From assembly GCF_030684315.1 (NCBI RefSeq), contig NC_081384.1:31396935-31460934 (forward strand): a stretch of DNA of 64,000 nt, given 5' to 3'. Numbering within the stretch: the first letter of the stretch is position 1; each line of letters starts with the position of its first letter. The translations under genes were made by a program, and so were the position numbers. Positions 1-64,000 of the stretch are shown here, piece by piece. The stretch comes from Stegostoma tigrinum (taxonomy: Eukaryota). The notes under the pieces were generated by a model. The model did not search any database. It was not told where the DNA came from and was given only the letters and a program-made list of their open reading frames with translations.

Positions 1-1134
1 GAATCAGCAAGGAGCCCAATAGAACTGTTGACTTTAAAAAAGAATAATGGTTTCAGTTGCAAGTTGTGTAAGAGGGGATTAGAAACAGAAAATATTCAAA
101 AGTGAGACATTACTTTTGGTAATTATGGGATGTATATTTTAAAATTCAGTTCAAAATTTGAAAGAAAAGCCCTAAGGTTATAGTCAAATTCGGACTGTGA
201 AGTAGGGTAATAAATGCAATAAGAATAGGAATAGACTTTGTAGGGAAGCAAACTTGTTTTTTGTGTTGTTTAGCTGGAGAAGTTTGTGACTCAACTACAA
301 GCTAATGGTAGCCAAGCTCTTCCCAGCAGCATGGAGGTGTGGGAGTGTTGGTTGGGTAGCTGGTTGGTTTTAGGTTGAGGGGTGGGAAGGGTCAGTGTGC
401 TGATTGGTGAAGGTGTTGAAGTAGTGGATTACAGATCAAACTGCCTGTCATCTGTATACAAGCAAAAAATCATTCTGTGAAGATTCAGGTATCATTGTGC
501 TATTTAGCAAAGCATATTCTAGAGATTTTCAGTCAAGTGAAAATGAAGCTTTGAAAGGGCAGCCATACAGACTTGGATATCGGGGGAGAGCCTACTGGTG
601 ATGGACAGCACGGTTAATCATTTTAAATCTTGTGGACAGATTGAGGTAGACAAGAAAACGTAATATACACAAACAGAGGCATTACATTCCCTCCTGCTAC
701 ATGGTTCTATTTTGAGTAGATATTCATAAACTGCAGTGGATTTGTAATATATAAGCTTCTAACTCAGAGGCTTGAGTGTTGCAAATTTAACAAAGTCAAT
801 TCTAGTTCATTATTTTTTTTATGAGCCTCACATTATCAAACAAAAATAAAAGGCATAGTGCATCAAATGATGAAGCAATGTATCACTGAGCTGTTTTCAT
901 GATTCATTGAAGTGTCTTTAAATGGTCAGGTTCAGTGAGAGAATGCGGTGGTTAGACTTGAAGTGTCTGGAATACCAAACTTGAATAATAATGTTGTGGA
1001 AATGCTTTTGCCTTTTTCAGAGCCTTCCAACTTTACTGCAAGTGTACATCAGTCCACGTTAGAATGGAGTACTGTTGGAACTCTGATGCAGAGTTCTCGC
1101 AAAATCAAATCACTCAAGTGAATTTCTAAAGTTT

Positions 1135-1340
1135 TAGATTTGTAGCTCAGGTTGTGGATCATGCAGTTGGTTGGCTCACCGAGCTGGGTCGCTGTTCCGC
1201 AGATGTTTCATTACTGTGCCGGGTAACAGGAGGAGGCTGCACTGATGATGGCTTGCCGAGCTGGTTTGTTGTTACCTGCTGGATAATGAAACATCTGCGG
1301 AACAACGAACTAGCTTGGTGAGCCAACCAACCGCAACACT
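1135..1340. mobile_element. Short inverted-repeat element related to the second Penelope family terminus
   Basis: Starts agatttgtagctcaggttg like 13256; arms ~1166-1213 and ~1284-1331 are reverse-complementary. Confidence 0.6.
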
Positions 1341-2859
1341 CAAGCGTATTTCTTGAACGTGACTGGAACTACCCGCTATTTTGAATTACTGGATGAAAAA
1401 GGACAGCATGTATTTAATAACTGACTCAAATCCTCACCGAGCCAACTGGTTTATCAGAGTGCTTCTGAAAACATTGAACCCAGACTTCGGGAATGTGTAG
1501 GTGTTGTGAAACACAAGATACTGTGTTTTGTATTGTGTCATCTGCCTAATAGTCATGTTGAGGAAACACTAATAGATAACAATCTGAGACAAATCCTTGT
1601 TCAAAAAACTGTGGCATAATCAATGAGCAAGGATTGTTTCAGTGAAATATGGTGAAGAGAAGGGCAACTAATGACAACTTTCCAAGGTATGAGTTTTGCT
1701 TCTCAATTAGAAAGTTTCTATTCCAGGATGCCAATTCAAGATGAAAGATCTGAGAGCTCTTTATCTTCAGACTAATAGGAAACTTGGGTGCATTGTTTTA
1801 GATTACTGCATGTGAGCTTGGGTGCAACATCCCAGATCAATGTAGAGTTTCAACAAATATTTGAAAAGTATGCTGAGGAATGTGTGAGGACAGGGATGGC
1901 AAGAATTAAGACCCCTTCTTGTCAAATTTAATATTGCAATCCAATCAATTCCACAGGCATCCATCGGTTTGTATCCTTTACGACTGGGAGAGAGTATTGC
2001 TGGGGACAAATGAAAGGAATCAAACATCATAATATGTCCTGGAAATGAGCCAGAGGCTGGACACAGCCACTCCTGCCTTCACCTGGAAAACGAATGGACC
2101 TGCTCCAAAGTGCTTGTGGAGGTGGTTCATCAGCGTAAAGGAGTTTTGCTTCTCATTTCCATTCGTGGGAACAAATGAGTGGTTCAATGGTAGGACCATT
2201 ACAAGATTGGGGAACAAATAAAACTTCAGGATGATACAGTTTAAAATGCCTTGGAGAAGACTGAGAGAGCAGATTTAATTAATTTAATTTAATTTAGTTC
2301 ATTTAACTAAATTAAATTAATTTCTTACTCCTGTCAGCCCAAACTTGGCTATTGTCCACAAATTGTTGTATTTGAACATGGACAGCTTGTACTAAATACT
2401 CCAAATAACCTCTTTCTGTGATATTAATGACTCTATGATATAATGTGCAGTATTCAATGCCCTCCTCTGTGAGAAGTTTTGAAGTGGGTGGCATTAATTA
2501 GGAATAGAGATTGTGGATTTATGTTACAGCTGCCTTCTTGTCTCTGCCCCAGTTTCATGCAAGCCAGGAAGACTTGTGAATAGTGTTCCCAATACATGTA
2601 AATCTAATTCCAGTCATGTGCATTTACTGCAGCACTGACCTATGATTGTTAATTAGTATGTTACCATTGACCTGCCCCAAGGGACCCCTCAGGAGGGTTG
2701 TCACTGCTCGCTCACAGAACAATCCCCCTTACTGCTGTCAGAGACAAAGCACCTGGGCTTCTATTCCCAGGTCTCACTGTCTTTTTTTTCACAGTCTCAG
2801 ATCTTGCTTTGTTACATCCAAATCCAGAACAATCCAAACCGATCAACACAAATTAAGTG

Positions 2860-3075
2860 AGATTGACTACAATGCCAAGATTTTTCTGACTCCTTTGAAA
2901 AGTGGCTTCTGGAAAGCCAACCAATGGAGTTGGATAAATGGAAACTGGCAGATGTAGTGCACTTGCATTTCCAAAAGGCATTTGATAAGGCTGCCACATC
3001 AAAAATGCTGCACTATACGAGAACTGATGAGGTAGGTGGTATCATATTAGCATGAATGGAAGATTAGCTAGGCAA
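2860..3075 (+). mobile_element. Degraded CR1-type LINE RT fragment
   Basis: Translates ADVVHLHFQKAFDK, resembling the CR1 DVVYLDFQKAFDKVPH motif. Confidence 0.65.
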
Positions 3076-3337
3076 CGGAGTAACACTCAGTTGAGACTTT
3101 GAACTTTAGAGGTTGTCAGCCAATAAAGAAAGGGCCAGAAATAGTATTCTTTTCAGATTTCCCTCGTGAATTTATTTAAACAGTCAAGTATAAACCATCA
3201 GCGATATAGTATTTGCTGTCCATCAGTAACCGTGCAGTAAAGCGTCATTACAAAACAGTAAAGATACCATTAATTCTATATATACCAGGTTTCTTAAAAC
3301 AAATTGTTCCAGCCTCTACTAGACATGCCTTTGGAGG

Positions 3338-4322
3338 TTAACTTCTTCAGTCAAATTGTGTCATTATGACAAACAACTGTTGCTAATGGGCTCTGGTCTC
3401 AACGTGGATTGTTTCTCAGGAATAGTCATTAAAATTCTGAAATATGGAATCATTGAGGGGATAAGAGATATTAGAGAATGAACAGATTTTAAATGGAATG
3501 AAATGAACTGAATGCCAGTAATTACACTGTCAATGATCAATTGTCCCACCTTCTGTTTGAGAAACTTTCGCAGTTTCCTGAAGTATTTGTGAATGGTGGT
3601 GTTTCCGCTGAGTCTGGCCTCTGTTCCAGATCTCTTAACACATTCATCTACTTCCCTGAACTGTCGATCAAGGAGAAGCCAGACATTCTACACCTTGTCC
3701 GGGGCCCAAGTGACTGTAGATCTTCTTGATGTGACGCAAGGTTTGATGAAGTATCTGGATCCTGTCCTGGGCCTGAAAAAAAAACACACACAGGGATCTT
3801 AGAGAAGGAACTGTTTCCCATTTCATCTAATTCCAACTGCTAGAAGCAACTAGGGAGGACATGAGGAAGAATGGTGTCACATGGAGTGTGATGAGTGCCT
3901 GGAATTCTCTGCACTTCTTGGTGCTTGAGAAAGCCTCAACTCATTTAAAATGAACCTGGATCTGCACTTAGCTCTGTACTCTGTAAAACTGGAGTTGGAA
4001 ATTGAATTTGACTGTGTGCTGAGTATATTCACCTAACATAGACACGGTGCACTGAATGGTCTCTTTCTGTGCATTTTCTATTTCAGTCAAACCTGACTTC
4101 AAACAGCACATGACACTTTTCTGAATCCAGTGGATATCTGATATTGAAACTCTAAGTTGTTGATCTTAAATGCTTTCCAGAAAACTTCTGTCAGAAGATT
4201 TAAAAATAAACTCCAGTCCAGTGTCCACTCACCTGTAAACCTTCTGGAAGCTTCACCAAGTTCAAGAGCTTGAATTTGAGCATGGACCTGTCTTTCAAAC
4301 ATTATCAGAGAAAATGAGAGCC
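3338..4322 (-). pseudogene. Type I interferon pseudogene (copy 1): exon 2 4233-4322, exon 3 3550-3772, exon 4 3338-3436; exon 1 probably inside the N gap
   Basis: Exon 2 translates GSHFL**CLKDRSMLKFKLLNLVKLPEGLQ. Exon 3 (AQDRIQILHQTLRHIKKIY...YFRKLRKFLKQK) is 223 bp rather than 240 (17-bp deletion) and also has a TAG. Exon 4 reads NFNDYS*ETIHVETRAH*QQL. AG/GT boundaries match the intact copies. Confidence 0.9.
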
Positions 4323-4447
4323 CTGCGAGAAGACATTCATTGATTTAGCAAGATCAGGAACAGAAATACTGGAGAATCGCTTACTATTAATGGTATAATG
4401 GAGCAAAACTAAAAACTATTCAGCAATGACCAGACCCAGTGAGATTC

Positions 4448-4584
4448 NNNNNNNNNNNNNNNNNNNNNNNNNNNNNNNNNNNNNNNNNNNNNNNNNNNNN
4501 NNNNNNNNNNNNNNNNNNNNNNNNNNNNNNNNNNNNNNNNNNNNNNNNNNNNNNNNNNNNNNNNNNNNNNNNNNNNNNNNNNNN
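4448..4584. other. Assembly gap (N run)
   Basis: Run of n characters. Confidence 1.
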
Positions 4585-4675
4585 CTGCCCAAGCTGCCAC
4601 TGTCTATTGGAGGAATAATGAGTGAGGTGTGGGCATACCATTCAAAAAATGAAATACAGTAGAATGTCTCAGTGG

Positions 4676-4827
4676 TGAATTTATTTAAATAGTCCAGGAC
4701 AAACTATCAGTGATATAGTATTTGCTCTCCATCAGTAACCATGCAGTAAAGTATCATTACAAAACAGTCAATATACCATAAATTCTGTATATAACAGGTT
4801 ATTTAAAACAAATTGTTCCAGCCTCTA
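4676..4827 (-). pseudogene. Isolated paralogous fragment of the copy-1 3' UTR region
   Basis: Aligns by eye to 3166-3318 (gtgaatttatttaaa...gatatagtatttgct...aaacaaattgttccagcctcta), which lies just downstream of copy-1 exon 4. Confidence 0.75.
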
Positions 4828-5300
4828 TCTGTCCGACACTGTCTGCAGCCTTTAACACGTTTGATCACATCATATCGTCGGCCAGCCTTCACCAGCAGCT
4901 GGCTGCGATTGTAATTGCCTCGTTCTACTCTGACCCATGTAATTGTAGCGAGCAAATCACCCGCAGCGACTTCTTTTCCTGATCTCACCGTGTTCCTCCT
5001 GGTATCTCCTCAGGATCTACACTCTTCATAATCAACCTATCCATGGATGTTGTTACACACATTTGGAGCAGGCATGAATTGAAACTAGTTCTCCATGCTC
5101 AAAGGCAGAGGCACTACCACCCTGGTGCATTTCGCAGCTACACACTGCCGAGTGGTGGCATCATCTGACTTCAGTTAGTACTTATCTGCATTCAGAACAA
5201 AATTCTACCTCACCATCAGCTTTCTCCACTCCTCCAGCCTCTGAACTATCAGACTGCTGATCCAAACTTCTCTTTTCATGGAGAAGAAGTTTCTTTCAAT
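4828..5300 (+). mobile_element. Degraded L2-type LINE RT fragment
   Basis: LSAAFNTFDH (cf. LSAAFDTVDH) at ~4839-4868, and a degraded GVPQGS-like stretch near 5000-5020. Confidence 0.55.
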
Positions 5301-5339
5301 TAAAAATCTGAAGGCTTGTCTTATGAAGGAAGGTTGAAG

Positions 5340-7900
5340 GCCTCAGGTAAGTATCCATTAGCATATACAATAATGAGAGATCACCTTATTGTAAAATATG
5401 GATTCTTGGGGGGGGATTTGACTAAGTAGATGCTGAGATGTACCCCTTTATGGGGGAATCTGTAACATATTTGACAGTTTCAGAATCAGGTACCCCCTAC
5501 TTAAGCTGAAGACGAGGGGGCTTTTCTAATGAGGGTGCCGGGAAAGGCAAGAATGTAAAGTTACAATCATAGTCAGGGCAGTCATAATCTTATTAAACAG
5601 TGGAGCAGGTTTAATGAGACTAATAGCCTATTCATTTTCCTATTTCCAATGTTGAGACCACTGAAACTACTGTTAGAGTCCCCAGCAGAATATCTCTTCC
5701 CCAGTCATGGATGCCATCCCTCTCCCTGGAAACTGTCTGAGTCTGAACCAGACTTTTTGCAAACCTGCTTTCATGTTTGACCCAGAGGTGAGTATGAATA
5801 AGACTGCCTACTTCCACTTCGATAATGTCCCCTGACTCTAACCTACATCAGTAGCTACTGCTGAAATACTCATCTCCATTTATACTCCCATTTGCCTCAG
5901 TTTGCAATGTTTGCTTCCAGCCTCCCTCAAGATCAATTCCCTTCCATAAGGCCATAAATTGGAGGAGCTGAAGTTGGCCATTCAGTCCATCCAGCCTGCT
6001 TCACCATGACTGAGCTGTTAACCATCAACTCTACTTTCCTGCCCTTTCCTCACAACCCTTGATTACTGGTTAAGAAGCTGTCTATCTCAATGTTAAGTAT
6101 ACTTAACAACCCAGACTTGTTAGACCTCTGCAATTAAAAAAATCACAAATTCACTATCTCTGACAATAGAAATTTCTCATCTCTGGCTGACTGCACACTC
6201 TGAAACTGTGCCTGTGACACGAGTGTTTCCCTCGAAAGAAAACAACATCTCTGCATCAACCCTGTGAAGTTCCTAAGAATCTAGCATTGTTCAATAAGGT
6301 GGCCTCTCATTCTTCTAAGCTCCAAAGAGTCCAGGCCCAATTAAGGGGTGATAGATTTAAGACAGATGTCAGAGGCAGGTTCTTTACTCAGAGTGGTAAG
6401 GGCGCGGAACGCCCTGCTTGCCAATGTAATTAACTCAGCCACGTTAGGGGCATTTAAACAGTCCTTGGACAAACATATGGATAATGATGGGATAGAGTAG
6501 GGGGAGGGGCTTAGATTAGTTCACAGGTCAGCGAAACATTGAAGGCTGAAGGGCCTGTTCTGCGCTGTATTGTTCTCTGTTCTATGTTCTAATCTACTCA
6601 ACCATTCCTCATAAGACAAACCGTCCCTATACAGGCTCAACTTAGTGAAGGTTCTCTGCATGGCCTTCAATGACAATATATCTTTCCTGAGATAAGGGGA
6701 CCAAAACTGGTCACAATATTCCAGGTGTGGTCTAACTAATGTCTTGTTTGTTTTTAATAAGACTCAGCTATTTTTATACTCTGAAGCCTTTGAATTAAGG
6801 CCATCATTCCATTTGCTTTACCTGATACTTGCTAAACTTGAATTTTGTGATTCACGCACAAGGACTCCTAAATCTCTGTTCTTTTCACTTTCTACCATGC
6901 TTCTCCATTCTTCCTGCTCTATTCTTCCTGTCAATGTGCATAACATCAGATGTTCCAACATTACATCCTGCATGTTAAGTCTTTGCCTATTCACTTATCT
7001 TGTCTAAATCCTTCTGCATACTCATGACATATTTCTCAACATTTACCATCGACCTATTTTTGTGGCATCTGTAAACTTGACTCTGTATAAATTTGACTTT
7101 CCTGATTCAAATCATTAATAATGGTCTGAGAATCAATTGTACCCTTCAAATTTGATTTCCCCTTTACTTTAATTTTGATCCTTTTCATTCAGTTTAATCC
7201 TCAACCCTCAGACATTGACAGCTTATTCTGTTCACCAATAGATTCTCCATTTTTAACATGTACCACCTGGAAGACACGCTGACCTATATGCTCCTCTGTA
7301 TGTGATTTGCTCAGTTCCTCAGCAGCTGATTTCCTAGTTCCATTCAGCACCAAACATCACAGTTTCACAGCATGGTGACTGTACAAAAGATGCCATTCAG
7401 CCTCTCTCCTGTATGTTGGGTCTGTGAAGATGAGTTGGTTTGTCTAATTTAACACACTTGGTCTTGTACATTCATCTTTTCAAGAAAATATTCCACCTTC
7501 TCCTTTGATTGCTCTCCACCACAATCTCAGGCAGCCTGTGCCAGCTCCCAACCACTCATTTCATGAAGAGGCCATTCCTCATGTCACCATTGGATATTTC
7601 TGCCATTACTTGAAATCTCTGTCTGCTTCTGCCCATCCATTGCATCAATGGGGAACATTTATCCCTGTCTACTCTGTCCAGGCACCTCATCACTTTAAAT
7701 ACCTCAGTAAATTATCCACTCAACATGCTTTTCTGCAAGGAAGCCACTCCCCAATTCTCCAATGTAAATGCAGTAATGAAGTTGCTCATCCCTGCACCTA
7801 TCCTTCTGAATCCATCAGAACTGCTTTAGTTTGTTGCTAAAGTGTAGTGCCCAACAACCACATGATATTCCACTGAGGCCAAACCTATACTGTTATTTAA
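5340..7900. mobile_element. Nested degraded CR1-like LINE 3' fragments in both orientations; a younger plus-strand 3' end at ~6342-6590
   Basis: CR1-like 3' text (agatttaagacagatgtcagaggcaggttctttactcagagtggt...ttctatgttcta tail). Boundaries approximate. Confidence 0.55.
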
Positions 7901-8387
7901 GTTTAATGTAATTTCTTTACAGATAATATTCTCTAGCCGTATGGATAAAGTCTCGGGAGGTAGATAAATTTTGAAGTTCTATCACGTTGTCCTCTCTGTC
8001 AATTTGTCATGGATTTAAGCGGATATATGCAAAAGGCCCTCTGCCACTGCGCCCCTTGACAATTTAATCATTTTGTTCGGCGGTGCTTGCTATCAAAAAT
8101 AAATCGCTTCTCATTTCAACTAAGTAATTTCAGTCCGCCACATGCTGAGCCGTTCTACACAAAAGTTTTCTCATTTGAAGTTCTACATTTTGTCCAAAAT
8201 TCCTTGTCGCTATCAAACGTACCAACAAAGTACCATGATCACCCTGACTGTCATCCCTCACAAATAATTCCAGCAACTTTGTTAACAGTGACCTTAATCC
8301 AACATATCCACCTCCCACATAGCAGTTCCTAAAGTATAAGGGACAGAGTAAGATCCCAATCCTGTTCTGGGGGCAGCTGACACTCAC

Positions 8388-8513
8388 CATTTCGTTCAGT
8401 TTGCTCAGAGTCTCTGTGTTGAGAACTTGCTGCAGCCTCTCACAGCCCAGACTCAGGCTCCCGGACACCAAACCCAGCACCATCCAAAATCTCCAAACCG
8501 TCGCCAGACACAT
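8388..8513 (-). CDS. Orphan type I IFN exon 1B (signal peptide plus start of the mature protein), with a 6-bp in-frame deletion
   Basis: MCLATVWRFWMVLGLVSGSLSLGCERLQQVLNTETLSKLNEM followed by a GTGAGT donor; nearly identical to the 1B exons at 19135, 27497, 35581 and 51529. Confidence 0.85.
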
Positions 8514-8659
8514 GTTGTACCGAGACAGAAGGTAGCACCGAGGTGGAAGATGAGAAAGCGGTCAGTGTGCAGTCGGAGCGGATTGTGACCCGGGAGCGAC
8601 CGCCTGTGCTGCCGAGTGCTGTGAGTGTGAGCCTGGGCTCTGCTGGTTGCTCTCACCGG

Positions 8660-9443
8660 CACTGCCATGCTGGCGGCTCGAAAGGGGCACATTACATTCC
8701 AAAAGTGAAAACTGCTCCCAGGATTTTTAGAGCGCCTGGAGCAGGAGTGTGTGCTGTTGCTTTCTGAGGTAAGGAATCGAAATGCTGGAGATTCCCGAAG
8801 CTGCGGCTGGAAAATCCCGGGTCGCTAATCGCAACCTGCGCTCGATTTGCAGCTGAATGTTGAGTGTGTTCAGATGATCGGGCACTGAGCTGGTGCAGGG
8901 GGAGGCTCTGTACTTGGCTGGTGGGATTGGGGACTGGGTCGGGATATGTACTTGGGGCTGGATGTCCTAATCCGGATTATAGAGACCCCGTACGCGGAAA
9001 TCCCCGGTGTCACGGCGCTAGTCGCGTTCCCATTTTCCAGGTTGGAGATGACAGGGAGCCCGGGTCACAGGCCTGGCTCACCGGCTGCTGGCGACTGTCT
9101 CCGCTCACATTCACCTGGCCCAGAATCCGCTCCCTCACTGGAGCAAGGTTCCCACTTCCAGCTCGGATTCCGGAAATATTTTCAGGATCCCTATGGAATC
9201 ACCAGGATCCTAGTCCGAAAGTGATCCCTCTCCCTTTCCTTTCATCGCTTCTTTCTGCTCTCTCTCTTTCCCGGGAAAGTGTCTTTGTCGGTTTCTCTCT
9301 GCAAATGTACCTCGTGTCTATTTTCTCAAAAGCGAAAGTGCCTCAGGGAAAGTGACGCGTTTTGTCATTTCCGAAAGGGAGAGGAGTTTGTAAACACAGC
9401 GGGTCAGACTGAGAGGGGGCAGGACAAGGAACATGTGGGAAAG
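8660..9443 (-). promoter_or_regulatory. Exon-1B promoter cassette (CpG-rich, with IRF and NF-kB-like motifs); copies at ~19400-20180, 27780-28560, 35870-36640, 41970-42750, 51820-52590, 57920-58700
   Basis: IRF-type AAAAGTGAAAA at ~8701; kB-like GGAGATTCCC, GGAAAATCCC and GGAAATCCCC; a distal cluster of GAAAGTG/AAAAGCGAAAGTG at ~9217-9355. Motif calls are by consensus resemblance only. Confidence 0.65.
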
Positions 9444-11794
9444 TGTGGAGCTGGATGAACACAGGCCAAGCAGCATCCTCGGAGGACAAAAACTGATGTT
9501 TCGGGCCTAGACCCTGCATCAGAGAGGGGGATGGGGAGAGGGTTCTGGAATAAATAGGGAGAGAGGGGGAAGCGGACCGAAGATGGATAGAGGAGAAGAT
9601 AGGTGGAGAGGAGACAGACAAGTTAAAGAGGCGGGGATGGAGCCAGTGGGGGTAACTATTTGTGGGGAGGTAGGGAGGGGATAGGTCAGTCCTGGGTGGA
9701 TAGAGAGGTCAAGGAGGCGGGATGAGGTTAGTAGGTACGAAATGGAGGTGCGGCTTGAGGTGGGAGGAGGGGATAGGTGAGAGGAAGGACAGGTTAGGGA
9801 GGCGGGGTCGAGCTGGGCTGGTTTAGGGATGCAGTGGGGGAGGGGGAGATTTTGAAGCTTGTGAAGTCCACATTGATACCATATGGCTGCAGGGTTCCCA
9901 AGCGGAATGTGAGTTGCTGTTCCTGCAACATACGGGTGGCATCATTGTGGCACTGCAGGAGGCCCAGGATACACATGTCATCTGAGGAATGGGAGAGGGA
10001 GTTTAAATGGTTCACAACTGGGAGGTACAGTTGTTTATTGCGAACCGAGCGGAGGTGTTCTGCAAAGCAGTCCCCAAGCCTCCCTTGATTTCCCCAATGT
10101 AGAGGAAGCCGCACCGGGTATAGTGGATACAGTATACCACATTGGCAGATGTGCAGGTGAACATCTGCTTGATGTGGAAAGTCATCTTGGGGCTTGGGAT
10201 GGGGGTGAGGGAGGAGGTGTGGGGGCAAGTGTAGCATTTCCTGCGGTTGCACGGGAAAGTGCTGGATCTGGTGGGGCTGGAGGGCAGTGTGGAGCGGACA
10301 AGTGAGTCCCAGAGAGAGCGGTCTCTCCGGAAAGCAGACAAGGGTGGGGATGGAAAAATGTCTTTGGCGGTGGGGTCGGATTGTAGATAGTGCAAGTATT
10401 GGAGGATGATGTGTTGTATCAGGAGGTTGGTGGGGTGGTATGTGAGGACTCGGGGGATTATCTTTTGGCGGTTATTGCGGGGCGGGGTGTGAGGGATGAG
10501 TTGCGGGAAATGCGGGAGACGCGGTCAAGGGTGTTCTCGACCACTGTGAGGGGAAAGTTGCGGTCTCTGAAGAACTTGGACATCTGGGATGTGCGGGAGT
10601 GGAATGCCTCATCGTGGGAGCAGATGCAGCGGAGGCGGAGGAATTGGGAATACGGGATGGAATTTTTGCAGGAAGGTGGGTGGGAGGAGGTGTATTCTAG
10701 GTAGCTGTGGGAGTCAGTGGGCTTGAAATGGACATCAGTTTCTAGGTGGTTGCCTGAGATGGAGACAGAGGGGATCCAGGAAGGTGAGGGATGTGTTGGG
10801 GATGGTCCAGGTGAACTTGAGGTTGGGGTGGAAGGTGTTGGTGAAGTGGATGAATTGTTTGAGCTCTTCTTGGGAGCATGAGGTCGTGCCAATACTGTCA
10901 TCAATGTAACGGAGGAAGAGGTGGGATTTAGGGCCAAAGTAGGTGCGGAAGAGGGAGTATTCCTACAAAGAGGCAGGCATAGCTTGGGCCCATGCAGGTA
11001 CCCATGGCCACCCCCTATGTCTGTAGGAAGTGGGAGGAATCGAAAGAAAAGTTATTGAGGGTGATGACGAGTTCAGCTAGGCGGATGAGAGGGACTGGTC
11101 AGGTCTATGGGGCAGGAAGAAGTGGAGGGCCTTTAGGCCATCTGCATGCGGAATACAGGTGTATAGGGACTGGACATCCATGGTGAAAATGAGGTGTTGG
11201 GGACTAGGGTATTGGAAGTTCTGGAGGAGGTGGAGGACATGGGAGGTGTCACAGACGTTGGTAGGGATTTCCTGGACCAAGGAGGAGAAAACAGAGTCCA
11301 GATAGGTGGAGATTAGTTTGGTGGGGCAGGAGCAGGTGGAAACAATGGTTCGACCAGGGCAGGCAGGTTTGTGGATTTTGGGAAGGAGATGGAAGCGGGC
11401 AGTGTGAGGTTGGGGATCAGTGAGGTTGGAGGCTGTGGGTGGGGGGGTCATCTGAGGTGAAGAGGTTGTGAACGGTTTGGGAGATGATGGTCTGGTGCTC
11501 GGGGGTGGGGTCATGATCCCGAGGGTGGTAGGAGGAGGTGTCAGAGAGTTGGCATCTGGCCTCAGTGATGTAGACGTCAGTGTGCCATACTACAACTGTG
11601 CCTCCCTTGTCTGCGGGTTTTATGGTGATGTTGGGATTGGAGCGGAGGGCTGCCTGTTCTGTGGGGGAGAGGTTGGAGTGGGTGGGAACGGTGGAGAGGT
11701 TGAGGCGGTTGATATCTTGACGGCAGTTGGAGACGAAGCGGTCGAGGGAGGGTCGGTCTCGGATTCTCCAGCATCTGCAGTTCCCATTATCTCT
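9444..11794 (-). mobile_element. Penelope-like retroelement (RT + GIY-YIG endonuclease; Cys-rich linker suggests Neptune-type), 5'-truncated and frameshifted
   Basis: ORF pieces IKPADKGGTVVVW, LPKIHK, MDVQSLYTCIPH, KPTDSHSYL..SSHP..CK.SIPYSQFLRLR.ICS, CNRRKCYTC and VVYCIHYTRCGFLYIGE. 18-bp direct repeat aaggaacatgtgggaaag at 9426-9443 and 11795-11812. Confidence 0.9.
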
Positions 11795-13243
11795 AAGGAA
11801 CATGTGGGAAAGAGCTTGTGATATTCCAGAATATGTTGGTTCAGGGGCAAATGTCTCCAAAGCACTTTTCAGTTGGAACTACAATCCACAGTAACATTTG
11901 GAATGAATTGAGTCATTGATTTTTGTAATGAAATGTTGTTTACGGAAATTGGAACTCAAACTGTATTTTCCATTTAAAACAATTCCAGGCTGGAGTGATT
12001 TTTGATCAAGAAGCAAATCATAAGTTTTTTATAGTGCCTGAAATCAAATAATGAACTGCAGACACTCGAAATTTGAAGATAAAACAGGAGTATTTGGAGA
12101 AAATTAGCAGTCCTACAGCAAATGTGGTGAGAAAGCAGAATCAGCGTGACTCGGACCGTACTTCAGAACTAATGTCAAAACGTTCACTTGGAGATCGCTC
12201 CACCTGTGCTGCCATACCTGATGGGTTTCTCCAGAAATTTCTGTTTCTCTCAAGAGTGTGACCTGCAAATTCGAGTCAAGGCCACAACCCGATAAATCTG
12301 TAACAGAATAATGGTGATACTTGAGGTTTCAAGTGGCCTATCTCTGTGCATGTGTATGTGATGAAGTATTTTGTACAAAAACTGATTATCGCCATGCAAG
12401 CCAAGATGCTGTGAGTTATAATAGCACTCGTCACACTTTGACTTCCTTAATGCTGGGCGATGTCAATCTCAGGCATGGTCTACTTTCTCTATCGGTACTC
12501 AATGGCAGATACTCTCAGCATTCAGCATTCTCAGGTCACTTCAATTCACTTATCACATTTGCCCCTCCCTCCAACCAGTTTTTCTCCTTTCCAGCTGAGC
12601 ATCCGTAAGTGTAATCCACTTTTGCTGCTGAACCAGAGTACAAATTTCAGTGGAAGATGTGTAAAAGTTGAAAAATTAGACAATTGAAACAATGAAAATT
12701 GGATTTGTGTGTCTGAGTATTGAGGAAAAAAACAATTGTGCAAGGTGGAGATTGTTGATGAGGAGGAGCAAGAGTAACAGGAATGGAGACGGAAATATCC
12801 ACAGCATTTATAATCAATGTGAAAAAGTTTAATAACAAGAGATACAATGTTAATTCAATAAAAGTGTAATATTATTAAAACCAATTTATTTATATAAATG
12901 AGCTCCTATTCAGAATTTTAAAATTCCCAGATGGAAAAATAGTGTACTCCACACATATAATAAATAGCAATAAATTAACATCTTTATGTTACTTAACATA
13001 CTGTATAAAATTGTAGCATTTCAATAAGTTTAGACTTCATGTCAATAAATAGGAATAATTTGGAATAACTGAGATGGGTTGCAAGGGTGTAAAAGAGGTG
13101 ACAACGTCAGTGTGTCTCTGACATCACCGAAGTCCAAGTGCAACTCTGACATTTCAAAACAGACTCCACACACAGTGAAACCTCAAAATCGCAACAGGAG
13201 AAAATATCCCCACAATAAATAACAGTAAATTGAAGTGCATAAT

Positions 13244-14064
13244 GAGTTTTAAGAAGATTTGTAGCTCAGGTTGAGGTTCTGGATGTGAGTTTGCTCACTG
13301 AGCTGGAAGGTTAGTTTTCAGACGTTTCATCACCATTCTAGGTAACATCATCAGTGAGCCTCCAATGAAGCGCTGGTGTTATGTCCCACTTTCCATTTAT
13401 CTGGTTAGGTTTCCTTGGGTTGGTGGTGTCATTTCCTGCGTTGGTGATGTCATTTCCTGTTCTTTTTCTCAGGGGATGGTAGATTGGCTCCAAATCAATG
13501 TGTTTGTTGATGGAGTTCCGGTTGGAATGCCATGCTTCTAGGAATTCTCGTGCATGTCTCTGTTTGGCTTGTCCTACGATTGATGTGTTGTCCCAATCAA
13601 AGTGGTGTCCTTCCTTATCTGTATGTAAGGATACGAGTGATAGTGGGTCATGTCGTTTTGTGGCTAGTTGATGTTCAAATGAACATCAACTAGCCAGAAA
13701 ACGACATGACCCACTATCACTCGTATCCTTACATACAGATAAGGAAGGACACCACTTTGATTGGGACAACACATCCATCCTAGGACAAGCCAAACAGAGA
13801 CATGCACGAGAATTCCTAGAAGCATGGCATTCCAACCGGAACTCCATCAACAAACACATTGATTTGGAGCCAATCTACCATCCCCTGAGAAAAAGAACAG
13901 GAAATGACATCATCAACGCAGGAAATGACACCACCAACCCAAAGAAACCTAACCAGATAAATAGAAAGCGGGACATAAGACCAGCGCTTCATTGGAGGCT
14001 CACTGATGATGTTACCTAGAATGGTGATGAAACGTCTGAAAACTAACCTTCCAGCTCAGTGAAT
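13244..14064. mobile_element. Inverted pair of Penelope-like 3' ends (second family) in the 3' UTR of IFN copy 2
   Basis: ~13294-13677 is the near reverse complement of ~13680-14062. The right arm encodes a GIY-YIG C-terminus (EHQLARKRHDPLSLVSLHTDKEGHHFDWDN..AREFLEAWH). Flanked by tgcataat at 13236-13243 and 14065-14072. Confidence 0.85.
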
Positions 14065-14195
14065 TGCATAATCCTTACAACACTCTCATTGTTACAAAGG
14101 TACATTACATTTCTTGCAAACATAACGATATACTTTCAATGGAAATTTTTGGAATTAAATGTTCATTGTTCTGATCTGTAGCAAATATTTTCTTT

Positions 14196-17100
14196 TCAGT
14201 TTTTTCTGCTTACTTGTGCCATAATGGAATGCAGCTGTTGTAAACGGGCTCTGGTCTCAGCATGGATTATTTCCCAGGAACAGTCACTGAATTTCTGAAA
14301 AGGTAAAATATTGAAGGAAATGCATTTGAGAATGAAACGAGTTAAATGTTGGCAAACGAATTGCTTGTTAGAAAGCACACAGTTTGTTATCAATTGTCAC
14401 ACCTTGTCTTTGAGGAACTTTTCCAGTTTCCTGAAATAAAGTTGAACGGCAGAATTTCTCTTCGTTTTATAGTCAGCCCCTGATTTTCTCAGACAGTCTT
14501 GCAAACTCTCTGAGCTGTTGATCCAGGAGAAGAAGAAAGTTTTCCACCTTGTCCCAGGCCCTTGTCACTGAATCCAGGTTCACGCTGTAGACCTTGCTGA
14601 TGTGATGCAAAGTTTGATGGATCAGCTCAATTCTATCCTGAACCTGAGCAAAACACACAAGATTTGTAAAGAGAACTTTTATTCCCATTCATTTCTGGCT
14701 TTCATTAGATTAAGTAAAATTTGAATCATTCAATTATTTAAATCAATGTTTTGAAAACATGCAGAGGACATGAACAGTTGAAGTTTTTTGCACCTCAGAA
14801 TTGTCGAAGGTTTAATTGAAAGAGAAAAGATTCTGTGCGATTAATATTCAGTTTTTCCGTTAGCAAGGATCCAGGCTCAATCAAATCAGAGAGCGAAATA
14901 AGTAAATAAGGATTCAAAGCGGCATAACACACAAAGGAAGCTGAACATGTTTTTTTTAGGTAATAGTATAAGGAAAACAGGTTGACAAGGAAGCATATTA
15001 TATAATTTCCTCTGAGATATTGAGGGCATGACTGAACTATGAAGCTGTGAGTGAATTTTGCATTATTTAGAAAATAAAGGTATCAAATGTGCCAGGAAAG
15101 TAGAGGTTGATGAGAAATTGAGGAGAGAAAAAACAGATAAGGAGTTCTTAATCAGACATTGACAGCAAATGGAATGTGACAGTCATCTGCTCTGTGTTGA
15201 ATTGATCTTAGGTTGCAGTTGCAAAGAAGAAAATGAAGTAGTGCAAAATAATGCTCAAATGAGGCAAGAAGATCATGGTATTGTTGTAAACCTCAGTCCC
15301 TGTGCAATGAACAATGTTGTGATCAGAGATAATTGGAACTGCAGATGCTGGAGAATCCAAGCTAACAAAGTGTGGAGCTGGATGAACACAGCAGGCCAAG
15401 CAGCATCTCAGGAGCATAAAAGCTGACGTTTCGGGCCTAGACCCTTCATCAGAGAGGGGGGTGGGGAAACGTCAGCTTTTGTGCTCCGAAGAATGCTGCT
15501 TGACCTGCTGTGTTCATCCACCTTCACACTTTCTAATCAATGAAGAATGTTGCTTAATTGGCTTTTAACAAGGAACGATCAGAGGCAATGAAAAAGATAC
15601 AGTGAGAGTAGGGTACAGAAGCCCAGATGCTTTGATTCAGACAGGAGGAACTGGACTGTATGTGGAGTGAGAACATTGCATTGTCAACAGGCAAATTGAC
15701 TCTCGGTGACAGGCCTTCTGAGTGATCTTTGCGGCAACTCAGTAATTCAGTACCTCGTGGTAAGTAAGTATTGTAAATGCACTTCAGAGAAATAGGGCAA
15801 AATACGATGAAGTAGAACGGACAGTATGCGACTGCGCTTAAACCAGACAAAGAATACTCGAATGGAATAAAGACATAGTATGGAATGGTTGCAATGAATG
15901 GGCTGTACCTGACTCATGTATCATAGCTAAGTGATTTGCTGAGTTCTGAAACGGGAAAGCACATCAATCTGAGATAACAAGGTGTAGAGCTGGATGAACA
16001 CAGCAGGCCAAGCAGCATCAGAGGAGCAGGACGGCTGACGTTTCGGGGCGAGACCCTTTTTCAGAAAAGCACGTCAATCTGTTCATGTTCCAGACAGCAA
16101 TGATCTCATGCCATCAGTGACGAATGAATAAAATCCCATGAAGTGGTCAAGTAGAATAAAATGTGTCTCAGTGAATTGCCACAAAAGTGCATAAATGCCA
16201 CCTCTACAAATAAGCATCATATTTCTTGCTAGGCTAGCAGAAAGTGTTGATGCACCTGAAGGGTTGGTGTGTGAATATTAATCAGCCAGTTGTGTGTATT
16301 TGCATGTACTGATCTCGTGGGAAAAGCAGCTCCAAGAAAAATTTTCAAAAGAGATATGTATGTAGAGTTAAAAGGGAAGCTGTGATGTGGCCGTGGGGAA
16401 TGTCCTCGTGACTAATTTGTGAACTGATTCAGTTTTCAGCGTATTCAGGAGACAGTTTGGTAACGTGTGTGCAACGAGATGCTACATTTGTAGCAATTAA
16501 CTGTCCCCCGTGGTTCACACCTCACTCAAATCACTGAAGATAGGGAGGGACATTTTCATACGGAGGGAAGCTTCCAGGAATGAACCCAACAGGATTGGAG
16601 GGATTAGCGAAACAGAAGAAGTGAGATTGTAAGGGAAAATTAGAATGAGATAATTTGAGAAGATTTCGGGAAGCCTGAGCAATGTGAGCTTGAGAAACTA
16701 TAAGAAAAGAGATGAGGTCAGTGAGCGGGATTGAGCTTGAGCGAAACAAGATAGTTCGAGCGGCGTGATAGATAGGGAAGGTTTTTGGATGAGGTGTGGA
16801 GGTGGTCTGAGGGATGGGATCGGGAGAGGGTTTGACATCATCTCAGGGGGAGGGTTTGTCATAAGGAGATTTAAAGAACAGGAAGGGAATTAGTGAACGA
16901 GGAAAAGAGTGAAACAAAACTATGCCGATATGTTTTTACGATATTTAAAATGGGTGGTAATCATTGATGTTCAATGTCGAATGCTGTGATCGTGCCGTTA
17001 ATCTCACACGTACATTCTCTATAGTCTCCAGCTGAATAAAACCAATCGAGTTTTCACTCACCTCCAGTCCGCTGGAAAGTTTCGCAAGGTTCAACGACTT

Positions 17101-17454
17101 CGTTTTCAACGAGAACCTCTGGCTTAGGCAGTGTAGGGGAAAGGGTCCGCCCTGAGACGAGAAAACAGTCCCAGTTACTTTCAGTCCCACAAAATGAGTT
17201 ACTGGAGTATCACAGAGAGCGAATTGCACAAAAAGAAATTCTATTTCTCCCTGATCTGGCAATTAGCAAAGTAAAATCCCGGTGAGATTCAGATTCTGTT
17301 GTGGGGTCAGCTGAAACTCACCATTTCATTCAGTTTGCTCAGAGTCTCTGCGTTGAGAACTTGTTGTAACTTGCAGCCTCTCACAGCCCAGGCTCAGGCT
17401 CCCGGACACTAAGACCAGCATCACCCAGAGTCTCCAAATTCTCGCCAGAGCCAT
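14196..17454 (-). pseudogene. Type I interferon copy 2, frameshifted: exon 1A 17322-17454, exon 2 17062-17151, exon 3 14403-14643, exon 4 14196-14294
   Basis: Exon 1A is 133 bp (+1 T at ~17371) and exon 3 is 241 bp (+1 A at ~14503). Exon 2 (GGPFPLHCLSQRFSLKTKSLNLAKLSSGLE) and exon 4 (KFSDCSWEIIHAETRARLQQLHSIMAQVSRKN*) are open. The single-base insertions could be sequencing errors. Confidence 0.8.
15325..15535. mobile_element. Short Penelope-terminal fragments (inverted pair) in copy-2 intron 2; further dispersed copies at ~15968-16065, 20605-20790, 26418-26520, 30470-30677 and their duplicates
   Basis: Shared text gaactgcagatgctggagaatc..gagctggatgaacacagcaggccaagcagcatc..gctgacgtttcgggcctagacccttcatcag. 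Confidence 0.75.
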
Positions 17455-19134
17455 GCTGCACCGAGATAGCGGGGAAACTCTGACCGGAAGAATCTGATCA
17501 CGACTGGGTCTGGTTCCAACTCCTTTATTATTGATCTAAACTGGCTGCTTGTCAAGTCAAAGCGATTTCCTTAAGTGTCGAGTCCTGAGCGAGTGTCTGT
17601 GTGTGTGATCGAGCGAGGTTGGCCTGAGCTCGGAGCTGCCACTGCCTGAGCACCGGTTTATATCAGTGGGGGGACTGGCGAAGTGTCGGCATGACATTCG
17701 AAAAGTGAAACCTGTTTGTGGAAGTTTTGAACGTGGTATAAGAGAGCAAGAAAACCTCTGGGTTCTCGCTGTGTGAGGGAAGGAATCTGAATTCTGGAGA
17801 TTTCTGAAGCAGGGAGTGGAAGATCCCTGATAAATAAAACACAGCCAGAGTTCGAGGCAAACTCATAGGTCCGAGAATTTCTCCCAATATCACTGATATC
17901 ATTTTTTGGGATCTAGGATATTTTTCCAAGTTGAACGGATGCACTGATACTGTTGGAAAAATTGGTTTGATAGTTGCATTATATTTATTTCATTAAAACC
18001 ATAAACAACACGAAATGTACCTGTGAACGGAATAAAACGTTGCTTGACCTTCTCGCCTCTCTGTAACTTTTAACAAAATGAACCACAGCTTCTTCGTTCA
18101 ACTTATCATTGCTGCATGGACCGAGCGGCCTGGGACTGCATCCCCTTGTTCTTATTCTGATCGACCTCAATTTAGCCTCAGAAAACTGCCCAACCTGCTC
18201 AAACACTGTCACTGTGAGGGGTCCCCAATGACCTGTCCTTGACCCCATTTCACTTCCCTACATAATGCCCACTCAGGGTCAATTTACAAAATGCAGCCTC
18301 AGATTCCATGCTAACAGCTCTACTTTTCACTTTGTATATTCATCTCCCATAAGCAACATTTCTGGTAATTACACATCGAGACGTTTGCAGCAAATCTTTT
18401 TATTTTCTCAAACAGAAAATCGTTCCTTTGCCACTCAATATGATCAGGGCCCATTTTCCGCTCTCAAGCGCTTCCTTCGGATTCGGACCCACACTATTTG
18501 ACACCTGAGATTTCTCTGAGATCCCGAGGTGAGATTTTGATGCATAGCTCAACCATTGACACCCTCCCACTTGGAAGGAAAGTTATCTCATATTTAAGAA
18601 TTGCGTCCAGTTCCAGATACTTCCAAACTACCATTCACCCTCCCTTCTCCCCTGTCATGGGCAAGGTCAGGGAGTGAGGTCACGGCTCTGATGCTGCTCC
18701 TCCATTTGGGCGTACTCCCGAACACCTTTAGCCTAAACCTGACATGGACCAGAACACGGCTACCTCGTCACCCGATTCTAGTTTCGGAGCCCCAGTGGAC
18801 ACCACTGTCCTGAGTGTCGTGAAACCCCTCACTCATTTCAGCCAAGACCCTCTCGTCCCCTTCTAAACTCCGGGGCACACAAACCGAGCCTTGACCAACA
18901 GTTGGGCGCGAATCAATTTCAGGAATTATGCTGGTAAAACCTCTCTGTCATGGTTCCATTTCATTTTCTACCCTTCCTTACAGAAGATCCACACTGTTCG
19001 AGAAGCGATCTCAACGGATCCCTGCACAGTTGAAGCAAACACACTATTTGGGTATTCTGTTATGTTTTCATTTGTAATTCAACAATTGAAGAATCAAGTA
19101 CCAGAGCAGTCAATATAGATCAGCTGACACTCAC

Positions 19135-19266
19135 CATTTCGTGCAGTTTGCTCAGAGTCTCTGTGTTGAGAACTTGCTGTAACTGCAGCCTCTCACAGCC
19201 CAGACTCAGGCTCCCGGACACCAACGCCAGCACCATCCAAAATCTCCAAACCGTCGCCAGACACAT
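19135..19266 (-). CDS. Distal exon 1B of IFN copy 2
   Basis: 132 bp, MCLATVWRFWMVLALVSGSLSLGCERLQLQQVLNTETLSKLHEM, GTGAGT donor. Confidence 0.85.
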
Positions 19267-20308
19267 GTTGTACCGAGACAGAAGGTAGCACCGAGGCGGA
19301 AGATGAGAAAGCGGTCAGTGTGCAGTCGGAGCGGATTGTGACCCGGGAGCGACCGCCTGTGCTGCCGAGTGCTGTGAGTGTGAGCCTGGGCTCTGCTGGT
19401 TGCTCCTGGCAGCTCGAAAGGGGCACATTACATTCCAAAAGTGAAAACTGCTCCCAGGATTTTTGGAGCGCCTGGAGCAGGAGTGTGTGCTCTTTCTTTC
19501 TGAGGTAAGGAATCGAAAAGCTGGAGATTCCCGAAACTGCGGCTGGAAAATCCCGCGTCGATAATCGCAACCAGCGCTCGATTTGCAGCTGAATGTTGAG
19601 TGTGTTCAGATGATCGGGCACTGAGCTGGTGCAGGGGGAGGCTCTGTACTTGGTGGTGGGATTGGGGACTGGGTCGGGATATGTACTTGGGGCTGGATGT
19701 CCTAATCCGGATTATAGAGACCCCGTATGCGGAAATCCCCGGTGTCACGGCGCTAGTCGCGTTCCCATTTTCCAGGTTGGAGATGACAGGGAGCCCGGGT
19801 CACAGGCCTGGCTCACCGGCTGCTGGCGACTGTCTCCGCTCACATTCACCTGGCCCAGAATCCGCTCCCTCACTGGAGCAAGGTTCCCACTTCCAGCTCG
19901 GATTCGGGAGGCATTTTCAGGATCCGTATGAAATCACCAGGATCTGATCCGACTCTGAAAGTGATCCCTCTCCCTTTCCTTTCATCGCTTCTTTCTGCTC
20001 TCTCTCTCTCCCGGGAAAGTGTCTTTGTCGGTTTCTCTCTGCAAATGGACCGCGTGTCTATTTTCTCAAAAGCGAAAGTGCCGCAGGGAAAGTGACGCGT
20101 TTTGTCATTTCCGAAAGGGAGTGGAGTTTGTCAACACAGCGGGTCAGACTGAGAGGGGGCAGGACAAGGAACATGTGGGAAACTGTGAGATCCCGGGAAA
20201 GGTCCATTAAGAGTGAATTGTCTCCAAATCACTTTTACTTGGAAAGACCACCCACTCTGACAGGCCGGGTCTTTTATTTTAAATCCATTGAAATATTCAT
20301 TTTTATGA

Positions 20309-20483
20309 AACCCAAGGAAACCTAACCAGATAAATAGAAAGCGGGACATAACACCAGCGCTTCGTTGGAGGCTCACTGATGATGTTACCTAGAATGGTGA
20401 CGAAACGTCTGAAAACGAACCTTCCAGCTCAGCGAGCAAACTCACATCCAGAACCTCAACCTGAGCCTCAAATCTTCTCAAAA
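20309..20483 (+). mobile_element. Second-family Penelope 3' terminus with a hammerhead-like motif
   Basis: Matches the reverse complement of 13253-13421; contains ctgatgatgttacctagaatggtgacgaaacgtc. Confidence 0.8.
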
Positions 20484-22963
20484 TTCATTTTTATAACTAA
20501 ACGTTCCTATTTCCAGCTGGAACAGAAACTGACATTACCCGAAATAGCATTTGACAGCTTATTTTAAATTGTTGTGACAAGTATTCAAGCAAGACTGGGG
20601 TAGACAGCGGGAACTGCCGATGTTGGAAAATCTGAGATCACAAGGTGTAAAGCTGGATGAACCGATACTCCTGAAGAAGTGTCCAGATCCGGAACGTCGG
20701 CTTTCCTGCCCCTCTGATGCTGCGGTGTTCATGCAGCTCCACACCTTGTTATCTCAGATTCTCCAGCATCTGCAGTTCCCACTATCTCTGCATTTAAATA
20801 ATGCCATTTATGACCAAAGCACTCATCTAAGCACTCTGCAAAAAATAGGATTTTTTTTTAAAAATGTATTCACTTTAAAGGCAAGAAATGTGTTCGGCAT
20901 ATTGTGTTTAGCAATCTCAGAACATGTGGAATGTAGTAAGCACCTGGTTTTATGATGTTGAATGTGGGTCAGTTATTGGAATGCCAGACGGATCATTGGT
21001 ATGGCAGTGAATCGTCACCTTCCGTCAATAACTTTGTAGAAGGGGCACATCATGTTGCTCATATCACACAGGAAGACGAAAATAACAATTTGTGAGGCGG
21101 ACATAATGATCATCTAAAGAGTAATCAATCGCTGAAGGCAGGAGGAAGAATTATGCAGTTGGAGTGTAATGAGCGAAAATGTGACGGTGTCCAGATCGCT
21201 GAAATGTATCACCACATCGACAAAAATGACTTATCCCCCCCACCTGTCAATCGGTGTAAAAAAATACTACCTTATGAGATGCTCGGCAGACTTCAACACA
21301 AGCAAGATCTTCAAAAAAGACAAGGAGTGCAGATACGTGGGAACCTTGCCAGTAAGAAGTTCCGACCAAGCCAGTCTCTATCCTGTAGTGGAAAGAAACC
21401 ACCGTCCACTCACTATCACTGGGTCAAATCCTGGAGATTCCTCCCTGACAGCGCTTTGGGTCACCCTACAGCAGATGGACTGTCCCCGTGCAAGATTACA
21501 ACACTCGACCAAGACAAACGCAACCCGGGACAAGCAAGAAATGCTGGCGCAGTCAGCGACACCGCCTTCCCAGGACTGAATAACAAAAAGCAGAAAACCA
21601 TCGAGCATGTGGAACGTCATTGGAAGGAGGGAGGTGAGGAAAGGTACGGAATTATTGCTGCCACTACGCAGGATATTCGTGCAGGCTATGGGTACTAATT
21701 ATATAATGCTTGGCTCACTGCTTAAACAATCAACACTTGAGAGTAAATTCACCCGGTTAATGCTTGGAGTGATCATTTTGGCTGTTAAGAAAAGATTTCC
21801 CGTCTGGGCCTACGTTAATCGCAGTTGCGCAGATTGAAGTTGGTGAAGTTATTGAAACAATTAAGGATCTGGGGAGACTTCAGTGAATAAATGTTATGAA
21901 GGTGTTTCGGCCTTTGTGGATGCGACAAATAAGCTCATTGGTTGAATATGAGCAATCTCCACTTCAAATAGAGGTAAGGACAATTTCCTGGTCAAGGAGT
22001 TACTTATCACGAGGTACCTCCACCCCTGACAACAGCCATGACATTGAATATATTCAAGTTTATATTGAGAGATTTTTGATCTACAAGCAAACCATAACTT
22101 TATATTTAGGGACTGCAAACATGGAAAGAACAGCAGATGCAGGTAATCTGAAACATAAAACAGGAATTGGAGAAAATCAGTCGTCTGACAGCAACTGTAG
22201 CAAGAAAACAGAACTAACGTTATTATTCCAGTGACCTTCAGGAGCTAACGAGAAAAATAAATCACTGTGCTTTCTCTCCACAGGTGCTGCCTTACCTGAT
22301 GGGTTTCTGCAGAAATTTCTGTTTCTGTCAAAGGTTGTTAGGGTATAAGCTGAAATTTTGAGTGAAGGCCACAATCTGATCAGCTGCAACAGAACATTCG
22401 AAACACTTGACGTGTTAAGTGTTCACCGTTTTACATGGTTATGCGATCAAATATTTCTTTAAAAAATGTATTTATCGCAGCTGGAAGCTATTACAATTTG
22501 TAGCTGCACTCCTCACTCTGATTTTTGTTTTAAAAACGAAAGGTATCATTCTTCAACCAGTTTCTGCTTTCCCTATTTATACACGGTGACTTGGTATTCT
22601 TACACCATTATTCAAACTTCACATCAACTCTCCAATTCCATTTATCTCTCCGTGCAACCGGCTTTCCCCTTTCCTGCTCAGCCTCGCAAAATTTGTCCTT
22701 TTTTTGCTGCTGAACCGGAATACAAAATTCAACGAAAGAATCTTAACACAGAAATAAATCAGACCAGTGGAATTGAAAATGGATTTAAAGGTCTCAGGAG
22801 TGAGGGCAAATCGTGAGTTCAAAATGAACATTGGAGATGACGAGCACGAAGAGTAACAGATTGAAATCAGAACTATCAACAGCATTTATGCGCAGTGACA
22901 AAGGGTAAATGAGAGAAATCAATAATAGACATCAAATTAGTAAACGTGTAAAGTAAAAACGAA

Positions 22964-23438
22964 TTTATTTATATCAATGAGTTCGTTTTCAGTATAAAAA
23001 TTTCCAGCTTAACAAAAAATTTACTTCCCAACGTACAAATAAATAACAATATTAAGCTAATTGACACATTACATAAATTTCAATAAATTAAGACGTCTCG
23101 TCAATAAATATGAATAAATTAGCGTAACTGAGATGGGTTTCAAGATTGGCAAATAGGAGTTCACAAGTAACAAGGTCAATGTGGTTCAGAAATCACTGAA
23201 CTGGAAGTCTGATGTTCCAAAACAGACTTCACACTCAGTGAAACTTCAACATTGCATCGGGAGAAAACATCGCAACAATACATGGCAGTGAATTAAAATA
23301 AATAGTTCTGGCAACACTCCCGTTGTTGCTATTGATGCAAGTGAGAAAAAAAATTCTTACAAACATATATAAATAGTTTCAATGGAAAGTCTTTGAAATA
23401 AGTATTCATTGTTCTGGTCCGCAGTGAATATGTTCTTT
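22964..23438 (-). promoter_or_regulatory. IFN 3' UTR with AU-rich elements and polyA signal (repeated in each copy)
   Basis: Minus-strand AATAAA at 22964-22969, and several ATTTA pentamers (plus-strand taaat) at ~23040-23120, typical of unstable cytokine mRNAs. Confidence 0.7.
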
Positions 23439-25503
23439 TCAGTTTCTTCTGTTGACTTGTGCCATTATGAAATGCAGCTGTTGTAAACGGATTCTGGTCT
23501 CAGCACGGATTACTTCCCAGGAACAGTCACTGAATTTCTGAAAAGTAAGATATTCAAGTAAGTGCATTTGAAAATGAATAAATTAAATGTTGCCATGATT
23601 TACACAGTTAGTTATCAATTCTCACACCTTGTTTTTGAGAAACTTTTTCAGGTTCCTGAAGTAATGTTGAATGGCAGCATTTCTCTTTAGTTTGTGGTCA
23701 GATCCTGATTTCCTCAGGCAGACTTGCAACTCTCTGAGCTGTTGATCGAGGAGAAGACGAAAATTTTCAACCTGGTCCCAGGCCCAAGTGACTGAACCCA
23801 GGTTCATGCTGTAGATCTTGTTGATGTGGTGCAGCGTTTGATGGATAATCGCAGTCCTTTCCTGAGTCTGAACAAAACACACAAGGTTAGAAGAGACGAC
23901 TTCATTCCCGTTCATTTTGGGTTTATATTCAATTCAATAAACAAACAGCAAATAATAGTTAATTGTTCAAATCAAATATTATCACATCAATGGAAAATGA
24001 GCAATGCGAGTCTTTAAATCAATGATTAAGATGCAGGTATAAAGGGTTTATTCAGCAGAGGAAAAGGACATGACAAGTTAGAGGTTTCAGCAGCCTCGAA
24101 TTGTGCTGATAAAAGTGGAATGGAAAAGGTTCCAAACGATGAATATCCAGTTCCTCAGACAACAAGAAACAGGCTCAATCAAGTCGGAGAACTAACAAGC
24201 TAAATAGGGGTAATCGGAATATGTGCCGATTAATTAGTGTGTAACACAAAAAGGAAGCTAAACATGTTTTTGAGAAGTATTAATAAAAGAAAAGCTGGCT
24301 GGTAAGGGAGCAAAATATATGATCCCTTCTCTGTTAGCAAGGGTATCACTGAAGACTGAAACATTAATTTGAATTTACTTGCTTCAGAGAACAAAAGTGT
24401 GAAATGTGAGTAAAGTGGCAAGTTGATGATAAACCCAGTAGGAAATAAATCGACAAGGAGACAGTCATCAAGAATTAACAGCGAATAGAATGTGAATGCT
24501 ACTTGCCCTTTTTTGAATATATTCTGTGTTTGCTTTTGCAAAGTAGAAATTCGTGTAAAATCATGCTCAAAGGAGCGAGAAAATAATAAACATATCCTGT
24601 GTGGTGAAGAATGTTGATGGTTCGGAACTTGGATGTAACGTGGAAAGTGCAGCGATAGCGAGAAAGATCCTGTGAAGCCTGAGAACAGGGGCCCTTTCGC
24701 TTTCAGCCCGAACTTTCGAGAGCAGGATGGGGATTTGTTCAGTGAGAGGGTTGAGTTTTAAGCAGGCAAAGTGATTCTCAGTGACAGCCCTGTTCAACGT
24801 CAGTTGCGGCAGCCGAATGGTAAACGACTAATTCACAAAACAGTGGAGAGTGCTGCAGTGATTTTTGTCAATTCACTTCAGCTGAAATGGGACTAAAATG
24901 GACAGATGTTGACAACGCTAAAACCAAACGAAGGTACCTTGAGAGCAGTACTGACAAAGCATGAACTTGTTCACAGTGTGCCAGTCTCATGCTTTTACTG
25001 AGACCAGTTGCGGCGATTTACACAACGGATGGAAATCATTGCGGTTCAACCTCCAACGATCTGATCGTGTCGCTAATCTCACACATACATTCTCTAAAGT
25101 CTCAGTCTGAATAAAATGACTCACCTCAAATCCGTCGGAAAGTTTCACCAGATCCAAGGGCTTAGTTTTCAGTGACAGCCTCTGCCTTATGCAATGTCGG
25201 GGGAAATGACCTCCCTGAGAGGAGAAAACAGTCCCGGTTACATTCAGTCCCACAAACTGAGATGCTGGAGAAACACCGAACGGTAATTGCACAAAATGAA
25301 TATCTATTTCTCCCTCAACCGACATTCAACAGCGAGCAGACCCACTGGGACTCCGATCAGTTGACACTCACCATTTCATACAGTTTGCTCAAGGTCTCTG
25401 TGTTGAGAACTTGCTGTAACTGCAGACTCTCACAGCCCAGGCTCAGGCTCCCTGACCCCAAAAGCAGCACCACCCAGAGTCGCCAAATTCTCGCCAGAGC
25501 CAT
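23439..25503 (-). CDS. Type I interferon copy 3, intact, 186 aa: exon 1A 25372-25503, exon 2 25125-25214, exon 3 23628-23867, exon 4 23439-23537
   Basis: MALARIWRLWVVLLLGSGSLSLG|CESLQLQQVLNTETLSKLYEM / GGHFPRHCIRQRLSLKTKPLDLVKLSDGFE / TQERTAIIHQTL..YFRNLKKFLKNK / KFSDCSWEVIRAETRIRLQQLHFIMAQVNRRN*. GT-AG phase-0 introns, type I IFN YF..L..FL and C[AS]WE motifs, 4 mature Cys. Confidence 0.93.
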
Positions 25504-25594
25504 GCTGCACCGAGATAGCGGCGAAACTCTGACCGGAAGTAACTGATCACGACTGGATCTGCTTCCAACTCCCAAAACAGTCCCTTTTTCACTG

Positions 25595-25721
25595 ATAATG
25601 GGAACTGCAGATGCTGGAGAATCCAAGACAATAAAATGTGAGGCTGGATGAACACAGCAGGCCCAGCAGCGTCTCAGGAGCACAAAAGCTGACGTTTCGG
25701 ACCTAGACCCTTCATCAGAGC
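25595..25721 (-). mobile_element. Short Penelope-terminal fragment in the exon-1A 5' UTR (also copy 6, ~49620-49747)
   Basis: Matches the PLE terminus; absent at the equivalent site of copy 4 (~33815) and copy 2. Confidence 0.85.
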
Positions 25722-25829
25722 AGAAGCGGTTTCCTTCAGTGTCGAGTCCTGTGCGACTGTCTGAGTATATCTGCATGTCTGACAGAGCGAAGTCGGCCTG
25801 AGCTGGGTGCTGTGACCGCCTGAGCGGCC

Positions 25830-25975
25830 GGTGTATATAGGAGGCACTGGCGAGGTGTGGCCATGACATTCGAAAAGTGAAACCAGCTTCCGGGAGTTTT
25901 CAATGATCAGAGGAGAGCAAGTGTGTGTGCTCCCTGTCTGACGGAAGGAATCTGAAAGCTGAAGATTCCTGAAGG
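25830..25975 (-). promoter_or_regulatory. Exon-1A promoter: TATA box, ATF/Jun-like half site, IRF site, kB-like site (also ~17655-17800, 33930-34070, 49858-50000)
   Basis: TATATA at ~25834-25839; TGACATTCGAAAAGTGAAA at 25864-25882; GGGAGTTTTC at 25892-25901. Confidence 0.7.
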
Positions 25976-27496
25976 AGCGAGTGGAAGATCCCTGACAGAA
26001 AATAACAACGAGTGTTCGAGACAAGCTCAAAGATCCGACAATTCCTTCCAAAATCATTTAAAGCATTATTGGAAAACCGAATACTTTCAATTAAAACGGA
26101 TATACGGGCATTATTGGAGCAATGGGTTAGATTGCTGAATTATATTTCTTCAATCAAAACGACAAACAACATTCAGACGATGCGTAAATTTGAAAAAAGA
26201 ACTCATCTCTCGCCTCCTCTGCAACCTTTCAAAGACTGAACCACAGCTTCGTCGTTCAAGGTCTCTCTGCTCGACGGACCGATCTGGCTGGGACTGCATT
26301 CCGTTGCTCCCATTCTGATCAAACTCATTGTAGCCTGAGAATGATCACATCTCTTCACACTCCAACCTGCTCACACACTCTCACTGTCAGCTGACCCCAA
26401 TGACCTGCCCTTAATCGCTGATAACAAAGTGTAGAGCTGGATGAACACAGCAGGCCAATACAGAAGGTTCATCCAGCTCTACACTGTTCAATCTCGGATT
26501 CTCAAGCATCTGCAGTTTCTTTTGTCTCTGCCCCAAGTCCCCCTCTACTTATCTCCGTGCTCATCCCTACTGGACAAAATACAAATTGTAGCCTTAGATT
26601 CCAAGCGTTGCGAGGACCGAAAGCTCTGTCCCTCCGGACATCTCCCTGAAGACTCCAATTGTACTGCATTTTCACTCGGTATATTCATCAGCCACAATCA
26701 TTTCCGTTAACTGCGCATCGAGAGACTGGAGTAAATGTTATTATTTTCCGAAGCAAAAACTGCCTTCCTTGTCACTCACTCCAGCCAAACCAAATTTCAC
26801 CCCTCTCAATGACAACCTTCTGAACCAGACCCAGGCAATGCGCCCCGGGTTTTATATTTGACCCCGAGGTGAACTTATGATGCTTACCTGAATCATCATC
26901 GTCCTCCTGTTTGGAGTAAGCTATATCTCAGACTTAAGCATTGCCCCTTGTTTCAGATTCCGCGAAAACATGCAACTCTACCTTCCCTTCTGCCCTGAAT
27001 AGGCCAAGGTCACGGCTCTGTGGCTGCGACGCCATTCGGCCATACTCCCAAACACCGTTGCCCTGCCCTGACATGGACTAGAACACAGTTACCTCCACAC
27101 CCCATTCCCGTTTTGAATGTACACCTCTGTCTCCAGACATCGTGGAACACCTCACTCGTTTCCGTCAAGTTCCCTTCCTCCTCTGTTCAACTCCCGCTGA
27201 TATATGCCGAGCCGGGACCAACAATTCCACGTCAATCAATTTCAGGCATTATTCTGGTGACACCTCCTGGCCATGCTCCCAATGCAGCACACGGGAAATG
27301 CACTGCGCCTCTCCTTCAACAAGATGACCAGCTGTACACACCACACGAGATGTGCTCTGATCGATTCCAGTACAATCGAAAAAACCGCACAACTTCAGTA
27401 TTGTTATATGTTTTGTCTTTACGTGTCAACAATTTCTGACTCTCGCACTCTGACATACAAACGTTCGGATCTCTATTTGGGGCAGCTGACACTCAC

Positions 27497-27628
27497 CATT
27501 TTGTGCAGTTTGCTCAGAGTCTCTGTGTTGAGAACTTGCTGTAACTGCAGCCTCTCACAGCCCCGACTCAGGCTCCCGGACACCAACCCCAGCACCATCC
27601 AAAATCTCCAAACCGTCGCCAGACACAT
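27497..27628 (-). CDS. Distal exon 1B of IFN copy 3
   Basis: 132 bp, MCLATVWRFWMVLGLVSGSLSRGCERLQLQQVLNTETLSKLHKM, GTGAGT donor. Confidence 0.85.
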
Positions 27629-30600
27629 GTTGTACCGAGACAGAAGGTAGCACCGAGGTGGAAGATGAGAAAGCGGTCAGTGTGCAGTCGGAGCGGATTG
27701 TGACCCGGGAGCGACCGCCTGTGCTGCCGAGTGCTGTGAGTGTGAGCCTGGGTTCTGCTGGTTGCTCTCACCGGCACTGCCATGCTGGCGGCTTTAAAGG
27801 GGCACATTACATTCCAAAAGTGAAAACTGCTCCCAGGATTTTTGGAGGACCTGGAGCAGGAGCGTGTGCTCTTTCTTTCTGAGGTAAGGAGTCGAAAAAC
27901 TGGAGATTCCCGAAGCTGCGGCTGGAAAATCCCGGGTCGAAAATCGCAACCAGCGCTCGATTTGCAGCTGAATGTTGAGTGTGTTCAGATGATCGGGCAC
28001 TGAGCTGGTGCAGGGGGAGGCTCTGTACTTGGCTGGTGGGATTGGGGACTGGGTCGCGATATGTACTTGGGGCTGGATGTCCTAATCCGGATTATAGAGA
28101 CCCCGTACGCGGAAATCCCCGGTGTCACGGCGCTAGTCGCGTTCCCATTTTCCAGGTTGGAGATGACAGGGAGCCCGGGTCACAGGCCTGGCTCACCGGC
28201 TGCTGGCGACTGTCTCCGCTCACATTCACCTGGCCCAGAATCCGCTCCCTCACTGGAGCAAGGTTCCCACTTCCAGCTCGGATTCCGGAAATATTTTCAG
28301 GATCCCTATGGAATCACCAGGATCTGATCCGACTCTGAAAGTGAACCCTCTCCCTTTCCTTTCATCGCTTCTTTCTGCTCTCTCTCTCCCGGGAAAGTGT
28401 CTTTGTCGGTTTCTCTCTGCAAATGTACCTTTTGTCTGTTTTCTCAAAAGCGAAAGTGCCGCAGGGAAAGTGACGCGTTTTGTCATTTCCGAAAGGGAGT
28501 GGAGTTTGTCAACACAGCGGGTCAGACTGAGAGGGGGCAGGACAAGGAACATGTGGGAAAGTATTTGTGATATTCCGGAACATGTTGGTTCAGGGGCAAA
28601 TGTCTCCAAATCACTTTTACTTGGAACTACCACCCACTCTGACAGAGCAGGTGAACTATTTAAATGCTTGAAATGTTCATTTTTATAATTAAGTCTTGCT
28701 GTTTGTAGCTGGAACAGAAACTGCTTTTACCCGAAATAGAATTTGGCCGTTGATTTTAAACTGTTGCCAACGAGAATTCGCAGAAGACTGTTCCTCTTTA
28801 AATTACAATGATACTTAGCGCTCAACATTTGCCAATCACAAAATTTCTTTGCAACCGCTTTCCTACACGCATGGAACTGTCCTCATAGCCAAACACTCCA
28901 GGGTCGTCGTTGGCACATTCGCCAAGTCCTGCAAACTTCAGCAAAGCGAATGTCTGCATCCTGAGAAGGACCAGTGTGACATGCGAGACAAAGTCTGCTT
29001 CAAAAGGCTACATTTATATAACGCCGTTCATGACCAAAACACTCATCAAATCACCCTGCAAAAATAGACTCTTTTTAAAATGTATTCACTTTAAATGCAA
29101 CAAATATGTTCTGCGTATTGTGTTGCACAACCTCAGAGCATGTGGAATTCAGTAAAACGCAGATAACCTGGTTTTGTGATATTGATTGTGGTTCAGTTAG
29201 AGGAATGCCAGACGGATCATTGGTGGGGCATAAAGTACTCAGTATTTCTGTTAGTAACTTGTTTGAAGGGGCGCACGACAAGCAAGAAATGCTAGCGCAG
29301 TCAGCGACAACGCCTTCCCAGGACTGAATGACAAAAATCAGAAAACCATCCAGAATGTGGAACGTCAATGGAAAGAGGAAGCTGATGAAAGGTGGGGATG
29401 TTTTGTTGTCAATACGCAGGATATTCGTGCAAACAAATTCCGAGTACTAGTTATATAATGTTTGGGCTCACTACTTAAACAAGATACACAATTATCAGAC
29501 AAACTTCAGAGTAAATCCACTCGGTTAATTCTTGGAATATTAATGTTGGCTAATAAGAACAGATTTCGCGTCTGGGCCCACGTTAATTGCAGTTGTGCAA
29601 AATGAAATGGTGAAGTTATTGAAACAACTAAAGATCTGGGGAGACTTAAGTGAATAAATGTTATGAAGGTATTTCGGCCTTTGTGAATGCGACAATAAGC
29701 TCATTGGTTGAATATGAGCAATCTCCACTTCAGATAGAGGTAAGGACAATTTCCTGGTCAAGGAGTCGATTGTCACTCCGTACGTCCACCCCTGACACCC
29801 ACCGTGATATTCTTTAAAATATTCAGGTCTACAGTGAGATTTTTGATCTCTAATCAAACCATAACTTTTTGTAGGGACTACAAACCTGAAAAGAACAGGA
29901 GGTGCTGATAATCTGAAACATAAAACAGGAATTGTTGCAGAAAATCAGTCGTCTGACAGCAACTGTAGCAAGAAAGGAGAACTAACGTTATTATTCCAGT
30001 GACCTTCAGGAGCGAACGGGAAAAGAAATCACTCTGCTTTCTCTCTATAGGGTTTCTGCAGAAATGTTTGTTTCTGTCAAAGGTCTTTAGGGTATGAGCT
30101 GAAAATATGGGCGAAGGCCACAATCTGATCAGCTGCAACACAACATTCGAAACACTTGACGTGTTAAGTGTTCACCCTTTTACATGGTTATGCGATCAAA
30201 TATTTCTTTAAAAAATGTATTTTTCGCAGCTGGAAGCTGTTATGATTCGTAGTCGCACTCCTCACTCTGATTATTGTTTTAAAAATTAAAGGTATCATTC
30301 TTCAACCAGTTTCTGCTTTTCCTATTTGTACACGGTGGCTGGTATTCTTACAACCATTATTCAAAATTCACATCAACTCTCCCATTCCATTTATCTCTCC
30401 GTGCAAACGGCTTTCCCCTTCACTGCTCGGCAACCAGTCACATCTGGACATCGCGCAGTTTTTCCGCCGTCTCCGCTTCCCCACCGATAACTCTCCTCTC
30501 CACCTATCTTCTCCTCTTTCCATCTTCTCTCCGCCTCCCCTCTCTCCCTATTTATTTAAGAATCCTCTCCCCATCCCCCTTTTCTGATGAAGGGTCTAGG

Positions 30601-31432
30601 CCCGAAACGTCAGCTTTTGTGCTCCTAAGATGCTGCTTGTCCTACTGTGTTCATCCAGCTCCACACTTTGTTATCTCAAACTTTGTCCATTTTTGCTGCT
30701 GAACCGGAATACAAAATTCAAAGAAACAATCGTATCACAGAAAAAATCAGAGCAGTGGAATTGAAAAAGGGTTGATACGTCTCAGGTGTAAGTGCAAATC
30801 TTGAACGAACATTGGAGATGACGAGCACGAAGAGTAACAGACTGAAGACAGAAGTATCAGTAGCATTGATACTCAGTGTCAAAAGGTTAAATGAGAGAAG
30901 TCAAAAATAGACATCAAACTAGTAAATGTGTAATGTTAAACCGAATTTATTTATATCAATGAGTTCTTTTTCAGTATAAAAATTTCCAGCTTAACAAAAA
31001 ACAATTTACTTCCCAACGTGCAAATAAATAACAATAAATTAGCATCTTTCAGTTAATTGACATATTACATAAATTTCAATAAATTAAGACGTCTCGTCAA
31101 TAAATATGAATAAATTAGAGTAACTGAGATGGGTTTCAAGATTGGCAAATAGGAGTTCACAAGTGACAAGATCAATGTGGTTCAGAAATCACTGAACTGG
31201 AAGTCTGATGTTCCAAAACAGACTCAGTGAAACTTCAACATTGCATCGGGAGAAAACATCGCAACAATACATGGCAGTGAATTAAAATAAATAGTCCTGG
31301 CAACACTCCCGTTGTTGCACTTGATGCAAGTGAGAAAAACAAAATTCTTGCAAACATATATAAACAGTTTCAATGGAAAGTCTTTGAAATAAATATTCAT
31401 TGTTCTGGTCCGCAGGGAATATGTTTTTTTTT

Positions 31433-34400
31433 TCAATTTCTTCTGTTGACTTGTGCCATTATGAAATGCAACTGTTGTAAACGGGCTCTGGTCTCATCAC
31501 GAATTATTTCCCAGGAACATTCACTAAATTTCTAAAAAGTAAGATATTCAAGTAAGTGCATTTGAAAATGAACAAATTAAATGTTGCCATGATTTACACA
31601 GTTAGTTATCAATTCTCATACCTTGTGTTTGAGAAACTTTTCCAGGTTCCTGAAGTAATGCTGAATGGCAGCATTTCTCTTCAGTTTGTGGTCAGATCCT
31701 GATTTCCTCAGGCAGTCTTGCAACTCTCTGAGCTGTTGATCGAGGATAAGACGAAAATTTTCAACCTTGTCCCAGGCCCAAGTGACTGAACCCAGGTTCA
31801 TGCTGTAGATCTTGTTGATGTGGTGCAGGGTTTGATGGATAATCGCAGTCCTTTCCTGAGTCTGAACAAAACACACAAGGTTAGAAGAGACGACATTATT
31901 TCCGTTCGAGGTAGTAAAATGTGCGGATGGATGAGCACAGCAGGCCCAGCAGCATCTCAGGAGCACAAAAGCTGACGTTTCGGGCCTAGACCCTTCATCA
32001 GAGAGGGGTTGGGGTGTAGGTGCTGGAATAAATTTGAGATGTTGCTGGGCCTGCTGTGTTCATCCAGCCTCACATTTTGTTATCTTGGATTCTCCAGCAT
32101 CCGCAGTTCCCATTATCACTGATACAATTATTTCCGTTCGTTTTGGGCTCATATTTAATTCAATAAACAAACAGCAAATAACAGTTAATTGTTCAAATCA
32201 AATATTATCACATCAATGGAAAATGAACAATGCGAGTCTTTAAATCAATGATTAAGATGCAGGTATAAAGGGTTTATTCAGCAGAGGAATTGGGCATGAC
32301 AAGTTAGAGTTTTCAGCAGCCTCGAATTGTGCTGATAAAAGTGGAATGGAAAAGGTTCCAAACGATGAATATCCAGTTCCTCAGACAACAAGAAACAGGC
32401 TCAATCAAGTCGGAGAACTAACAAGCTAAATAGGGGTAATTGGAATGTGTGCCGATTAATTAGTGTGTAACACAAGAAGGAAGCTAAACATGTTTTTGAG
32501 AAGTATTAATAAAAGAAAAGCTGGCTGGTAAGGGAGCAAAATATATGATCCCTCCTCTGTTAGCAAGGGTATCACTGAAGACTGAAACATTAATTTGAAT
32601 TTACTTGCTTTCGAGAACAAAAGTGTTAAACGTGAGAGTAAAGTGGCAAGTTGATGATAAACTCAGTAGGAAGTAAATAGACAAGGAGAAAGTCATCAAG
32701 AATTAACAGCGAATAGAATGAGAATGCTACTTGCTCTTTTATGAATATATTCTGTGTTTACTTTTGCAAAGTAGAAATTCGTGTAAAATCATGCTCAAAG
32801 GAGCGAGAAAATAATAAACATATCCTGTGTGGTGAAGAATGTTGATGGTTCGGAACTTGGATGTAACGTGGAAAGTGCAGCGATAGCGAGAAAGATCCTG
32901 TGAAGCCTGAAAACAGGGGCCCTTTCGCTTTCAGCCCGAACTTTCGAGAGCAGGATGGGGATTTGTTCAGTGAGAGGGTTGAGTTTTAAGCAGGCAAAGT
33001 GATTCTCAGTGACAGCCCTGTTCAACGTCAGTTGGGGCAGCCGAATGGTAAACGACTAATTCACAAAACAGTGGAGAGTGCTGCAGTGATTTTTGTCAAT
33101 TCACTTCAGCTGAAATGTGACAAAAAAATGGACAGATGTTGACAACGCTAAAACCAAACGAAGGTACCTTGAGAGCAGTACTGACAAAGCATGAACTTGT
33201 TCACAGTGTGCCAGTCTCATGCTTTTACTGAGACGGGTTGCGGCGATTTACACAACGGACGGAAATCATTGCGGTTCAACCTCCAACGATCTGATCGTGT
33301 CGCTAATCTCACACATACATTCTCTAAAGTCTCAGTCTGAATAAAATGACTCACCTCAAAACCGTCGGAAAGTTTCACCAGATCCAAGGGCTTAGTTTTC
33401 AGTGACAGCCTCTGCCTTATGCAATGTCGGGGGAAATGACCTCCCTGAGAGGAGAAAACAGTCCCGATTACAATCAGTCCCACAAAACTGAGATGCTGGA
33501 GAAACACCGAACGGTAATTGCACAAAATGAATATCTATTTCTCCCTCAACCGACATTCAACAGCGAACACACCCACTGAGACCCCGATCAGTTGACACTC
33601 ACCATTTCATGCAGTTTGCGCAAGGTCTCTGTGTTGAGAACTTGCAGCCTCTCACAGCCCAGGCTCAGGCTCCCTGGACCCCAAGACCAGCATCACCCAG
33701 AGTCTCCAAATTCTCGCCAGAGCCATGCTGCACCGAGATAGCGGCGAAACTCTGACCGGAAGAAACTGATCACGACTGGATCTGCTTCCAACTCCCAAAA
33801 CAGTCCCTTTTTCACTGAATGAGAAGCTGTTTCCTTCAGTGTCGAGTCCTTTGCAACAGTCTGAGTATATCTGCATGTCTGACAGATCGAGGTCGGCCTG
33901 AGCTGGGTGCTGTGACCGCCTGAGCGGCCGGTGTATATAGGTGGCACTGGCGAGGTGTGGCCATGACATTCGAAAAGTGAAACCAGCTTCCGGGAGTTTT
34001 CAATGATCAGAGGAGAGCAAGTGTGTGTGCTCCCTGTCTGACGGAAGGAATCTGAAAGCTGGAGATTCCTGAAGGAGCGAGTGGAAAATCTCTGACAGAA
34101 AATAACGAGTGTTCGAGACAAGCTCAAAGATCCGACAATTCCTTCCAAAATCATTTAAAGCATTATTGGAAAACCGAATACTTTCAATTAAAACGGATAT
34201 ACGGGCATTATTGGAGCAATGGGTTAGATTGCTGAATTATATTTCTTCAATCAAAACGACAAACAACATTCAGACGATGCGTAAATTTGAAAAAAAGAAC
34301 TCATCTCTCGCCTCCTCTGCAACCTTTCAAAGACTGAACCACAGCTTTGTCGTTCAAGGTCTCTCTGCTCGACGGACCGATCTGGCTGGGACTGCATTCC

Positions 34401-35712
34401 GTTGCTCCCATTCTAATCAAACTCACTGTAGCCTGAGAATGATCACATCTCTTCACACTCCAACCTGCTCACCCACTCTCACTGTCAGCTGACCCCAATG
34501 ACCTGCACTTAGTCCCTGATAGCAAAGTGTAGAGCAGGCCAACACAGAAGGTTCATCCAGCTCCACACTGTTCAATCTCGGATTCTCAAGCATCTGCAGT
34601 TTCTTTTGAGTCTGCCCCAAGTCCCCCTCTACTTATCTCCGTGCTCATCCCGACTGGACAAAATACAAATTGCAGCCTTAGATTCCCAGCGTGGCGAGGA
34701 CCGAATGCTCTGTCCCTCCGGACATCTCCCTGAAGACTCCAATTGTACTGCATTTTCACTCGGTATATTCATCAGCCACAATCATTTCCGTTAACTGCGC
34801 ATCGAGAGACTGGAGTAAATGTTTTTGTATTCCGAAACAAAAACTGTCTTCCTTGTCGCTCACACCAGCCGGACCAAATTTATCCCCTCTTAATGACAAC
34901 CTTCTGAACCAGACCCAGGCAATGCGCCCCGGGTTTTATATTTGACCCCGAGGTGAACTTATGATGCTTACCTGAATCATCATCGTCCTCCTGTTTGGAG
35001 TAAGCTATATCTCAGACTTCAGCATTGCCCCTTGTTTCAGATTCCGCGAAAACATGCAACTCTACCTTCCCTTCTGCCCTGAATAGGCCAAGGTCACGGC
35101 TCTGTGGCTGCGACGCCATTCGGCCATACTCCCAAACACCTTTGCCCTGCCCTGACATGCACTAGAACACAGCTACCTCCACACCCCATTCCCGTTTTGA
35201 ATGTACACCTCTGTCCCCAGACATAGTGGAACACCTCACTCGTTTCCGTCAAGCTCCCTTCCTCCTCTGTTCAACTCCCGCTGATATACGCCGAGCCGGG
35301 ACCAACAATTCCACGTCAATCAATTTCAGGCATTATTCTGGTGACACCTCCTGGCCATGCTCCCAATGCAGCACACGGGAAATGCACTGCGCCTCTCCTT
35401 CAACAAGATGACCAGCTGTACACACCACACGAGATGTGCTCTGATCGATTCCAGTACAATCGAAAAAACCGCACAACTTCAGTATTGTTATATGTTTTGT
35501 CTTTACGTGTCAACAATTACCGACTCTCGTACTCTAACATACAAACGTTCGGATCTCGATTTGGGGCAGCTGACACTCACCATTTTGTGCAGTTTGCTCA
35601 GAGTCACTGTGTCGAGAACTTGCTGTAACTGCAGCCTCTCACAGCCCAGACTCAGGCTCCCGGACACCAACCCCAGCACCATCCAAAATCTCCAAACCGT
35701 CGCCAGACACAT
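31433..35712 (-). CDS. Type I interferon copy 4: exon 4 31433-31531, exon 3 31622-31861 and exon 2 33355-33444 intact; exon 1A 33603-33726 frameshifted; exon 1B 35581-35712 intact
   Basis: Exon 1A is 124 bp (9-bp deletion and a +1 insertion, giving MALARIWRLWVMLVLGSREPEPGL*). Joining 1B to exons 2-4 gives an open 186-aa IFN; that splice is inferred. Confidence 0.75.
31909..32126. mobile_element. Inverted pair of Penelope-terminal fragments in intron 2 (copies 4-8; absent from copy 3)
   Basis: Flanked by attatttccgttcg at 31895-31908 and 32127-32140; empty site near 23900-23915. Confidence 0.85.
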
Positions 35713-38700
35713 GTTGTACCGAGACAGAAGGTAGCACCGAGGTGGAAGATGAGAAAGCGGTCAGTGTGAAGTCCGAGCGGATTGTGACCCGGGAGCGACC
35801 GCCTGTGCTGCCGAGTGCTGTGAGTGTGAGCCTGGGCTCTGCTGGTTGCTCTCACCGGCACTGCCATGCTGGCGGCTTTAAAGGGGCACATTACATTCCA
35901 AAAGTGAAAACTGCTCCCAGGATTTTTGGAGCGCCTGGAGCAGGAGTGTGTGCTGTTGCTTTCTGTGGTAAGGAATCGAAAAACTGGAGATTCCCGAAGC
36001 TGCGGCTGGAAAATCCCGGGTCGAAAATCGCAACCAGCGCTCGATTTGCAGCTGAATGTTGAGTGTGTTCAGATGATCGGGCACTGAGCTGGTGCAGGGG
36101 GAGGCTCTGTACTTGGCTGGTGGGATTGGGGACTGGGTCGGGATATGTACTTGGGGCTGGATGTCCTAATCCGGATTATAGAGACCCCGTCCGCGGAAAT
36201 CCCCGGTGTCACGGCGCTAGACGCGTTCCCATTTTCCAGGTTGGAGATGACAGGGAGCCCGGGTCACAGGCCTGGCTCACCGGCTGCTGGCGACTGTCTC
36301 CGCTCACATTCACCTGGCCCAGAATCCGCTCCCTCACTGGAGCAAGGTTCCCACTTCCAGCTCGGATTCCGGAAATATTTTCAGGATCTCTATCGAATCA
36401 CCAGGATCTGATCCGACTCTGAAAGTGAACCCTCTCCCTTTCCTTTCATCGCTTCTTTCTGCTCTCTCTCTCCCGGGAAAGTGTCTTTGTCGGTTTCTCT
36501 CTGCAAATGTACCTTTCGTCTGTTTTCTCAAAAGCGAAAGTGCCGCAGGGAAAGTGACGCGTTTTGTCATTTCCGAAAGGGAGAGGAGTTTGGAAACACA
36601 GCGGGTCAGACTGAGAGGGGGCAGACAAGGAACATGTGGGAAAGTATTTGTGATATTCCGGAACATGTTGGTTCAGGGGCAAATGTCTCCAAATCACTTT
36701 TACTTGGAACTACCACCCACTCTGACAGAGCAGGTGAACTATTTAAATGCTTGAAATGTTCATTTTTATAATTAAGTCTTGCTGTTTGTAGCTGGAACAG
36801 AAACTGCTTTTACCCGAAATAGAATTTGGCCGTTGATTTTAAACTGTTGCCAACGAGAATTCGCAGAAGACTGTTCCTCTTTAAATTACAATGATACTTA
36901 GCGCTCAACATTTGCCAATCACAAAATTTCTTTGCAACCGCTTTCCTACACGCATGGAACTGTCCTCATAGCCAAACACTCCAGGGTCGTCGTTGACACA
37001 TTCGCCAAGGCCTGCAAACTTCAGCAAAGCTAATGTCTGCATCCTGAGAAGGACCAGTGTGACATGCGAGACAAAGTCTGCTTCAAAAGGCTACATTTAT
37101 ATAACGCCGTTCATGACCAAAACACTCATCAAATCACCCTGCAAAAATAGACTCTTTTTAAAATGTATTCACTTTAAATGCAACAAATATGTTCTGCGTA
37201 TTGTGTTGCACAACCTCAGAGCATGTGGAATTCAGTAAAACGCAGATAACCTGGTTTTGTGATATTGATTGTGGTTCAGTTAGAGGAATGCCAGACGGAT
37301 CATTGGTGGGGCATAAAGTACTCAGTATTTCTGTTGGTAACTTGTTTGAAGGGGCGCACGACAAGCAAGAAATGCTAGCGCAGTCAGCGACAACGCCTTC
37401 CCAGGACTGAATGACAAAAATCAGAAAACCATCCAGAATGTGGAACGTCAATGGAAAGAGGAAGCTGATGAAAGGTGGGGATGTTTTGTTGTCAATACGC
37501 AGGATATTCGTGCAAACAAATTCCGAGTACTAGTTATATAATGTTTGGGCTCACTACTTAAACAAGATACACAATTATCAGACAAACTTCAGAGTAAATC
37601 CACTCGGTTAATTCTTGGAATATTAATGTTGGCTAATAAGAACAGATTTCGCGTCTGGGCCCACGTAAATTGCAGTTGTGCAGAATGAAATGGTGAAGTT
37701 ATTGAAACAACTAAGGATCTGGGGAGACTTAAGTGAATAAATGTTATGAAGGTATTTCGGCCTTTGTGAATGCGACAATAAGCTCATTGGTTGAATATGA
37801 GCAATCTCCACTTCAGATAGAGGTAAGGACAATTTCCTGGTCGAGGAGTCGATTGTCACTCCGTACGTCCACCCCTGACACCCACCGTGATATTCTTTAA
37901 AATATTCAGGTCTATAGTGAGATTTTTGATCGACAATCAAACCATAACTTTTTGTAGGGACTACAAACCTGAAAAGAACAGGAGGTGCTGATAATCTGAA
38001 ACATAAAACAGGAATTGTTGCAGAAAATCAGTCGTCTGACAGCAACTGTAGCAAGAAAGGAGAACTAACGTTATTATTCCAGTGACCTTCAGGAGCGAAC
38101 GGGAAAAGAAATCACTCTGCTTTCTCTCTGTAGGGTTTCTGCAGAAATGTTTGCTTCTGTCAGAGGTCTTTAGGGTATGAGCTGAAAATATGAGCGAAGG
38201 CCACAATCTGATCAGCTGCAACACAACATTCGAAACACTTGACGTGTTAAGTGTTCACCGTTTTACATGGTTATGCGATCAAATATTTCTTTAAAAAATG
38301 TATTTTTCGCAGCTGGAAGCTGTTATGATTCGTAGTCGCACTCCTCACTCTGATTATTGTTTTAAAAATTAAAGGTATCATTCTTCAACCAGTTTCTGCT
38401 TTTCCTATTTGTACACGGTGGCTGGTATCCTTACAACCATTATTCAAAATTCACATCAACTCTCCCATTCCATTTATCTCTCCGTGCAAACGGCTTTCCC
38501 CTTCACTGCTCGGCAACCAGTCTCATCTAGACATCGCGCAGTTTTTCCGCCGTCTCCGCTTCCCCACCGATAACTCTCCTCTCCACATATCTTCTCCTCT
38601 TTCCATCTTCTCTCCTCCTCCCCTCTCTCCCTATTTACTTCAGATTCCTCTCCCATCCCCCTTTTCTGATGAAGGGTCTAGGCCCGAAACGTCAGCTTTT

Positions 38701-39515
38701 GTGCTCCTACGATGCTGCTTGTCCTACTGTGTTCATCCAGTTCCACACTTTGTTATCACAAACTTTGTCCATTTTTGCTGCTGAACCGGAATACAAAATT
38801 CAAAGAAACAATCGTATCACAGAAAAAAATCAGAGCAGTGGAATTGAAAAAGGGTTGATACGTCTCAGGTGTAAGTGCAAATCTTGAACGAACATTGGAG
38901 ATGACGAGCACGAAGAGTAACAGACTGAAGACAGAAGTATCAGTAGCATTTATACTCAGTGTCAAAAGGTTAAATGAGAGAAGTCAAAAATAGACATCAA
39001 ACTGGTAAATGTGTAATGTTAAACCAAATTTATTTATATCAATGAGTTCGTTTTCAGTATAAAAATTTCCAGCTTAAAAAAAATTTACTTCCCAACGTAC
39101 AAATAAATAACAATAAATTAACATCTTTAAGTTAATTGACATATTACATAAATTTCAATAAATTAAGACGTCTCGTCAATAAATATGAATAAATTAGAGT
39201 AACTGAAATGGGTTTCAAGATTGGCAAATAGGAGTTCACAAGTGACAAGGTCAATGTGGTTCAGAAATCACTGAACTGGAAGTCTGATGTTCCAAAACAG
39301 ACTTCACACTCAGTGAAACTTCAACATTGCATCGGGGGAAAACATCGCAACAATACATGTCAGTGAATTAAAATAAATAGTTCTGGCAACACTCCCGTTG
39401 TTGCTCTTGATGCAAGTGAGAAAAAAAATTCTTGCAAACATATATAAACAGTTTCAATGAAAAAGTCTTTGAAATAAATATTCATTGTTCTGGTCCGCAG
39501 TGAATATGTTTTTTT

Positions 39516-41816
39516 TCAGTTTCTTCTGTTGACTTGTGCCATTATGAAATGCAGCTGTTGTAAACGGGCTCTGGTCTCATCACGAATTATTTCCCAGGAA
39601 CATTCACTGAATTTCTGAAAAGTAAGATATTCAAGTAAGTGCATTTGAAAATGAACAAATTAAATGTTGCCATGATTCACACAGTTAGTTATCAATTCTC
39701 ATACCTCGTGTTTGAGAAACTTTTCCAGGTTCCTGAAGTAATGTTGAATGGCAGCATTTCTCTTCAGTTTGTGGTCAGATCCTGATTTCCTCACGCAGTC
39801 TTGCAACTCTCTGAGCTGTTGATCGAGGAGAAGACGAAAATGTTCAACCTTGTCCCAGGCCCAAGTGACTGAACCCAGGTTCATGCTGTAGATCTTGTTG
39901 ATGTGGTGCAGGGTTTGATGGATAATCGCAGTCCTTTCCTGAGTCTGAACAAAACACACAAGGTTAGAAGAGACGACATTATTTCCGTTCGTGGTAATAA
40001 AACGTGAGGCTGGATGAACACAGCAGGCCGAGCAGCATCTCAGGAGCACAAAAGCCGACGTTTCGGGCCTAGACCCTTCATCAGAGAGGGGTTGGGGTGT
40101 GGGTTCTGGAATAAATTTGAGATGCAGCTGGGCCTGCTGTGTTCATCCAGCCTCACATTTTATTATCTTGGATTCTGCAGCATCCGCAGTTCCCATTATC
40201 ACTGATACAATTATTTCCGTTCGTTTTGGGTTAATATTCAATTCAATAAACAAACAGCAAATAACAGTTAATTGTTCAAATCCAATATTATCACATCAAT
40301 GGAAAATGAGCAATGCGAGTCTTTAAATCAATGATTAAGATGCAGGTATAAAGGGTTTATTCAGCAGAGGAAAAGGGCATGACAAGTTAGAGTTTTCTGC
40401 AGCCTCGAATTGTGCTGATAAAAGTGGAATGGAAAAGGTTCCAAACGATGAATATCCAGTTCCTCAGACAACAAGAAACAGGCTCAATCAAGTCGGAGAA
40501 CTAAACAGCTAAATAGGGGTAATTGGAATGTGTGCCGATTAATTAGTGTGTAACACAAGAAGGAAGCTAAACATGTTTTTGAGAAGTATTAATAAAAGAA
40601 AAGCTGGCTGGTAAGGGAGCAAAATATATGATCCCTTCTCTGTTAGCAAGGGTATCACTGAAGACTGAAACATTAATTTGAATTTACTTGCTTTCGAGAA
40701 CAAAAGTGTGAAACGTGAGAGTGAAGTGGCAAGTTGATGATAAACTCAGCAGGAAGTAACTCGACAAGGAGAAAGTCATCAAGAGTTAACAGCGAATAGA
40801 ATGTGAATGCTACTTGCCCTTTTATGAATATATTCTGAGTTTGCTTTTGCAAAGTAGAAATTCGTGTAAAATCATGCTCAAAGGAGCGAGAAAATAATAA
40901 ACATATCCTGTGTGGTGAAGAATGTTGATGGTTCGGAACTTGGATATAACGTGGAAAGTGCAGCGATAGCGAGAAAGATCCTGTGAAGCCTGAGAACAGG
41001 GGCCCTTTCGCTTCCAGCCCGAACTTTCGAGAGCAGGATGGGGATTTGTTCAGTGAGAGGGTTGAGTTTTAAGCAGGCAAAGTGATTCTCAGTGACAGCC
41101 CTGTTCAACGTCAGTTGGGGCAGCCGAATGGTAAACGACGAATTCACAAAACAGTGGAGAGTGCTGCAGTGATTTTTGTCAATTCACTTCGGCTGAAATG
41201 GGACTAAAAAATGGACAGATGTTGACAACGCTAAAACCAAACGAAGGTACCTTGAGAGCAGTACTGACAAAGCATGAACTTGTTCACAGTGTGCCAGTCT
41301 CATGCTTTTACTGAGACGGGTTGCGGCGATTTACACAACGGATGGAAATCATTGCGGTTCAACCTCCAACGATCTGATCGTGTCGCTAATCTCACACATA
41401 CATTCTCTAAAGTCTCAGTCTGAATAAAATGACTCACCTCAAATCCGTCGGAAAGTTTCACCAGATCCAAGGGCTTAGTTTTCAGTGACAGCCTCTGCCT
41501 TATGCAATGTCGGGGGAAATGACCTCCCTGAGAAGAGGAAACAGTCCCGGTTACATTCAGTCCCACAAACTGAAATGCTGGAGAAACACCGAACGGTAAT
41601 TGCACAAAATGAATATCTATTTCTCCCTCAACCGACATTGAACAGCGAGCAGACCAACTGGGACTCCGATCAGTTGACACTCACCATTTCGTACAGTTTG
41701 CTCAAGGTCTCTGTGTTGAGAACTTGCTGTAACTGCAGCCTCTCACAGCCCAGACTCAGGCTCCCGGACACCAAACCCAGCACCATCCAAAATCTCCAAA
41801 CCGTCGCCAGACACAT
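39516..41816 (-). CDS. Type I interferon copy 5, intact, with a single chimeric exon 1: 41685-41816, 41438-41527, 39705-39944, 39516-39614
   Basis: Exon 1 MCLATVWRFWMVLGLVSGSLSLGCERLQLQQVLNTETLSKLYEM has a B-type 5' part and an A-type 3' end and intron. All exons are open with GT-AG boundaries. Confidence 0.92.
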
Positions 41817-44233
41817 GTTGTACCGAGACAGAAGGTAGCACCGAGGTGGAAGATGAGAAAGCGGTCAGTGTGCAGTCGGAGCGGATTGTGACCCGGGAGC
41901 GACCGCCTGTGCTGCCGAGTGCTGTGAGTGTGAGCCTGGGCTCTGCTGGTTGCTCTCACCGGCACTGCCATGCTGGCGGCTTTAAAGGGGCACATTACAT
42001 TCCAAAAGTGAAAACTGCTCCCAGGATTTTTGGAGGACCTGGAGCAGGAGCGTGTGCTCTTTCTTTCTGAGGTAAGGAATCGAAAAGCTGGAGATTCCCG
42101 AAGCTGCGGCTGGAAAATCCCGGGTCGAAAATCGCAACCAGCGCTCGATTTGCAGCTGAATGTTGAGTGTGTTCAGATGATCGGGCACTGAGCTGGTGCA
42201 GGGGGAGGATCTGTACTTGGCTGGTGGGATTGGGTCTGGGTCGGGATATGTACTTGGGGCTGGATGTCCTAATCCGGATTATAGAGACCCCGTACGCGGA
42301 AATCCCCGGTGTCACGGCGCTAGTCGCGTTCCCATTTTCCAGGTTGGAGATGACAGGGAGCCCGGGTCACAGGCCTGGCTCACCGGCTGCTGGCGACTGT
42401 CTCCGCTCACATTCACCTGGCCCAGAATCCGCTCCCTCACTGGAGCAAGGTTCCCACTTCCAGCTCGGATTCCGGAAATATTTTCAGGATCTCTATCGAA
42501 TCACCAGGATCTGATCCGACTCTGAAAGTGATCCCTCTCCCTTTCCTTTCATCGCTTCTTTCTGCTCTCTCTCTTCCGGGAAAGTGTCCGTGTCGGTTTC
42601 TCTCTGCAAATGTACCTCGTGTCTGTTTTCTCAAAAGCGAAAGTGCCGCAGGGAAAGTGACGCGTTTTGTCATTTCCGAAAGGGAGTGGAGTTTGTCAAC
42701 ACAGCGGGTCTGACTGAGAGGGGGCAGGACAAGGAACATGTGGGAAAGTATTTGTGATATTCCGGAACATGTTGGTTCAGGGGCAAATGTCTCCAAATCA
42801 CTTTTACTTGGAACTACCACCCACTCTGACAGAGCAGGTGAACTATTTAAATGCTTGAAATGTTCACTTTTATAATTAAGTCTTGCTGTTTGTAGCTGGA
42901 ACAGAAACTGTTTTTACCCGAAATAGAATTTGGCCGTTGATTTTAAACTGTTGCCAACGAGAATTCGCACAAGATTGGTCCTCTTTAAATTACAATGATA
43001 CTTAGCGCTCAACATTTGCCAATCACAAAATTTCTTTGCAACCGCTTTCCTACACGCATGGAACTGTCCTCATAGCCAAACACTCCAGGGTCGTCGTTGA
43101 CACATTCGCCAAGGCCTGCAAGCTTCAACAAAGCGAATGTCTGCATCCTGAGCAGGACCAGTGTGACATGCGAGACAAAGTCTGCTTCAAAAGGCTACAT
43201 TTATATAACGCCGTTCATGACCAAAACACTCATCAAATCACCCTGCAAAAATAGACTCTTTTTAAAATGTATTCACTTTAAATGCAACAAATATGTTCTG
43301 CGTATTGTGTTGCACAACCTCAGAGCATGTGGAATTCAGTAAAACGCAGATAACCTGGTTTTGTGATATTGATTGTGGTTCAGTTAGAGGAATGCCAGAC
43401 GGATCATTGGTGGGGCATAAAGTACTCAGTATTTCTGTTGGTAACTTGTTTGAAGGGGCGCACGACAAGCAAGAAATGCTAGCGCAGTCAGCGACAACGC
43501 CTTCCCAGGACTGAATGACAAAAATCAGAAAACCATCCAGAATGTGGAACGTCAATGGAAAGAGGAAGCTGATGAAAGGTGGGGATGTTTTGTTGTCAAT
43601 ACGCAGGATATTCGTGCAAACAAATTCCGAGTACTAGTTATATAATGTTTGGGCTCACTACTTAAACAAGATACACAATTATCAGACAAACTTCAGAGTA
43701 AATCCACTCGGTTAATTCTTGGAATATTAATGTTGGCTAATAAGAACAGATTTCGCGTCTGGGCCCACGTAAATTGCAGTTGTGCAGAATGAAATGGTGA
43801 AGTTATTGAAACAACTAAGGATCTGGGGAGACTTAAGTGAATAAATGTTATGAAGGTATTTCGGCCTTTGTGAATGCGACTAAATGCTCATTGGTTGAAT
43901 ATGAGCAAACTCCACTTCAGATAGAGGTAAGGACAATTTCCTGGTCGAGGAGTCGATTGTCACTCCGTACGTCCACCCCTGACACCCACCGTGATATTCT
44001 TTAAAATATTCAGGTCTATAGTGAGATTTTTGATCGACAATCAAACCATAACTTTTTGTAGGGACTACAAACCTGAAAAGAACAGGAGGTGCTGATAATC
44101 TGAAACATAAAACAGGAATTGTTGCAGAAAATCAGTCGTCTGACAGCAACTGTAGCAAGAAAGGAGAACTAACGTTATTATTCCAGTGACCTTCAGGAGC
44201 GAACGGGAAAAGAAATGACTCTGCTTTCTCTCT

Positions 44234-45834
44234 GAGATAATGGGGACTGCAGATGCTGGAGATTCCAAGATAATAAAATGTGAGGCTGGATGAACACAGC
44301 AGGCCAAGCAGCATCTCAGGAGCACAAAAGCTGACGTTTCGGGCCTGGACCCTTCATCAGAGAGGGGGATGGGGAGAGGGAACTGGAATAAATAAGGAGA
44401 GAGGGGGAGGCGGACCGAAGATGGAGAGTAAAGAAGATAGGTGGAGAGAGTATAGGTGGGGAGGTAGGGAGGGGATAGGTCAGTCCAGGGAAGACGGACA
44501 GGTCAAGGAGGTGGGATGAGGTTAGTAGGTAGATGGGGGTGCGGCTTGGGGTGGGAGGAAGGGATGGGTAAGAGGAAGAACCGGTTAGGGAGGCAGAGAC
44601 AGGTTGGACTGGTTTTGGGATGCAGTGGGTGGGGGGGAAGAGCTGGGCTGGTTGTGTAGTGCAGTGGGGGGAGGGGACAAACTGGGCTGGTTTAGGGATG
44701 AGATAATGGGGACTGCAGATGCTGGAGATTCCAAGATAATAAAATGTGAGGCTGGATGAACACAGCAGGCCAAGCAGCATCTCAGGAGCACAAAAGCTGA
44801 CGTTTCGGGCCTAGACCCTTCATCAGAGAGGGGGATGGGGGGAGGGAACTGGAATAAATAGGGAGAGAGGGGGAGGTGGACCGAAGATGGAGAGTAAAGA
44901 AGATAGGTGGAGAGAGTGTAGGTGGGGAGGTAGGGAGGGGATAGGTCAGTCCAGGGAAGACGGACAGGTCAAGGAGGTGGGATGAGGTTAGAAGGTAGCG
45001 GGGGGTGCGGCTTGGGGTGGGAGGAAGGGATGGGTGAGAGGAAGAACCGGTTAGGGAGGCAGAGACAGGTTGGCCTGGTTTTGGGATGCAGTGGGTGGGG
45101 GGGAAGAGCTGGGCTGGTTGTGTGGTGCAGTGGGGGGAGGGGACGAACTGGGCTAGTTGAGGGATGCAGTAGGGGAAGGGGAGATTTTGAAACTGGTGAA
45201 GTCCACATTGATACCATATGGCTGCAGGGTTCCCAGGCGGAATATGAGTTGCTGTTCCTGCAACTCCACATTGATACCATATGGCTGCAGGATTCCCAGG
45301 CGGAATATGAGTTGCTGTTCCTGCATATTCCGCCTGGGAACCCTGCAGCCATATGGTATCAATGTGGACTTCACCAGTTTCAAAATCTCCCCTTTCCCTA
45401 CTGCATCCCTCAACCAGCCCAGTTCGTCCCCTCCCCCCACTGCACCACACAACCAGCCCAGATCTTCCCCCCCACCCACTGCATCCCAAAACCAGTCCAA
45501 CCTGTCTCTGCCTCCCTAACCGGTTCTTCCTCTCACCCATCCCTTCCTCCCACCCCAAGCCGCACCCCCCGCTACCTACTAACCTCATCCCACCTCCTTG
45601 ACCTGCCCGTCTTCCCTGGACTGACCTATCCCCTCCCTACCTCCCCACCTACACTCTCTCCACCTATCTTCTTTACTCTCCATCTTCGGTCCGCCTCCCC
45701 CTCTCTCCCTATTTATTCCAGTTCCCTCCCCCCATCCCCCTCTCTGATGAAGGGTCTAGGCCCGAAACGTCAGCTTTTGTGCTCCTGAGATGCTGCTTAG
45801 CCTGCTGTGTTCATCCAGCCTCACATTTTATTAT
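44234..45834. mobile_element. Composite Penelope-like insertion: tandem 3' ends plus an inverted copy
   Basis: Units 44234-44700 and 44700-45325, then an inverted arm 45326-45834. 15-bp direct repeat ctctgctttctctct at 44219-44233 and 45835-45849; empty sites at ~30032 and ~38114. Confidence 0.88.
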
Positions 45835-47232
45835 CTCTGCTTTCTCTCTATAGGGTTTCTGCAGAAATGTTTGTTTCTGTCAAAGGTCTTTAGGGTATGA
45901 GCTGAAAATATGAGCGAAGGCCACAATCTGATCAGCTGCAACACAACATTCGAAACACTTGACGTGTTAAGTGTTCACCGTTTTACATGGTTATGCGATC
46001 AAATATTTCTTTAAAAAATGTATCTATCGCAGCTGGAAGCTGTTATGATTCGTAGTCGCACTCCTCACTCTGATTATTGTTTTAAAAATTAAAGGTATCA
46101 TTCTTCAACCAGTTTCTGCTTTTCCTATTTGTACACGGTGGCTGGTATTCTTACAACCATTATTCAAAATTCACATCAACTCTCCCATTCCATTTATCTC
46201 TCCGTGCAAACGGCTTTCCCCTTCACTGCTCGGCAACCAGTCTCATCTGGACATCGCGCAGTTTTTCCGCCGTCTCCGCTTCCCCACCGATAACTCTCCT
46301 CTCCACCTATCTTCTCCTCTTTCCATCTTCTCTCCGCCTCCCCTCTCTCCCTATTAACTTCAGATTCCTCTCCCATCCCCCTTTTCTGATGAAGGGTCTA
46401 GGCCCGAAACGTCAGCTTTTGTGCTCCTAAGATGCTGCTTGTCCTACTGTGTTCATCCAGCTCCACACTTTGTTATCACAAACTTTGTCCATTTTTGCTG
46501 CTGAACCGGAATACAAAATTCAAAGAAACAATCGTATCACAGAAAAAATCAGAGCAGTGGAATTGAAAAAGGGTTGATACGTCTCAGGTGTAAGTGCAAA
46601 TCTTGAACGAACATTGGAGATGACGAGCACGAAGAGTAACAGACTGAAGACAGAAATATCAGTAGCATTTATACTCAGTGTCAAAAGGTTAAATGAGAGA
46701 AGTCAAAAATGGACATCAAACTAGTAAATGTGTAATGTTAAACCGAATTTATTTATATCAATGAGTTCGTTTTCAGTATAAAAATTTCCAGCTTAAAAAA
46801 AATTTACTTCCCAACGTACAAATAAATAACAATAAATTAGCATCTTTAAGTTAATTGACATATTACATAAATTTCAATAAATTAAGACGTCTCGTCAATA
46901 AATATGAATAAATTAGAGTAACTGAGATGGGTTTCAAGATTGGCAAGTCGGAGTTCACAAGTGACAAGGTCAATGTGGTTCAGAAATCACTGAACTGGAA
47001 GTCTGATGTTCCAAAACAGACTTCACACTCAGTGAAACTTCAACATTGCATCGGGAGAAAACATCGCAACAATACATGTCAGTGAATCAAAATAAATAGT
47101 TCTGGCAACACTCCCGTTGTTGCTCTTGATGCAAGTGAGAAAAAAAATTCTTACAAACATATATAAACAGTTTCAATGGAAAGTCTTTGAAATAAATATT
47201 CATTGTTCTGGTCTGCAGTGAGTATGTTTTTT

Positions 47233-49529
47233 TCAGTTTCTTCTGTTGACTTGTGCCATTATGAAATGCAACTGTTGTAAACGGGCTCTGGTCTCAGCAC
47301 GGATTATTTCCCAGGAACATTCACTGAATTTCTGAAAAGTAAGATATTCAAGTAAGTGCATTTGAAAATGAAAAAATTAAATGTTGCCATGATTTACACA
47401 GTTAGTTATCAATTCTCATACCTTGTGTTTGAGAAACTTTTCCAGGTTCCTGAAGTAATGCTGAATGGCAGCATTTCTCTTCAGTTTGTGGTCAGATCCT
47501 GATTTCCTCAGGCAGTCTTGCAACTCTCTGAGCTGTTGATCGAGGAGAAGACGAAAATGTTCAACCTTGTCCCAGGCCCAAGTGACTGAACCCAGGTTCA
47601 TGCTGTAGATCTTGTTGATGTGGTGCAGGGTTTGATGGATAATCGCAGTCCTTTCCTGAATCTGAACAAAACACACAAGGTTAGAAGAGACGACATTATT
47701 TCCGTTCGTGGTAATAAAACGTGCGGCTGGATGAACACAGCAGGCCGAGCAGCATCTCAGGAGCACAAAAGCCGACGTTTCGGGCCTAGACCCTTCATCA
47801 GAGAGGGGTTGGGGTGTGGGTTCTGGAATAAATTTGAGATGCAGCTGGGCCTGCTGTGTTCATCCAGCCTCACATTTTATTATCTTGGATTCTGCAGCAT
47901 CCGCAGTTCCCATTATCACTAATACAATTATTTCCGTTCGTTTTGGGTTAATATTCAATTCAATAAACAAACAGCAAATAACAGTTAATTGTTCAAATCC
48001 AATATTATCACATCAATGGAAAATGAGCAATGCGAGTCTTTAAATCAATGATTAAGATGCAGGTATAAAGGGTTTATTCAGCAGAGGAAAAGGGCATGAC
48101 AAGTTAGAGTTTTCTGCAGCCTCGAATTGTGCTGATAAAAGTGGAATGGAAAAGGTTCCAAACGATGAATATCCAGTTCCTCAGACAACAAGAAACAGGC
48201 TCAATCAAGTCGGAGAACTAACAAGCTAAATAGGGGTAATTGGAATGTGTGCCGATTAATTAGTGTGTAACACAAGAAGGAAGCTAAACATGTTTTTGAG
48301 AAGTATTAATAAAAGAAAAGCTGGCTGGTAAGGGAGCAAAATATATGATCCCTCCTCTGTTAGCAAGGGTATCACTGAAGACTGAAACATTAATTTGAAT
48401 TTACTTGCTTTAGAGAACAACAGTGTGAAACGTGAGTAAAGTGGCAAGTTGATGATAAACTCAGCAGGAAGTAACTCGACAAGGAGAAAGTCATCAAGAG
48501 TTAACAGCGAATAGAATGTGAATGCTACTTGCCCTTTTTTGAATATATTCTGAGTTTGCTTTTGCAAAGTAGAAATTCGTGTAAAATCATGCTCAAAGGA
48601 GCGAGAAAATAATAAACATATCCTGTGTGGTGAAGAATGTTGATGGTTCGGAACTTGGATGTAACGTGGAAAGTGCAGCGATAGCGAGAAAGATCCTGTG
48701 AAGCCTGAGAACAGGGGCCCTTTCGCTTTCAGCCCGAACTTTCGAGAGCAGGATGGGGATTTGTTCAGTGAGAGGGTTGAGTTTTAAGCAGGCAAAGTGA
48801 TTCTCAGTGACAGCCCTGTTCAACGTCAGTTGCGGCAGCCGAATGGTAAACGACTAATTCACAAAACAGTGGAGAGTGCTGCAGTGATTTTTGTCAATTC
48901 ACTTCAGCTGAAATGGGACTAAAATGGACAGATGTTGACAACGCTAAAACCAAACGAAGGTACCTTGAGAGCAGTACTGACAAAGCATGAACTTGTTCAC
49001 AGTGTGCCAGTCTCATGCTTTTACTGAGACGGGTTGCGGCGATTTACACAACGGATGGAAATCATTGCGGTTCAACCTCCAACGATCTGATCGTGTCGCT
49101 AATCTCACACATACATTCTCTAAAGTCTCAGTCTGAATAAAATGACTCACCTCAAATCCGTCGGAAAGTTTCACCAGATCCAAGGGCTTAGTTTTCAGTG
49201 ACAGCCTCTGCCTTATGCAATGTCGGGGGAAATGACCTCCCTGAGAAGAGGAAACAGTCCCGGTTACATTCAGTCCCACAAACTGAAATGCTGGAGAAAC
49301 ACCGAACGGTAATTGCACAAAATGAATATCTATTTCTCCCTCAACCGACATTCAACAGCGAACAGACCAACTGGGACTCCGATCAGTTGACACTCACCAT
49401 TTCGTACAGTTTGCTCAAGGTCTCTGTGTTGAGAACTTGCTGTAACTGCAGCCTCTCACAGCCCAGGCTCAGGCTCCCTGACCCCAAGAGCAGCACCACC
49501 CAGAGTCTCCAAATTCTCGCCAGAGCCAT
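47233..49529 (-). CDS. Type I interferon copy 6, intact: exon 1A 49398-49529, exon 2 49151-49240, exon 3 47422-47661, exon 4 47233-47331
   Basis: Open 186-aa frame MALARIWRLW...KFSECSWEIIRAETRARLQQLHFIMAQVNRRN*, canonical splice sites. Confidence 0.93.
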
Positions 49530-51528
49530 GCTGCACCGAGATAGCGGCGAAACTCTGACCAGAAGAATCCGATCACGACTGGATCTGCTTCCAACTCCCA
49601 AAACAGTCCCTTTTTCACTGATAATGGGAACTGCAGATGCTGGAGAATCCAAGACATTAAAATGTGAGGCTGGATGAACACAGCAGGCCCAGCAGCATCT
49701 CAGGAGCACAAAAGCTGACGTTTCGGACCTAGACCCTTCATCAGAGCAGAAGCGGTTTCCTTCAGTGTCGAGTCCTGTGCGACTGTCTGAGTATATCTGC
49801 ATGTCTGACAGAGCGAAGTCGGCCTGAGCTGGGTGCTGTGACCGCCTGAGCGGCCGGTGTATATAGGAGGCACTGGCGAGGTGTGGCCATGACATTCGAA
49901 AAGTGAAACCAGCTTCCGGGAGTTTTCAATGATCAGAGGAGAGCAAGTGTGTGTGCTCCCTGTCTGACGGAAGGAATCTGAAAGCTGAAGATTCCTGAAG
50001 GAGCGAGTGGAAGATCCCTGACAGAAAATAACAACGAGTGTTCGAGACAAGCTCAAAGATCCGACAATTCCTTCCAAAATCATTTAAAGCATTATTGGAA
50101 AACCGAATACTTTCTCTCAATTAAAACGGATATACGGGCATTATTGGAGCAATGGGTTAGATTGCTGAATTATATTTCTTCAATCAACACGACAAACAAC
50201 ATTCAGACGATGCGTAAATTTGAAAAAAGAACTCATCTCTCGCCTCCTCTGCAACCTTTCAAAGACTGAACCACAGCTTCGTCGTTCAAGGTCTCTCTGC
50301 TCGACGGACCGATCTGGCTGGGACTGCATTCCGTTGCTCCCATTCTGATCAAACTCATTGTAGCCTGAGAATGATCACATCTCTTCACACTCCAAACTGC
50401 TCACACACTCTCACTGTCAGCTGACTCCAACGGAAGCTGCCCTTAGTCCCTGATAACAAAGTGTGGAGCTGGATGAACTCAGCAGGCCAATACAGAAGGT
50501 TCATCCAGCTCTACACTGTTCAATCTCGGATTCTCAAGCATCTGCAGTTTCTTTTGTCTCTGCCCCAAGTCCCCCTGTACTAATCTCCGTGCTCATCCCT
50601 ACTGGACAAAATACAAATTGTAGCCTTAGATTCCAAGCGTTGCGAGGACCGAAAGCTCTGTCCCTCGGGACATCTCCCTGAAGACTCCAATTGTACTGCA
50701 TTTTCACTCGGTATATTCATCAGCCACAATCATTTCCGTTAACTGCGCATCGAGAGACTGGAGTAAATGTTTTTGTTTTACGAAGCAAAAACTGTCTTCC
50801 TTGTCACTCACTCCAGCCAAACCAAATTTCACCCCTCTCAATGACAACCTTCTGAACCAGACCCAGGCAATGCGCCCCGTGTTTTATATTTGACCCCGAG
50901 GTGAACTTATGATGCTTACCTGAATCATCATCGTCCTCCTGTTTGGAGTAAGCTATATCTCAGACTTAAGCATTGCCCCCTGTTTCAGATTCCGCGAAAA
51001 CATGCAACTCTACCTTCCCTTCTGCCCTGTATAGGCCAAGGTCACGGCTCTGTGGCTGCGACGCCATTCGGCCATACTCCCAAACACCTTTGCCCTGCCC
51101 TGACATGCACTAGAACACAGCTACCTCCACACCTCATTCCCGTTTTGAATGTACACCTCTGTCCCCAGACATAGTGGAACACCTCACTCGTTTCCGTCAA
51201 GTTCCCTTCCTCCTCTGTTCAACTCCCGCTGATATGTGCCGAGCCGGGACCAACAATTCCACGTCAATCAATTTCAGGCATTATTCTGGTGACACCTCCT
51301 GGCCATGCTCCCAATGCAGCACACGGGAAATGCACTGCGCCTCTCCTTCAACAAGATGACCAGCTGTACACACCACACGAGATGTGCTCTGATCGATTCC
51401 AGTACAATCGAAAAAACCGCACAACTTCAGTATTGTTATATGTTTTGTCTTTGCGTGTCAACAGTTTCCGACTCTCGTACTCTAACATACAAACGTTCGG
51501 ATCTGTATTTGGGGCAGCTGACACTCAC

Positions 51529-51660
51529 CATTTCGTGCAGTTTGCTCAGAGTCTCTGTGTTGAGAACTTGCTGTAACTGCAGCCTCTCACAGCCCAGACT
51601 CAGGCTCCCGGACACCAAACCCAGCACCATCCAAAATCTCCAAACCGTCGCCAGACACAT
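51529..51660 (-). CDS. Distal exon 1B of IFN copy 6
   Basis: 132 bp, MCLATVWRFWMVLGLVSGSLSLGCERLQLQQVLNTETLSKLHEM, GTGAGT donor. Confidence 0.85.
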
Positions 51661-54600
51661 GTTGTACCGAGACAGAAGGTAGCACCGAGGTGGAAGATGA
51701 GAAAGCGGTCAGTGTGCAGTCGGAGCGGATTGTGACCCGGGAGCGGCCGCCTGTGCTGCCGAGTGCTGTGAGTGTGAGCCTGGGCTCTGCTGGTTGCTCT
51801 CACCGGCACTGCCATGCTGGCGGCTTTAAAGGGGCACATTACATTCCAAAAGTGAAAACTGCTCCCAGGATTTTTGGAGGACCTGGAGCAGGAGCGTGTG
51901 CTCTTTCTATCTGAGGTAAGGAATCGAAAAACTGGAGATTCCCGAAGCTGCGGCTGGAAAATCCCGGGTCGAAAATCGCAACCAGCGCTCGATTTGCAGC
52001 TAAATGTTGAGTGTGTTCAGATGATCGGGCACTGAGCTGGTGCAGGAGGAGGATCTGTACTTGGCTGGTGGGATTGGGGACTGGGTCGGGATATGTACTT
52101 GGGGCTGGATGTCCTAATCCGGATTACAGAGACCCCGTATGCGGAAATCCCCGGTGTCACGGCGCTAGTCGCGTTCCCATTTTCCAGGTTGGAGATGACA
52201 GGGAGCCCGGGTCACAGGCCTGGCTCACCGGCTGCTGGCGACTGTCTCCGCTCACATTCACCTGGCCCAGAATCCGCTCCCTCACTGGAGCAAGGTTCCC
52301 ACTTCCAGCTCGGATTCCGGAAATATTTTCAGGATCTCTATCGAATCACCAGGATCTGATCCGACTCTGAAAGTGATCCCTCTCCCTTTCCTTTCATCGC
52401 TTCTTTCTGCTCTCTCTCTTCCGGGAAAGTGTCCGTGTCGGTTTCTCTCTGCAAATGTACCTCGTGTCTGTTTTCTCAAAAGCGAAAGTGCCGCAGGGAA
52501 AGTGACGCGTTTTGTCATTTCCGAAAGGGAGTGGAGTTTGTCAACACAGCGGGTCAGACTGAGAGGGGGCAGGACAAGGAACATGTGGGAAAGTATTTGT
52601 GATATTCCGGAACATGTTGGTTCAGGGGCAAATGTCTCCAAATCACTTTTACTTGGAACTACCACCCACTCTGACAGAGCAGGTGAACTATTTAAATGCT
52701 TGAAATGTTCATTTTTATAATTAAGTCTTGCTGTTTGTAGCTGGAACAGAAACTGCTTTTACCCGAAATAGAATTTGGCCGTTGATTTTAAACTGTTGCC
52801 AACGAGAATTCGCAGAAGACTGTTCCTCTTTAAATTACAATGATACTTAGCGCTCAACATTTGCCAATCACAAAATTTCTTTGCAACCGCTTTCCTACAC
52901 GCATGGAACTGTCCTCATAGCCAAACACTCCAGGGTCGTCGTTGACACATTCGCCAAGGCCTGCAAACTTCAGCAAAGCTAATGTCTGCATCCTGAGAAG
53001 GACCAGTGTGACATGCGAGACAAAGTCTGCTTCAAAAGGCTACATTTATATAACGCCGTTCATGACCAAAACACTCATCAAATCACCCTGCAAAAATAGA
53101 CTCTTTTTAAAATGTATTCACTTTAAATGCAACAAATATGTTCTGCGTATTGTGTTGCACAACCTCAGAGCATGTGGAATTCAGTAAAACGCAGATAACC
53201 TGGTTTTGTGATATTGATTGTGGTTCAGTTAGAGGAATGCCAGACGGATCATTGGTGGGGCATAAAGTACTCAGTATTTCTGTTAGTAACTTGTTTGAAG
53301 GGGCGCACGACAAGCAAGAAATGCTAGCGCAGTCAGCGACAACGCCTTCCCAGGACTGAATGACAAAAATCAGAAAACCATCCAGAATGTGGAACGTCAA
53401 TGGAAAGAGGAAGCTGATGAAAGGTGGGGATGTTTTGTTGTCAATACGCAGGATATTCGTGCAAACAAATTCCGAGTACTAGTTATATAATGTTTGGGCT
53501 CACTACTTAAACAAGATACACAATTATCAGACAAACTTCAGAGTAAATCCACTCGGTTAATTCTTGGAATATTAATGTTGGCTAATAAGAACAGATTTCG
53601 CGTCTGGGCCCACGTAAATTGCAGTTGTGCAGAATGAAATGGTGAAGTTATTGAAACAACTAAGGATCTGGGGAGACTTAAGTGAATAAATTTTATGAAG
53701 GTATTTCGGCCTTTGTGAATGCGACAATAAGCTCATTGGTTGAATATGAGCAATCTCCACTTCAGATAGAGGTAAGGACAATTTCCTGGTCGAGGAGTCG
53801 ATTGTCACTCCGTACGTCCACCCCTGACACCCACCGTGATATTCTTTAAAATATTCAGGTCTATAGTGAGATTTTTGATCGACAATCAAACCATAACTTT
53901 TTGTAGGGACTACAAACCTGAAAAGAACAGGAGGTGCTGATAATCTGAAACATAAAACAGGAATTGTTGCAGAAAATCAGTCGTCTGACAGCAACTGTAG
54001 CAAGAAAGGAGAACTAACGTTATTATTCCAGTGACCTTCAGGAGCGAACGGGAAAAGAAATCACTCTGCTTTCTCTCTGTAGGGTTTCTGCAGAAATGTT
54101 TGCTTCTGTCAGAGGTCTTTAGGGTATGAGCTGAAAATATGAGCGAAGGCCACAATCTGATCAGCTGCAACACAACATTCGAAACACTTGACGTGTTAAG
54201 TGTTCACCGTTTTACATGGTTATGCGATCAAATATTTCTTTAAAAAATGTATTTTTCGCAGCTGGAAGCTGTTATGATTCGTAGTCGCACTCCTCACTCT
54301 GATTATTGTTTTAAAAATTAAAGGTATCATTCTTCAACCAGTTTCTGCTTTTCCTATTTGTACACGGTGGCTGGTATCCTTACAACCATTATTCAAAATT
54401 CACATCAACTCTCCCATTCCATTTATCTCTCCGTGCAAACGGCTTTCCCCTTCACTGCTCGGCAACCAGTCTCATCTAGACATCGCGCAGTTTTTCCGCC
54501 GTCTCCGCTTCCCCACCGATAACTCTCCTCTCCACATATCTTCTCCTCTTTCCATCTTCTCTCCTCCTCCCCTCTCTCCCTATTTACTTCAGATTCCTCT

Positions 54601-55464
54601 CCCATCCCCCTTTTCTGATGAAGGGTCTAGGCCCGAAACGTCAGCTTTTGTGCTCCTACGATGCTGCTTGTCCTACTGTGTTCATCCAGTTCCACACTTT
54701 GTTATCACAAACTTTGTCCATTTTTGCTGCTGAACCGGAATACAAAATTCAAAGAAACAATCGTATCACAGAAAAAAATCAGAGCAGTGGAATTGAAAAA
54801 GGGTTGATACGTCTCAGGTGTAAGTGCAAATCTTGAACGAACATTGGAGATGACGAGCACGAAGAGTAACAGACTGAAGACAGAAGTATCAGTAGCATTT
54901 ATACTCAGTGTCAAAAGGTTAAATGAGAGAAGTCAAAAATAGACATCAAACTGGTAAATGTGTAATGTTAAACCAAATTTATTTATATCAATGAGTTCGT
55001 TTTCAGTATAAAAATTTCCAGCTTAAAAAAAATTTACTTCCCAACGTACAAATAAATAACAATAAATTAACATCTTTAAGTTAATTGACATATTACATAA
55101 ATTTCAATAAATTAAGACGTCTCGTCAATAAATATGAATAAATTAGAGTAACTGAAATGGGTTTCAAGATTGGCAAATAGGAGTTCACAAGTGACAAGGT
55201 CAATGTGGTTCAGAAATCACTGAACTGGAAGTCTGATGTTCCAAAACAGACTTCACACTCAGTGAAACTTCAACATTGCATCGGGGGAAAACATCGCAAC
55301 AATACATGTCAGTGAATTAAAATAAATAGTTCTGGCAACACTCCCGTTGTTGCTCTTGATGCAAGTGAGAAAAAAAATTCTTGCAAACATATATAAACAG
55401 TTTCAATGAAAAAGTCTTTGAAATAAATATTCATTGTTCTGGTCCGCAGTGAATATGTTTTTTT

Positions 55465-57765
55465 TCAGTTTCTTCTGTTGACTTGTGCCATTATGAAATG
55501 CAGCTGTTGTAAACGGGCTCTGGTCTCATCACGAATTATTTCCCAGGAACATTCACTGAATTTCTGAAAAGTAAGATATTCAAGTAAGTGCATTTGAAAA
55601 TGAACAAATTAAATGTTGCCATGATTCACACAGTTAGTTATCAATTCTCATACCTCGTGTTTGAGAAACTTTTCCAGGTTCCTGAAGTAATGTTGAATGG
55701 CAGCATTTCTCTTCAGTTTGTGGTCAGTTCCTGATTTCCTCACGCAGTCTTGCAACTCTCTGAGCTGTTGATCGAGGAGAAGACGAAAATGTTCAACCTT
55801 GTCCCAGGCCCAAGTGACTGAACCCAGGTTCATGCTGTAGATCTTGTTGATGTGGTGCAGGGTTTGATGGATAATCGCAGTCCTTTCCTGAGTCTGAACA
55901 AAACACACAAGGTTAGAAGAGACGACATTATTTCCGTTCGTGGTAATAAAACGTGAGGCTGGATGAACACAGCAGGCCGAGCAGCATCTCAGGAGCACAA
56001 AAGCCGACATTCCGGGCCTAGACCCTTCATCAGAGAGGGGTTGGGGTGTGGGTTCTGGAATAAATTTGAGATGCAGCTGGGCCTGCTGTGTTCATCCAGC
56101 CTCACATTTTATTATCTTGGATTCTGCAGCATCCGCAGTTCCCATTATCACTGATACAATTATTTCCGTTCGTTTTGGGTTAATATTCAATTCAATAAAC
56201 AAACAGCAAATAACAGTTAATTGTTCAAATCCAATATTATCACATCAATGGAAAATGAGCAATGCGAGTCTTTAAATCAATGATTAAGATGCAGGTATAA
56301 AGGGTTTATTCAGCAGAGGAAAAGGGCATGACAAGTTAGAGTTTTCTGCAGCCTCGAATTGTGCTGATAAAAGTGGAATGGAAAAGGTTCCAAACGATGA
56401 ATATCCAGTTCCTCAGACAACAAGAAACAGGCTCAATCAAGTCGGAGAACTAAACAGCTAAATAGGGGTAATTGGAATGTGTGCCGATTAATTAGTGTGT
56501 AACACAAGAAGGAAGCTAAACATGTTTTTGAGAAGTATTAATAAAAGAAAAGCTGGCTGGTAAGGGAGCAAAATATATGATCCCGTCTCTGTTAGCAAGG
56601 GTATCACTGAAGACTGAAACATTAATTTGAATTTACTTGCTTTAGAGAACAACAGTGTGAAACGTGAGAGTGAAGTGGCAAGTTGATGATAAACTCAGCA
56701 GGAAGTAACTCGACAAGGAGAAAGTCATCAAGAGTTAACAGCGAATAGAATGTGAATGCTACTTGCCCTTTTATGAATATATTCTGAGTTTGCTTTTGCA
56801 AAGTAGAAATTCGTGTAAAATCATGCTCAAAGGAGCGAGAAAATAATAAACATATCCTGTGTGGTGAAGAATGTTGATGGTTCGGAACTTGGATATAACG
56901 TGGAAAGTGCAGCGATAGCGAGAAAGATCCTGTGAAGCCTGAGAACAGGGGCCCTTTCGCTTCCAGCCCGAACTTTCGAGAGCAGGATGGGGATTTGTTC
57001 AGTGAGAGGGTTGAGTTTTAAGCAGGCAAAGTGATTCTCAGTGACAGCCCTGTTCAACGTCAGTTGGGGCAGCCGAATGGTAAACGACGAATTCACAAAA
57101 CAGTGGAGAGTGCTGCAGTGATTTTTGTCAATTCACTTCAGCTGAAATGGGACTAAAAAATGGACAGATGTTGACAACGCTAAAACCAAACGAAGGTACC
57201 TTGAGAGCAGTACTGACAAAGCATGAACTTGTTCACAGTGTGCCAGTCTCATGCTTTTACTGAGACGGGTTGCGGCGATTTACACAACGGATGGAAATCA
57301 TTGCGGTTCAACCTCCAACGATCTGATCGTGTCGCTAATCTCACACATACATTCTCTAAAGTCTCAGTCTGAATAAAATGACTCACCTCAAATCCGTCGG
57401 AAAGTTTCACCAGATCCAAGGGCTTAGTTTTCAGTGACAGCCTCTGCCTTATGCAATGTCGGGGGAAATGACCTCCCTGAGAAGAGGAAACAGTCCCGGT
57501 TACATTCAGTCCCACAAACTGAAATGCTGGAGAAACACCGAACGGTAATTGCACAAAATGAATATCTATTTCTCCCTCAACCGACATTGAACAGCGAGCA
57601 GACCAACTGGGACTCCGATCAGTTGACACTCACCATTTCGTACAGTTTGCTCAAGGTCTCTGTGTTGAGAACTTGCTGTAACTGCAGCCTCTCACAGCCC
57701 AGACTCAGGCTCCCGGACACCAAACCCAGCACCATCCAAAATCTCCAAACCGTCGCCAGACACAT
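55465..57765 (-). CDS. Type I interferon copy 7, intact, chimeric exon 1: 57634-57765, 57387-57476, 55654-55893, 55465-55563
   Basis: Near-identical to copy 5 at offset 15949; SGSDH becomes SGTDH in exon 3. Confidence 0.92.
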
Positions 57766-60183
57766 GTTGTACCGAGACAGAAGGTAGCACCGAGGTGGAA
57801 GATGAGAAAGCGGTCAGTGTGCAGTCGGAGCGGATTGTGACCCGGGAGCGGCCGCCTGTGCTGCCGAGTGCTGTGAGTGTGAGCCTGGGCTCTGCTGGTT
57901 GCTCTCACCGGCACTGCCATGCTGGCGGCTTTAAAGGGGCACATTACATTCCAAAAGTGAAAACTGCTCCCAGGATTTTTGGAGGACCTGGAGCAGGAGC
58001 GTGTGCTCTTTCTATCTGAGGTAAGGAATCGAAAAACTGGAGATTCCCGAAGCTGCGGCTGGAAAATCCCGGGTCGAAAATCGCAACCAGCGCTCGATTT
58101 GCAGCTAAATGTTGAGTGTGTTCAGATGATCGGGCACTGAGCTGGTGCAGGAGGAGGATCTGTACTTGGCTGGTGGGATTGGGGACTGGGTCGGGATATG
58201 TACTTGGGGCTGGATGTCCTAATCCGGATTACAGAGACCCCGTATGCGGAAATCCCCGGTGTCACGGCGCTAGTCGCGTTCCCATTTTCCAGGTTGGAGA
58301 TGACAGGGAGCCCGGGTCACAGGCCTGGCTCACCGGCTGCTGGCGACTGTCTCCGCTCACATTCACCTGGCCCAGAATCCGCTCCCTCACTGGAGCAAGG
58401 TTCCCACTTCCAGCTCGGATTCCGGAAATATTTTCAGGATCTCTATCGAATCACCAGGATCTGATCCGACTCTGAAAGTGATCCCTCTCCCTTTCCTTTC
58501 ATCGCTTCTTTCTGCTCTCTCTCTTCCGGGAAAGTGTCCGTGTCGGTTTCTCTCTGCAAATGTACCTCGTGTCTGTTTTCTCAAAAGCGAAAGTGCCGCA
58601 GGGAAAGTGACGCGTTTTGTCATTTCCGAAAGGGAGTGGAGTTTGTCAACACAGCGGGTCAGACTGAGAGGGGGCAGGACAAGGAACATGTGGGAAAGTA
58701 TTTGTGATATTCCGGAACATGTTGGTTCAGGGGCAAATGTCTCCAAATCACTTTTACTTGGAACTACCACCCACTCTGACAGAGCAGGTGAACTATTTAA
58801 ATGCTTGAAATGTTCACTTTTATAATTAAGTCTTGCTGTTTGTAGCTGGAACAGAAACTGTTTTTACCCGAAATAGAATTTGGCCGTTGATTTTAAACTG
58901 TTGCCAACGAGAATTCGCACAAGATTGGTCCTCTTTAAATTACAATGATACTTAGCGCTCAACATTTGCCAATCACAAAATTTCTTTGCAACCGCTTTCC
59001 TACACGCATGGAACTGTCCTCATAGCCAAACACTCCAGGGTCGTCGTTGGCACATTCGCCAAGTCCTGCAAGCTTCAACAAAGCGAATGTCTGCATCCTG
59101 AGCAGGACCAGTGTGACATGCGAGACAAAGTCTGCTTCAAAAGGCTACATTTATATAACGCCGTTCATGACCAAAACACTCATCAAATCACCCTGCAAAA
59201 ATAGACTCTTTTTAAAATGTATTCACTTTAAATGCAACAAATATGTTCTGCGTATTGTGTTGCACAACCTCAGAGCATGTGGAATTCAGTAAAACGCAGA
59301 TAACCTGGTTTTGTGATATTGATTGTGGTTCAGTTAGAGGAATGCCAGACGGATCATTGGTGGGGCATAAAGTACTCAATATTTCTGTTAGTAACTTGTT
59401 TGAAGGGGCGCACGACAAGCAAGAAATGCTAGCGCAGTCAGCGACAACGCCTTCCCAGGACTGAATGACAAAAATCAGAAAACCATCCAGAATGTGGAAC
59501 GTCAATGGAAAGAGGAAGCTGATGAAAGGTGGGGATGTTTTGTTGTCAATACGCAGGATATTCGTGCAAACAAATTCCGAGTACTAGTTATATAATGTTT
59601 GGGCTCACTACTTAAACAAGATACACAATTATCAGACAAACTTCAGAGTAAATCCACTCGGTTAATTCTTGGAATATTAATGTTGGCTAATAAGAACAGA
59701 TTTCGCGTCTGGGCCCACGTAAATTGCAGTTGTGCAGAATGAAATGGTGAAGTTATTGAAACAACTAAGGATCTGGGGAGACTTAAGTGAATAAATGTTA
59801 TGAAGGTATTTCGGCCTTTGTGAATGCGACTAAATGCTCATTGGTTGAATATGAGCAAACTCCACTTCAGATAGAGGTAAGGACAATTTCCTGGTCGAGG
59901 AGTCGATTGTCACTCCGTACGTCCACCCCTGACACCCACCGTGATATTCTTTAAAATATTCAGGTCTATAGTGAGATTTTTGATCGACAATCAAACCATA
60001 ACTTTTTGTAGGGACTACAAACCTGAAAAGAACAGGAGGTGCTGATAATCTGAAACATAAAACAGGAATTGTTGCAGAAAATCAGTCGTCTGACAGCAAC
60101 TGTAGCAAGAAAGGAGAACTAACGTTATTATTCCAGTGACCTTCAGGAGCGAACGGGAAAAGAAATGACTCTGCTTTCTCTCT

Positions 60184-61784
60184 GAGATAATGGGGACTGC
60201 AGATGCTGGAGATTCCAAGATAATAAAATGTGAGGCTGGATGAACACAGCAGGCCAAGCAGCATCTCAGGAGCACAAAAGCTGACGTTTCGGGCCTGGAC
60301 CCTTCATCAGAGAGGGGGATGGGGAGAGGGAACTGGAATAAATAAGGAGAGAGGGGGAGGCGGACCGAAGATGGAGAGTAAAGAAGATAGGTGGAGAGAG
60401 TATAGGTGGGGAGGTAGGGAGGGGATAGGTCAGTCCAGGGAAGACGGACAGGTCAAGGAGGTGGGATGAGGTTAGTAGGTAGATGGGGGTGCGGCTTGGG
60501 GTGGGAGGAAGGGATGGGTAAGAGGAAGAACCGGTTAGGGAGGCAGAGACAGGTTGGACTGGTTTTGGGATGCAGTGGGTGGGGGGGAAGAGCTGGGCTG
60601 GTTGTGTAGTGCAGTGGGGGGAGGGGACAAACTGGGCTGGTTTAGGGATGAGATAATGGGGACTGCAGATGCTGGAGATTCCAAGATAATAAAATGTGAG
60701 GCTGGATGAACACAGCAGGCCAAGCAGCATCTCAGGAGCACAAAAGCTGACGTTTCGGGCCTAGACCCTTCATCAGAGAGGGGGATCGGGGGAGGGAACT
60801 GGAATAAATAGGGAGAGAGGGGGAGGTGGACCGAAGATGGAGAGTAAAGAAGATAGGTGGAGAGAGTGTAGGTGGGGAGGTAGGGAGGGGATAGGTCAGT
60901 CCAGGGAAGACGGACAGGTCAAGGAGGTGGGATGAGGTTAGAAGGTAGCGGGGGGTGCGGCTTGGGGTGGGAGGAAGGGATGGGTGAGAGGAAGAACCGG
61001 TTAGGGAGGCAGAGACAGGTTGGCCTGGTTTTGGGATGCAGTGGGTGGGGGGGAAGAGCTGGGCTGGTTGTGTGGTGCAGTGGGGGGAGGGGACGAACTG
61101 GGCTAGTTGAGGGATGCAGTAGGGGAAGGGGAGATTTTGAAACTGGTGAAGTCCACATTGATACCATATGGCTGCAGGGTTCCCAGGCGGAATATGAGTT
61201 GCTGTTCCTGCAACTCCACATTGATACCATATGGCTGCAGGATTCCCAGGCGGAATATGAGTTGCTGTTCCTGCATATTCCGCCTGGGAACCCTGCAGCC
61301 ATATGGTATCAATGTGGACTTCACCAGTTTCAAAATCTCCCCTTTCCCTACTGCATCCCTCAACCAGCCCAGTTCGTCCCCTCCCCCCACTGCACCACAC
61401 AACCAGCCCAGATCTTCCCCCCCACCCACTGCATCCCAAAACCAGTCCAACCTGTCTCTGCCTCCCTAACCGGTTCTTCCTCTCACCCATCCCTTCCTCC
61501 CACCCCAAGCCGCACCCCCCGCTACCTACTAACCTCATCCCACCTCCTTGACCTGCCCGTCTTCCCTGGACTGACCTATCCCCTCCCTACCTCCCCACCT
61601 ACACTCTCTCCACCTATCTTCTTTACTCTCCATCTTCGGTCCGCCTCCCCCTCTCTCCCTATTTATTCCAGTTCCCTCCCCCCATCCCCCTCTCTGATGA
61701 AGGGTCTAGGCCCGAAACGTCAGCTTTTGTGCTCCTGAGATGCTGCTTAGCCTGCTGTGTTCATCCAGCCTCACATTTTATTAT
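60184..61784. mobile_element. Duplicate of the composite inverted Penelope-like insertion
   Basis: Same sequence and flanks as 44234-45834, at offset 15950. Confidence 0.88.
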
Positions 61785-63182
61785 CTCTGCTTTCTCTCTA
61801 TAGGGTTTCTGCAGAAATGTTTGTTTCTGTCAAAGGTCTTTAGGGTATGAGCTGAAAATATGAGCGAAGGCCACAATCTGATCAGCTGCAACACAACATT
61901 CGAAACACTTGACGTGTTAAGTGTTCACCGTTTTACATGGTTATGCGATCAAATATTTCTTTAAAAAATGTATCTATCGCAGCTGGAAGCTGTTATGATT
62001 CGTAGTCGCACTCCTCACTCTGATTATTGTTTTAAAAATTAAAGGTATCATTCTTCAACCAGTTTCTGCTTTTCCTATTTGTACACGGTGGCTGGTATTC
62101 TTACAACCATTATTCAAAATTCACATCAACTCTCCCATTCCATTTATCTCTCCGTGCAAACGGCTTTCCCCTTCACTGCTCGGCAACCAGTCTCATCTGG
62201 ACATCGCGCAGTTTTTCCGCCGTCTCCGCTTCCCCACCGATAACTCTCCTCTCCACCTATCTTCTCCTCTTTCCATCTTCTCTCCGCCTCCCCTCTCTCC
62301 CTATTAACTTCAGATTCCTCTCCCATCCCCCTTTTCTGATGAAGGGTCTAGGCCCGAAACGTCAGCTTTTGTGCTCCTAAGATGCTGCTTGTCCTACTGT
62401 GTTCATCCAGCTCCACACTTTGTTATCACAAACTTTGTCCATTTTTGCTGCTGAACCGGAATACAAAATTCAAAGAAACAATCGTATCACAGAAAAAATC
62501 AGAGCAGTGGAATTGAAAAAGGGTTGATACGTCTCAGGTGTAAGTGCAAATCTTGAACGAACATTGGAGATGACGAGCACGAAGAGTAACAGACTGAAGA
62601 CAGAAATATCAGTAGCAATTATACTCAGTGTCAAAAGGTTAAATGAGAGAAGTCAAAAATGGACATCAAACTAGTAAATGTGTAATGTTAAACCGAATTT
62701 ATTTATATCAATGAGTTCGTTTTCAGTATAAAAATTTCCAGCTTAAAAAAAATTTACTTCCCAACGTACAAATAAATAACAATAAATTAGCATCTTTAAG
62801 TTAATTGACATATTACATAAATTTCAATAAATTAAGACGTCTCGTCAATAAATATGAATAAATTAGAGTAACTGAGATGGGTTTCAAGATTGGCAAGTCG
62901 GAGTTCACAAGTGACAAGGTCAATGTGGTTCAGAAATCACTGAACTGGAAGTCTGATGTTCCAAAACAGACTTCACACTCAGTGAAACTTCAACATTGCA
63001 TCGGGAGAAAACATCGCAACAATACATGTCAGTGAATCAAAATAAATAGTTCTGGCAACACTCCCGTTGTTGCTCTTGATGCAAGTGAGAAAAAAAATTC
63101 TTACAAACATATATAAACAGTTTCAATGGAAAGTCTTTGAAATAAATATTCATTGTTCTGGTCTGCAGTGAGAATGTTTTTT

Positions 63183-63611
63183 TCAGTTTCTTCTGTTGAC
63201 TTGTGCCATTATGAAATGCAACTGTTGTAAACGGGCTCTGGTCTCAGCACGGATTATTTCCCAGGAACATTCACTGAATTTCTGAAAAGTAAGATATTCA
63301 AGTAAGTGCATTTGAAAATGAAAAAATTAAATGTTGCCATGATTTACACAGTTAGTTATCAATTCTCATACCTTGTGTTTGAGAAACTTTTCCAGGTTCC
63401 TGAAGTAATGCTGAATGGCAGCATTTCTCTTCAGTTTGTGGTCAGATCCTGATTTCCTCAGGCAGTCTTGCAACTCTCTGAGCTGTTGATCGAGGAGAAG
63501 ACGAAAATGTTCAACCTTGTCCCAGGCCCAAGTGACTGAACCCAGGTTCATGCTGTAGATCTTGTTGATGTGGTGCAGGGTTTGATGGATAATCGCAGTC
63601 CTTTCCTGAGT
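63183..63611 (-). CDS. Type I interferon copy 8, partial: exon 3 63372-63611, exon 4 63183-63281 (5' exons beyond the window)
   Basis: Both exons open; near-identical to copy 6 at offset 15950. Confidence 0.88.
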
Positions 63612-64000
63612 CTGAACAAAACACACAAGGTTAGAAGAGACGACATTATTTCCGTTCGTGGTAATAAAACGTGCGGCTGGATGAACACAGCAGGCCGAGC
63701 AGCATCTCAGGAGCACAAAAGCCGACGTTTCGGGCCTAGACCCTTCATCAGAGAGGGGTTGGGGTGTGGGTTCTGGAATAAATTTGAGATGCAGCAGGGC
63801 CTGCTGTGTTCATCCAGCCTCACATTTTATTATCTTGGATTCTGCAGCATCCGCAGTTCCCATTATCACTAATACAATTATTTCCGTTCGTTTTGGGTTA
63901 ATATTCAATTCAATAAACAAACAGCAAATAACAGTTAATTGTTCAAATCCAATATTATCACATCAATGGAAAATGAGCAATGCGAGTCTTTAAATCAATG

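Follow-up and report, generated by a model that had tools for sequence, protein, structure and literature searches.

Self-comparison of the window, i.e., the whole 64-kb stretch of DNA analyzed here, revealed a tandem array on the minus strand in which units of approx. 8 kb each carry one four-exon type I interferon gene. The units were numbered from U1 (body at 3338-4322) to U8, which is truncated at the end of the window; U1, U2 and U3 represent old lineages and U3 to U8 recent duplicates. Of eight Stegostoma tigrinum proteins examined, seven were matched letter for letter by peptides encoded by exons in the window, and the nearest named proteins were shark type I interferons (from Stegostoma, Rhincodon, Chiloscyllium, Hemiscyllium and Heterodontus). 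The Pfam family Interferon (PF00143) matched exon 3 of U3 and U4 above the cut-off (E = 1.2e-11 and 2.2e-11, respectively); the four exons have GT/AG ends, the GT-AG introns are of phase 0 and the spliced frame is open. The array also contains a two-unit, 16-kb duplication (33822-48050 and 49748-64000) with 99% identity. U6 and U8 are marked by Penelope-like terminal repeats, with tandem 466-bp and inverted copies (44233-45846 and 60183-61796), and a second retroelement family shows a palindromic inverted layout at 13241-14062, with a fragment of 94-95% identity at 20309-20489. Single-base insertions in U2 at 14503 (exon 3) and approx. 17370 (exon 1A) are either real or possibly assembly errors.

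Two first exons, paralogous to each other, are present in the units; each begins with an ATG and a hydrophobic leader and ends at a GT donor. Exon 1A lies 160-170 bp above exon 2, and exon 1B approx. 2 kb further up in U2 to U4 and U6; the A and B sequences are 79-86% alike over exon 1 and approx. 70% alike over a short proximal stretch. Exon 1B and approx. 0.93 kb upstream of it form a cassette of approx. 1.07 kb. The initial annotation had named the three copies in U1 to U3, all of which were recovered, but the window holds seven, the additional ones being at 35563, 41671, 51503 and 57620, and the genes read on the minus strand (Table 1). The copy in U1 has a 6-bp in-frame deletion in exon 1B relative to the others. 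U5 and U7 are hybrids: promoter B and the 5' half of exon 1B are followed by the 3' half of exon 1A with the A-type intron, and intact gene bodies lie downstream; on the evidence of the junction, this fusion is the product of a crossover within the exon-1 homology.

Table 1. Positions in the window of the interferon units, their B cassettes and the remnants and insertion in U1
Feature	Position	Strand	Remarks
Dead body of U1	3338-4447	-	A-type intron 1 remnant 4359-4447; exon 2 4233-4322; exon 3 3550-3772; exon 4 3338-3436
Run of 137 N at the expected site of U1 exon 1A	4448-4584		approx. 345 bp expected from U2; probable content only
U1 promoter A remnant	4584-4654	-	leave-one-out profile E 3.4e-7; blastn 73.5% over 68 bp
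U1 A-B spacer remnant, homologous to U2-U4 spacers	5656-5796		leave-one-out profile E 5.6e-8
First approx. 18 bp of intron, low-coordinate edge of homogenized tract (U1)	8370-8387	-	
Exon 1B of U1	8388-8513	-	42 codons: predicted signal peptide and start of mature interferon; GT donor below 8388
5' leader and putative promoter B of U1	8514-9443	-	GC 55%
Left copy of 18-bp target-site duplication	9426-9443	+	
Decayed, probably Penelope-like retroelement at upstream edge of tract	9444-11794	-	2351 bp; GIY-YIG-like region
Right target-site copy (11795-11812) and continuation of upstream flank	11795-11896	+	87% identical to U3 28544-28644
U2 body and exon 1A (about 17322-17454, +1 frameshift)	14196-17453	-	exon 3 also +1 frameshifted
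U2 B cassette	19118-20182	-	exon 1B 19135-19266; 17-bp deletion in leader
U3 intact body and exon 1A (25372-25503)	23439-25503	-	exon 4 23439-23537; exon 3 23628-23867; exon 2 25125-25214
U3 B cassette	27480-28560	-	exon 1B 27497-27628
U4 B cassette	35563-36643	-	exon 1B 35581-35712; U4 exon 1A frameshifted
U5 B cassette fused to A-type intron	41685-42747	-	crossover inside exon 1, between 41706 and 41754
U6 B cassette	51503-52592	-	exon 1B 51529-51660; intact exon 1A at 49398-49529
U7 B cassette	57634-58697	-	B/A fusion as in U5

All seven copies of exon 1B keep the ATG, the frame and the GT donor. Exon 1A is frameshifted in two of the four visible copies (U2 and U4) by single-base indels that may be assembly errors, and frameshift or fusion has left U2, U4, U5 and U7 with 1B as their sole intact first exon. 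Three predicted Stegostoma proteins join the 1B peptide to exons 2-4 and two start with the 1A peptide, one pair sharing the same body; these models are predictions from the same genome and carry no independent support. A further Stegostoma model (P0004), from outside the window, has the exon 2 peptide of U2 behind a first exon with an A-like start followed by B-like sequence, which suggests B-to-A conversion. In one Hemiscyllium model, exon 1 is preceded by a B-type upstream region translated out of frame, which suggests that the layout with 1A and 1B is present in this shark as well. In a sequencing run guessed to be RNA from a related species (species C), exon 2 is matched exactly by one contig, whose leading 64 nt are assigned by depth arithmetic to the terminal part of exon 1, either 1A or 1B; moreover, A-type and B-type contigs of species C both end 33 nt above the donor. 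Together these contigs give a weak hint that both 5' ends may feed spliced mRNA in species C; none of the 15 joints listed out of 33 was an exon junction, all 15 being repeat-derived. By eye and by homology, exon 1B encodes an ATG and a hydrophobic leader like 1A, and thus differs from the teleost-type intracellular isoform; as both first exons have a signal-peptide-like start, both would yield a secreted protein.

Alternatively, exon 1B could be what is left of an upstream gene since deleted, without function and passively homogenized, with the region acting only as an enhancer or being irrelevant. The RNA-like run X18 of species C (25405-28646) also covers promoter A, the spacer and the sequence upstream of 1B, as might result from read-through or antisense transcription, and in U1 a copy of the 3' end of the unit lies between B and promoter A. 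We nevertheless regard a remnant as unlikely, as all seven 1B copies are intact compared to the two frameshifted among four visible 1A copies, U5 and U7 have only B upstream of intact bodies, and a search of the U2-U4 spacers found no remnant of exons 2-4. This reading concerns the function of 1B and is compatible with gene conversion of the cassette.

From its position and motifs, 8514-9443 in U1 would represent a promoter. It contains kB-like sites at 8787, 8809 and 8996 and IRF-like sites at 8702 and 9329 and has no TATA match, and promoter A of U2 has a TATA box. Enrichment of kB sites is of marginal significance (P = 0.05-0.08), and the strict form of the IRF motif is a post hoc choice. 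The TATA-like word TTTAAA of U3 to U7 reads TCGAAA in U1 and U2 (8679-8680 and 19400-19425), and the 17-bp deletion of U2 lies just below it; the B promoters of U1 and U2 are possibly weakened. CpG enrichment over the flank is clear in U1 only (0.65 versus 0.31-0.39) and not in U2 or U3, so that an explanation by a CpG island is weak for these two units. A plus-strand GT donor near 8770 with an AG acceptor near 9040 was also considered as an intron and rejected, since a species C contig continues through it unspliced.

The near-identity of the cassettes of U1, U2 and U3 that the initial annotation had described was borne out, with 29/1037, 31/1053 and 30/1046 differences in the three pairwise comparisons (approx. 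97% identity), as was the divergence of the neighboring exons: identities for exons 2, 3 and 4 were 54, 68 and 73% for U1-U2, 60, 71 and 73% for U1-U3, and 73, 83 and 91% for U2-U3. Between U2 and U3 the excess identity is sharply bounded on both sides, with 233/757 differences in the left flank compared to 32/1063 in the tract (P = 2e-64; Fisher's exact test) and 25/122 in the other flank; in 60-bp windows, identity leaps from 63% to 95% at 19118/27480. The low-coordinate edge is located 15-20 bp inside the intron, where a drop in similarity past the splice donor had already been noticed. Promoter A and exon 1A of U2 and U3 are not homogenized (71% and 78% identity, respectively). When the 200 bp that lie below 1B in U1 were aligned directly, identity was 60-67%, i.e., at the baseline for unrelated sequence (61 +/- 4%). 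Contigs from runs X5, X6 and X12 lose fit or carry an insertion at 28119-28126 in the U3 cassette, which hints at a variant or half copy elsewhere. Synonymous sites of exon 1B are homogenized too, with 0/30 differing between U2 and U3 and 1/29 in each of U1-U3 and U1-U2; pS over exons 2-4 was 0.35 and 0.49, and 7/31 synonymous sites differ between U2 and U3 in exon 1A.

Such a pattern could arise if purifying selection alone preserved the cassette in every unit, as in an ultraconserved regulatory element. We compared 4 of the 24 listed sequencing runs with U3, species C being represented by contigs that are not firmly assignable to units. Two comparisons of species C with U3 showed 50/467 and 102/817 differences in the spacer and 43/452 and 49/416 in the distal part of the cassette, i.e., the same rate of approx. 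10-12% (P = 0.59 and 0.78). The proximal part (500-730 bp), on the other hand, showed 25/486 and 43/731 differences, approx. half the spacer rate (P = 0.002 and 7e-6). The proximal part is thus constrained and the distal part unconstrained, although both are 95-98% identical among the paralogues in the window. Even with a worst-case correction, the distal part differs at no fewer than 31/452 sites from species C compared to 11-15/approx. 432 among paralogues (P = 0.03). As cross-species identity in the proximal half (94-95%) is close to paralogue identity (96.5-98%), selection may account for that half, and the exon 1 peptide is strongly conserved as far as Heterodontus. Selection alone fails, however, because the distal cassette of species C diverges like neutral flank, which largely refutes it there; in addition, synonymous sites are homogenized, species-specific letters are common to the paralogues, the dead copy in U1 is kept as well as the others, and the Hemiscyllium model of the cassette region is only approx. 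72% identical over 68 residues to the frame in the window. We therefore consider it very unlikely as the sole explanation.

Species-specific letters were evident among the eight distal sites listed, a tally that rests on the 40 of 319 cross-species differences that the program had picked out. At four of these sites all seven copies in the window are fixed against all three species C contigs, and at the other four U1 and U3 to U7 share one letter, and U2 and species C another. Each paralogue contains 44-53% of the 31-mers of U1, and the share of sampled words was at most 13% in species C runs and 59-64% in own-species runs of the best sample. Coverage was 29/30 bins for species C, 6/30 for the same-species run X6 and 9/30 for the organism B run X5. 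As X5 showed no differences in 186 and 151 bp and yet a word share of 0.15, poor cover can lower the share, and shares were thus used only for species C. Summed depth in species C seemed higher over the cassette; summed depth does not equal copy number. The initial annotation had set two outcomes against conversion, i.e., cassette identity equal to that of the flank and orthologous cassettes more alike than paralogues; we found cassette identity far above that of the flank, and species C copies 88-95% identical compared to approx. 97% among paralogues in the window.

Among the cassettes in the window, 112 of 378 pairs of informative sites are incompatible. A test for clustering of compatible sites gave P = 0.007, or P = 0.07 once adjacent sites were thinned, and in two patches (8756/8759 and 9382/9392) there are alleles that occur in U1 and U4 only, even though U3 and U4 are a recent pair. 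The discordance between trees of the cassette and of the gene body that had been predicted was not observed, as both have the same backbone topology, with U3 to U7 together; the signal lies instead in these incompatible pairs and in branch lengths, the total length of the cassette tree (0.078) being eightfold shorter than that of the body tree (0.61).

The body of U1 has six premature stops and a frameshift, with a net loss of 17 bp, which confirms that the exons below the copy at 8388 are dead. That copy had been called an orphan; it is not, as U1 retains an A-type intron, promoter A and spacer remnants, which were searched for with leave-one-out profiles built from U2-U4 only. At 4664-4827, adjoining the promoter A remnant on its upstream side and located between 1B and exon 2, lies an 89%-identical copy of the U1 3' flank (3166-3318) with a minus-strand AATAAA-like signal. 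At 9443 the weakening of similarity noticed earlier does coincide with an edge, but this edge is an insertion (9444-11794), beyond which similarity to U3 resumes. On moderate evidence the insertion appears to be Penelope-like: Atlas matches at 0.96-0.97 fell in clusters in which 11-21% of the members carry GIY-YIG, one end carries what we presume to be a hammerhead-like core, and neither Pfam nor Rfam gave a relevant match. The 18-bp target duplication found belongs to this retroelement. Upstream of the insertion, U1 differs from U3 at 12 of 83 bp, between the levels of the tract and of the old flank, as though the insertion had halted homogenization here. The tract of U2 ends at the same base as the insertion site of U1, which would fit a role of U1 as conversion donor.

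Repeated transplantation, i.e., a mobile module recently inserted in each unit, had been offered alongside conversion. The sharp edges and the new context of the cassettes in U5 and U7 are as such a module would leave them. We consider transplantation highly improbable, and reject it because homologous flanks persist on both sides, U2 and U3 being 69% identical over 757 bp and 80% over 122 bp. Moreover, U1 retains its homologous spacer, promoter A and upstream remnants, the module itself holds a diverged copy of exon 1A and proximal promoter A (70-86%), the junction in U5 and U7 lies inside the exon-1 homology as a crossover predicts, and the orthologous site in Hemiscyllium appears to be occupied. 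Collapse of copies by assembly or polishing can be practically dismissed. The tandem units are nearly identical, and the window does contain an N gap and several frameshifts due to single bases. Nevertheless, every copy is distinguished by substitutions and indels of its own, the letters of U1 at 27940-27941 recur in a contig obtained from a different sample of this species, and mis-mapping is unable to make 1 kb identical where the flanks agree at 65-70%. Overall, the B module is very probably a real tract of non-allelic gene conversion, and conversion in place best explains the sequences compared here.

To date the conversion of U1 relative to the death of its gene, we simulated neutral decay from an intact paralogue. 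Six stops were reached in no run at a divergence of 0.06 or less and in 1 of 400 runs at 0.12, compared to a cassette branch of 0.013 for U1; the simulation model is simple and the gap approx. tenfold. The gene body of U1 thus appears to have died long before the last homogenization of its cassette. If conversion went on after gene death, it was independent of U1 making protein.

We propose that an ancestral unit of shark type I interferon gained a duplicated first exon 1B with its own upstream region ahead of 1A. This gain would predate the divergence of U1, U2 and U3, which share homologous flanks; for U2 and U3 the homology on both sides implies that the module was in place before these lineages split. 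Non-allelic gene conversion would then have overwritten the approx. 1.07-kb B module repeatedly, in place and in patches, among units. Exon 1B and the proximal promoter were probably under moderate selection that held the copies similar enough for further conversion, with gene bodies, spacers and promoter A presumably diverging beyond the reach of conversion. The insertion in U1, recorded by its target-site duplication, shortened the tract, presumably after conversion had begun, and conversion of this unit would have persisted past the death of its gene, as the simulation suggests. Exon 1B most likely serves as an alternative first exon that is spliced to exon 2 to give a secreted interferon under an NF-kB/IRF-type promoter, and unequal crossover in the exon-1 homology left B as the sole start in U5 and U7. 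A bolder version, which we hold to be doubtful, is that the B module is a recombination-hot promoter spreading through biased conversion and unequal crossover and displacing the ancestral TATA promoter A, with the dead copy in U1 as a donor reservoir; divergent interferon proteins would then be under one continuously synchronized NF-kB/IRF switch.

Conversion of this kind is known. In the accessible parts of two reports on primate SIGLEC11 and SIGLEC16, neighboring immune paralogues underwent repeated partial conversion in separate lineages, a non-functional allele took part and a change of expression was attributed to conversion (PMC5701461, PMC6288428). The shark array resembles this pair in partial conversion with a non-functional partner. 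As far as those parts describe it, the SIGLEC tract covers the ligand-binding exon of a two-gene pair, whereas the shark tract covers the first exon and upstream sequence of at least seven copies; unlike in the SIGLEC pair, the exons for most of the mature protein diverge here and the sister exon 1A lies outside the tract. A driver is suggested by promoter-directed recombination, which the accessible text of one report describes where PRDM9 is lost or partial, listing an elephant shark orthologue without the SSXRD domain (PMC5519329). It would explain conversion centered on the GC-rich promoter B, but the CpG enrichment is clear only in U1. The shark array makes such recombination testable as a driver of concerted promoter evolution in sharks, and it represents a clean natural case in which regulatory and coding sequence of one gene family have separate histories, with internal controls in the non-converted sister promoter A, the dead, still-converting unit U1 and a tract edge frozen by an insertion. 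For phylogenies of shark interferons, concatenation of exon 1 with exons 2-4 should be avoided.

In the UGT1 and protocadherin clusters, first exons that arose by duplication have promoters of their own and are spliced to a common set of downstream exons; shark units differ from these in having only two first exons each and in the tandem repetition of the whole unit. For cartilaginous fish, IFN1 genes have been described as tandem, intron-containing and subject to birth-and-death evolution (PMC6640115), and the genes in the window agree in being tandem and intron-containing; duplicated first exons and promoter conversion are not mentioned in the accessible part of that report, whose supplements may list the genes of this array. 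The conversion mechanism is of a known kind (SIGLEC11/SIGLEC16), and for the interferon architecture we found no description in the literature searched, which included few subscription journals and no supplements. A further likeness is found in teleosts, where, according to the accessible portions of two reports, IFNa and IFNphi1 have two upstream regions and alternative 5' ends, the upstream form being intracellular and without a signal peptide (PMC5127012, PMC5332411). Both groups have type I interferons with two upstream regions, but, unlike in the teleosts as described there, 1A and 1B of the shark are paralogous, and both are coding and begin with what resembles a signal peptide. Beside the teleost genes, the shark genes would thus form another class of type I interferon with two promoters, in which both first exons are of the secreted type.

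Follow-up and report, generated by a model that had tools for sequence, protein, structure and literature searches.

In the type I interferon (IFN) array of the zebra shark, 6 of the 11 units carry a distal promoter with a first exon (exon 1B), a proximal promoter with another first exon (exon 1A), and a single set of exons 2-4. Exon 1B is probably a live first exon, and the evolutionary evidence gives about even odds that both first exons are used in one unit. Both exons are intact in only three of the 11 units (u3, u6, and u8), in which two first exons, each with promoter elements, an ATG, and a donor of the same phase, lie ahead of one acceptor. Positions refer to the window, i.e. the whole stretch of 64,000 nt that was analysed; numbers >64000 are window coordinates extended into the flanks (L001 from 64001, L002 from 74001, and L003 from 84001). 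Within the window, both first exons and the body are intact in copies 3 and 6 only; u8, equally complete, lies just outside its edge. Units are designated by number (uN), and u2, u3, u4, and u6 are copies 2, 3, 4, and 6 of the sequence-only reading that preceded this analysis.

Layout of the units

The promoters, exons, and spacer of u3 are all on the minus strand. The promoter B tract (27629..28686) has a GC content of 54% and a CpG o/e of 0.70, and a motif scan found NF-kB-like sites at 28120, 27933, and 27911, IRF-type sites at 28455, 28362, and 27825, and TTTAAA at 27798. The distal exon 1B (27497..27628; 132 bp, with a phase-0 GTGAGT donor) encodes a predicted signal peptide (residues 1-23) and the first 21 mature residues. 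It is followed by a spacer (26020..27496) and promoter A (25721..26019), which has an NF-kB-like site at 25992, an IRF-type site at 25882, TATATA at 25839, and an in-frame upstream ATG at 25776. A SINE-like interspersed repeat, an insertion of ~121 bp (25594..25720), lies inside the predicted 5′-UTR of the intact, proximal exon 1A (25372..25503; 132 bp), which has an acceptor-like CAG one base ahead of its ATG. Exon 2 (25125..25214; 90 bp, phase 0), exon 3 (23628..23867; 240 bp, phase 0), and the coding part of exon 4 with the stop codon (23439..23537) complete the unit.

The features of the other units are likewise on the minus strand. In u2, exon 1B (19135..19266) is intact, exon 1A (17322..17454) has a +1 frameshift common to u10, and exon 3 (14643-14403) is frameshifted as well. 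In u4, an intact exon 1B (35581..35712) and intact exons 2-4 are accompanied by a frameshifted exon 1A (33603..33726), and in u6 both 1B (51529..51660) and 1A (49398..49529) are intact. Copies 5 and 7 are recombinants with promoter B, a hybrid exon 1 of the same make-up (41685..41816 in u5 and 57634..57765 in u7; 5′ part from 1B, 3′ part from 1A), and a short 1A intron; the crossover lies between exon nt 64 and 110. Copy 1 (8513) and u11, its intact mirror copy, have 1B only. Exon 1B of u1 (8388..8513; 126 bp) shares an in-frame 6-bp deletion with u11 and is separated by 4 kb from the broken B-type body downstream. A proximal remnant of u1 (4323..4655) contains homologues of promoter A (4655-4584) and of intron 1A (4448-4359) that are spaced too tightly for an exon 1A; the intervening 137 bases read N.

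The sequence-only reading had assigned both first exons to copies 2, 3, 4, and 6. This layout was recovered in all four, with paired 1B/1A ATGs on the minus strand at 19266/17454, 27628/25503, 35712/33726, and 51660/49529 and 1B-to-1A distances of 1.81-2.13 kb, but exon 1A is frameshifted in two of them, with a length of 133 bp in copy 2 and 124 bp in copy 4. Intact first exons are 132 bp long and end at M44 with a phase-0 GTGAGT donor, as had been described, and the proposed junctions 27497>25214, 35581>33444, and 51529>49240 are right as in-frame coordinates.

The frame of 1B is open and its GTGAGT donor is present in 10 of 10 copies. Of seven copies of exon 1A, three are frameshifted, which took two events; u1/u11 have lost the exon by deletion and u5/u7 by recombination. 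Double, 1A-frameshifted, 1A-deleted, hybrid, and 1A-only stages stand side by side in one genome. The earlier suspicion that 1B might be the passive remnant may have to be reversed: 1A is the exon that was lost repeatedly, and evolution seems to retain the upstream copy.

An assembly artefact is an unlikely source of the double layout, given the private differences between the copies and the DNA contigs bridging both spacer ends. Contigs from DNA runs (at most two samples) cross from the 1B donor into the spacer and from the spacer into promoter A, the whole unit being spanned by no single piece. The contig joints of four DNA-like runs are, among the joints listed, dominated by the SINE-like repeat and are uninformative on splicing or on the hybrid junction.

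All four proteins scanned contain the interferon alpha/beta domain (PF00143) above cut-off (E 1e-26 to 6e-21), and the genes have exons of 132, 90, 240, and 99 bp, GT-AG sites, and three phase-0 introns. Hydrophobicity scoring of the leaders found a hydrophobic core (maximal 9-residue Kyte-Doolittle value of 1.9-2.4) and G|C at 23/24 in five of five exons. Automated RefSeq models (XP_059494886.1, XP_059494883.1, XP_059494807.1, XP_059494617.1, and XP_059494787.1) join the distal 1B to exon 2 and cover u3, u4, u8, u10, and u11. None of the nine A/B/C-type zebra shark models examined carries an isoform label.

Promoters and the spacer between the first exons

Each promoter had been thought to be different. 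The cores of A and B are ~72% identical over 160 bp and have the proximal IRF-type site as well as NF-kB-like sites in common, which contradicts that view, and judged by this resemblance the two promoters are paralogues. Promoter B has three NF-kB-like sites (0.3-0.6 expected) and 3-4 IRF-type sites (0.6-0.9 expected) in seven of the eight copies scanned, the eighth being the truncated copy of u10. In comparison with A it has the same site types, with more sites and a higher GC content, a comparison of motif counts, not of function. Two separate regulatory programmes, as originally envisaged, are unsupported because both promoters are paralogous and of the IRF/NF-kB type.

The SINE-like insertion of ~121 bp is present in the predicted 1A 5′-UTRs of u3, u6, and u8 and missing from those of u4 and u9; it supplies an acceptor-like site and additional upstream ATGs. 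In u3, u6, and u8, a frame of 91 codons opens at an ATG that lies 273 nt before 1A and is in frame with it. In u9 this ATG is not in frame, and u2/u10 lack it; its in-frame status was created by the 121-bp insertion; the extension is thus probably due to chance. Together with the TATA box that u11 retains and an in-frame ATG 18 nt ahead of its exon 2, and with a whale shark B-type record labelled isoform X1, this frame would fit a reversed teleost-like switch, in which transcripts from B would encode secreted IFN and those from the proximal promoter an IFN retained in the cell, either leaderless (u11) or N-extended (u3/u6/u8). We regard such a switch as very improbable: a frame made by an insertion fits chance, the short form of u11 would lack the N-terminal 21 residues of the mature protein as well as its first cysteine, and a search of two candidates for a short whale shark isoform found none.

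The spacer was said to contain no exon 2-4 sequence, and nhmmer --max searches with profiles of exon 2, exon 3, exon 4, and the 3′-UTR bear this out (best spacer E 4.4). Neither AATAAA nor ATTAAA occurs in the spacers of u3, u4, and u6. The u3 spacer is homologous to those of u2/u10 (~60-79%), and its 3′ part to the u11/u1 intron. Derivation from a deleted gene body, from its 3′ flank, or from the region upstream of promoter B was rejected, all alignments being within the range of shuffle scores; an old deletion is still conceivable as the origin of the spacer. It does not appear to be a transposon, as the part at 26520-27480 matched only six places in the genome, all within this locus. Recent transposition of the 1B module is ruled out by homology that runs on through both flanks at 60-79%.

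An acceptor-like CAG stands right before the 1A ATG in all five double units scanned, with a pyrimidine content of 0.68-0.74, compared with 0.58-0.79 for nine true acceptors, on a crude pyrimidine count that flags 8-11 sites per spacer. In u3, splicing to acceptor-like sites ahead of the 1A donor would yield internal exons of 133, 220, or 242 nt, all out of frame, and the site before 1A could direct promoter-B transcripts to decay. Promoter B might therefore be active in double units with mostly unproductive or regulatory transcripts, enhancing or interfering with promoter A. The nearer 1A donor would win and the spacer be retained, or 1A would become an out-of-frame internal exon and lead to mRNA decay, and repeated removal of 1A would be a repair making B productive. 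A Hemiscyllium model seems to use the acceptor-like site before 1A, and the deletion of 1A with its donor in u11 as well as the u5/u7 hybrids would take away the conflict. Nevertheless, the possibility is a distinctly weak one, since the acceptor score is crude, the 1A frameshifts of u4 and u2/u10 spare the splice signals, and the bodies of u4 and u10 are still open.

Gene conversion and loss of exon 1A

Over ~27630-28530, the promoter B tract of u3 matches those of the divergent units u1, u2, and u11 at 92-100% identity. Promoter B is a mosaic whose 35 informative sites split the units in conflicting ways, with 14 different partitions, and the near-identical distal tracts end sharply 14-18 nt beyond the donor. 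The distal 1B module stayed put while its flanks diverged to 60-79%. By these patterns, the module is homogenised by gene conversion, and because conversion by itself would suffice to preserve a 1B that is not used, intactness is no proof of use. The point changes in the distal 1B of double units (six non-synonymous and one shared synonymous site) do not look constrained. The A-type bodies are relaxed as well (dN/dS 0.65 for u3 vs u6). In favour of use, the dN/dS of 1A vs 1B is 0.33-0.39 in three of three pairs.

The distal module might thus be idle in the double units and kept near-identical by conversion from u5, u7, and u11, in which it is the sole first exon. The mosaic promoter B, the sharp tract ends, the nearly all non-synonymous private changes of distal 1B, the homogenisation of exon 1 within species in many sharks, and the presence in another part of the locus (113062-113133) of an orphan exon 1 that has decayed speak for an idle module. 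We nonetheless consider it unlikely, because the module was kept in three lineages despite flank divergence of 21-40%, u4 has a dead 1A and yet an intact body, and the gene body stayed open when the B lineage lost 1A, a course most readily understood if 1B was already spliced to exon 2.

The last point concerns u11, a divergent B-type paralogue in which the colinear spacer and proximal promoter are kept and exon 1A is lost. The colinear matches in u11 have E values of 3.7e-9 and 0.0014 for the spacer, 9.5e-32 for promoter A, and 8.2e-6 for the intron of 1A, and ~290 nt holding exon 1A are missing; a homologue of the 5′ 550 bp of the spacer was not detectable in u11. A secreted product is therefore possible only via the 4-kb splice from 1B to exon 2, whose junction would be L002:9768>L003:3762. 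Exons 2-4 of u11 are open, and its branch has eight synonymous and ten non-synonymous changes, compared with seven and 28 for the broken twin u1, which is only suggestive of constraint (Fisher p 0.11, binomial p 0.085). The frame would survive by chance in 1-8% of cases at a divergence of 0.07 and in 15-37% at 0.03, the level indicated by its introns. The unit itself may be decaying: the acceptor of its exon 3 is a non-consensus GAG, its exon 1 is two residues short through a deletion, and its branch is longer than that of the whale shark orthologue (0.096 vs 0.028).

Homology of the spacer and promoter A spans A-, C-, and B-type units, which supports a double layout that existed before A- and B-type bodies diverged. 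The body tree favours an age beyond the split of the shark orders, the alternative being unrejected (AU p 0.0875). The old layout and the open u11 body, with a leader from 1B only, are in agreement with the original proposal that 1B is a usable signal-peptide first exon, and no recent leftover.

The best explanation overall, to which we give an even chance, is that both modules are used, with B as the main route and A as the source of a second mRNA. An old tandem duplication, or the duplication of a whole gene whose upstream body was later lost, would have placed two promoter and signal-peptide-exon modules before one body. Promoter B would respond to IRF/NF-kB signals, and its transcripts would be spliced from the cap-proximal 1B donor to exon 2 over the spacer and promoter A, yielding a normal secreted IFN of 186 aa. 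In the intact units u3, u6, and u8, promoter A would produce the second mRNA, encoding a nearly identical protein. The two routes would differ mainly by promoter strength and 5′-UTR (2-4 upstream ATGs for A), not by signalling pathway. With B as the main route, units would repeatedly collapse to B-only by deletion, frameshift, or recombination of 1A. Reads across the 1B-to-exon-2 junction would be ambiguous because ordinary u5/u7 hybrid transcripts would map there unless diagnostic bases are read; short reads of hybrid genes can mimic the long junction. The diagnostic bases are T-C at exon nt 111-112 and C at nt 124 (His42) in distal 1B, as opposed to C-T and T (Tyr42) in the u5/u7 hybrids, and u3 and u4 are further marked by A at nt 127.

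Other sharks and known systems

Exon 1 of the whale shark B-type model is nearer to 1B than to 1A (92.9 vs 86.4%). In one Hemiscyllium protein model (P0018), promoter-B-like sequence and an out-of-frame exon-1 start run into another exon 1, so that exon 1 may be duplicated in this shark as well; it is from this model only that the double layout in other sharks is inferred. Over several shark orders, sequences are grouped by species in the exon-1 tree and by type in the tree of the bodies. This is predicted if the Galeomorph promoter and signal-peptide exon form an exchangeable cassette, present twice ahead of each A/B/C-type body, with both copies used as alternative first exons and homogenised by conversion within each species as the bodies diverge, a generalisation that is rather doubtful. 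If true, a single induction programme would govern structurally different IFNs, and the second start would allow tuning. Whole-protein IFN trees mix two signals because exon 1 and exons 2-4 have different histories, and shark IFN gene counts, gene models, and trees are affected.

Searches of mainly open-access literature listed no study that deals with a duplicated first exon of shark IFN genes. Two promoters are described for teleost group I type I IFNs, i.e. Atlantic salmon IFNa, zebrafish IFNphi1, and rainbow trout IFN1, in passages of PMC5127012, PMC5536018, and PMC5332411. As in these, two promoter regions and alternative 5′ ends precede one intron-containing type I IFN gene in the zebra shark. 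According to the same passages, the alternative zebrafish and trout transcripts are devoid of a signal peptide and intracellular, whereas the upstream exon of the zebra shark is a paralogous exon 1 that encodes a full leader of its own, like 1A. In teleosts, the dual promoters decide whether secreted or intracellular IFN is made; with two secretory first exons, a second fish lineage would have arrived at another solution.

Cartilaginous fish type I IFNs are described as tandem clusters of genes with four exons and three introns (PMC5332411), and concerted evolution is described for IFN1 genes (PMC6640115). The zebra shark genes match these clusters in being 4-exon, phase-0 genes with PF00143 in a tandem array of high turnover; the relevant passages of the two papers mention neither a duplicated first exon nor homogenisation limited to promoter and exon 1 across divergent bodies. 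The RefSeq models of the locus contain the same 1B-to-exon-2 join and leave the duplication undescribed.

In UGT1A and the clustered protocadherins, first exons are duplicated in tandem, possess a promoter and a signal peptide apiece, and are spliced to shared downstream exons, and conversion occurs among them. The zebra shark IFN genes resemble them in the duplicated first exons with promoters, the common downstream exons, and conversion. In UGT1A and the protocadherins, the first exons carry most of the functional diversity and form long arrays before one constant region, whereas the zebra shark IFN genes have two short, near-equivalent exons each, and the whole unit is amplified.

Composition of the interferon array

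The analysed region, i.e. the window with flanks of 50 kb and 80 kb, contains 15 type I IFN units; numbers above 64000 run on into the flanks, where segments L001, L002 and L003 begin at 64001, 74001 and 84001. Eleven units (u1-u11) form the clade at issue and carry three types of body (exons 2-4), i.e. A (u3-u9), C (u2, u10) and B (u1, u11), while u12-u15, the other four, have a single exon 1 each. Mirroring u2 and u1, units u10 and u11 are encoded on the plus strand. In double units, a distal signal-peptide exon with promoter B (1B) and a proximal one with promoter A (1A) precede one body. All three parts are intact in u3, u6 and u8; 1A is frameshifted in u2, u4 and u10, and exon 3 of u2 is also broken. 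Hybrid promoter-B genes, with a crossover between exon nucleotides 64 and 110, are found in u5 and u7. Only 1B is present in u1 (body broken) and u11 (body open), and only 1A in u9, which sits at the inversion point. Counted over u1-u11, all 10 copies of 1B-type exons are intact, as against 4 of the 7 copies of 1A.

The 1B/1A pairs of u2, u3, u4 and u6 had been proposed in a sequence-only reading, and its exon lengths, donors and junction coordinates all proved correct. The interval from 1B to 1A, described there as free of exons 2-4, holds no exon 2-4 or 3′-UTR remnant (best E 4.4). Both ends of the spacer, the DNA between 1B and promoter A, are bridged by DNA contigs from up to two samples.

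On either side of the A-type tandem array stands one arm of an inverted C/B pair, with u2/u1 mirrored by u10/u11. The arms (window 3340-20300 and L002:571 to L003:4750) have patchy identity of 64-100%, with broken bodies on the left and open bodies on the right. By accession number, the Chiloscyllium punctatum B-type proteins XP_072417224 and XP_072417235 stand at the ends of the A-type run, and this order may reflect the same B-flanked layout. At the inversion junction (L001:9489-10000 / L002:1-866), promoter A of u9 and the 1B exon of u10 are arranged head to head; u10 has only 165 bp of promoter B left, first codons from 1A, and an A at donor position −1. A 15.95-kb higher-order repeat of one hybrid and one double unit (33822-48050 versus 49748-64000, 99.0% identical, within window 33822-64000 and L001) is either very recent or a candidate copy-number variation. 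Upstream of the hybrids u5 and u7 only, an insertion of about 1.6 kb (44233-45836 and 60183-61786) comprises inverted and tandem SINE-like repeat pieces, and a 768-bp near-perfect inverted repeat (97.7%) is inserted in the u2 3′-UTR (13295-14062). In u12 (L005:3430-3513 and L005:5669-5800), exon 2 is a faint remnant only (E 0.011), and the RefSeq u12 models are without it (zebra shark P0068, 153 aa; whale shark P0067, 158 aa). An orphan piece of exon 1, decayed and interrupted by a stop codon, lies at L005:9062-9133 (+ strand), on the strand opposite to u12 and u13.

Histories of exon 1, the bodies and the double layout

Ten within-species comparisons of A- and B-type models, from nine sharks, gave identities of 81-100% for exon 1 and 61-82% for the bodies. 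Between species, models of the same type averaged 80% in exon 1 and 75-77% in the bodies. Trees were calculated for 34 and 21 of 91 proteins, all automated models, with IFN types called from exon 2 ahead of the first tree and the AU test applied after seeing it. In the exon-1 tree (44 columns only), the groups are species and a B-type clade is rejected (delta lnL 83), whereas the body tree contains that clade (support 84). The identity pattern and this conflict argue for concerted evolution of exon 1 within species, separately from the bodies. Among models P0042-P0088, within-species homogenisation of exon-1 peptides between the A and B types is seen in Cetorhinus, Carcharodon, Scyliorhinus, Mustelus, Heterodontus and Chiloscyllium; the D type does not take part.

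Between u2 and u3, the spacer is about 60-79% identical and the distal modules 94-100% over about 1 kb. Profiles built from the A/C spacer were used to search the introns of u11 and u1. The 4-kb intron of u11 holds colinear homologues of the A/C spacer (86175-86317, E 3.7e-9; 87014-87130, E 0.0014), of promoter A (87328-87544, E 9.5e-32) and of the 1A intron (87608-87664, E 8.2e-6), and the spacer-profile matches in u1 follow the same order. According to the alignment, u11 lacks exon 1A, approximately 290 nt that run from the 5′-UTR CA repeat to a decayed donor; the u1 breakpoint reads N, in a gap too short to fit exon 1A. The profile search found no match in u11 for the first 550 bp of the A/C spacer, so that the distal position is judged orthologous from the upstream flank (60-74%) and the 3′ spacer. 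On the simplest reading, the double layout would predate the A/B body split (dS 0.8-0.9). Body types A and B are starred clades that each include whale shark and Chiloscyllium, and the split is therefore older than those lineages; a passage of PMC10620051 dates the zebra shark/whale shark divergence to about 50 million years ago or earlier. A split that would be older than the shark orders is favoured (support 92/90), but the AU test did not reject the alternative (p 0.0875). The extra module may stem from partial duplication or from loss of an upstream body.

Promoters and use of exon 1B

Each first exon had been thought to have its own, different promoter. Two promoters are indeed present, but they are not unrelated, as A and B align with about 72% identity over 160 bp and have a proximal IRF-type site and NF-κB-like sites in common. 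We scanned 1 kb upstream of 8 B and 6 A copies and took expected counts from shuffles. Seven of the 8 B copies have 3 NF-κB-like sites (0.3-0.6 expected) and 3-4 IRF-type sites (0.6-0.9 expected), versus 0-1 (0.1-0.3 expected) and 1-4 (0.7-1.5 expected) in the A copies. By these counts, which concern motifs and not function, B is a promoter of the A kind with more sites. Promoter A has a clear TATA box, and TTTAAA occurs in promoter B of A-type units only. With starts placed about 30 nt past the boxes, A transcripts of u3, u6 and u8 would contain 2-4 upstream ATGs, some of them contributed by a SINE-like insertion, and none would occur in B transcripts. From one upstream ATG, an open frame of 91 codons (window 25504-25776) runs through this insertion; it is in phase with exon 1A in u3, u6 and u8 and out of frame in u9.

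We give roughly even chances to a reading in which promoter B, as the main driver, would express 1B as a live first exon, 1A would serve as a further route where units are intact, and collapse to a B-only layout would recur. In its favour, a secreted IFN from u11 would have to start with 1B and splice across the retained proximal promoter. Since u11 and u1 parted, 8 synonymous and 10 non-synonymous changes have accumulated in u11 and 7 and 28 in u1, a contrast short of significance (Fisher's test, p 0.11; binomial test, p 0.085). Orthologues of u11 in whale shark and Chiloscyllium are intact as modelled. In whale shark, exon 1 of the B-type model matches 1B better (92.9% identity) than 1A (86.4%); three accessions belong to the record of this model, which is labelled isoform X1, often a mark of transcript evidence. 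The Hemiscyllium protein model P0018 starts with promoter-B-homologous sequence and an out-of-frame exon 1 beginning, then runs into a second exon 1, at points matching the would-be GT and AG; this single model suggests two exon-1 copies at that locus.

Against use of 1B, the u11 frame would survive by chance with 1-8% probability at a divergence of 0.07 and 15-37% at 0.03, and a GAG acceptor at exon 3, a deletion of 2 residues and a longer branch are signs that u11 is decaying. Conversion has made promoter B a mosaic, whose 35 informative sites show 14 partitions, and the changes private to distal 1B in double units comprise 6 non-synonymous ones and one shared synonymous site. The distal module might thus be a passive remnant preserved by conversion, which we consider doubtful. 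RefSeq predictions join 1B to exon 2 in u3, u4, u8, u10 and u11, and take 1A in u6 and in u8 or u9; reads from the hybrids u5/u7 could lend false support to the 1B joins. Through an acceptor-like CAG that immediately precedes the 1A ATG, or through further such sites within the SINE-like insertion, 1A could be spliced in as an internal exon, out of frame. That promoter B would be active, yet unproductive or regulatory in double units, seems unlikely to us.

An in-frame ATG lies 18 nt before exon 2 of u11 (L003:3744-3761), and also in u1. In u11 it is downstream of the retained proximal TATA box and could start a leaderless product without the first helix.

Relation to known systems

Concerted evolution of type I IFNs is treated in PMC6640115, in passages without exon-level detail. 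The literature searched, which lay outside subscription journals and supplements, yielded no description of a duplicated-first-exon layout; dual promoters in fish IFNs and 1B-exon 2 junctions in automated annotation are already known. For teleost IFNa/IFNphi1, passages of PMC5127012, PMC5536018 and PMC5332411 describe a pair of promoter regions and, for zebrafish and trout, an alternative IFN product without signal peptide. This product, the defining feature of the teleost system, has no counterpart in the zebra shark locus, where both first exons encode predicted signal peptides. A secreted/intracellular switch of reversed order would be very improbable. If spliced as predicted, the zebra shark locus would work more like a variable-first-exon gene. 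UGT1A and the protocadherins are genes of this kind; the likeness lies in the variable first exons, of which the zebra shark version has two members.

Follow-up and report, generated by a model that had tools for sequence, protein, structure and literature searches.

An open distal first exon beside a frameshifted proximal one in a type I interferon gene of Stegostoma tigrinum

The interferon array and the gene of copy 4

The window, by which we mean the whole 64-kb stretch of DNA that was analysed, is a minus-strand tandem array of four-exon type I interferon genes. We number copies 1 to 8 inside the window and copies 9 to 12 in the adjoining 50 kb. Exon 3 of copy 4, the gene considered here, matches Stegostoma tigrinum proteins named interferon alpha-like as well as relatives from other sharks. 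According to excerpts of PMC5332411, cartilaginous-fish type I interferon genes have four exons and three introns, and linkage of type I interferon to the genes for growth hormone and CD79 is described there for elephant shark.

The array has several structural peculiarities. A 15.95-kb tandem repeat (window 37000-52950 versus 52950-64000 and L001) comprises copies 5-6 and 7-8, which differ by about 0.25% over 11 kb; either the duplication is very recent, or two haplotypes have been placed one after the other in the assembly. Both young duplicates carry a GC-richer block of about 1.6 kb with nested inverted and tandem repeats (window 44233-45836 and 60183-61786), and a 768-nt inverted repeat is also found at window 13295-14062. 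At an inversion edge (L001:9489-10000 / L002:1-2700) copy 9 on the minus strand stands head to head with copy 10 on the plus strand. Copy 12 (minus strand, L005:2188-5760) is a more distant interferon whose first intron is long and whose exon 4 contains an early stop; a degraded exon-1 fragment lies beyond it (L005:9062-9119).

Copy 4 has two first exons, a proximal exon 1A and a distal exon 1B, each with its own putative promoter. In the order of transcription its features are:

35713..36645, minus strand, distal promoter module B (motif scan; upstream limit by self-BLAST)
35581..35712, minus strand, exon 1B, 44 codons, predicted signal peptide and start of the mature interferon (open, 132 nt)
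33727..35580, minus strand, stretch separating 1B from 1A, with homology to its counterparts in copies 2 and 10 (local alignment)
33934..34092, minus strand, proximal promoter A, which retains its TATA box and IRF-element-like site (motif scan)
33603..33726, minus strand, exon 1A, frame broken, donor intact (alignment and translation)
33355..33444, minus strand, exon 2, 30 codons, open (phase 0, GT/AG)
31622..31861, minus strand, exon 3, 80 codons, open, with a copy-specific letter at 31747
31433..31531, minus strand, coding part of exon 4 up to the stop, open, with AATAAA at 30951

Exons 1B, 2, 3 and 4 are open, all in phase 0 and bounded by GT/AG splice sites; a preliminary description of this DNA had called exon 1B, exons 2-4 and the splice sites of the latter intact. 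Exons 1A and 1B have the identical donor, are both in phase 0 and measure 132 nt in the open copies; by donor and phase either is compatible with the shared exon 2. Of all candidate acceptors from the 1B donor to exon 2, that of exon 2 itself has the richest pyrimidine tract, and over the same distance there is no AATAAA or ATTAAA on the transcript strand, a purely permissive finding. The private changes of copy 4 in exons 2-4 amount to three silent ones and a conservative one, and they may predate the loss of 1A.

Joined together, exon 1B and exons 2-4 give an open frame of 186 amino acids. The predicted protein scores 88.4 bits with PF00143 (curated cut-off 26.8), and its 20 matches among solved structures are all interferons. 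The mature chain has four cysteines (positions 24, 52, 124 and 159) as in the relatives, and the 1B leader shows a hydrophobic core before Cys24 whose best 9-residue mean of 2.07 falls within the range of the relatives (1.9-2.6). Judged by its sequence, copy 4 encodes an ordinary shark type I interferon.

A route to a full open frame, the lack of which defines a pseudogene, is thus present in copy 4. Contrary to the expectation of the preliminary description, the copy has not been mis-annotated as a pseudogene: the RefSeq protein XP_059494883.1 (P0015, interferon alpha-F-like) equals 1B plus exons 2-4 residue for residue. This entry is a predicted model in which the ground for picking 1B is not visible. 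Models with 1B are also annotated for copies 3, 8, 10 and 11; models with 1A are those of copy 6 and of either copy 8 or copy 9. Since copy 10 is modelled with a 1B that lacks its promoter, the choice of 1B is no proof of its use.

The lesion in the proximal first exon

From the ATG at 33726 to the donor at 33603, exon 1A of copy 4 measures 124 nt as compared to 132 nt in the open copies. Alignment with copies 3, 6 and 8 shows that a base has been added at 33677 and that 9 nt are missing in frame at 33646, and translation runs into a stop at codon 25 (nt 73 of the exon) after 24 codons. The frame is lost through the extra base, the deletion by itself being in frame. Both changes had been noticed before, and the bounds then given are exact, 33603 being the 1A donor and 35712 the start of 1B. 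The junctions of both indels are unique within the window and the 50 kb downstream. Taking all copies together, codons 27-32 of exon 1 have suffered three independent indels (+1, -6 and -9) in one short repeat, which is likely a slippage hotspot.

It could be argued that assembly or polishing introduced the extra base by error, or that we are dealing with a private allele; exon 1A would then work with a three-residue deletion and no rescue would be needed. The extra base indeed doubles a single letter, and the result resembles a blend of two variants which other copies have at this place. However, the youngest duplicates of the array differ by 27 substitutions and only 1 single-base indel over 11 kb, and this bounds a single-base error in a given 132-nt exon near 1%. 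Moreover, compared with copies 3, 6 and 8, copy 4 has three private single-base indels in 5.4 kb. Together with the 9-nt deletion and a lost kB-like site (see below) these mark it as a diverged unit.

The read evidence consists of the assembled contigs of four runs, which are swamped by two repeats and omit minor paralogs. In runs X1 and X2 no contig has the copy 4 letters of 1A at 33687/33693, but these letters are common to copies 2 and 10, which are likewise missing, and so is the copy 4 letter at 31747 in exon 3. Near 1A, letters found only in copy 4 seem to be present at 33570 (X1 and X2) and at 33887 (X2), where there is depth not assigned to the letter of the other copies; this weakly hints that the copy 4 unit exists in those runs. 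Judged from the rarity of such indels between the youngest duplicates, the extra base is probably real, and we regard an error or a private allele as improbable.

First exons and promoters across the cluster

Upstream of exon 1B a motif scan with consensus sequences finds three kB-like sites 492, 305 and 283 nt before the ATG, one IRF-element-like site at 198 nt and a weak TATA-like box at 170 nt. The support for these motifs is modest, as 17 of 500 shuffled sequences reach three kB-like sites and 26 of 500 reach the IRF-type site. Copy 4 retains all kB-like and IRF-like sites of promoter B. At 13 nt past the TATA-like box there is an ATG, out of frame but in strong context, which would act as a competing start if transcription began further upstream; a 17-nt deletion leaves copies 2 and 11 without it.

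In promoter A the kB-like site is altered at 34091 in copy 4 only (1 of 10 aligned places). Weaker candidate acceptors are found upstream of the intact 1A donor, and inclusion of 1A through them would break the frame of copy 4. Copies 3, 6 and 8 have a SINE-like fragment of about 123 nt between the TATA box and the 1A start codon (window 25585-25720). The corresponding gap in the 5′ region of copy 4 was considered as decay and rejected: copies 2 and 9 share the shorter spacing, and the 123 nt are therefore treated as an insertion in copies 3, 6 and 8.

Exon 1B of copy 4 has two private changes, N34D and E36V, both of which alter the protein. The replaced Asn is present in 55 of the 56 matched shark interferons (60 were collected, of which 4 gave no pattern match). 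Among 17-18 aligned exon-1 places the underlying letters at 35606 and 35613 are each seen once, as is the exon 3 letter at 31747 among 12 aligned places, so that the tags proposed earlier for 1B and exon 3 are unique to copy 4 among the aligned copies. Exon 1B of copy 3 (window 27497-27628) has Leu22 changed to Arg near the predicted cleavage site; the 1A of this copy is open.

All 17 genome matches to exon 1B fall inside the interferon cluster, and no retrocopy containing exon 1 was found. The interval between 1B and 1A is about 68-71% identical in copies 4 and 2 (E 1e-51 and 3e-109), and copies 4 and 10 align here in the same range. We used local alignments here, as global identities over the 400 nt past the 1B donor (about 70% between lineages) are near noise. 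This homology across lineages indicates that the tandem of 1B and 1A is older than the split of these lineages. No remnant of exons 2-4 was found by tblastn with five proteins in four such intervals (best E 0.37).

The B module itself is remarkably uniform. Exon 1B is 94.7-100% identical across 10 copies, and the 900 nt before it are 95.5-100% identical in 9 of the 10, yet the bodies which follow are only 73-85% alike, with a sharp edge of identity at the 1B donor. For exon 3 the identity to copy 4 is 84-85% in copies 2 and 10 and 73% in copy 11. From a uniform module before diverged bodies we infer gene conversion.

The two first exons have fared differently. The 1B-type exons are open in all 10 copies, whereas 1A is frameshifted in three of the seven copies which have it (copies 2, 4 and 10, by two events) and is absent from copy 11. 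Both first exons are open in copies 3, 6 and 8; copy 9 has 1A only and copy 11 has 1B only. The 1A of copy 1 was left unscored because this copy is partly unreadable and broken in exons 3 and 4. Three further first exons need to be listed:

41685..41816, minus strand, single hybrid exon 1 of copy 5 under promoter B, 1B-type to nt 63 and 1A-type from nt 111
57634..57765, minus strand, hybrid exon 1 of copy 7, like that of copy 5 (alignment)
17322..17454, minus strand, exon 1A of copy 2, frameshifted by another +1 that copy 10 also has (alignment)

Copies 5 and 7 thus have promoter B only, with the crossover between nt 63 and 111, and their genes are open. Copy 2 is broken in exon 3 as well. Copies 2 and 10 are 97-98% identical over the dead 1A inside an interval of 79% identity; here, too, conversion is visible, and it has carried a dead 1A. 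In copy 10 only 165 nt of promoter B are left before 1B, and the donor is weakened. We had considered copy 10 as evidence of long selection on 1B alone, but dropped it, because the dead 1A of this copy appears to stem from recent conversion and promoter B is truncated. The 1B of copy 10 lost its promoter at the inversion edge, and promoter elements of copy 9 lie 680-870 nt from it.

Copy 4 is not the only gene left with 1B alone; the same holds for copy 11, which lies outside the window (plus strand, L002:9643-9768 and L003:3497-4745). Copy 11 has no exon 1A, its exons are open and its sole leader is a 1B 4 kb upstream. It keeps a relic of the proximal promoter, whose distance to exon 2 is 265 nt, shorter by about 240 nt than in copy 4 (495 nt) or copy 2 (511 nt). 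Right in front of exon 2 there are two ATGs in frame, from which the relic promoter could produce a leaderless form, and the acceptor of exon 3 is an unusual GAG. In a tree of 17 bodies picked from 60 proteins, the body of copy 11 groups with open whale-shark and bamboo-shark proteins (support 100/99).

At positions 5 and 9, the only two sites compared, the whale-shark ortholog of copy 11, seen as a protein and not in the genome, has 1B-type residues, and a whale-shark relative of the copy 4 body has 1A-type residues at the same two sites. In the epaulette shark Hemiscyllium ocellatum the N-terminus of a 349-aa model (P0020) matches translated promoter B, followed by part of an exon-1 copy in another frame and then by a full exon 1. 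Read from the model, this suggests tandem first exons in Hemiscyllium ocellatum too, but it could also be a merge of two genes.

Use of the distal exon and its meaning

With the frame of 1A broken, exon 1B is the only route from copy 4 to a secreted interferon, in agreement with the preliminary description. We suggest, with a probability of roughly 0.55, that copy 4 still makes secreted interferon through promoter B, with 1B spliced directly to exon 2; as a leader, 1B is likely functional, as far as can be read from the DNA.

The scenario would be as follows. The tandem may have arisen once and long ago, either by duplication of a promoter with its first exon or by loss of the body of a neighbouring gene, and gene conversion would keep the B module uniform. 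Promoter B, whose kB- and IRF-type sites predict inducibility by virus, would start the transcript. Exon 1B would then be joined to exon 2 over a 2.1-kb intron containing the dead 1A, which would be skipped as is the case with alternative first exons. The product would be a secreted interferon of 186 residues. A working 1B would relax the selection on 1A, which has been lost by three routes in the cluster.

A working 1B is plausible since copy 11, with open orthologs in two other shark genera, depends on it, and since copies 5 and 7 are open with a hybrid exon under promoter B alone. It counts against a rescue, however, that the 1A donor of copy 4 is intact, whereas in copies 5 and 7 there is no 1A to compete with and in copy 11 no rival donor. 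Conversion from copies 5, 7 or 11 could also keep the 1B of copy 4 open without any use.

Exon 1B might then be the leftover start of another interferon gene, kept intact by conversion and unproductive past 1A, and copy 4 would be a young pseudogene. The homogenised B module with its sharp edge at the donor, before old paralogs, would fit this explanation, as would the transfer of a dead 1A between copies 2 and 10, the orphaned 1B of copy 10 and the fact that both private changes in the 1B of copy 4 alter amino acids. Excerpts of PMC6640115 also report rapid birth and death of IFN1 genes. On the other hand, this explanation has to account for the reliance of copy 11, which has open orthologs in two other genera, on the distal exon, for the retention of all promoter B sites in copy 4 and for the missing remnant of exons 2-4 behind 1B. 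We consider an inert 1B less likely than a rescue, but by no means negligible.

A further explanation is that promoter A still fires and that translation resumes at the final codon of 1A; the interferon made would be truncated, leaderless and intracellular, like the product of some teleost transcripts. This codon, 47 nt past the early stop, is an ATG with a strong context that shares the frame of exon 2, and leaderless interferons of trout are active according to excerpts of PMC3828176. Yet the first cysteine would be missing from the product, as would mature residues 1 to 20, all of which are retained in the trout forms (PMC3828176, excerpts); alignment to solved interferons suggests a structural role for the lost stretch. 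In addition, the ATG is present in every copy and is nothing special to copy 4. We regard such a restart as highly improbable.

Among the joints listed in the read contigs of four runs there is none between 1B and exon 2 for any copy. The contigs of run X18 give zero cover on 1A or 1B. Record 9 of this run (window 31488-31730), the one contig that looks spliced, contains 109 nt of exon 3 and apparently 44 nt of exon 4, the latter judged from the length and from the letters at 31497 and 31502. The letters of this contig fit copy 6 or 8, both with an open 1A, and the interferon cluster is likely transcribed in the X18 sample. Run X9, from another organism, has contigs on both promoter types and no bridging contig among those listed. 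Copy 4 can serve as the natural test proposed earlier, as its tags are unique: three private letters mark the expected transcript and make the test cheap.

The arrangement can be compared with known loci. In the UGT1A and clustered protocadherin loci many variable exons share one constant region, and the shared exons can survive the death of one first exon. Each shark gene instead has two near-equivalent leaders.

With the cartilaginous-fish interferons in the excerpts of PMC5332411 and PMC6640115 the genes share the four exons, PF00143, the four cysteines and the tandem turnover, but a second promoter-plus-leader exon is not described in these excerpts. Teleost IFNa/IFNphi1 genes (zebrafish, salmon, trout) give alternative 5′ transcripts (excerpts of PMC5127012, PMC5332411 and PMC3828176), and two transcription starts per interferon gene are also predicted here. 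According to the same excerpts, however, the upstream start of teleosts gives a transcript without signal peptide, the hallmark of their intracellular interferon, whereas the shark 1B is a full duplicate of coding exon 1 and encodes a full leader of its own. IGF1 comes close, with two promoters, alternative first exons on shared exons and different signal peptides (PMC7582825, excerpts). Its leaders are proven by transcripts and belong to a single gene, whereas the shark leaders are candidates which look like recent duplicates moved among paralogs. The literature listings searched, which lack most subscription journals, contain no paper that describes twin leader exons in shark interferons.

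The single frameshift in copy 4 is modest in itself, and a relay of leaders across the whole cluster is the better story. We tentatively propose, as something possible rather than probable, that carpet-shark interferons carry two interchangeable promoter-plus-leader modules, of which the far one is spread by conversion across ancient paralogs and steps in once the near one is dead. The copies could then be read as stages of this relay: both modules alive (copies 3, 6 and 8), the near one just broken (copy 4), the near one gone (copy 11) and the two fused (copies 5 and 7).

If 1B is unused, the cluster displays the ordinary birth and death of an immune array, and the 5′ ends of several RefSeq models in it are wrong. 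If 1B is used, two secreted forms from two promoters would be a form of regulation which we did not find in the literature searched; a duplicated first exon would buffer against gene loss, and conversion could impose one promoter on old paralogs. Should the relay hold true, one and the same body could be secreted under two induction programmes, one kB-rich and the other of the TATA/IRF type, and interferon lineages 27% apart could be switched on together.

Follow-up and report, generated by a model that had tools for sequence, protein, structure and literature searches.

Apparent loss of promoter A by recombination between twin first exons in duplicated type I interferon genes of the zebra shark

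The event that sets apart copies 5 and 7 of the zebra shark (Stegostoma tigrinum) type I interferon array is, as read from the sequence, a loss of promoter A in which no new promoter was gained by the coding body. The array was analyzed in a stretch of 64,000 nucleotides (the window) and is made up of four-exon type I interferon genes with two promoters each, every promoter having its own first exon (1B distal, 1A proximal; Table 1). In the layout of copies 5 and 7, coding exons of 132, 90, 240, and 99 nt are separated by GT-AG introns and the frame is open. Proteins identical to those of copies 5 and 7 score 85.6 and 85.7 bits against the interferon alpha/beta domain (PF00143; cut-off 26.8), and the top matches of the chimeric-copy proteins in a PDB search are interferons. 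The mature chain contains the four conserved cysteines (Cys 24, 52, 124, and 159), of which Cys24 aligns with the first residues of solved interferon chains, and a hydrophobic N terminus, a putative signal peptide, is encoded by exon 1A and by the chimera. Exact matches of the copy 5, copy 7, and copy 6 proteins were found (S. tigrinum RefSeq models XP_059494818.1 and XP_059494806.1, and XP_059494779.1, respectively); RefSeq models copy 6 from 1A and copies 3 and 4 from 1B, and one A/B protein pair (P0011, P0013) has different first exons and identical bodies. Copies 1 and 2 are pseudogenes, copy 1 being divergent. Passages on cartilaginous-fish type I interferon describe the same 4 exon/3 intron layout (stated in PMC5332411), four mature cysteines, and a tandem cluster (PMC5332411, PMC6640115), whereas the twin first exons and the chimera are absent from those passages.

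Exon 1 of copies 5 and 7 had been annotated as chimeric, and mapping of diagnostic sites over the aligned exon-1 copies revealed a single switch in both. Diagnostic sites were those separating exon 1A of copies 3 and 6 from exon 1B of copies 2, 3, 4, and 6 at offsets −20 to +150 (six of the nine non-chimeric exon-1 copies; 1B of copy 1 and 1A of copies 2 and 4 were excluded because of indels). In both chimeric copies, the allele is B-type at 20/20 sites 5′ of a shared tract (up to 41754 in copy 5 and 57703 in copy 7) and A-type at 6/6 sites 3′ of it (from 41706 and 57655), all 26 being consistent with one B-to-A switch inside the shared identity. At 47 bp, the tract is the longest exact match between exons 1A and 1B of copy 6 (next longest, 18 bp). 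It coincides with the crossover previously placed at ∼41708–41751, the true interval being 1 to 2 bp wider at each end, and the same junction is indeed present at 57634–57765. The reading of the intron and the exon 3′ end in copy 5 as A-type also stands, and the KHE end of exon 3 is private to copies 5 and 7 among copies 3 to 8. Since 47 of ∼160 homologous bases lie in the tract, a crossover there is unsurprising and does not identify the pathway. The chimera alters one residue of the exon-1 protein sequence. No reciprocal exon (A-type 5′, B-type 3′) was found among 11 aligned exon-1 copies; XP_059494617.1 has a MAL start followed by B-like residues, but no coding sequence for it lies in the window.

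Table 1. Positions in the window of the exons, promoters, and rearrangements discussed.
Feature	Position	Strand	Description
Copy 1 promoter-A core remnant	4587..4654	-	directly 5′ of N gap 4448-4584
Copy 1 exon 1B and promoter B	8388..9444	-	95-96% identical to other copies; gene body about 67%
Copy 2 twin first exons	17322..19266	-	1A 17322-17454 frameshifted; 1B 19135-19266 open; further frameshift in exon 3; outgroup for A+B state
Copy 3 twin first exons	25372..27628	-	1A 25372-25503, 1B 27497-27628; both open
Copy 4 twin first exons	33603..35712	-	1A 33603-33726 frameshifted; 1B 35581-35712 open
Tandem duplication, period about 15,950 bp	36630..64000	.	unit 1 36630-52579; unit 2 from 52580 past window end; copies 5+6 and 7+8
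Copy 5 exon 4	39516..39614	-	99 nt including stop
Copy 5 exon 3	39705..39944	-	240 nt, KHE end
Copy 5 exon 2	41438..41527	-	90 nt
Copy 5 intron 1	41528..41684	-	A-type, 157 bp; copy 6 equivalent from 1B to exon 2, 2,288 bp
Copy 5 chimeric exon 1	41685..41816	-	132 nt, ATG to GTGAGT donor; B-type signal-peptide part, A-type mature part
Copy 5 crossover interval	41707..41753	-	47-bp tract, 1A = 1B in copy 6
Copy 5 promoter B and 5′ UTR block	41817..42749	-	kappaB-like 42298-42307, 42112-42121, 42090-42099; IRF-like core 42004-42013; TATA-like 41981-41986
Fold-back repeat insertion, 1.6 kb	44234..45834	.	with 15-bp target-site duplication; found in copy 5/7 lineage alone; second copy at 60184-61784
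Copy 6 exon 1A	49398..49529	-	intact; model of A parent
Copy 6 segment without counterpart in copies 5 and 7	49467..51597	-	2,131 bp: 3′ end of 1B, 1B intron, promoter A, 5′ part of 1A; exact ends ambiguous inside 47-bp tract
Copy 6 exon 1B	51529..51660	-	intact; model of B parent
Copy 7 chimeric exon 1	57634..57765	-	132 nt, ATG to GTGAGT donor; junction as in copy 5, interval 57656-57702
Copy 7 promoter B	57766..58699	-	identical to copy 6 promoter B; likely converted after duplication

Copies with both modules have a 1B-to-1A distance of 2,131 bp (copy 6), 2,125 bp (copy 3), 1,986 bp (copy 4), or 1,812 bp (copy 2). The ∼2.1 kb between 1A and 1B is gone from copies 5 and 7, as the initial annotation had stated, and copy 6 without its 2,131 bp reproduces both, aligning to copy 5 with 99.07% identity and 6 gap columns and to copy 7 with 99.51% identity and 5 gap columns. 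The intervening DNA is cleanly lost at the junction, with no filler. Long matches to the 1B–1A spacer are confined to copies 2, 3, 4, and 6, the copy 5 and copy 7 units matching 34–40-bp repeat fragments only, and the upstream flank of copy 5 is 98 to 99% identical to the flanks of the A+B copies. The suggested homologous deletion between the twin exons, leaving promoter B as the only promoter of an intact 186-aa interferon, is supported.

Deletion was correctly assigned to both copies, which trace to one event that was subsequently duplicated, not to two. Independent deletions are ruled out by the 15,950-bp duplication, by a copy 5 plus copy 7 clade (99/96), and by intron 1–2 identities (99.7 between copies 5 and 7, 99.1 between copies 5 and 6, and 96.8 between copy 5 and copies 3 and 4). 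The clade lies within the A+B copies, with A+B copy 2 outside, and its placement relative to copies 4 and 6 is tentative (82/81). Copies 5 and 7, which a Ser or Thr variant tells apart, show 28 differences. The 933 bp of the B block contain 10 of them, against an expectation of 1.6 (Poisson P 7e-6), and copies 6 and 7 have the same promoter B, consistent with a conversion tract; this tract could be a consensus-polishing error. Overwriting of the copy 5 promoter by a donor from copies 1 to 4, instead of copy 7 by copy 6 or 8, is less likely because the copy 5 allele at 42209 exists only in copies 5–7. The duplication may be allelic instead of tandem, and we regard it as a minority possibility, though the foremost of the alternatives, that the assembler set the two alleles of a single locus in tandem as copies 5 and 7 (likewise 6 and 8), which would change copy number only and leave the deletion mechanism unaffected. 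The duplicated units outside the B block differ at 18 of 10,468 bases with no indel, a level within reach of allelic variation, and an N gap elsewhere in the window marks the locus as hard to assemble. However, the left edge (36,623/52,572), where a copy-6-type B is joined to a copy-4-type flank, is sharp, as unequal crossover would give, and RefSeq has copies 5 and 7 as separate proteins on one contig, although from the same assembly and hence not independently.

The description of the event as a promoter swap was not upheld. By sequence comparison, the coding body did not gain a promoter previously absent: the A+B parents carry, behind the same promoter, an open exon 1B with its own ATG, the same donor as 1A, and an open 186-aa frame. 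Because 1B is open with a donor and serves as first exon in the RefSeq models of copies 3 and 4, B would already have been available and the event would have removed A. A true swap, in which 1B is a silent or non-splicing orphan in A+B genes and the deletion newly couples B to the interferon body, appears unlikely. The RefSeq model of copy 6 with 1A is in keeping with such an orphan, as are a whale shark gene that shares the body lineage and is modeled with an A-type exon 1 and the long 1B intron with promoter A inside it. In contrast, 7/7 copies with a sequenced 5′ end have an open 1B followed by a GTGAGT donor while 1A is frameshifted in 2/4 (copies 2 and 4), the open body of copy 4 can be supplied by 1B alone, the RefSeq models of copies 3 and 4 and the P0011/P0013 pair include 1B-derived forms, and AATAAA/ATTAAA is absent from the B-to-A segment of copies 3, 4, and 6 (copy 2 has three AATAAA). 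We infer that promoters A and B are both active. Promoter A may be fully functional, as 1A of copies 3 and 6 is open and RefSeq uses it for copy 6. All four sequenced A modules are damaged, those of copies 2 and 4 by frameshifts and those of copies 3 and 6 by a 123-bp repeat in the 5′ UTR. The proposed list of states, A+B (3, 6), B by mutation (4), and B by deletion (5, 7), is right that B is kept in every copy and that copy 4 exon 1A is mutated (a frameshift, 124 nt), but is incomplete, as copy 2 exon 1A is also frameshifted and copy 1 has a promoter-A remnant.

Promoter B is 96 to 100% identical between copies, as compared to 67 to 99% for gene bodies. Copies 2 and 6 are 95 to 99% identical inside B, 62 to 73% on the gene side, and mostly 78 to 89% upstream (range 41–95). 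The homogenized tract is a 1.08-kb promoter-plus-exon-1 block that ends at the splice donor and includes the pseudogenes, while exons 2 to 4 stay in old lineages. Across old body lineages, Stegostoma proteins are 97.6% identical in exon 1 versus 61.3% in the body (Chiloscyllium, 97.7 versus 63.4), and exon 1 of the same lineage is 71 to 93% identical across species. At the protein level, exon 1 groups by species, as seen in a comparison of exon 1 with the body in five species and among the 79 of 102 shark proteins used (the 186-aa models); the exon-1 tree, of 44 columns, has no starred branch. Paralogs are closer than orthologs in exon 1 and not in the body, the pattern of concerted evolution. 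Among these 79 models, isoforms that pair one body with two first exons occur in Stegostoma only, an argument against extending the twin exons to every shark. Purifying selection instead of conversion, an explanation that concerns this context and not the deletion, is a doubtful source of the uniformity: B is rich in putative binding sites and exon 1 residues 24 to 44 are conserved in every shark examined, yet the pseudogenes, copies 1 and 2, also have a B that is 96 to 97% identical, and species-specific signal-peptide variants are common to old body lineages.

The two modules are related, promoters A and B being homologous (72% identity at the core) and exon 1B being a 44-aa homolog of 1A. 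The window contains 21 strict kappaB-like matches, every one of them within promoter B, with three putative sites in each of 7/7 B modules and none in 4/4 A modules; the kappaB-like, IRF-like, and TATA-like sites of copy 5 promoter B (Table 1) we take to be putative motifs. Tentatively, the carpet-shark interferon may combine a distal, beta-like NF-kappaB-plus-IRF promoter with a proximal, alpha-like IRF-centered promoter, each with its own signal-peptide exon, B being a cassette homogenized by conversion across lineages that predate the zebra shark/bamboo shark split and A being shed copy by copy. Such shedding would comprise two frameshifts, the 5′ UTR insertion, and the copy 5/7 deletion.

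Assembly collapse, in which a joining of the two similar exons would have discarded a 2.1-kb segment that the animal still has, is very improbable: the junction does lie within the longest exact repeat, as collapse predicts, and the cluster's eight members include no protein of a second S. tigrinum assembly, but a 47-bp repeat is far below the 8-kb, 97–99% repeats that the assembly resolved, and the junction occurs in two non-identical copies with common private alleles and a private 1.6-kb insertion. Sequence comparison also supports a two-promoter ancestral state and a derived single-exon form, the phylogeny, named as a possible refutation, nesting copies 5 and 7 inside the A+B copies. Copy 1 represents an older lineage (exon 3, 76% and 86% to XP_059494787.1 versus about 49% for copies 3 to 8). 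Its remnant matches copy 6 promoter A at 50/65 positions with a score of 57, as compared to 36 for the top of 200 resampled controls and 26 against promoter B; the space from core to exon 2 is 333 bp versus 538 to 559 bp in other copies, and exon 1A was not seen in copy 1. The remnant rules out copy 1 as an extra B-only gene or B-only donor. The B module might descend from the remains of an upstream copy-1-type gene, a reading neither favored nor rejected by the comparison, in which the copy 1 1B-to-gap segment showed no similarity to the copy 6 and copy 2 spacers beyond the ends. Least probable of all is an ancestral B-only single-exon form with A+B arising later by internal duplication, since, although the protein models of other sharks have one exon-1 type per species (maximum within-species difference 5 residues versus 11 in Stegostoma) and the homology of the A and B cores implies a single-promoter ancestor at some time, copies 5 and 7 combine A and B sequences that had diverged beforehand and are nested among A+B copies, copy 2 is laid out in the same way and its spacer is 70% identical, and copy 1 keeps its A remnant.

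We consider the following scenario highly probable as a whole. The ancestral gene would have had two tandem promoter-plus-signal-peptide-exon modules, distal B and proximal A, an anatomy evident in the A+B copies, each presumably active and spliced to the shared exon 2. In one copy-6-like gene, the direct-repeat exons 1B and 1A would have recombined by unequal crossover or single-strand annealing, resolving in the 47-bp tract and deleting the 2,131 bp missing from the sequence. The product would be an intact B-only gene whose first intron is 157 bp long and whose protein joins the signal peptide of B to the mature N terminus of A. This gene would later have been copied by the 15,950-bp duplication to give copies 5 and 7, after which promoter B of copy 7 was probably overwritten by a copy-6/8 donor. 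The deletion would be one by-product of recurrent ectopic exchange with its center at promoter B and exon 1, as well as one among several lesions striking module A; its predicted consequence is loss of A-driven transcripts with the protein nearly unaltered.

Hybrids or deletions by crossover in a shared tract are known from hemoglobin Lepore, CYP11B1/CYP11B2, and Alu-Alu deletions. As in Lepore-type hybrids, the 5′ part of one repeat is fused in frame to the 3′ part of the other with the intervening DNA deleted. In contrast, the repeats that recombined here belong to a single gene, as its twin first exons, so that a promoter would be lost and no foreign promoter gained, unlike in promoter-swap chimeras of the CYP11B1/CYP11B2 type, where the coding body acquires a promoter that it lacked; the protein differs by one exon-1 residue. 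Zebrafish IFNphi1 and salmon IFNa (teleost group I), as described in passages of PMC5127012 and PMC5332411, likewise have a distal and a proximal transcription start in one intron-containing gene, the long transcript lacking a signal peptide and its protein being intracellular; the shark modules instead are homologous duplicates with a full putative signal-peptide exon each, 1B encoding a hydrophobic N terminus. Gene conversion in the primate IFN cluster and at the human delta/beta globin genes, where it affects the first exon and intron (passages of PMC3161012), is similarly 5′-limited, leaves paralogs more alike than orthologs, and is frequent in interferon clusters, whereas the shark tract spans 1.08 kb of promoter and exon 1, stops at the donor, and reaches pseudogenes. 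Tandem first exons spliced to common downstream exons are also found in the multiple-variable-first-exon clusters UGT1, GCNT2, and protocadherin (PMC1885805); unlike these, the shark gene has two first exons only, differing mainly in the signal peptide, and is tandemly repeated as a whole. The available passages of the whale shark genome paper (PMC8455134) contain nothing on twin exons or promoter deletion. In the literature searched, no published account was found of shark type I interferon genes having twin signal-peptide first exons or of homogenization limited to the promoter and exon 1. One study, reportedly titled on long transcripts of multi-exon IFN-beta homologs, may bear on novelty.

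The deletion itself is a textbook kind of event that barely alters the protein, and its context is more interesting. Copies 5 and 7 offer a clean, dated case of an alternative promoter removed from an immune gene, and the deletion exposes an unusual two-promoter design with an outer promoter B that is kept alike between copies. Whether interferons evolve in concert or by birth and death is debated (passages of PMC6640115). Homogenization of the promoter and exon 1 bears on that debate, both modes being possible in one gene, exon by exon, and shark interferon trees built from whole proteins blend two histories. If promoter B is indeed a homogenized cassette and A is shed copy by copy, regulation would evolve in concert and the receptor-binding body by birth and death, and copies 5 and 7 would be natural promoter-A knockouts.

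The window holds eight type I interferon copies in tandem, all on the minus strand and the eighth truncated at the window end. Coding exons of 132, 90, 240, and 99 nt in each copy agree with the four-exon organization that excerpts of PMC5332411 give for type I interferon of cartilaginous fish. Proteins identical to those of copies 5 and 7 match Pfam PF00143, and the spliced products of copies 3 and 4 (from 1B, the distal first exon), 6 (from 1A, its proximal twin), 5, and 7 are exactly five Stegostoma tigrinum RefSeq proteins. Copy 1 is broken in exons 2 to 4 and copy 2 in exon 3, where a one-base frameshift (241 nt) leaves it broken with either first exon. Exon 3 of copy 6 begins with ATT rather than the ACT of copies 3 to 5, 7, and 8, which creates an additional AG, six bases further in, as a possible alternative acceptor. 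Outside the window, two further interferons of Stegostoma that belong to older lineages, XP_059494617.1 and XP_059494787.1, have B-type first exons, the latter sharing a two-residue deletion with copy 1.

Alignment of the 11 exon-1 copies (four A, five B, and two mixed), with diagnostic sites defined by 3A and 6A against four B copies, bore out the chimeric first exon that the initial annotation had proposed for copies 5 and 7. Both carry the B allele at 20/20 sites through 41754/57703 and the A allele at 6/6 from 41706/57655, followed by an A-type intron. The ∼2.1 kb between 1A and 1B is likewise gone, as copy 6 without 2131 bp is 99.07% identical to copy 5 and 99.51% to copy 7 over ∼2470 bases. 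The intervening 47 bp are the longest exact match between copy 6 exons 1A and 1B, whose 5′ halves are alike at 49/63 bases and 3′ halves at 66/69. Recombination between 1B and 1A within this identity would account for the deletion; with 47 bp identical in ∼160 bp at 87%, single-strand annealing, homeologous template switching, and classical unequal crossover are equally plausible. The upstream flank of copy 5 is 98 to 99% identical to those of copies with both modules (A+B). The B parent was therefore itself an A+B unit, whether the same unit or a neighboring one.

Positions of features in the window (minus-strand genes)
Feature	Copy	Position
Chimeric exon 1	5	41685–41816
Chimeric exon 1	7	57634–57765
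Crossover interval	5	41707–41753
Crossover interval	7	57656–57702
B block	5	41817–42749
B block	7	57766–58699
Promoter B TTTAAA	5	41981–41986
TTTCGA at that site	1	8683
TTTCGA at that site	2	19436
1.6-kb insertion	5	44234–45834
1.6-kb insertion	7	60184–61784
Clustered differences	5	43100–43440
Clustered differences	7	59050–59390
∼123-bp repeat	3	25595–25722
∼123-bp repeat	6	49620–49746
N gap region	1	4448–4654
Retroelement	1	9440–11795
Sequence past retroelement	1	11795–11889
Exon 3 frameshift	2	14503–14504
Exon 3 start	6	47659–47661

In 7/7 copies whose 5′ end is sequenced, exon 1B has an open frame and a normal donor, and the RefSeq models of copies 3 and 4 start from it. The event thus appears to be a loss of promoter A, with no new promoter gained; the reported structure stands, but its reading as a promoter swap does not. 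Deletion shortened intron 1 from 2288 to 157 bp and kept the frame open. The crossover falls at about codons 22 to 37, near the presumed signal-peptide boundary (Gly23/Cys24), and the chimeric exon differs from 1B of copy 6 by one change, His42 to Tyr, and equals its 1A from residue 24 onward. In mode of origin and sequence hallmarks the chimera resembles a Lepore-type deletion hybrid; tested as a promoter-swap chimera, it fails.

The window repeats from ∼36,630 with a period of ∼15,950 bp, the units differing at 28 positions in 11.4 kb. Copies 5 and 7 are 99.7 to 99.9% identical in body and flank, form a clade (support 99/96), and alone share a 1.6-kb insertion with a 15-bp target-site duplication; their junction is a single event, not two. 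The duplication may be real or may be two alleles placed in tandem; in either case both sequences contain the junction, which argues against assembly collapse. The left edge of the duplication falls at the distal edge of the B block (promoter B and 5′ UTR). The insertion is a repeat lying 1.5 kb upstream of promoter B and made up of a pair of 466-bp units in direct orientation, a doublet of 63 bp, and an arm in inverted orientation. Four copy 5–copy 7 differences cluster upstream of B; copy 7 equals copy 3 at three, possibly through another small conversion.

An ancestral single-exon form, the alternative raised initially, is contradicted by two divergent copies. In copy 2 (∼80% identical in body), B likewise precedes A, and the spacer between them is 70% identical. 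Copy 1, a long branch of an older lineage with members in whale and bamboo sharks, was ruled out as B-only by a promoter-A core directly before its N gap (50/65 identical; score 57, control maximum 36). Together these make A+B ancestral in the array and the B-only state of copies 5 and 7 derived. The 137-base gap lies exactly at the expected exon 1A, between this core and a weak A-type intron remnant (40/54; score 34 versus 32; control level against 2A). In Hemiscyllium ocellatum XP_060704568.1 (349 aa), an N-terminal extension is translated promoter B (70–72% over 68 residues), followed by an out-of-frame exon-1 start and a second exon 1. This model could fuse two adjacent genes; the extension is probably a gene-model error revealing two exon-1 starts, which suggests a B-then-A layout there also. 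Among other sharks' protein models examined, no A/B-like pair was found.

The A and B cores are homologs, 72% identical over 160 bp, with an IRF-like element in common. Scored with a κB consensus, 21/21 strict putative κB-like sites in the 64 kb lie within the seven B promoters, three in each; that number is reached by 32/5000 resampled 600-bp controls, and the seven B copies are not independent. One looser site is retained in 2A, 3A, and 6A. Both promoters are presumably active. The A module may be dying, as 4/4 sequenced A modules are damaged; against this, 3A and 6A are open and RefSeq models copy 6 from 1A. Exon 1A is frameshifted in copies 2 and 4, and the A-module 5′ UTRs of copies 3 and 6 contain a 123-bp repeat. 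This short interspersed repeat, missing from copy 4, sits between the TATA-like box and the 1A ATG and adds upstream ATGs (two in copy 3 and four in copy 6 versus one in copy 4; the count starts at an arbitrary point 70 nt past the IRF core and leaves out an ATG at −155 in B). Pseudogenes 1 and 2 have TTTCGA where promoter B of copies 3 to 7 has the TATA-like TTTAAA, and 17 bp immediately downstream are missing from copy 2.

The 934-bp B block is uniform, at 96 to 100% identity over seven copies including both pseudogenes; copies 2 and 6 are 95 to 99% identical within it versus 62 to 73% on the gene side. It holds 10/28 copy 5–copy 7 differences (P = 7 × 10−6), and copy 7 equals copy 6 exactly across it. 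Conversion is the simplest explanation of that identity, with polishing error as a rival. Within species, exon 1 is 95 to 98% identical between old body lineages in 4/5 shark species (88.6% in whale shark), with bodies at 61 to 82%, and averages 89 to 98% for pairs that differ at 20 or more body positions in the seven species having such pairs. Nearest neighbors are conspecific for 17/23 exon-1 rows versus 12/23 bodies, a modest contrast; the exon-1 tree is weakly resolved. A retroelement breaks the distal edge of copy 1 promoter B; past it, identity is 89% with copy 6 and 73% with copy 2, which suggests an older, longer conversion tract.

Conversion limited to 5′ regions, and within interferon clusters, is already known from excerpts of PMC3161012. 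The shark genes resemble teleost dual-promoter interferons as outlined in parts of PMC5127012 and section 10 of PMC5332411, but each of the two shark modules seems to specify a signal peptide, so the defining feature given there is absent. No description of twin first exons in shark interferons was found in a full-text search that took in few subscription journals. Any role of selection is an inference. Taken by itself, the chimera is ordinary; the noteworthy part is a two-module gene with a homogenized B cassette.
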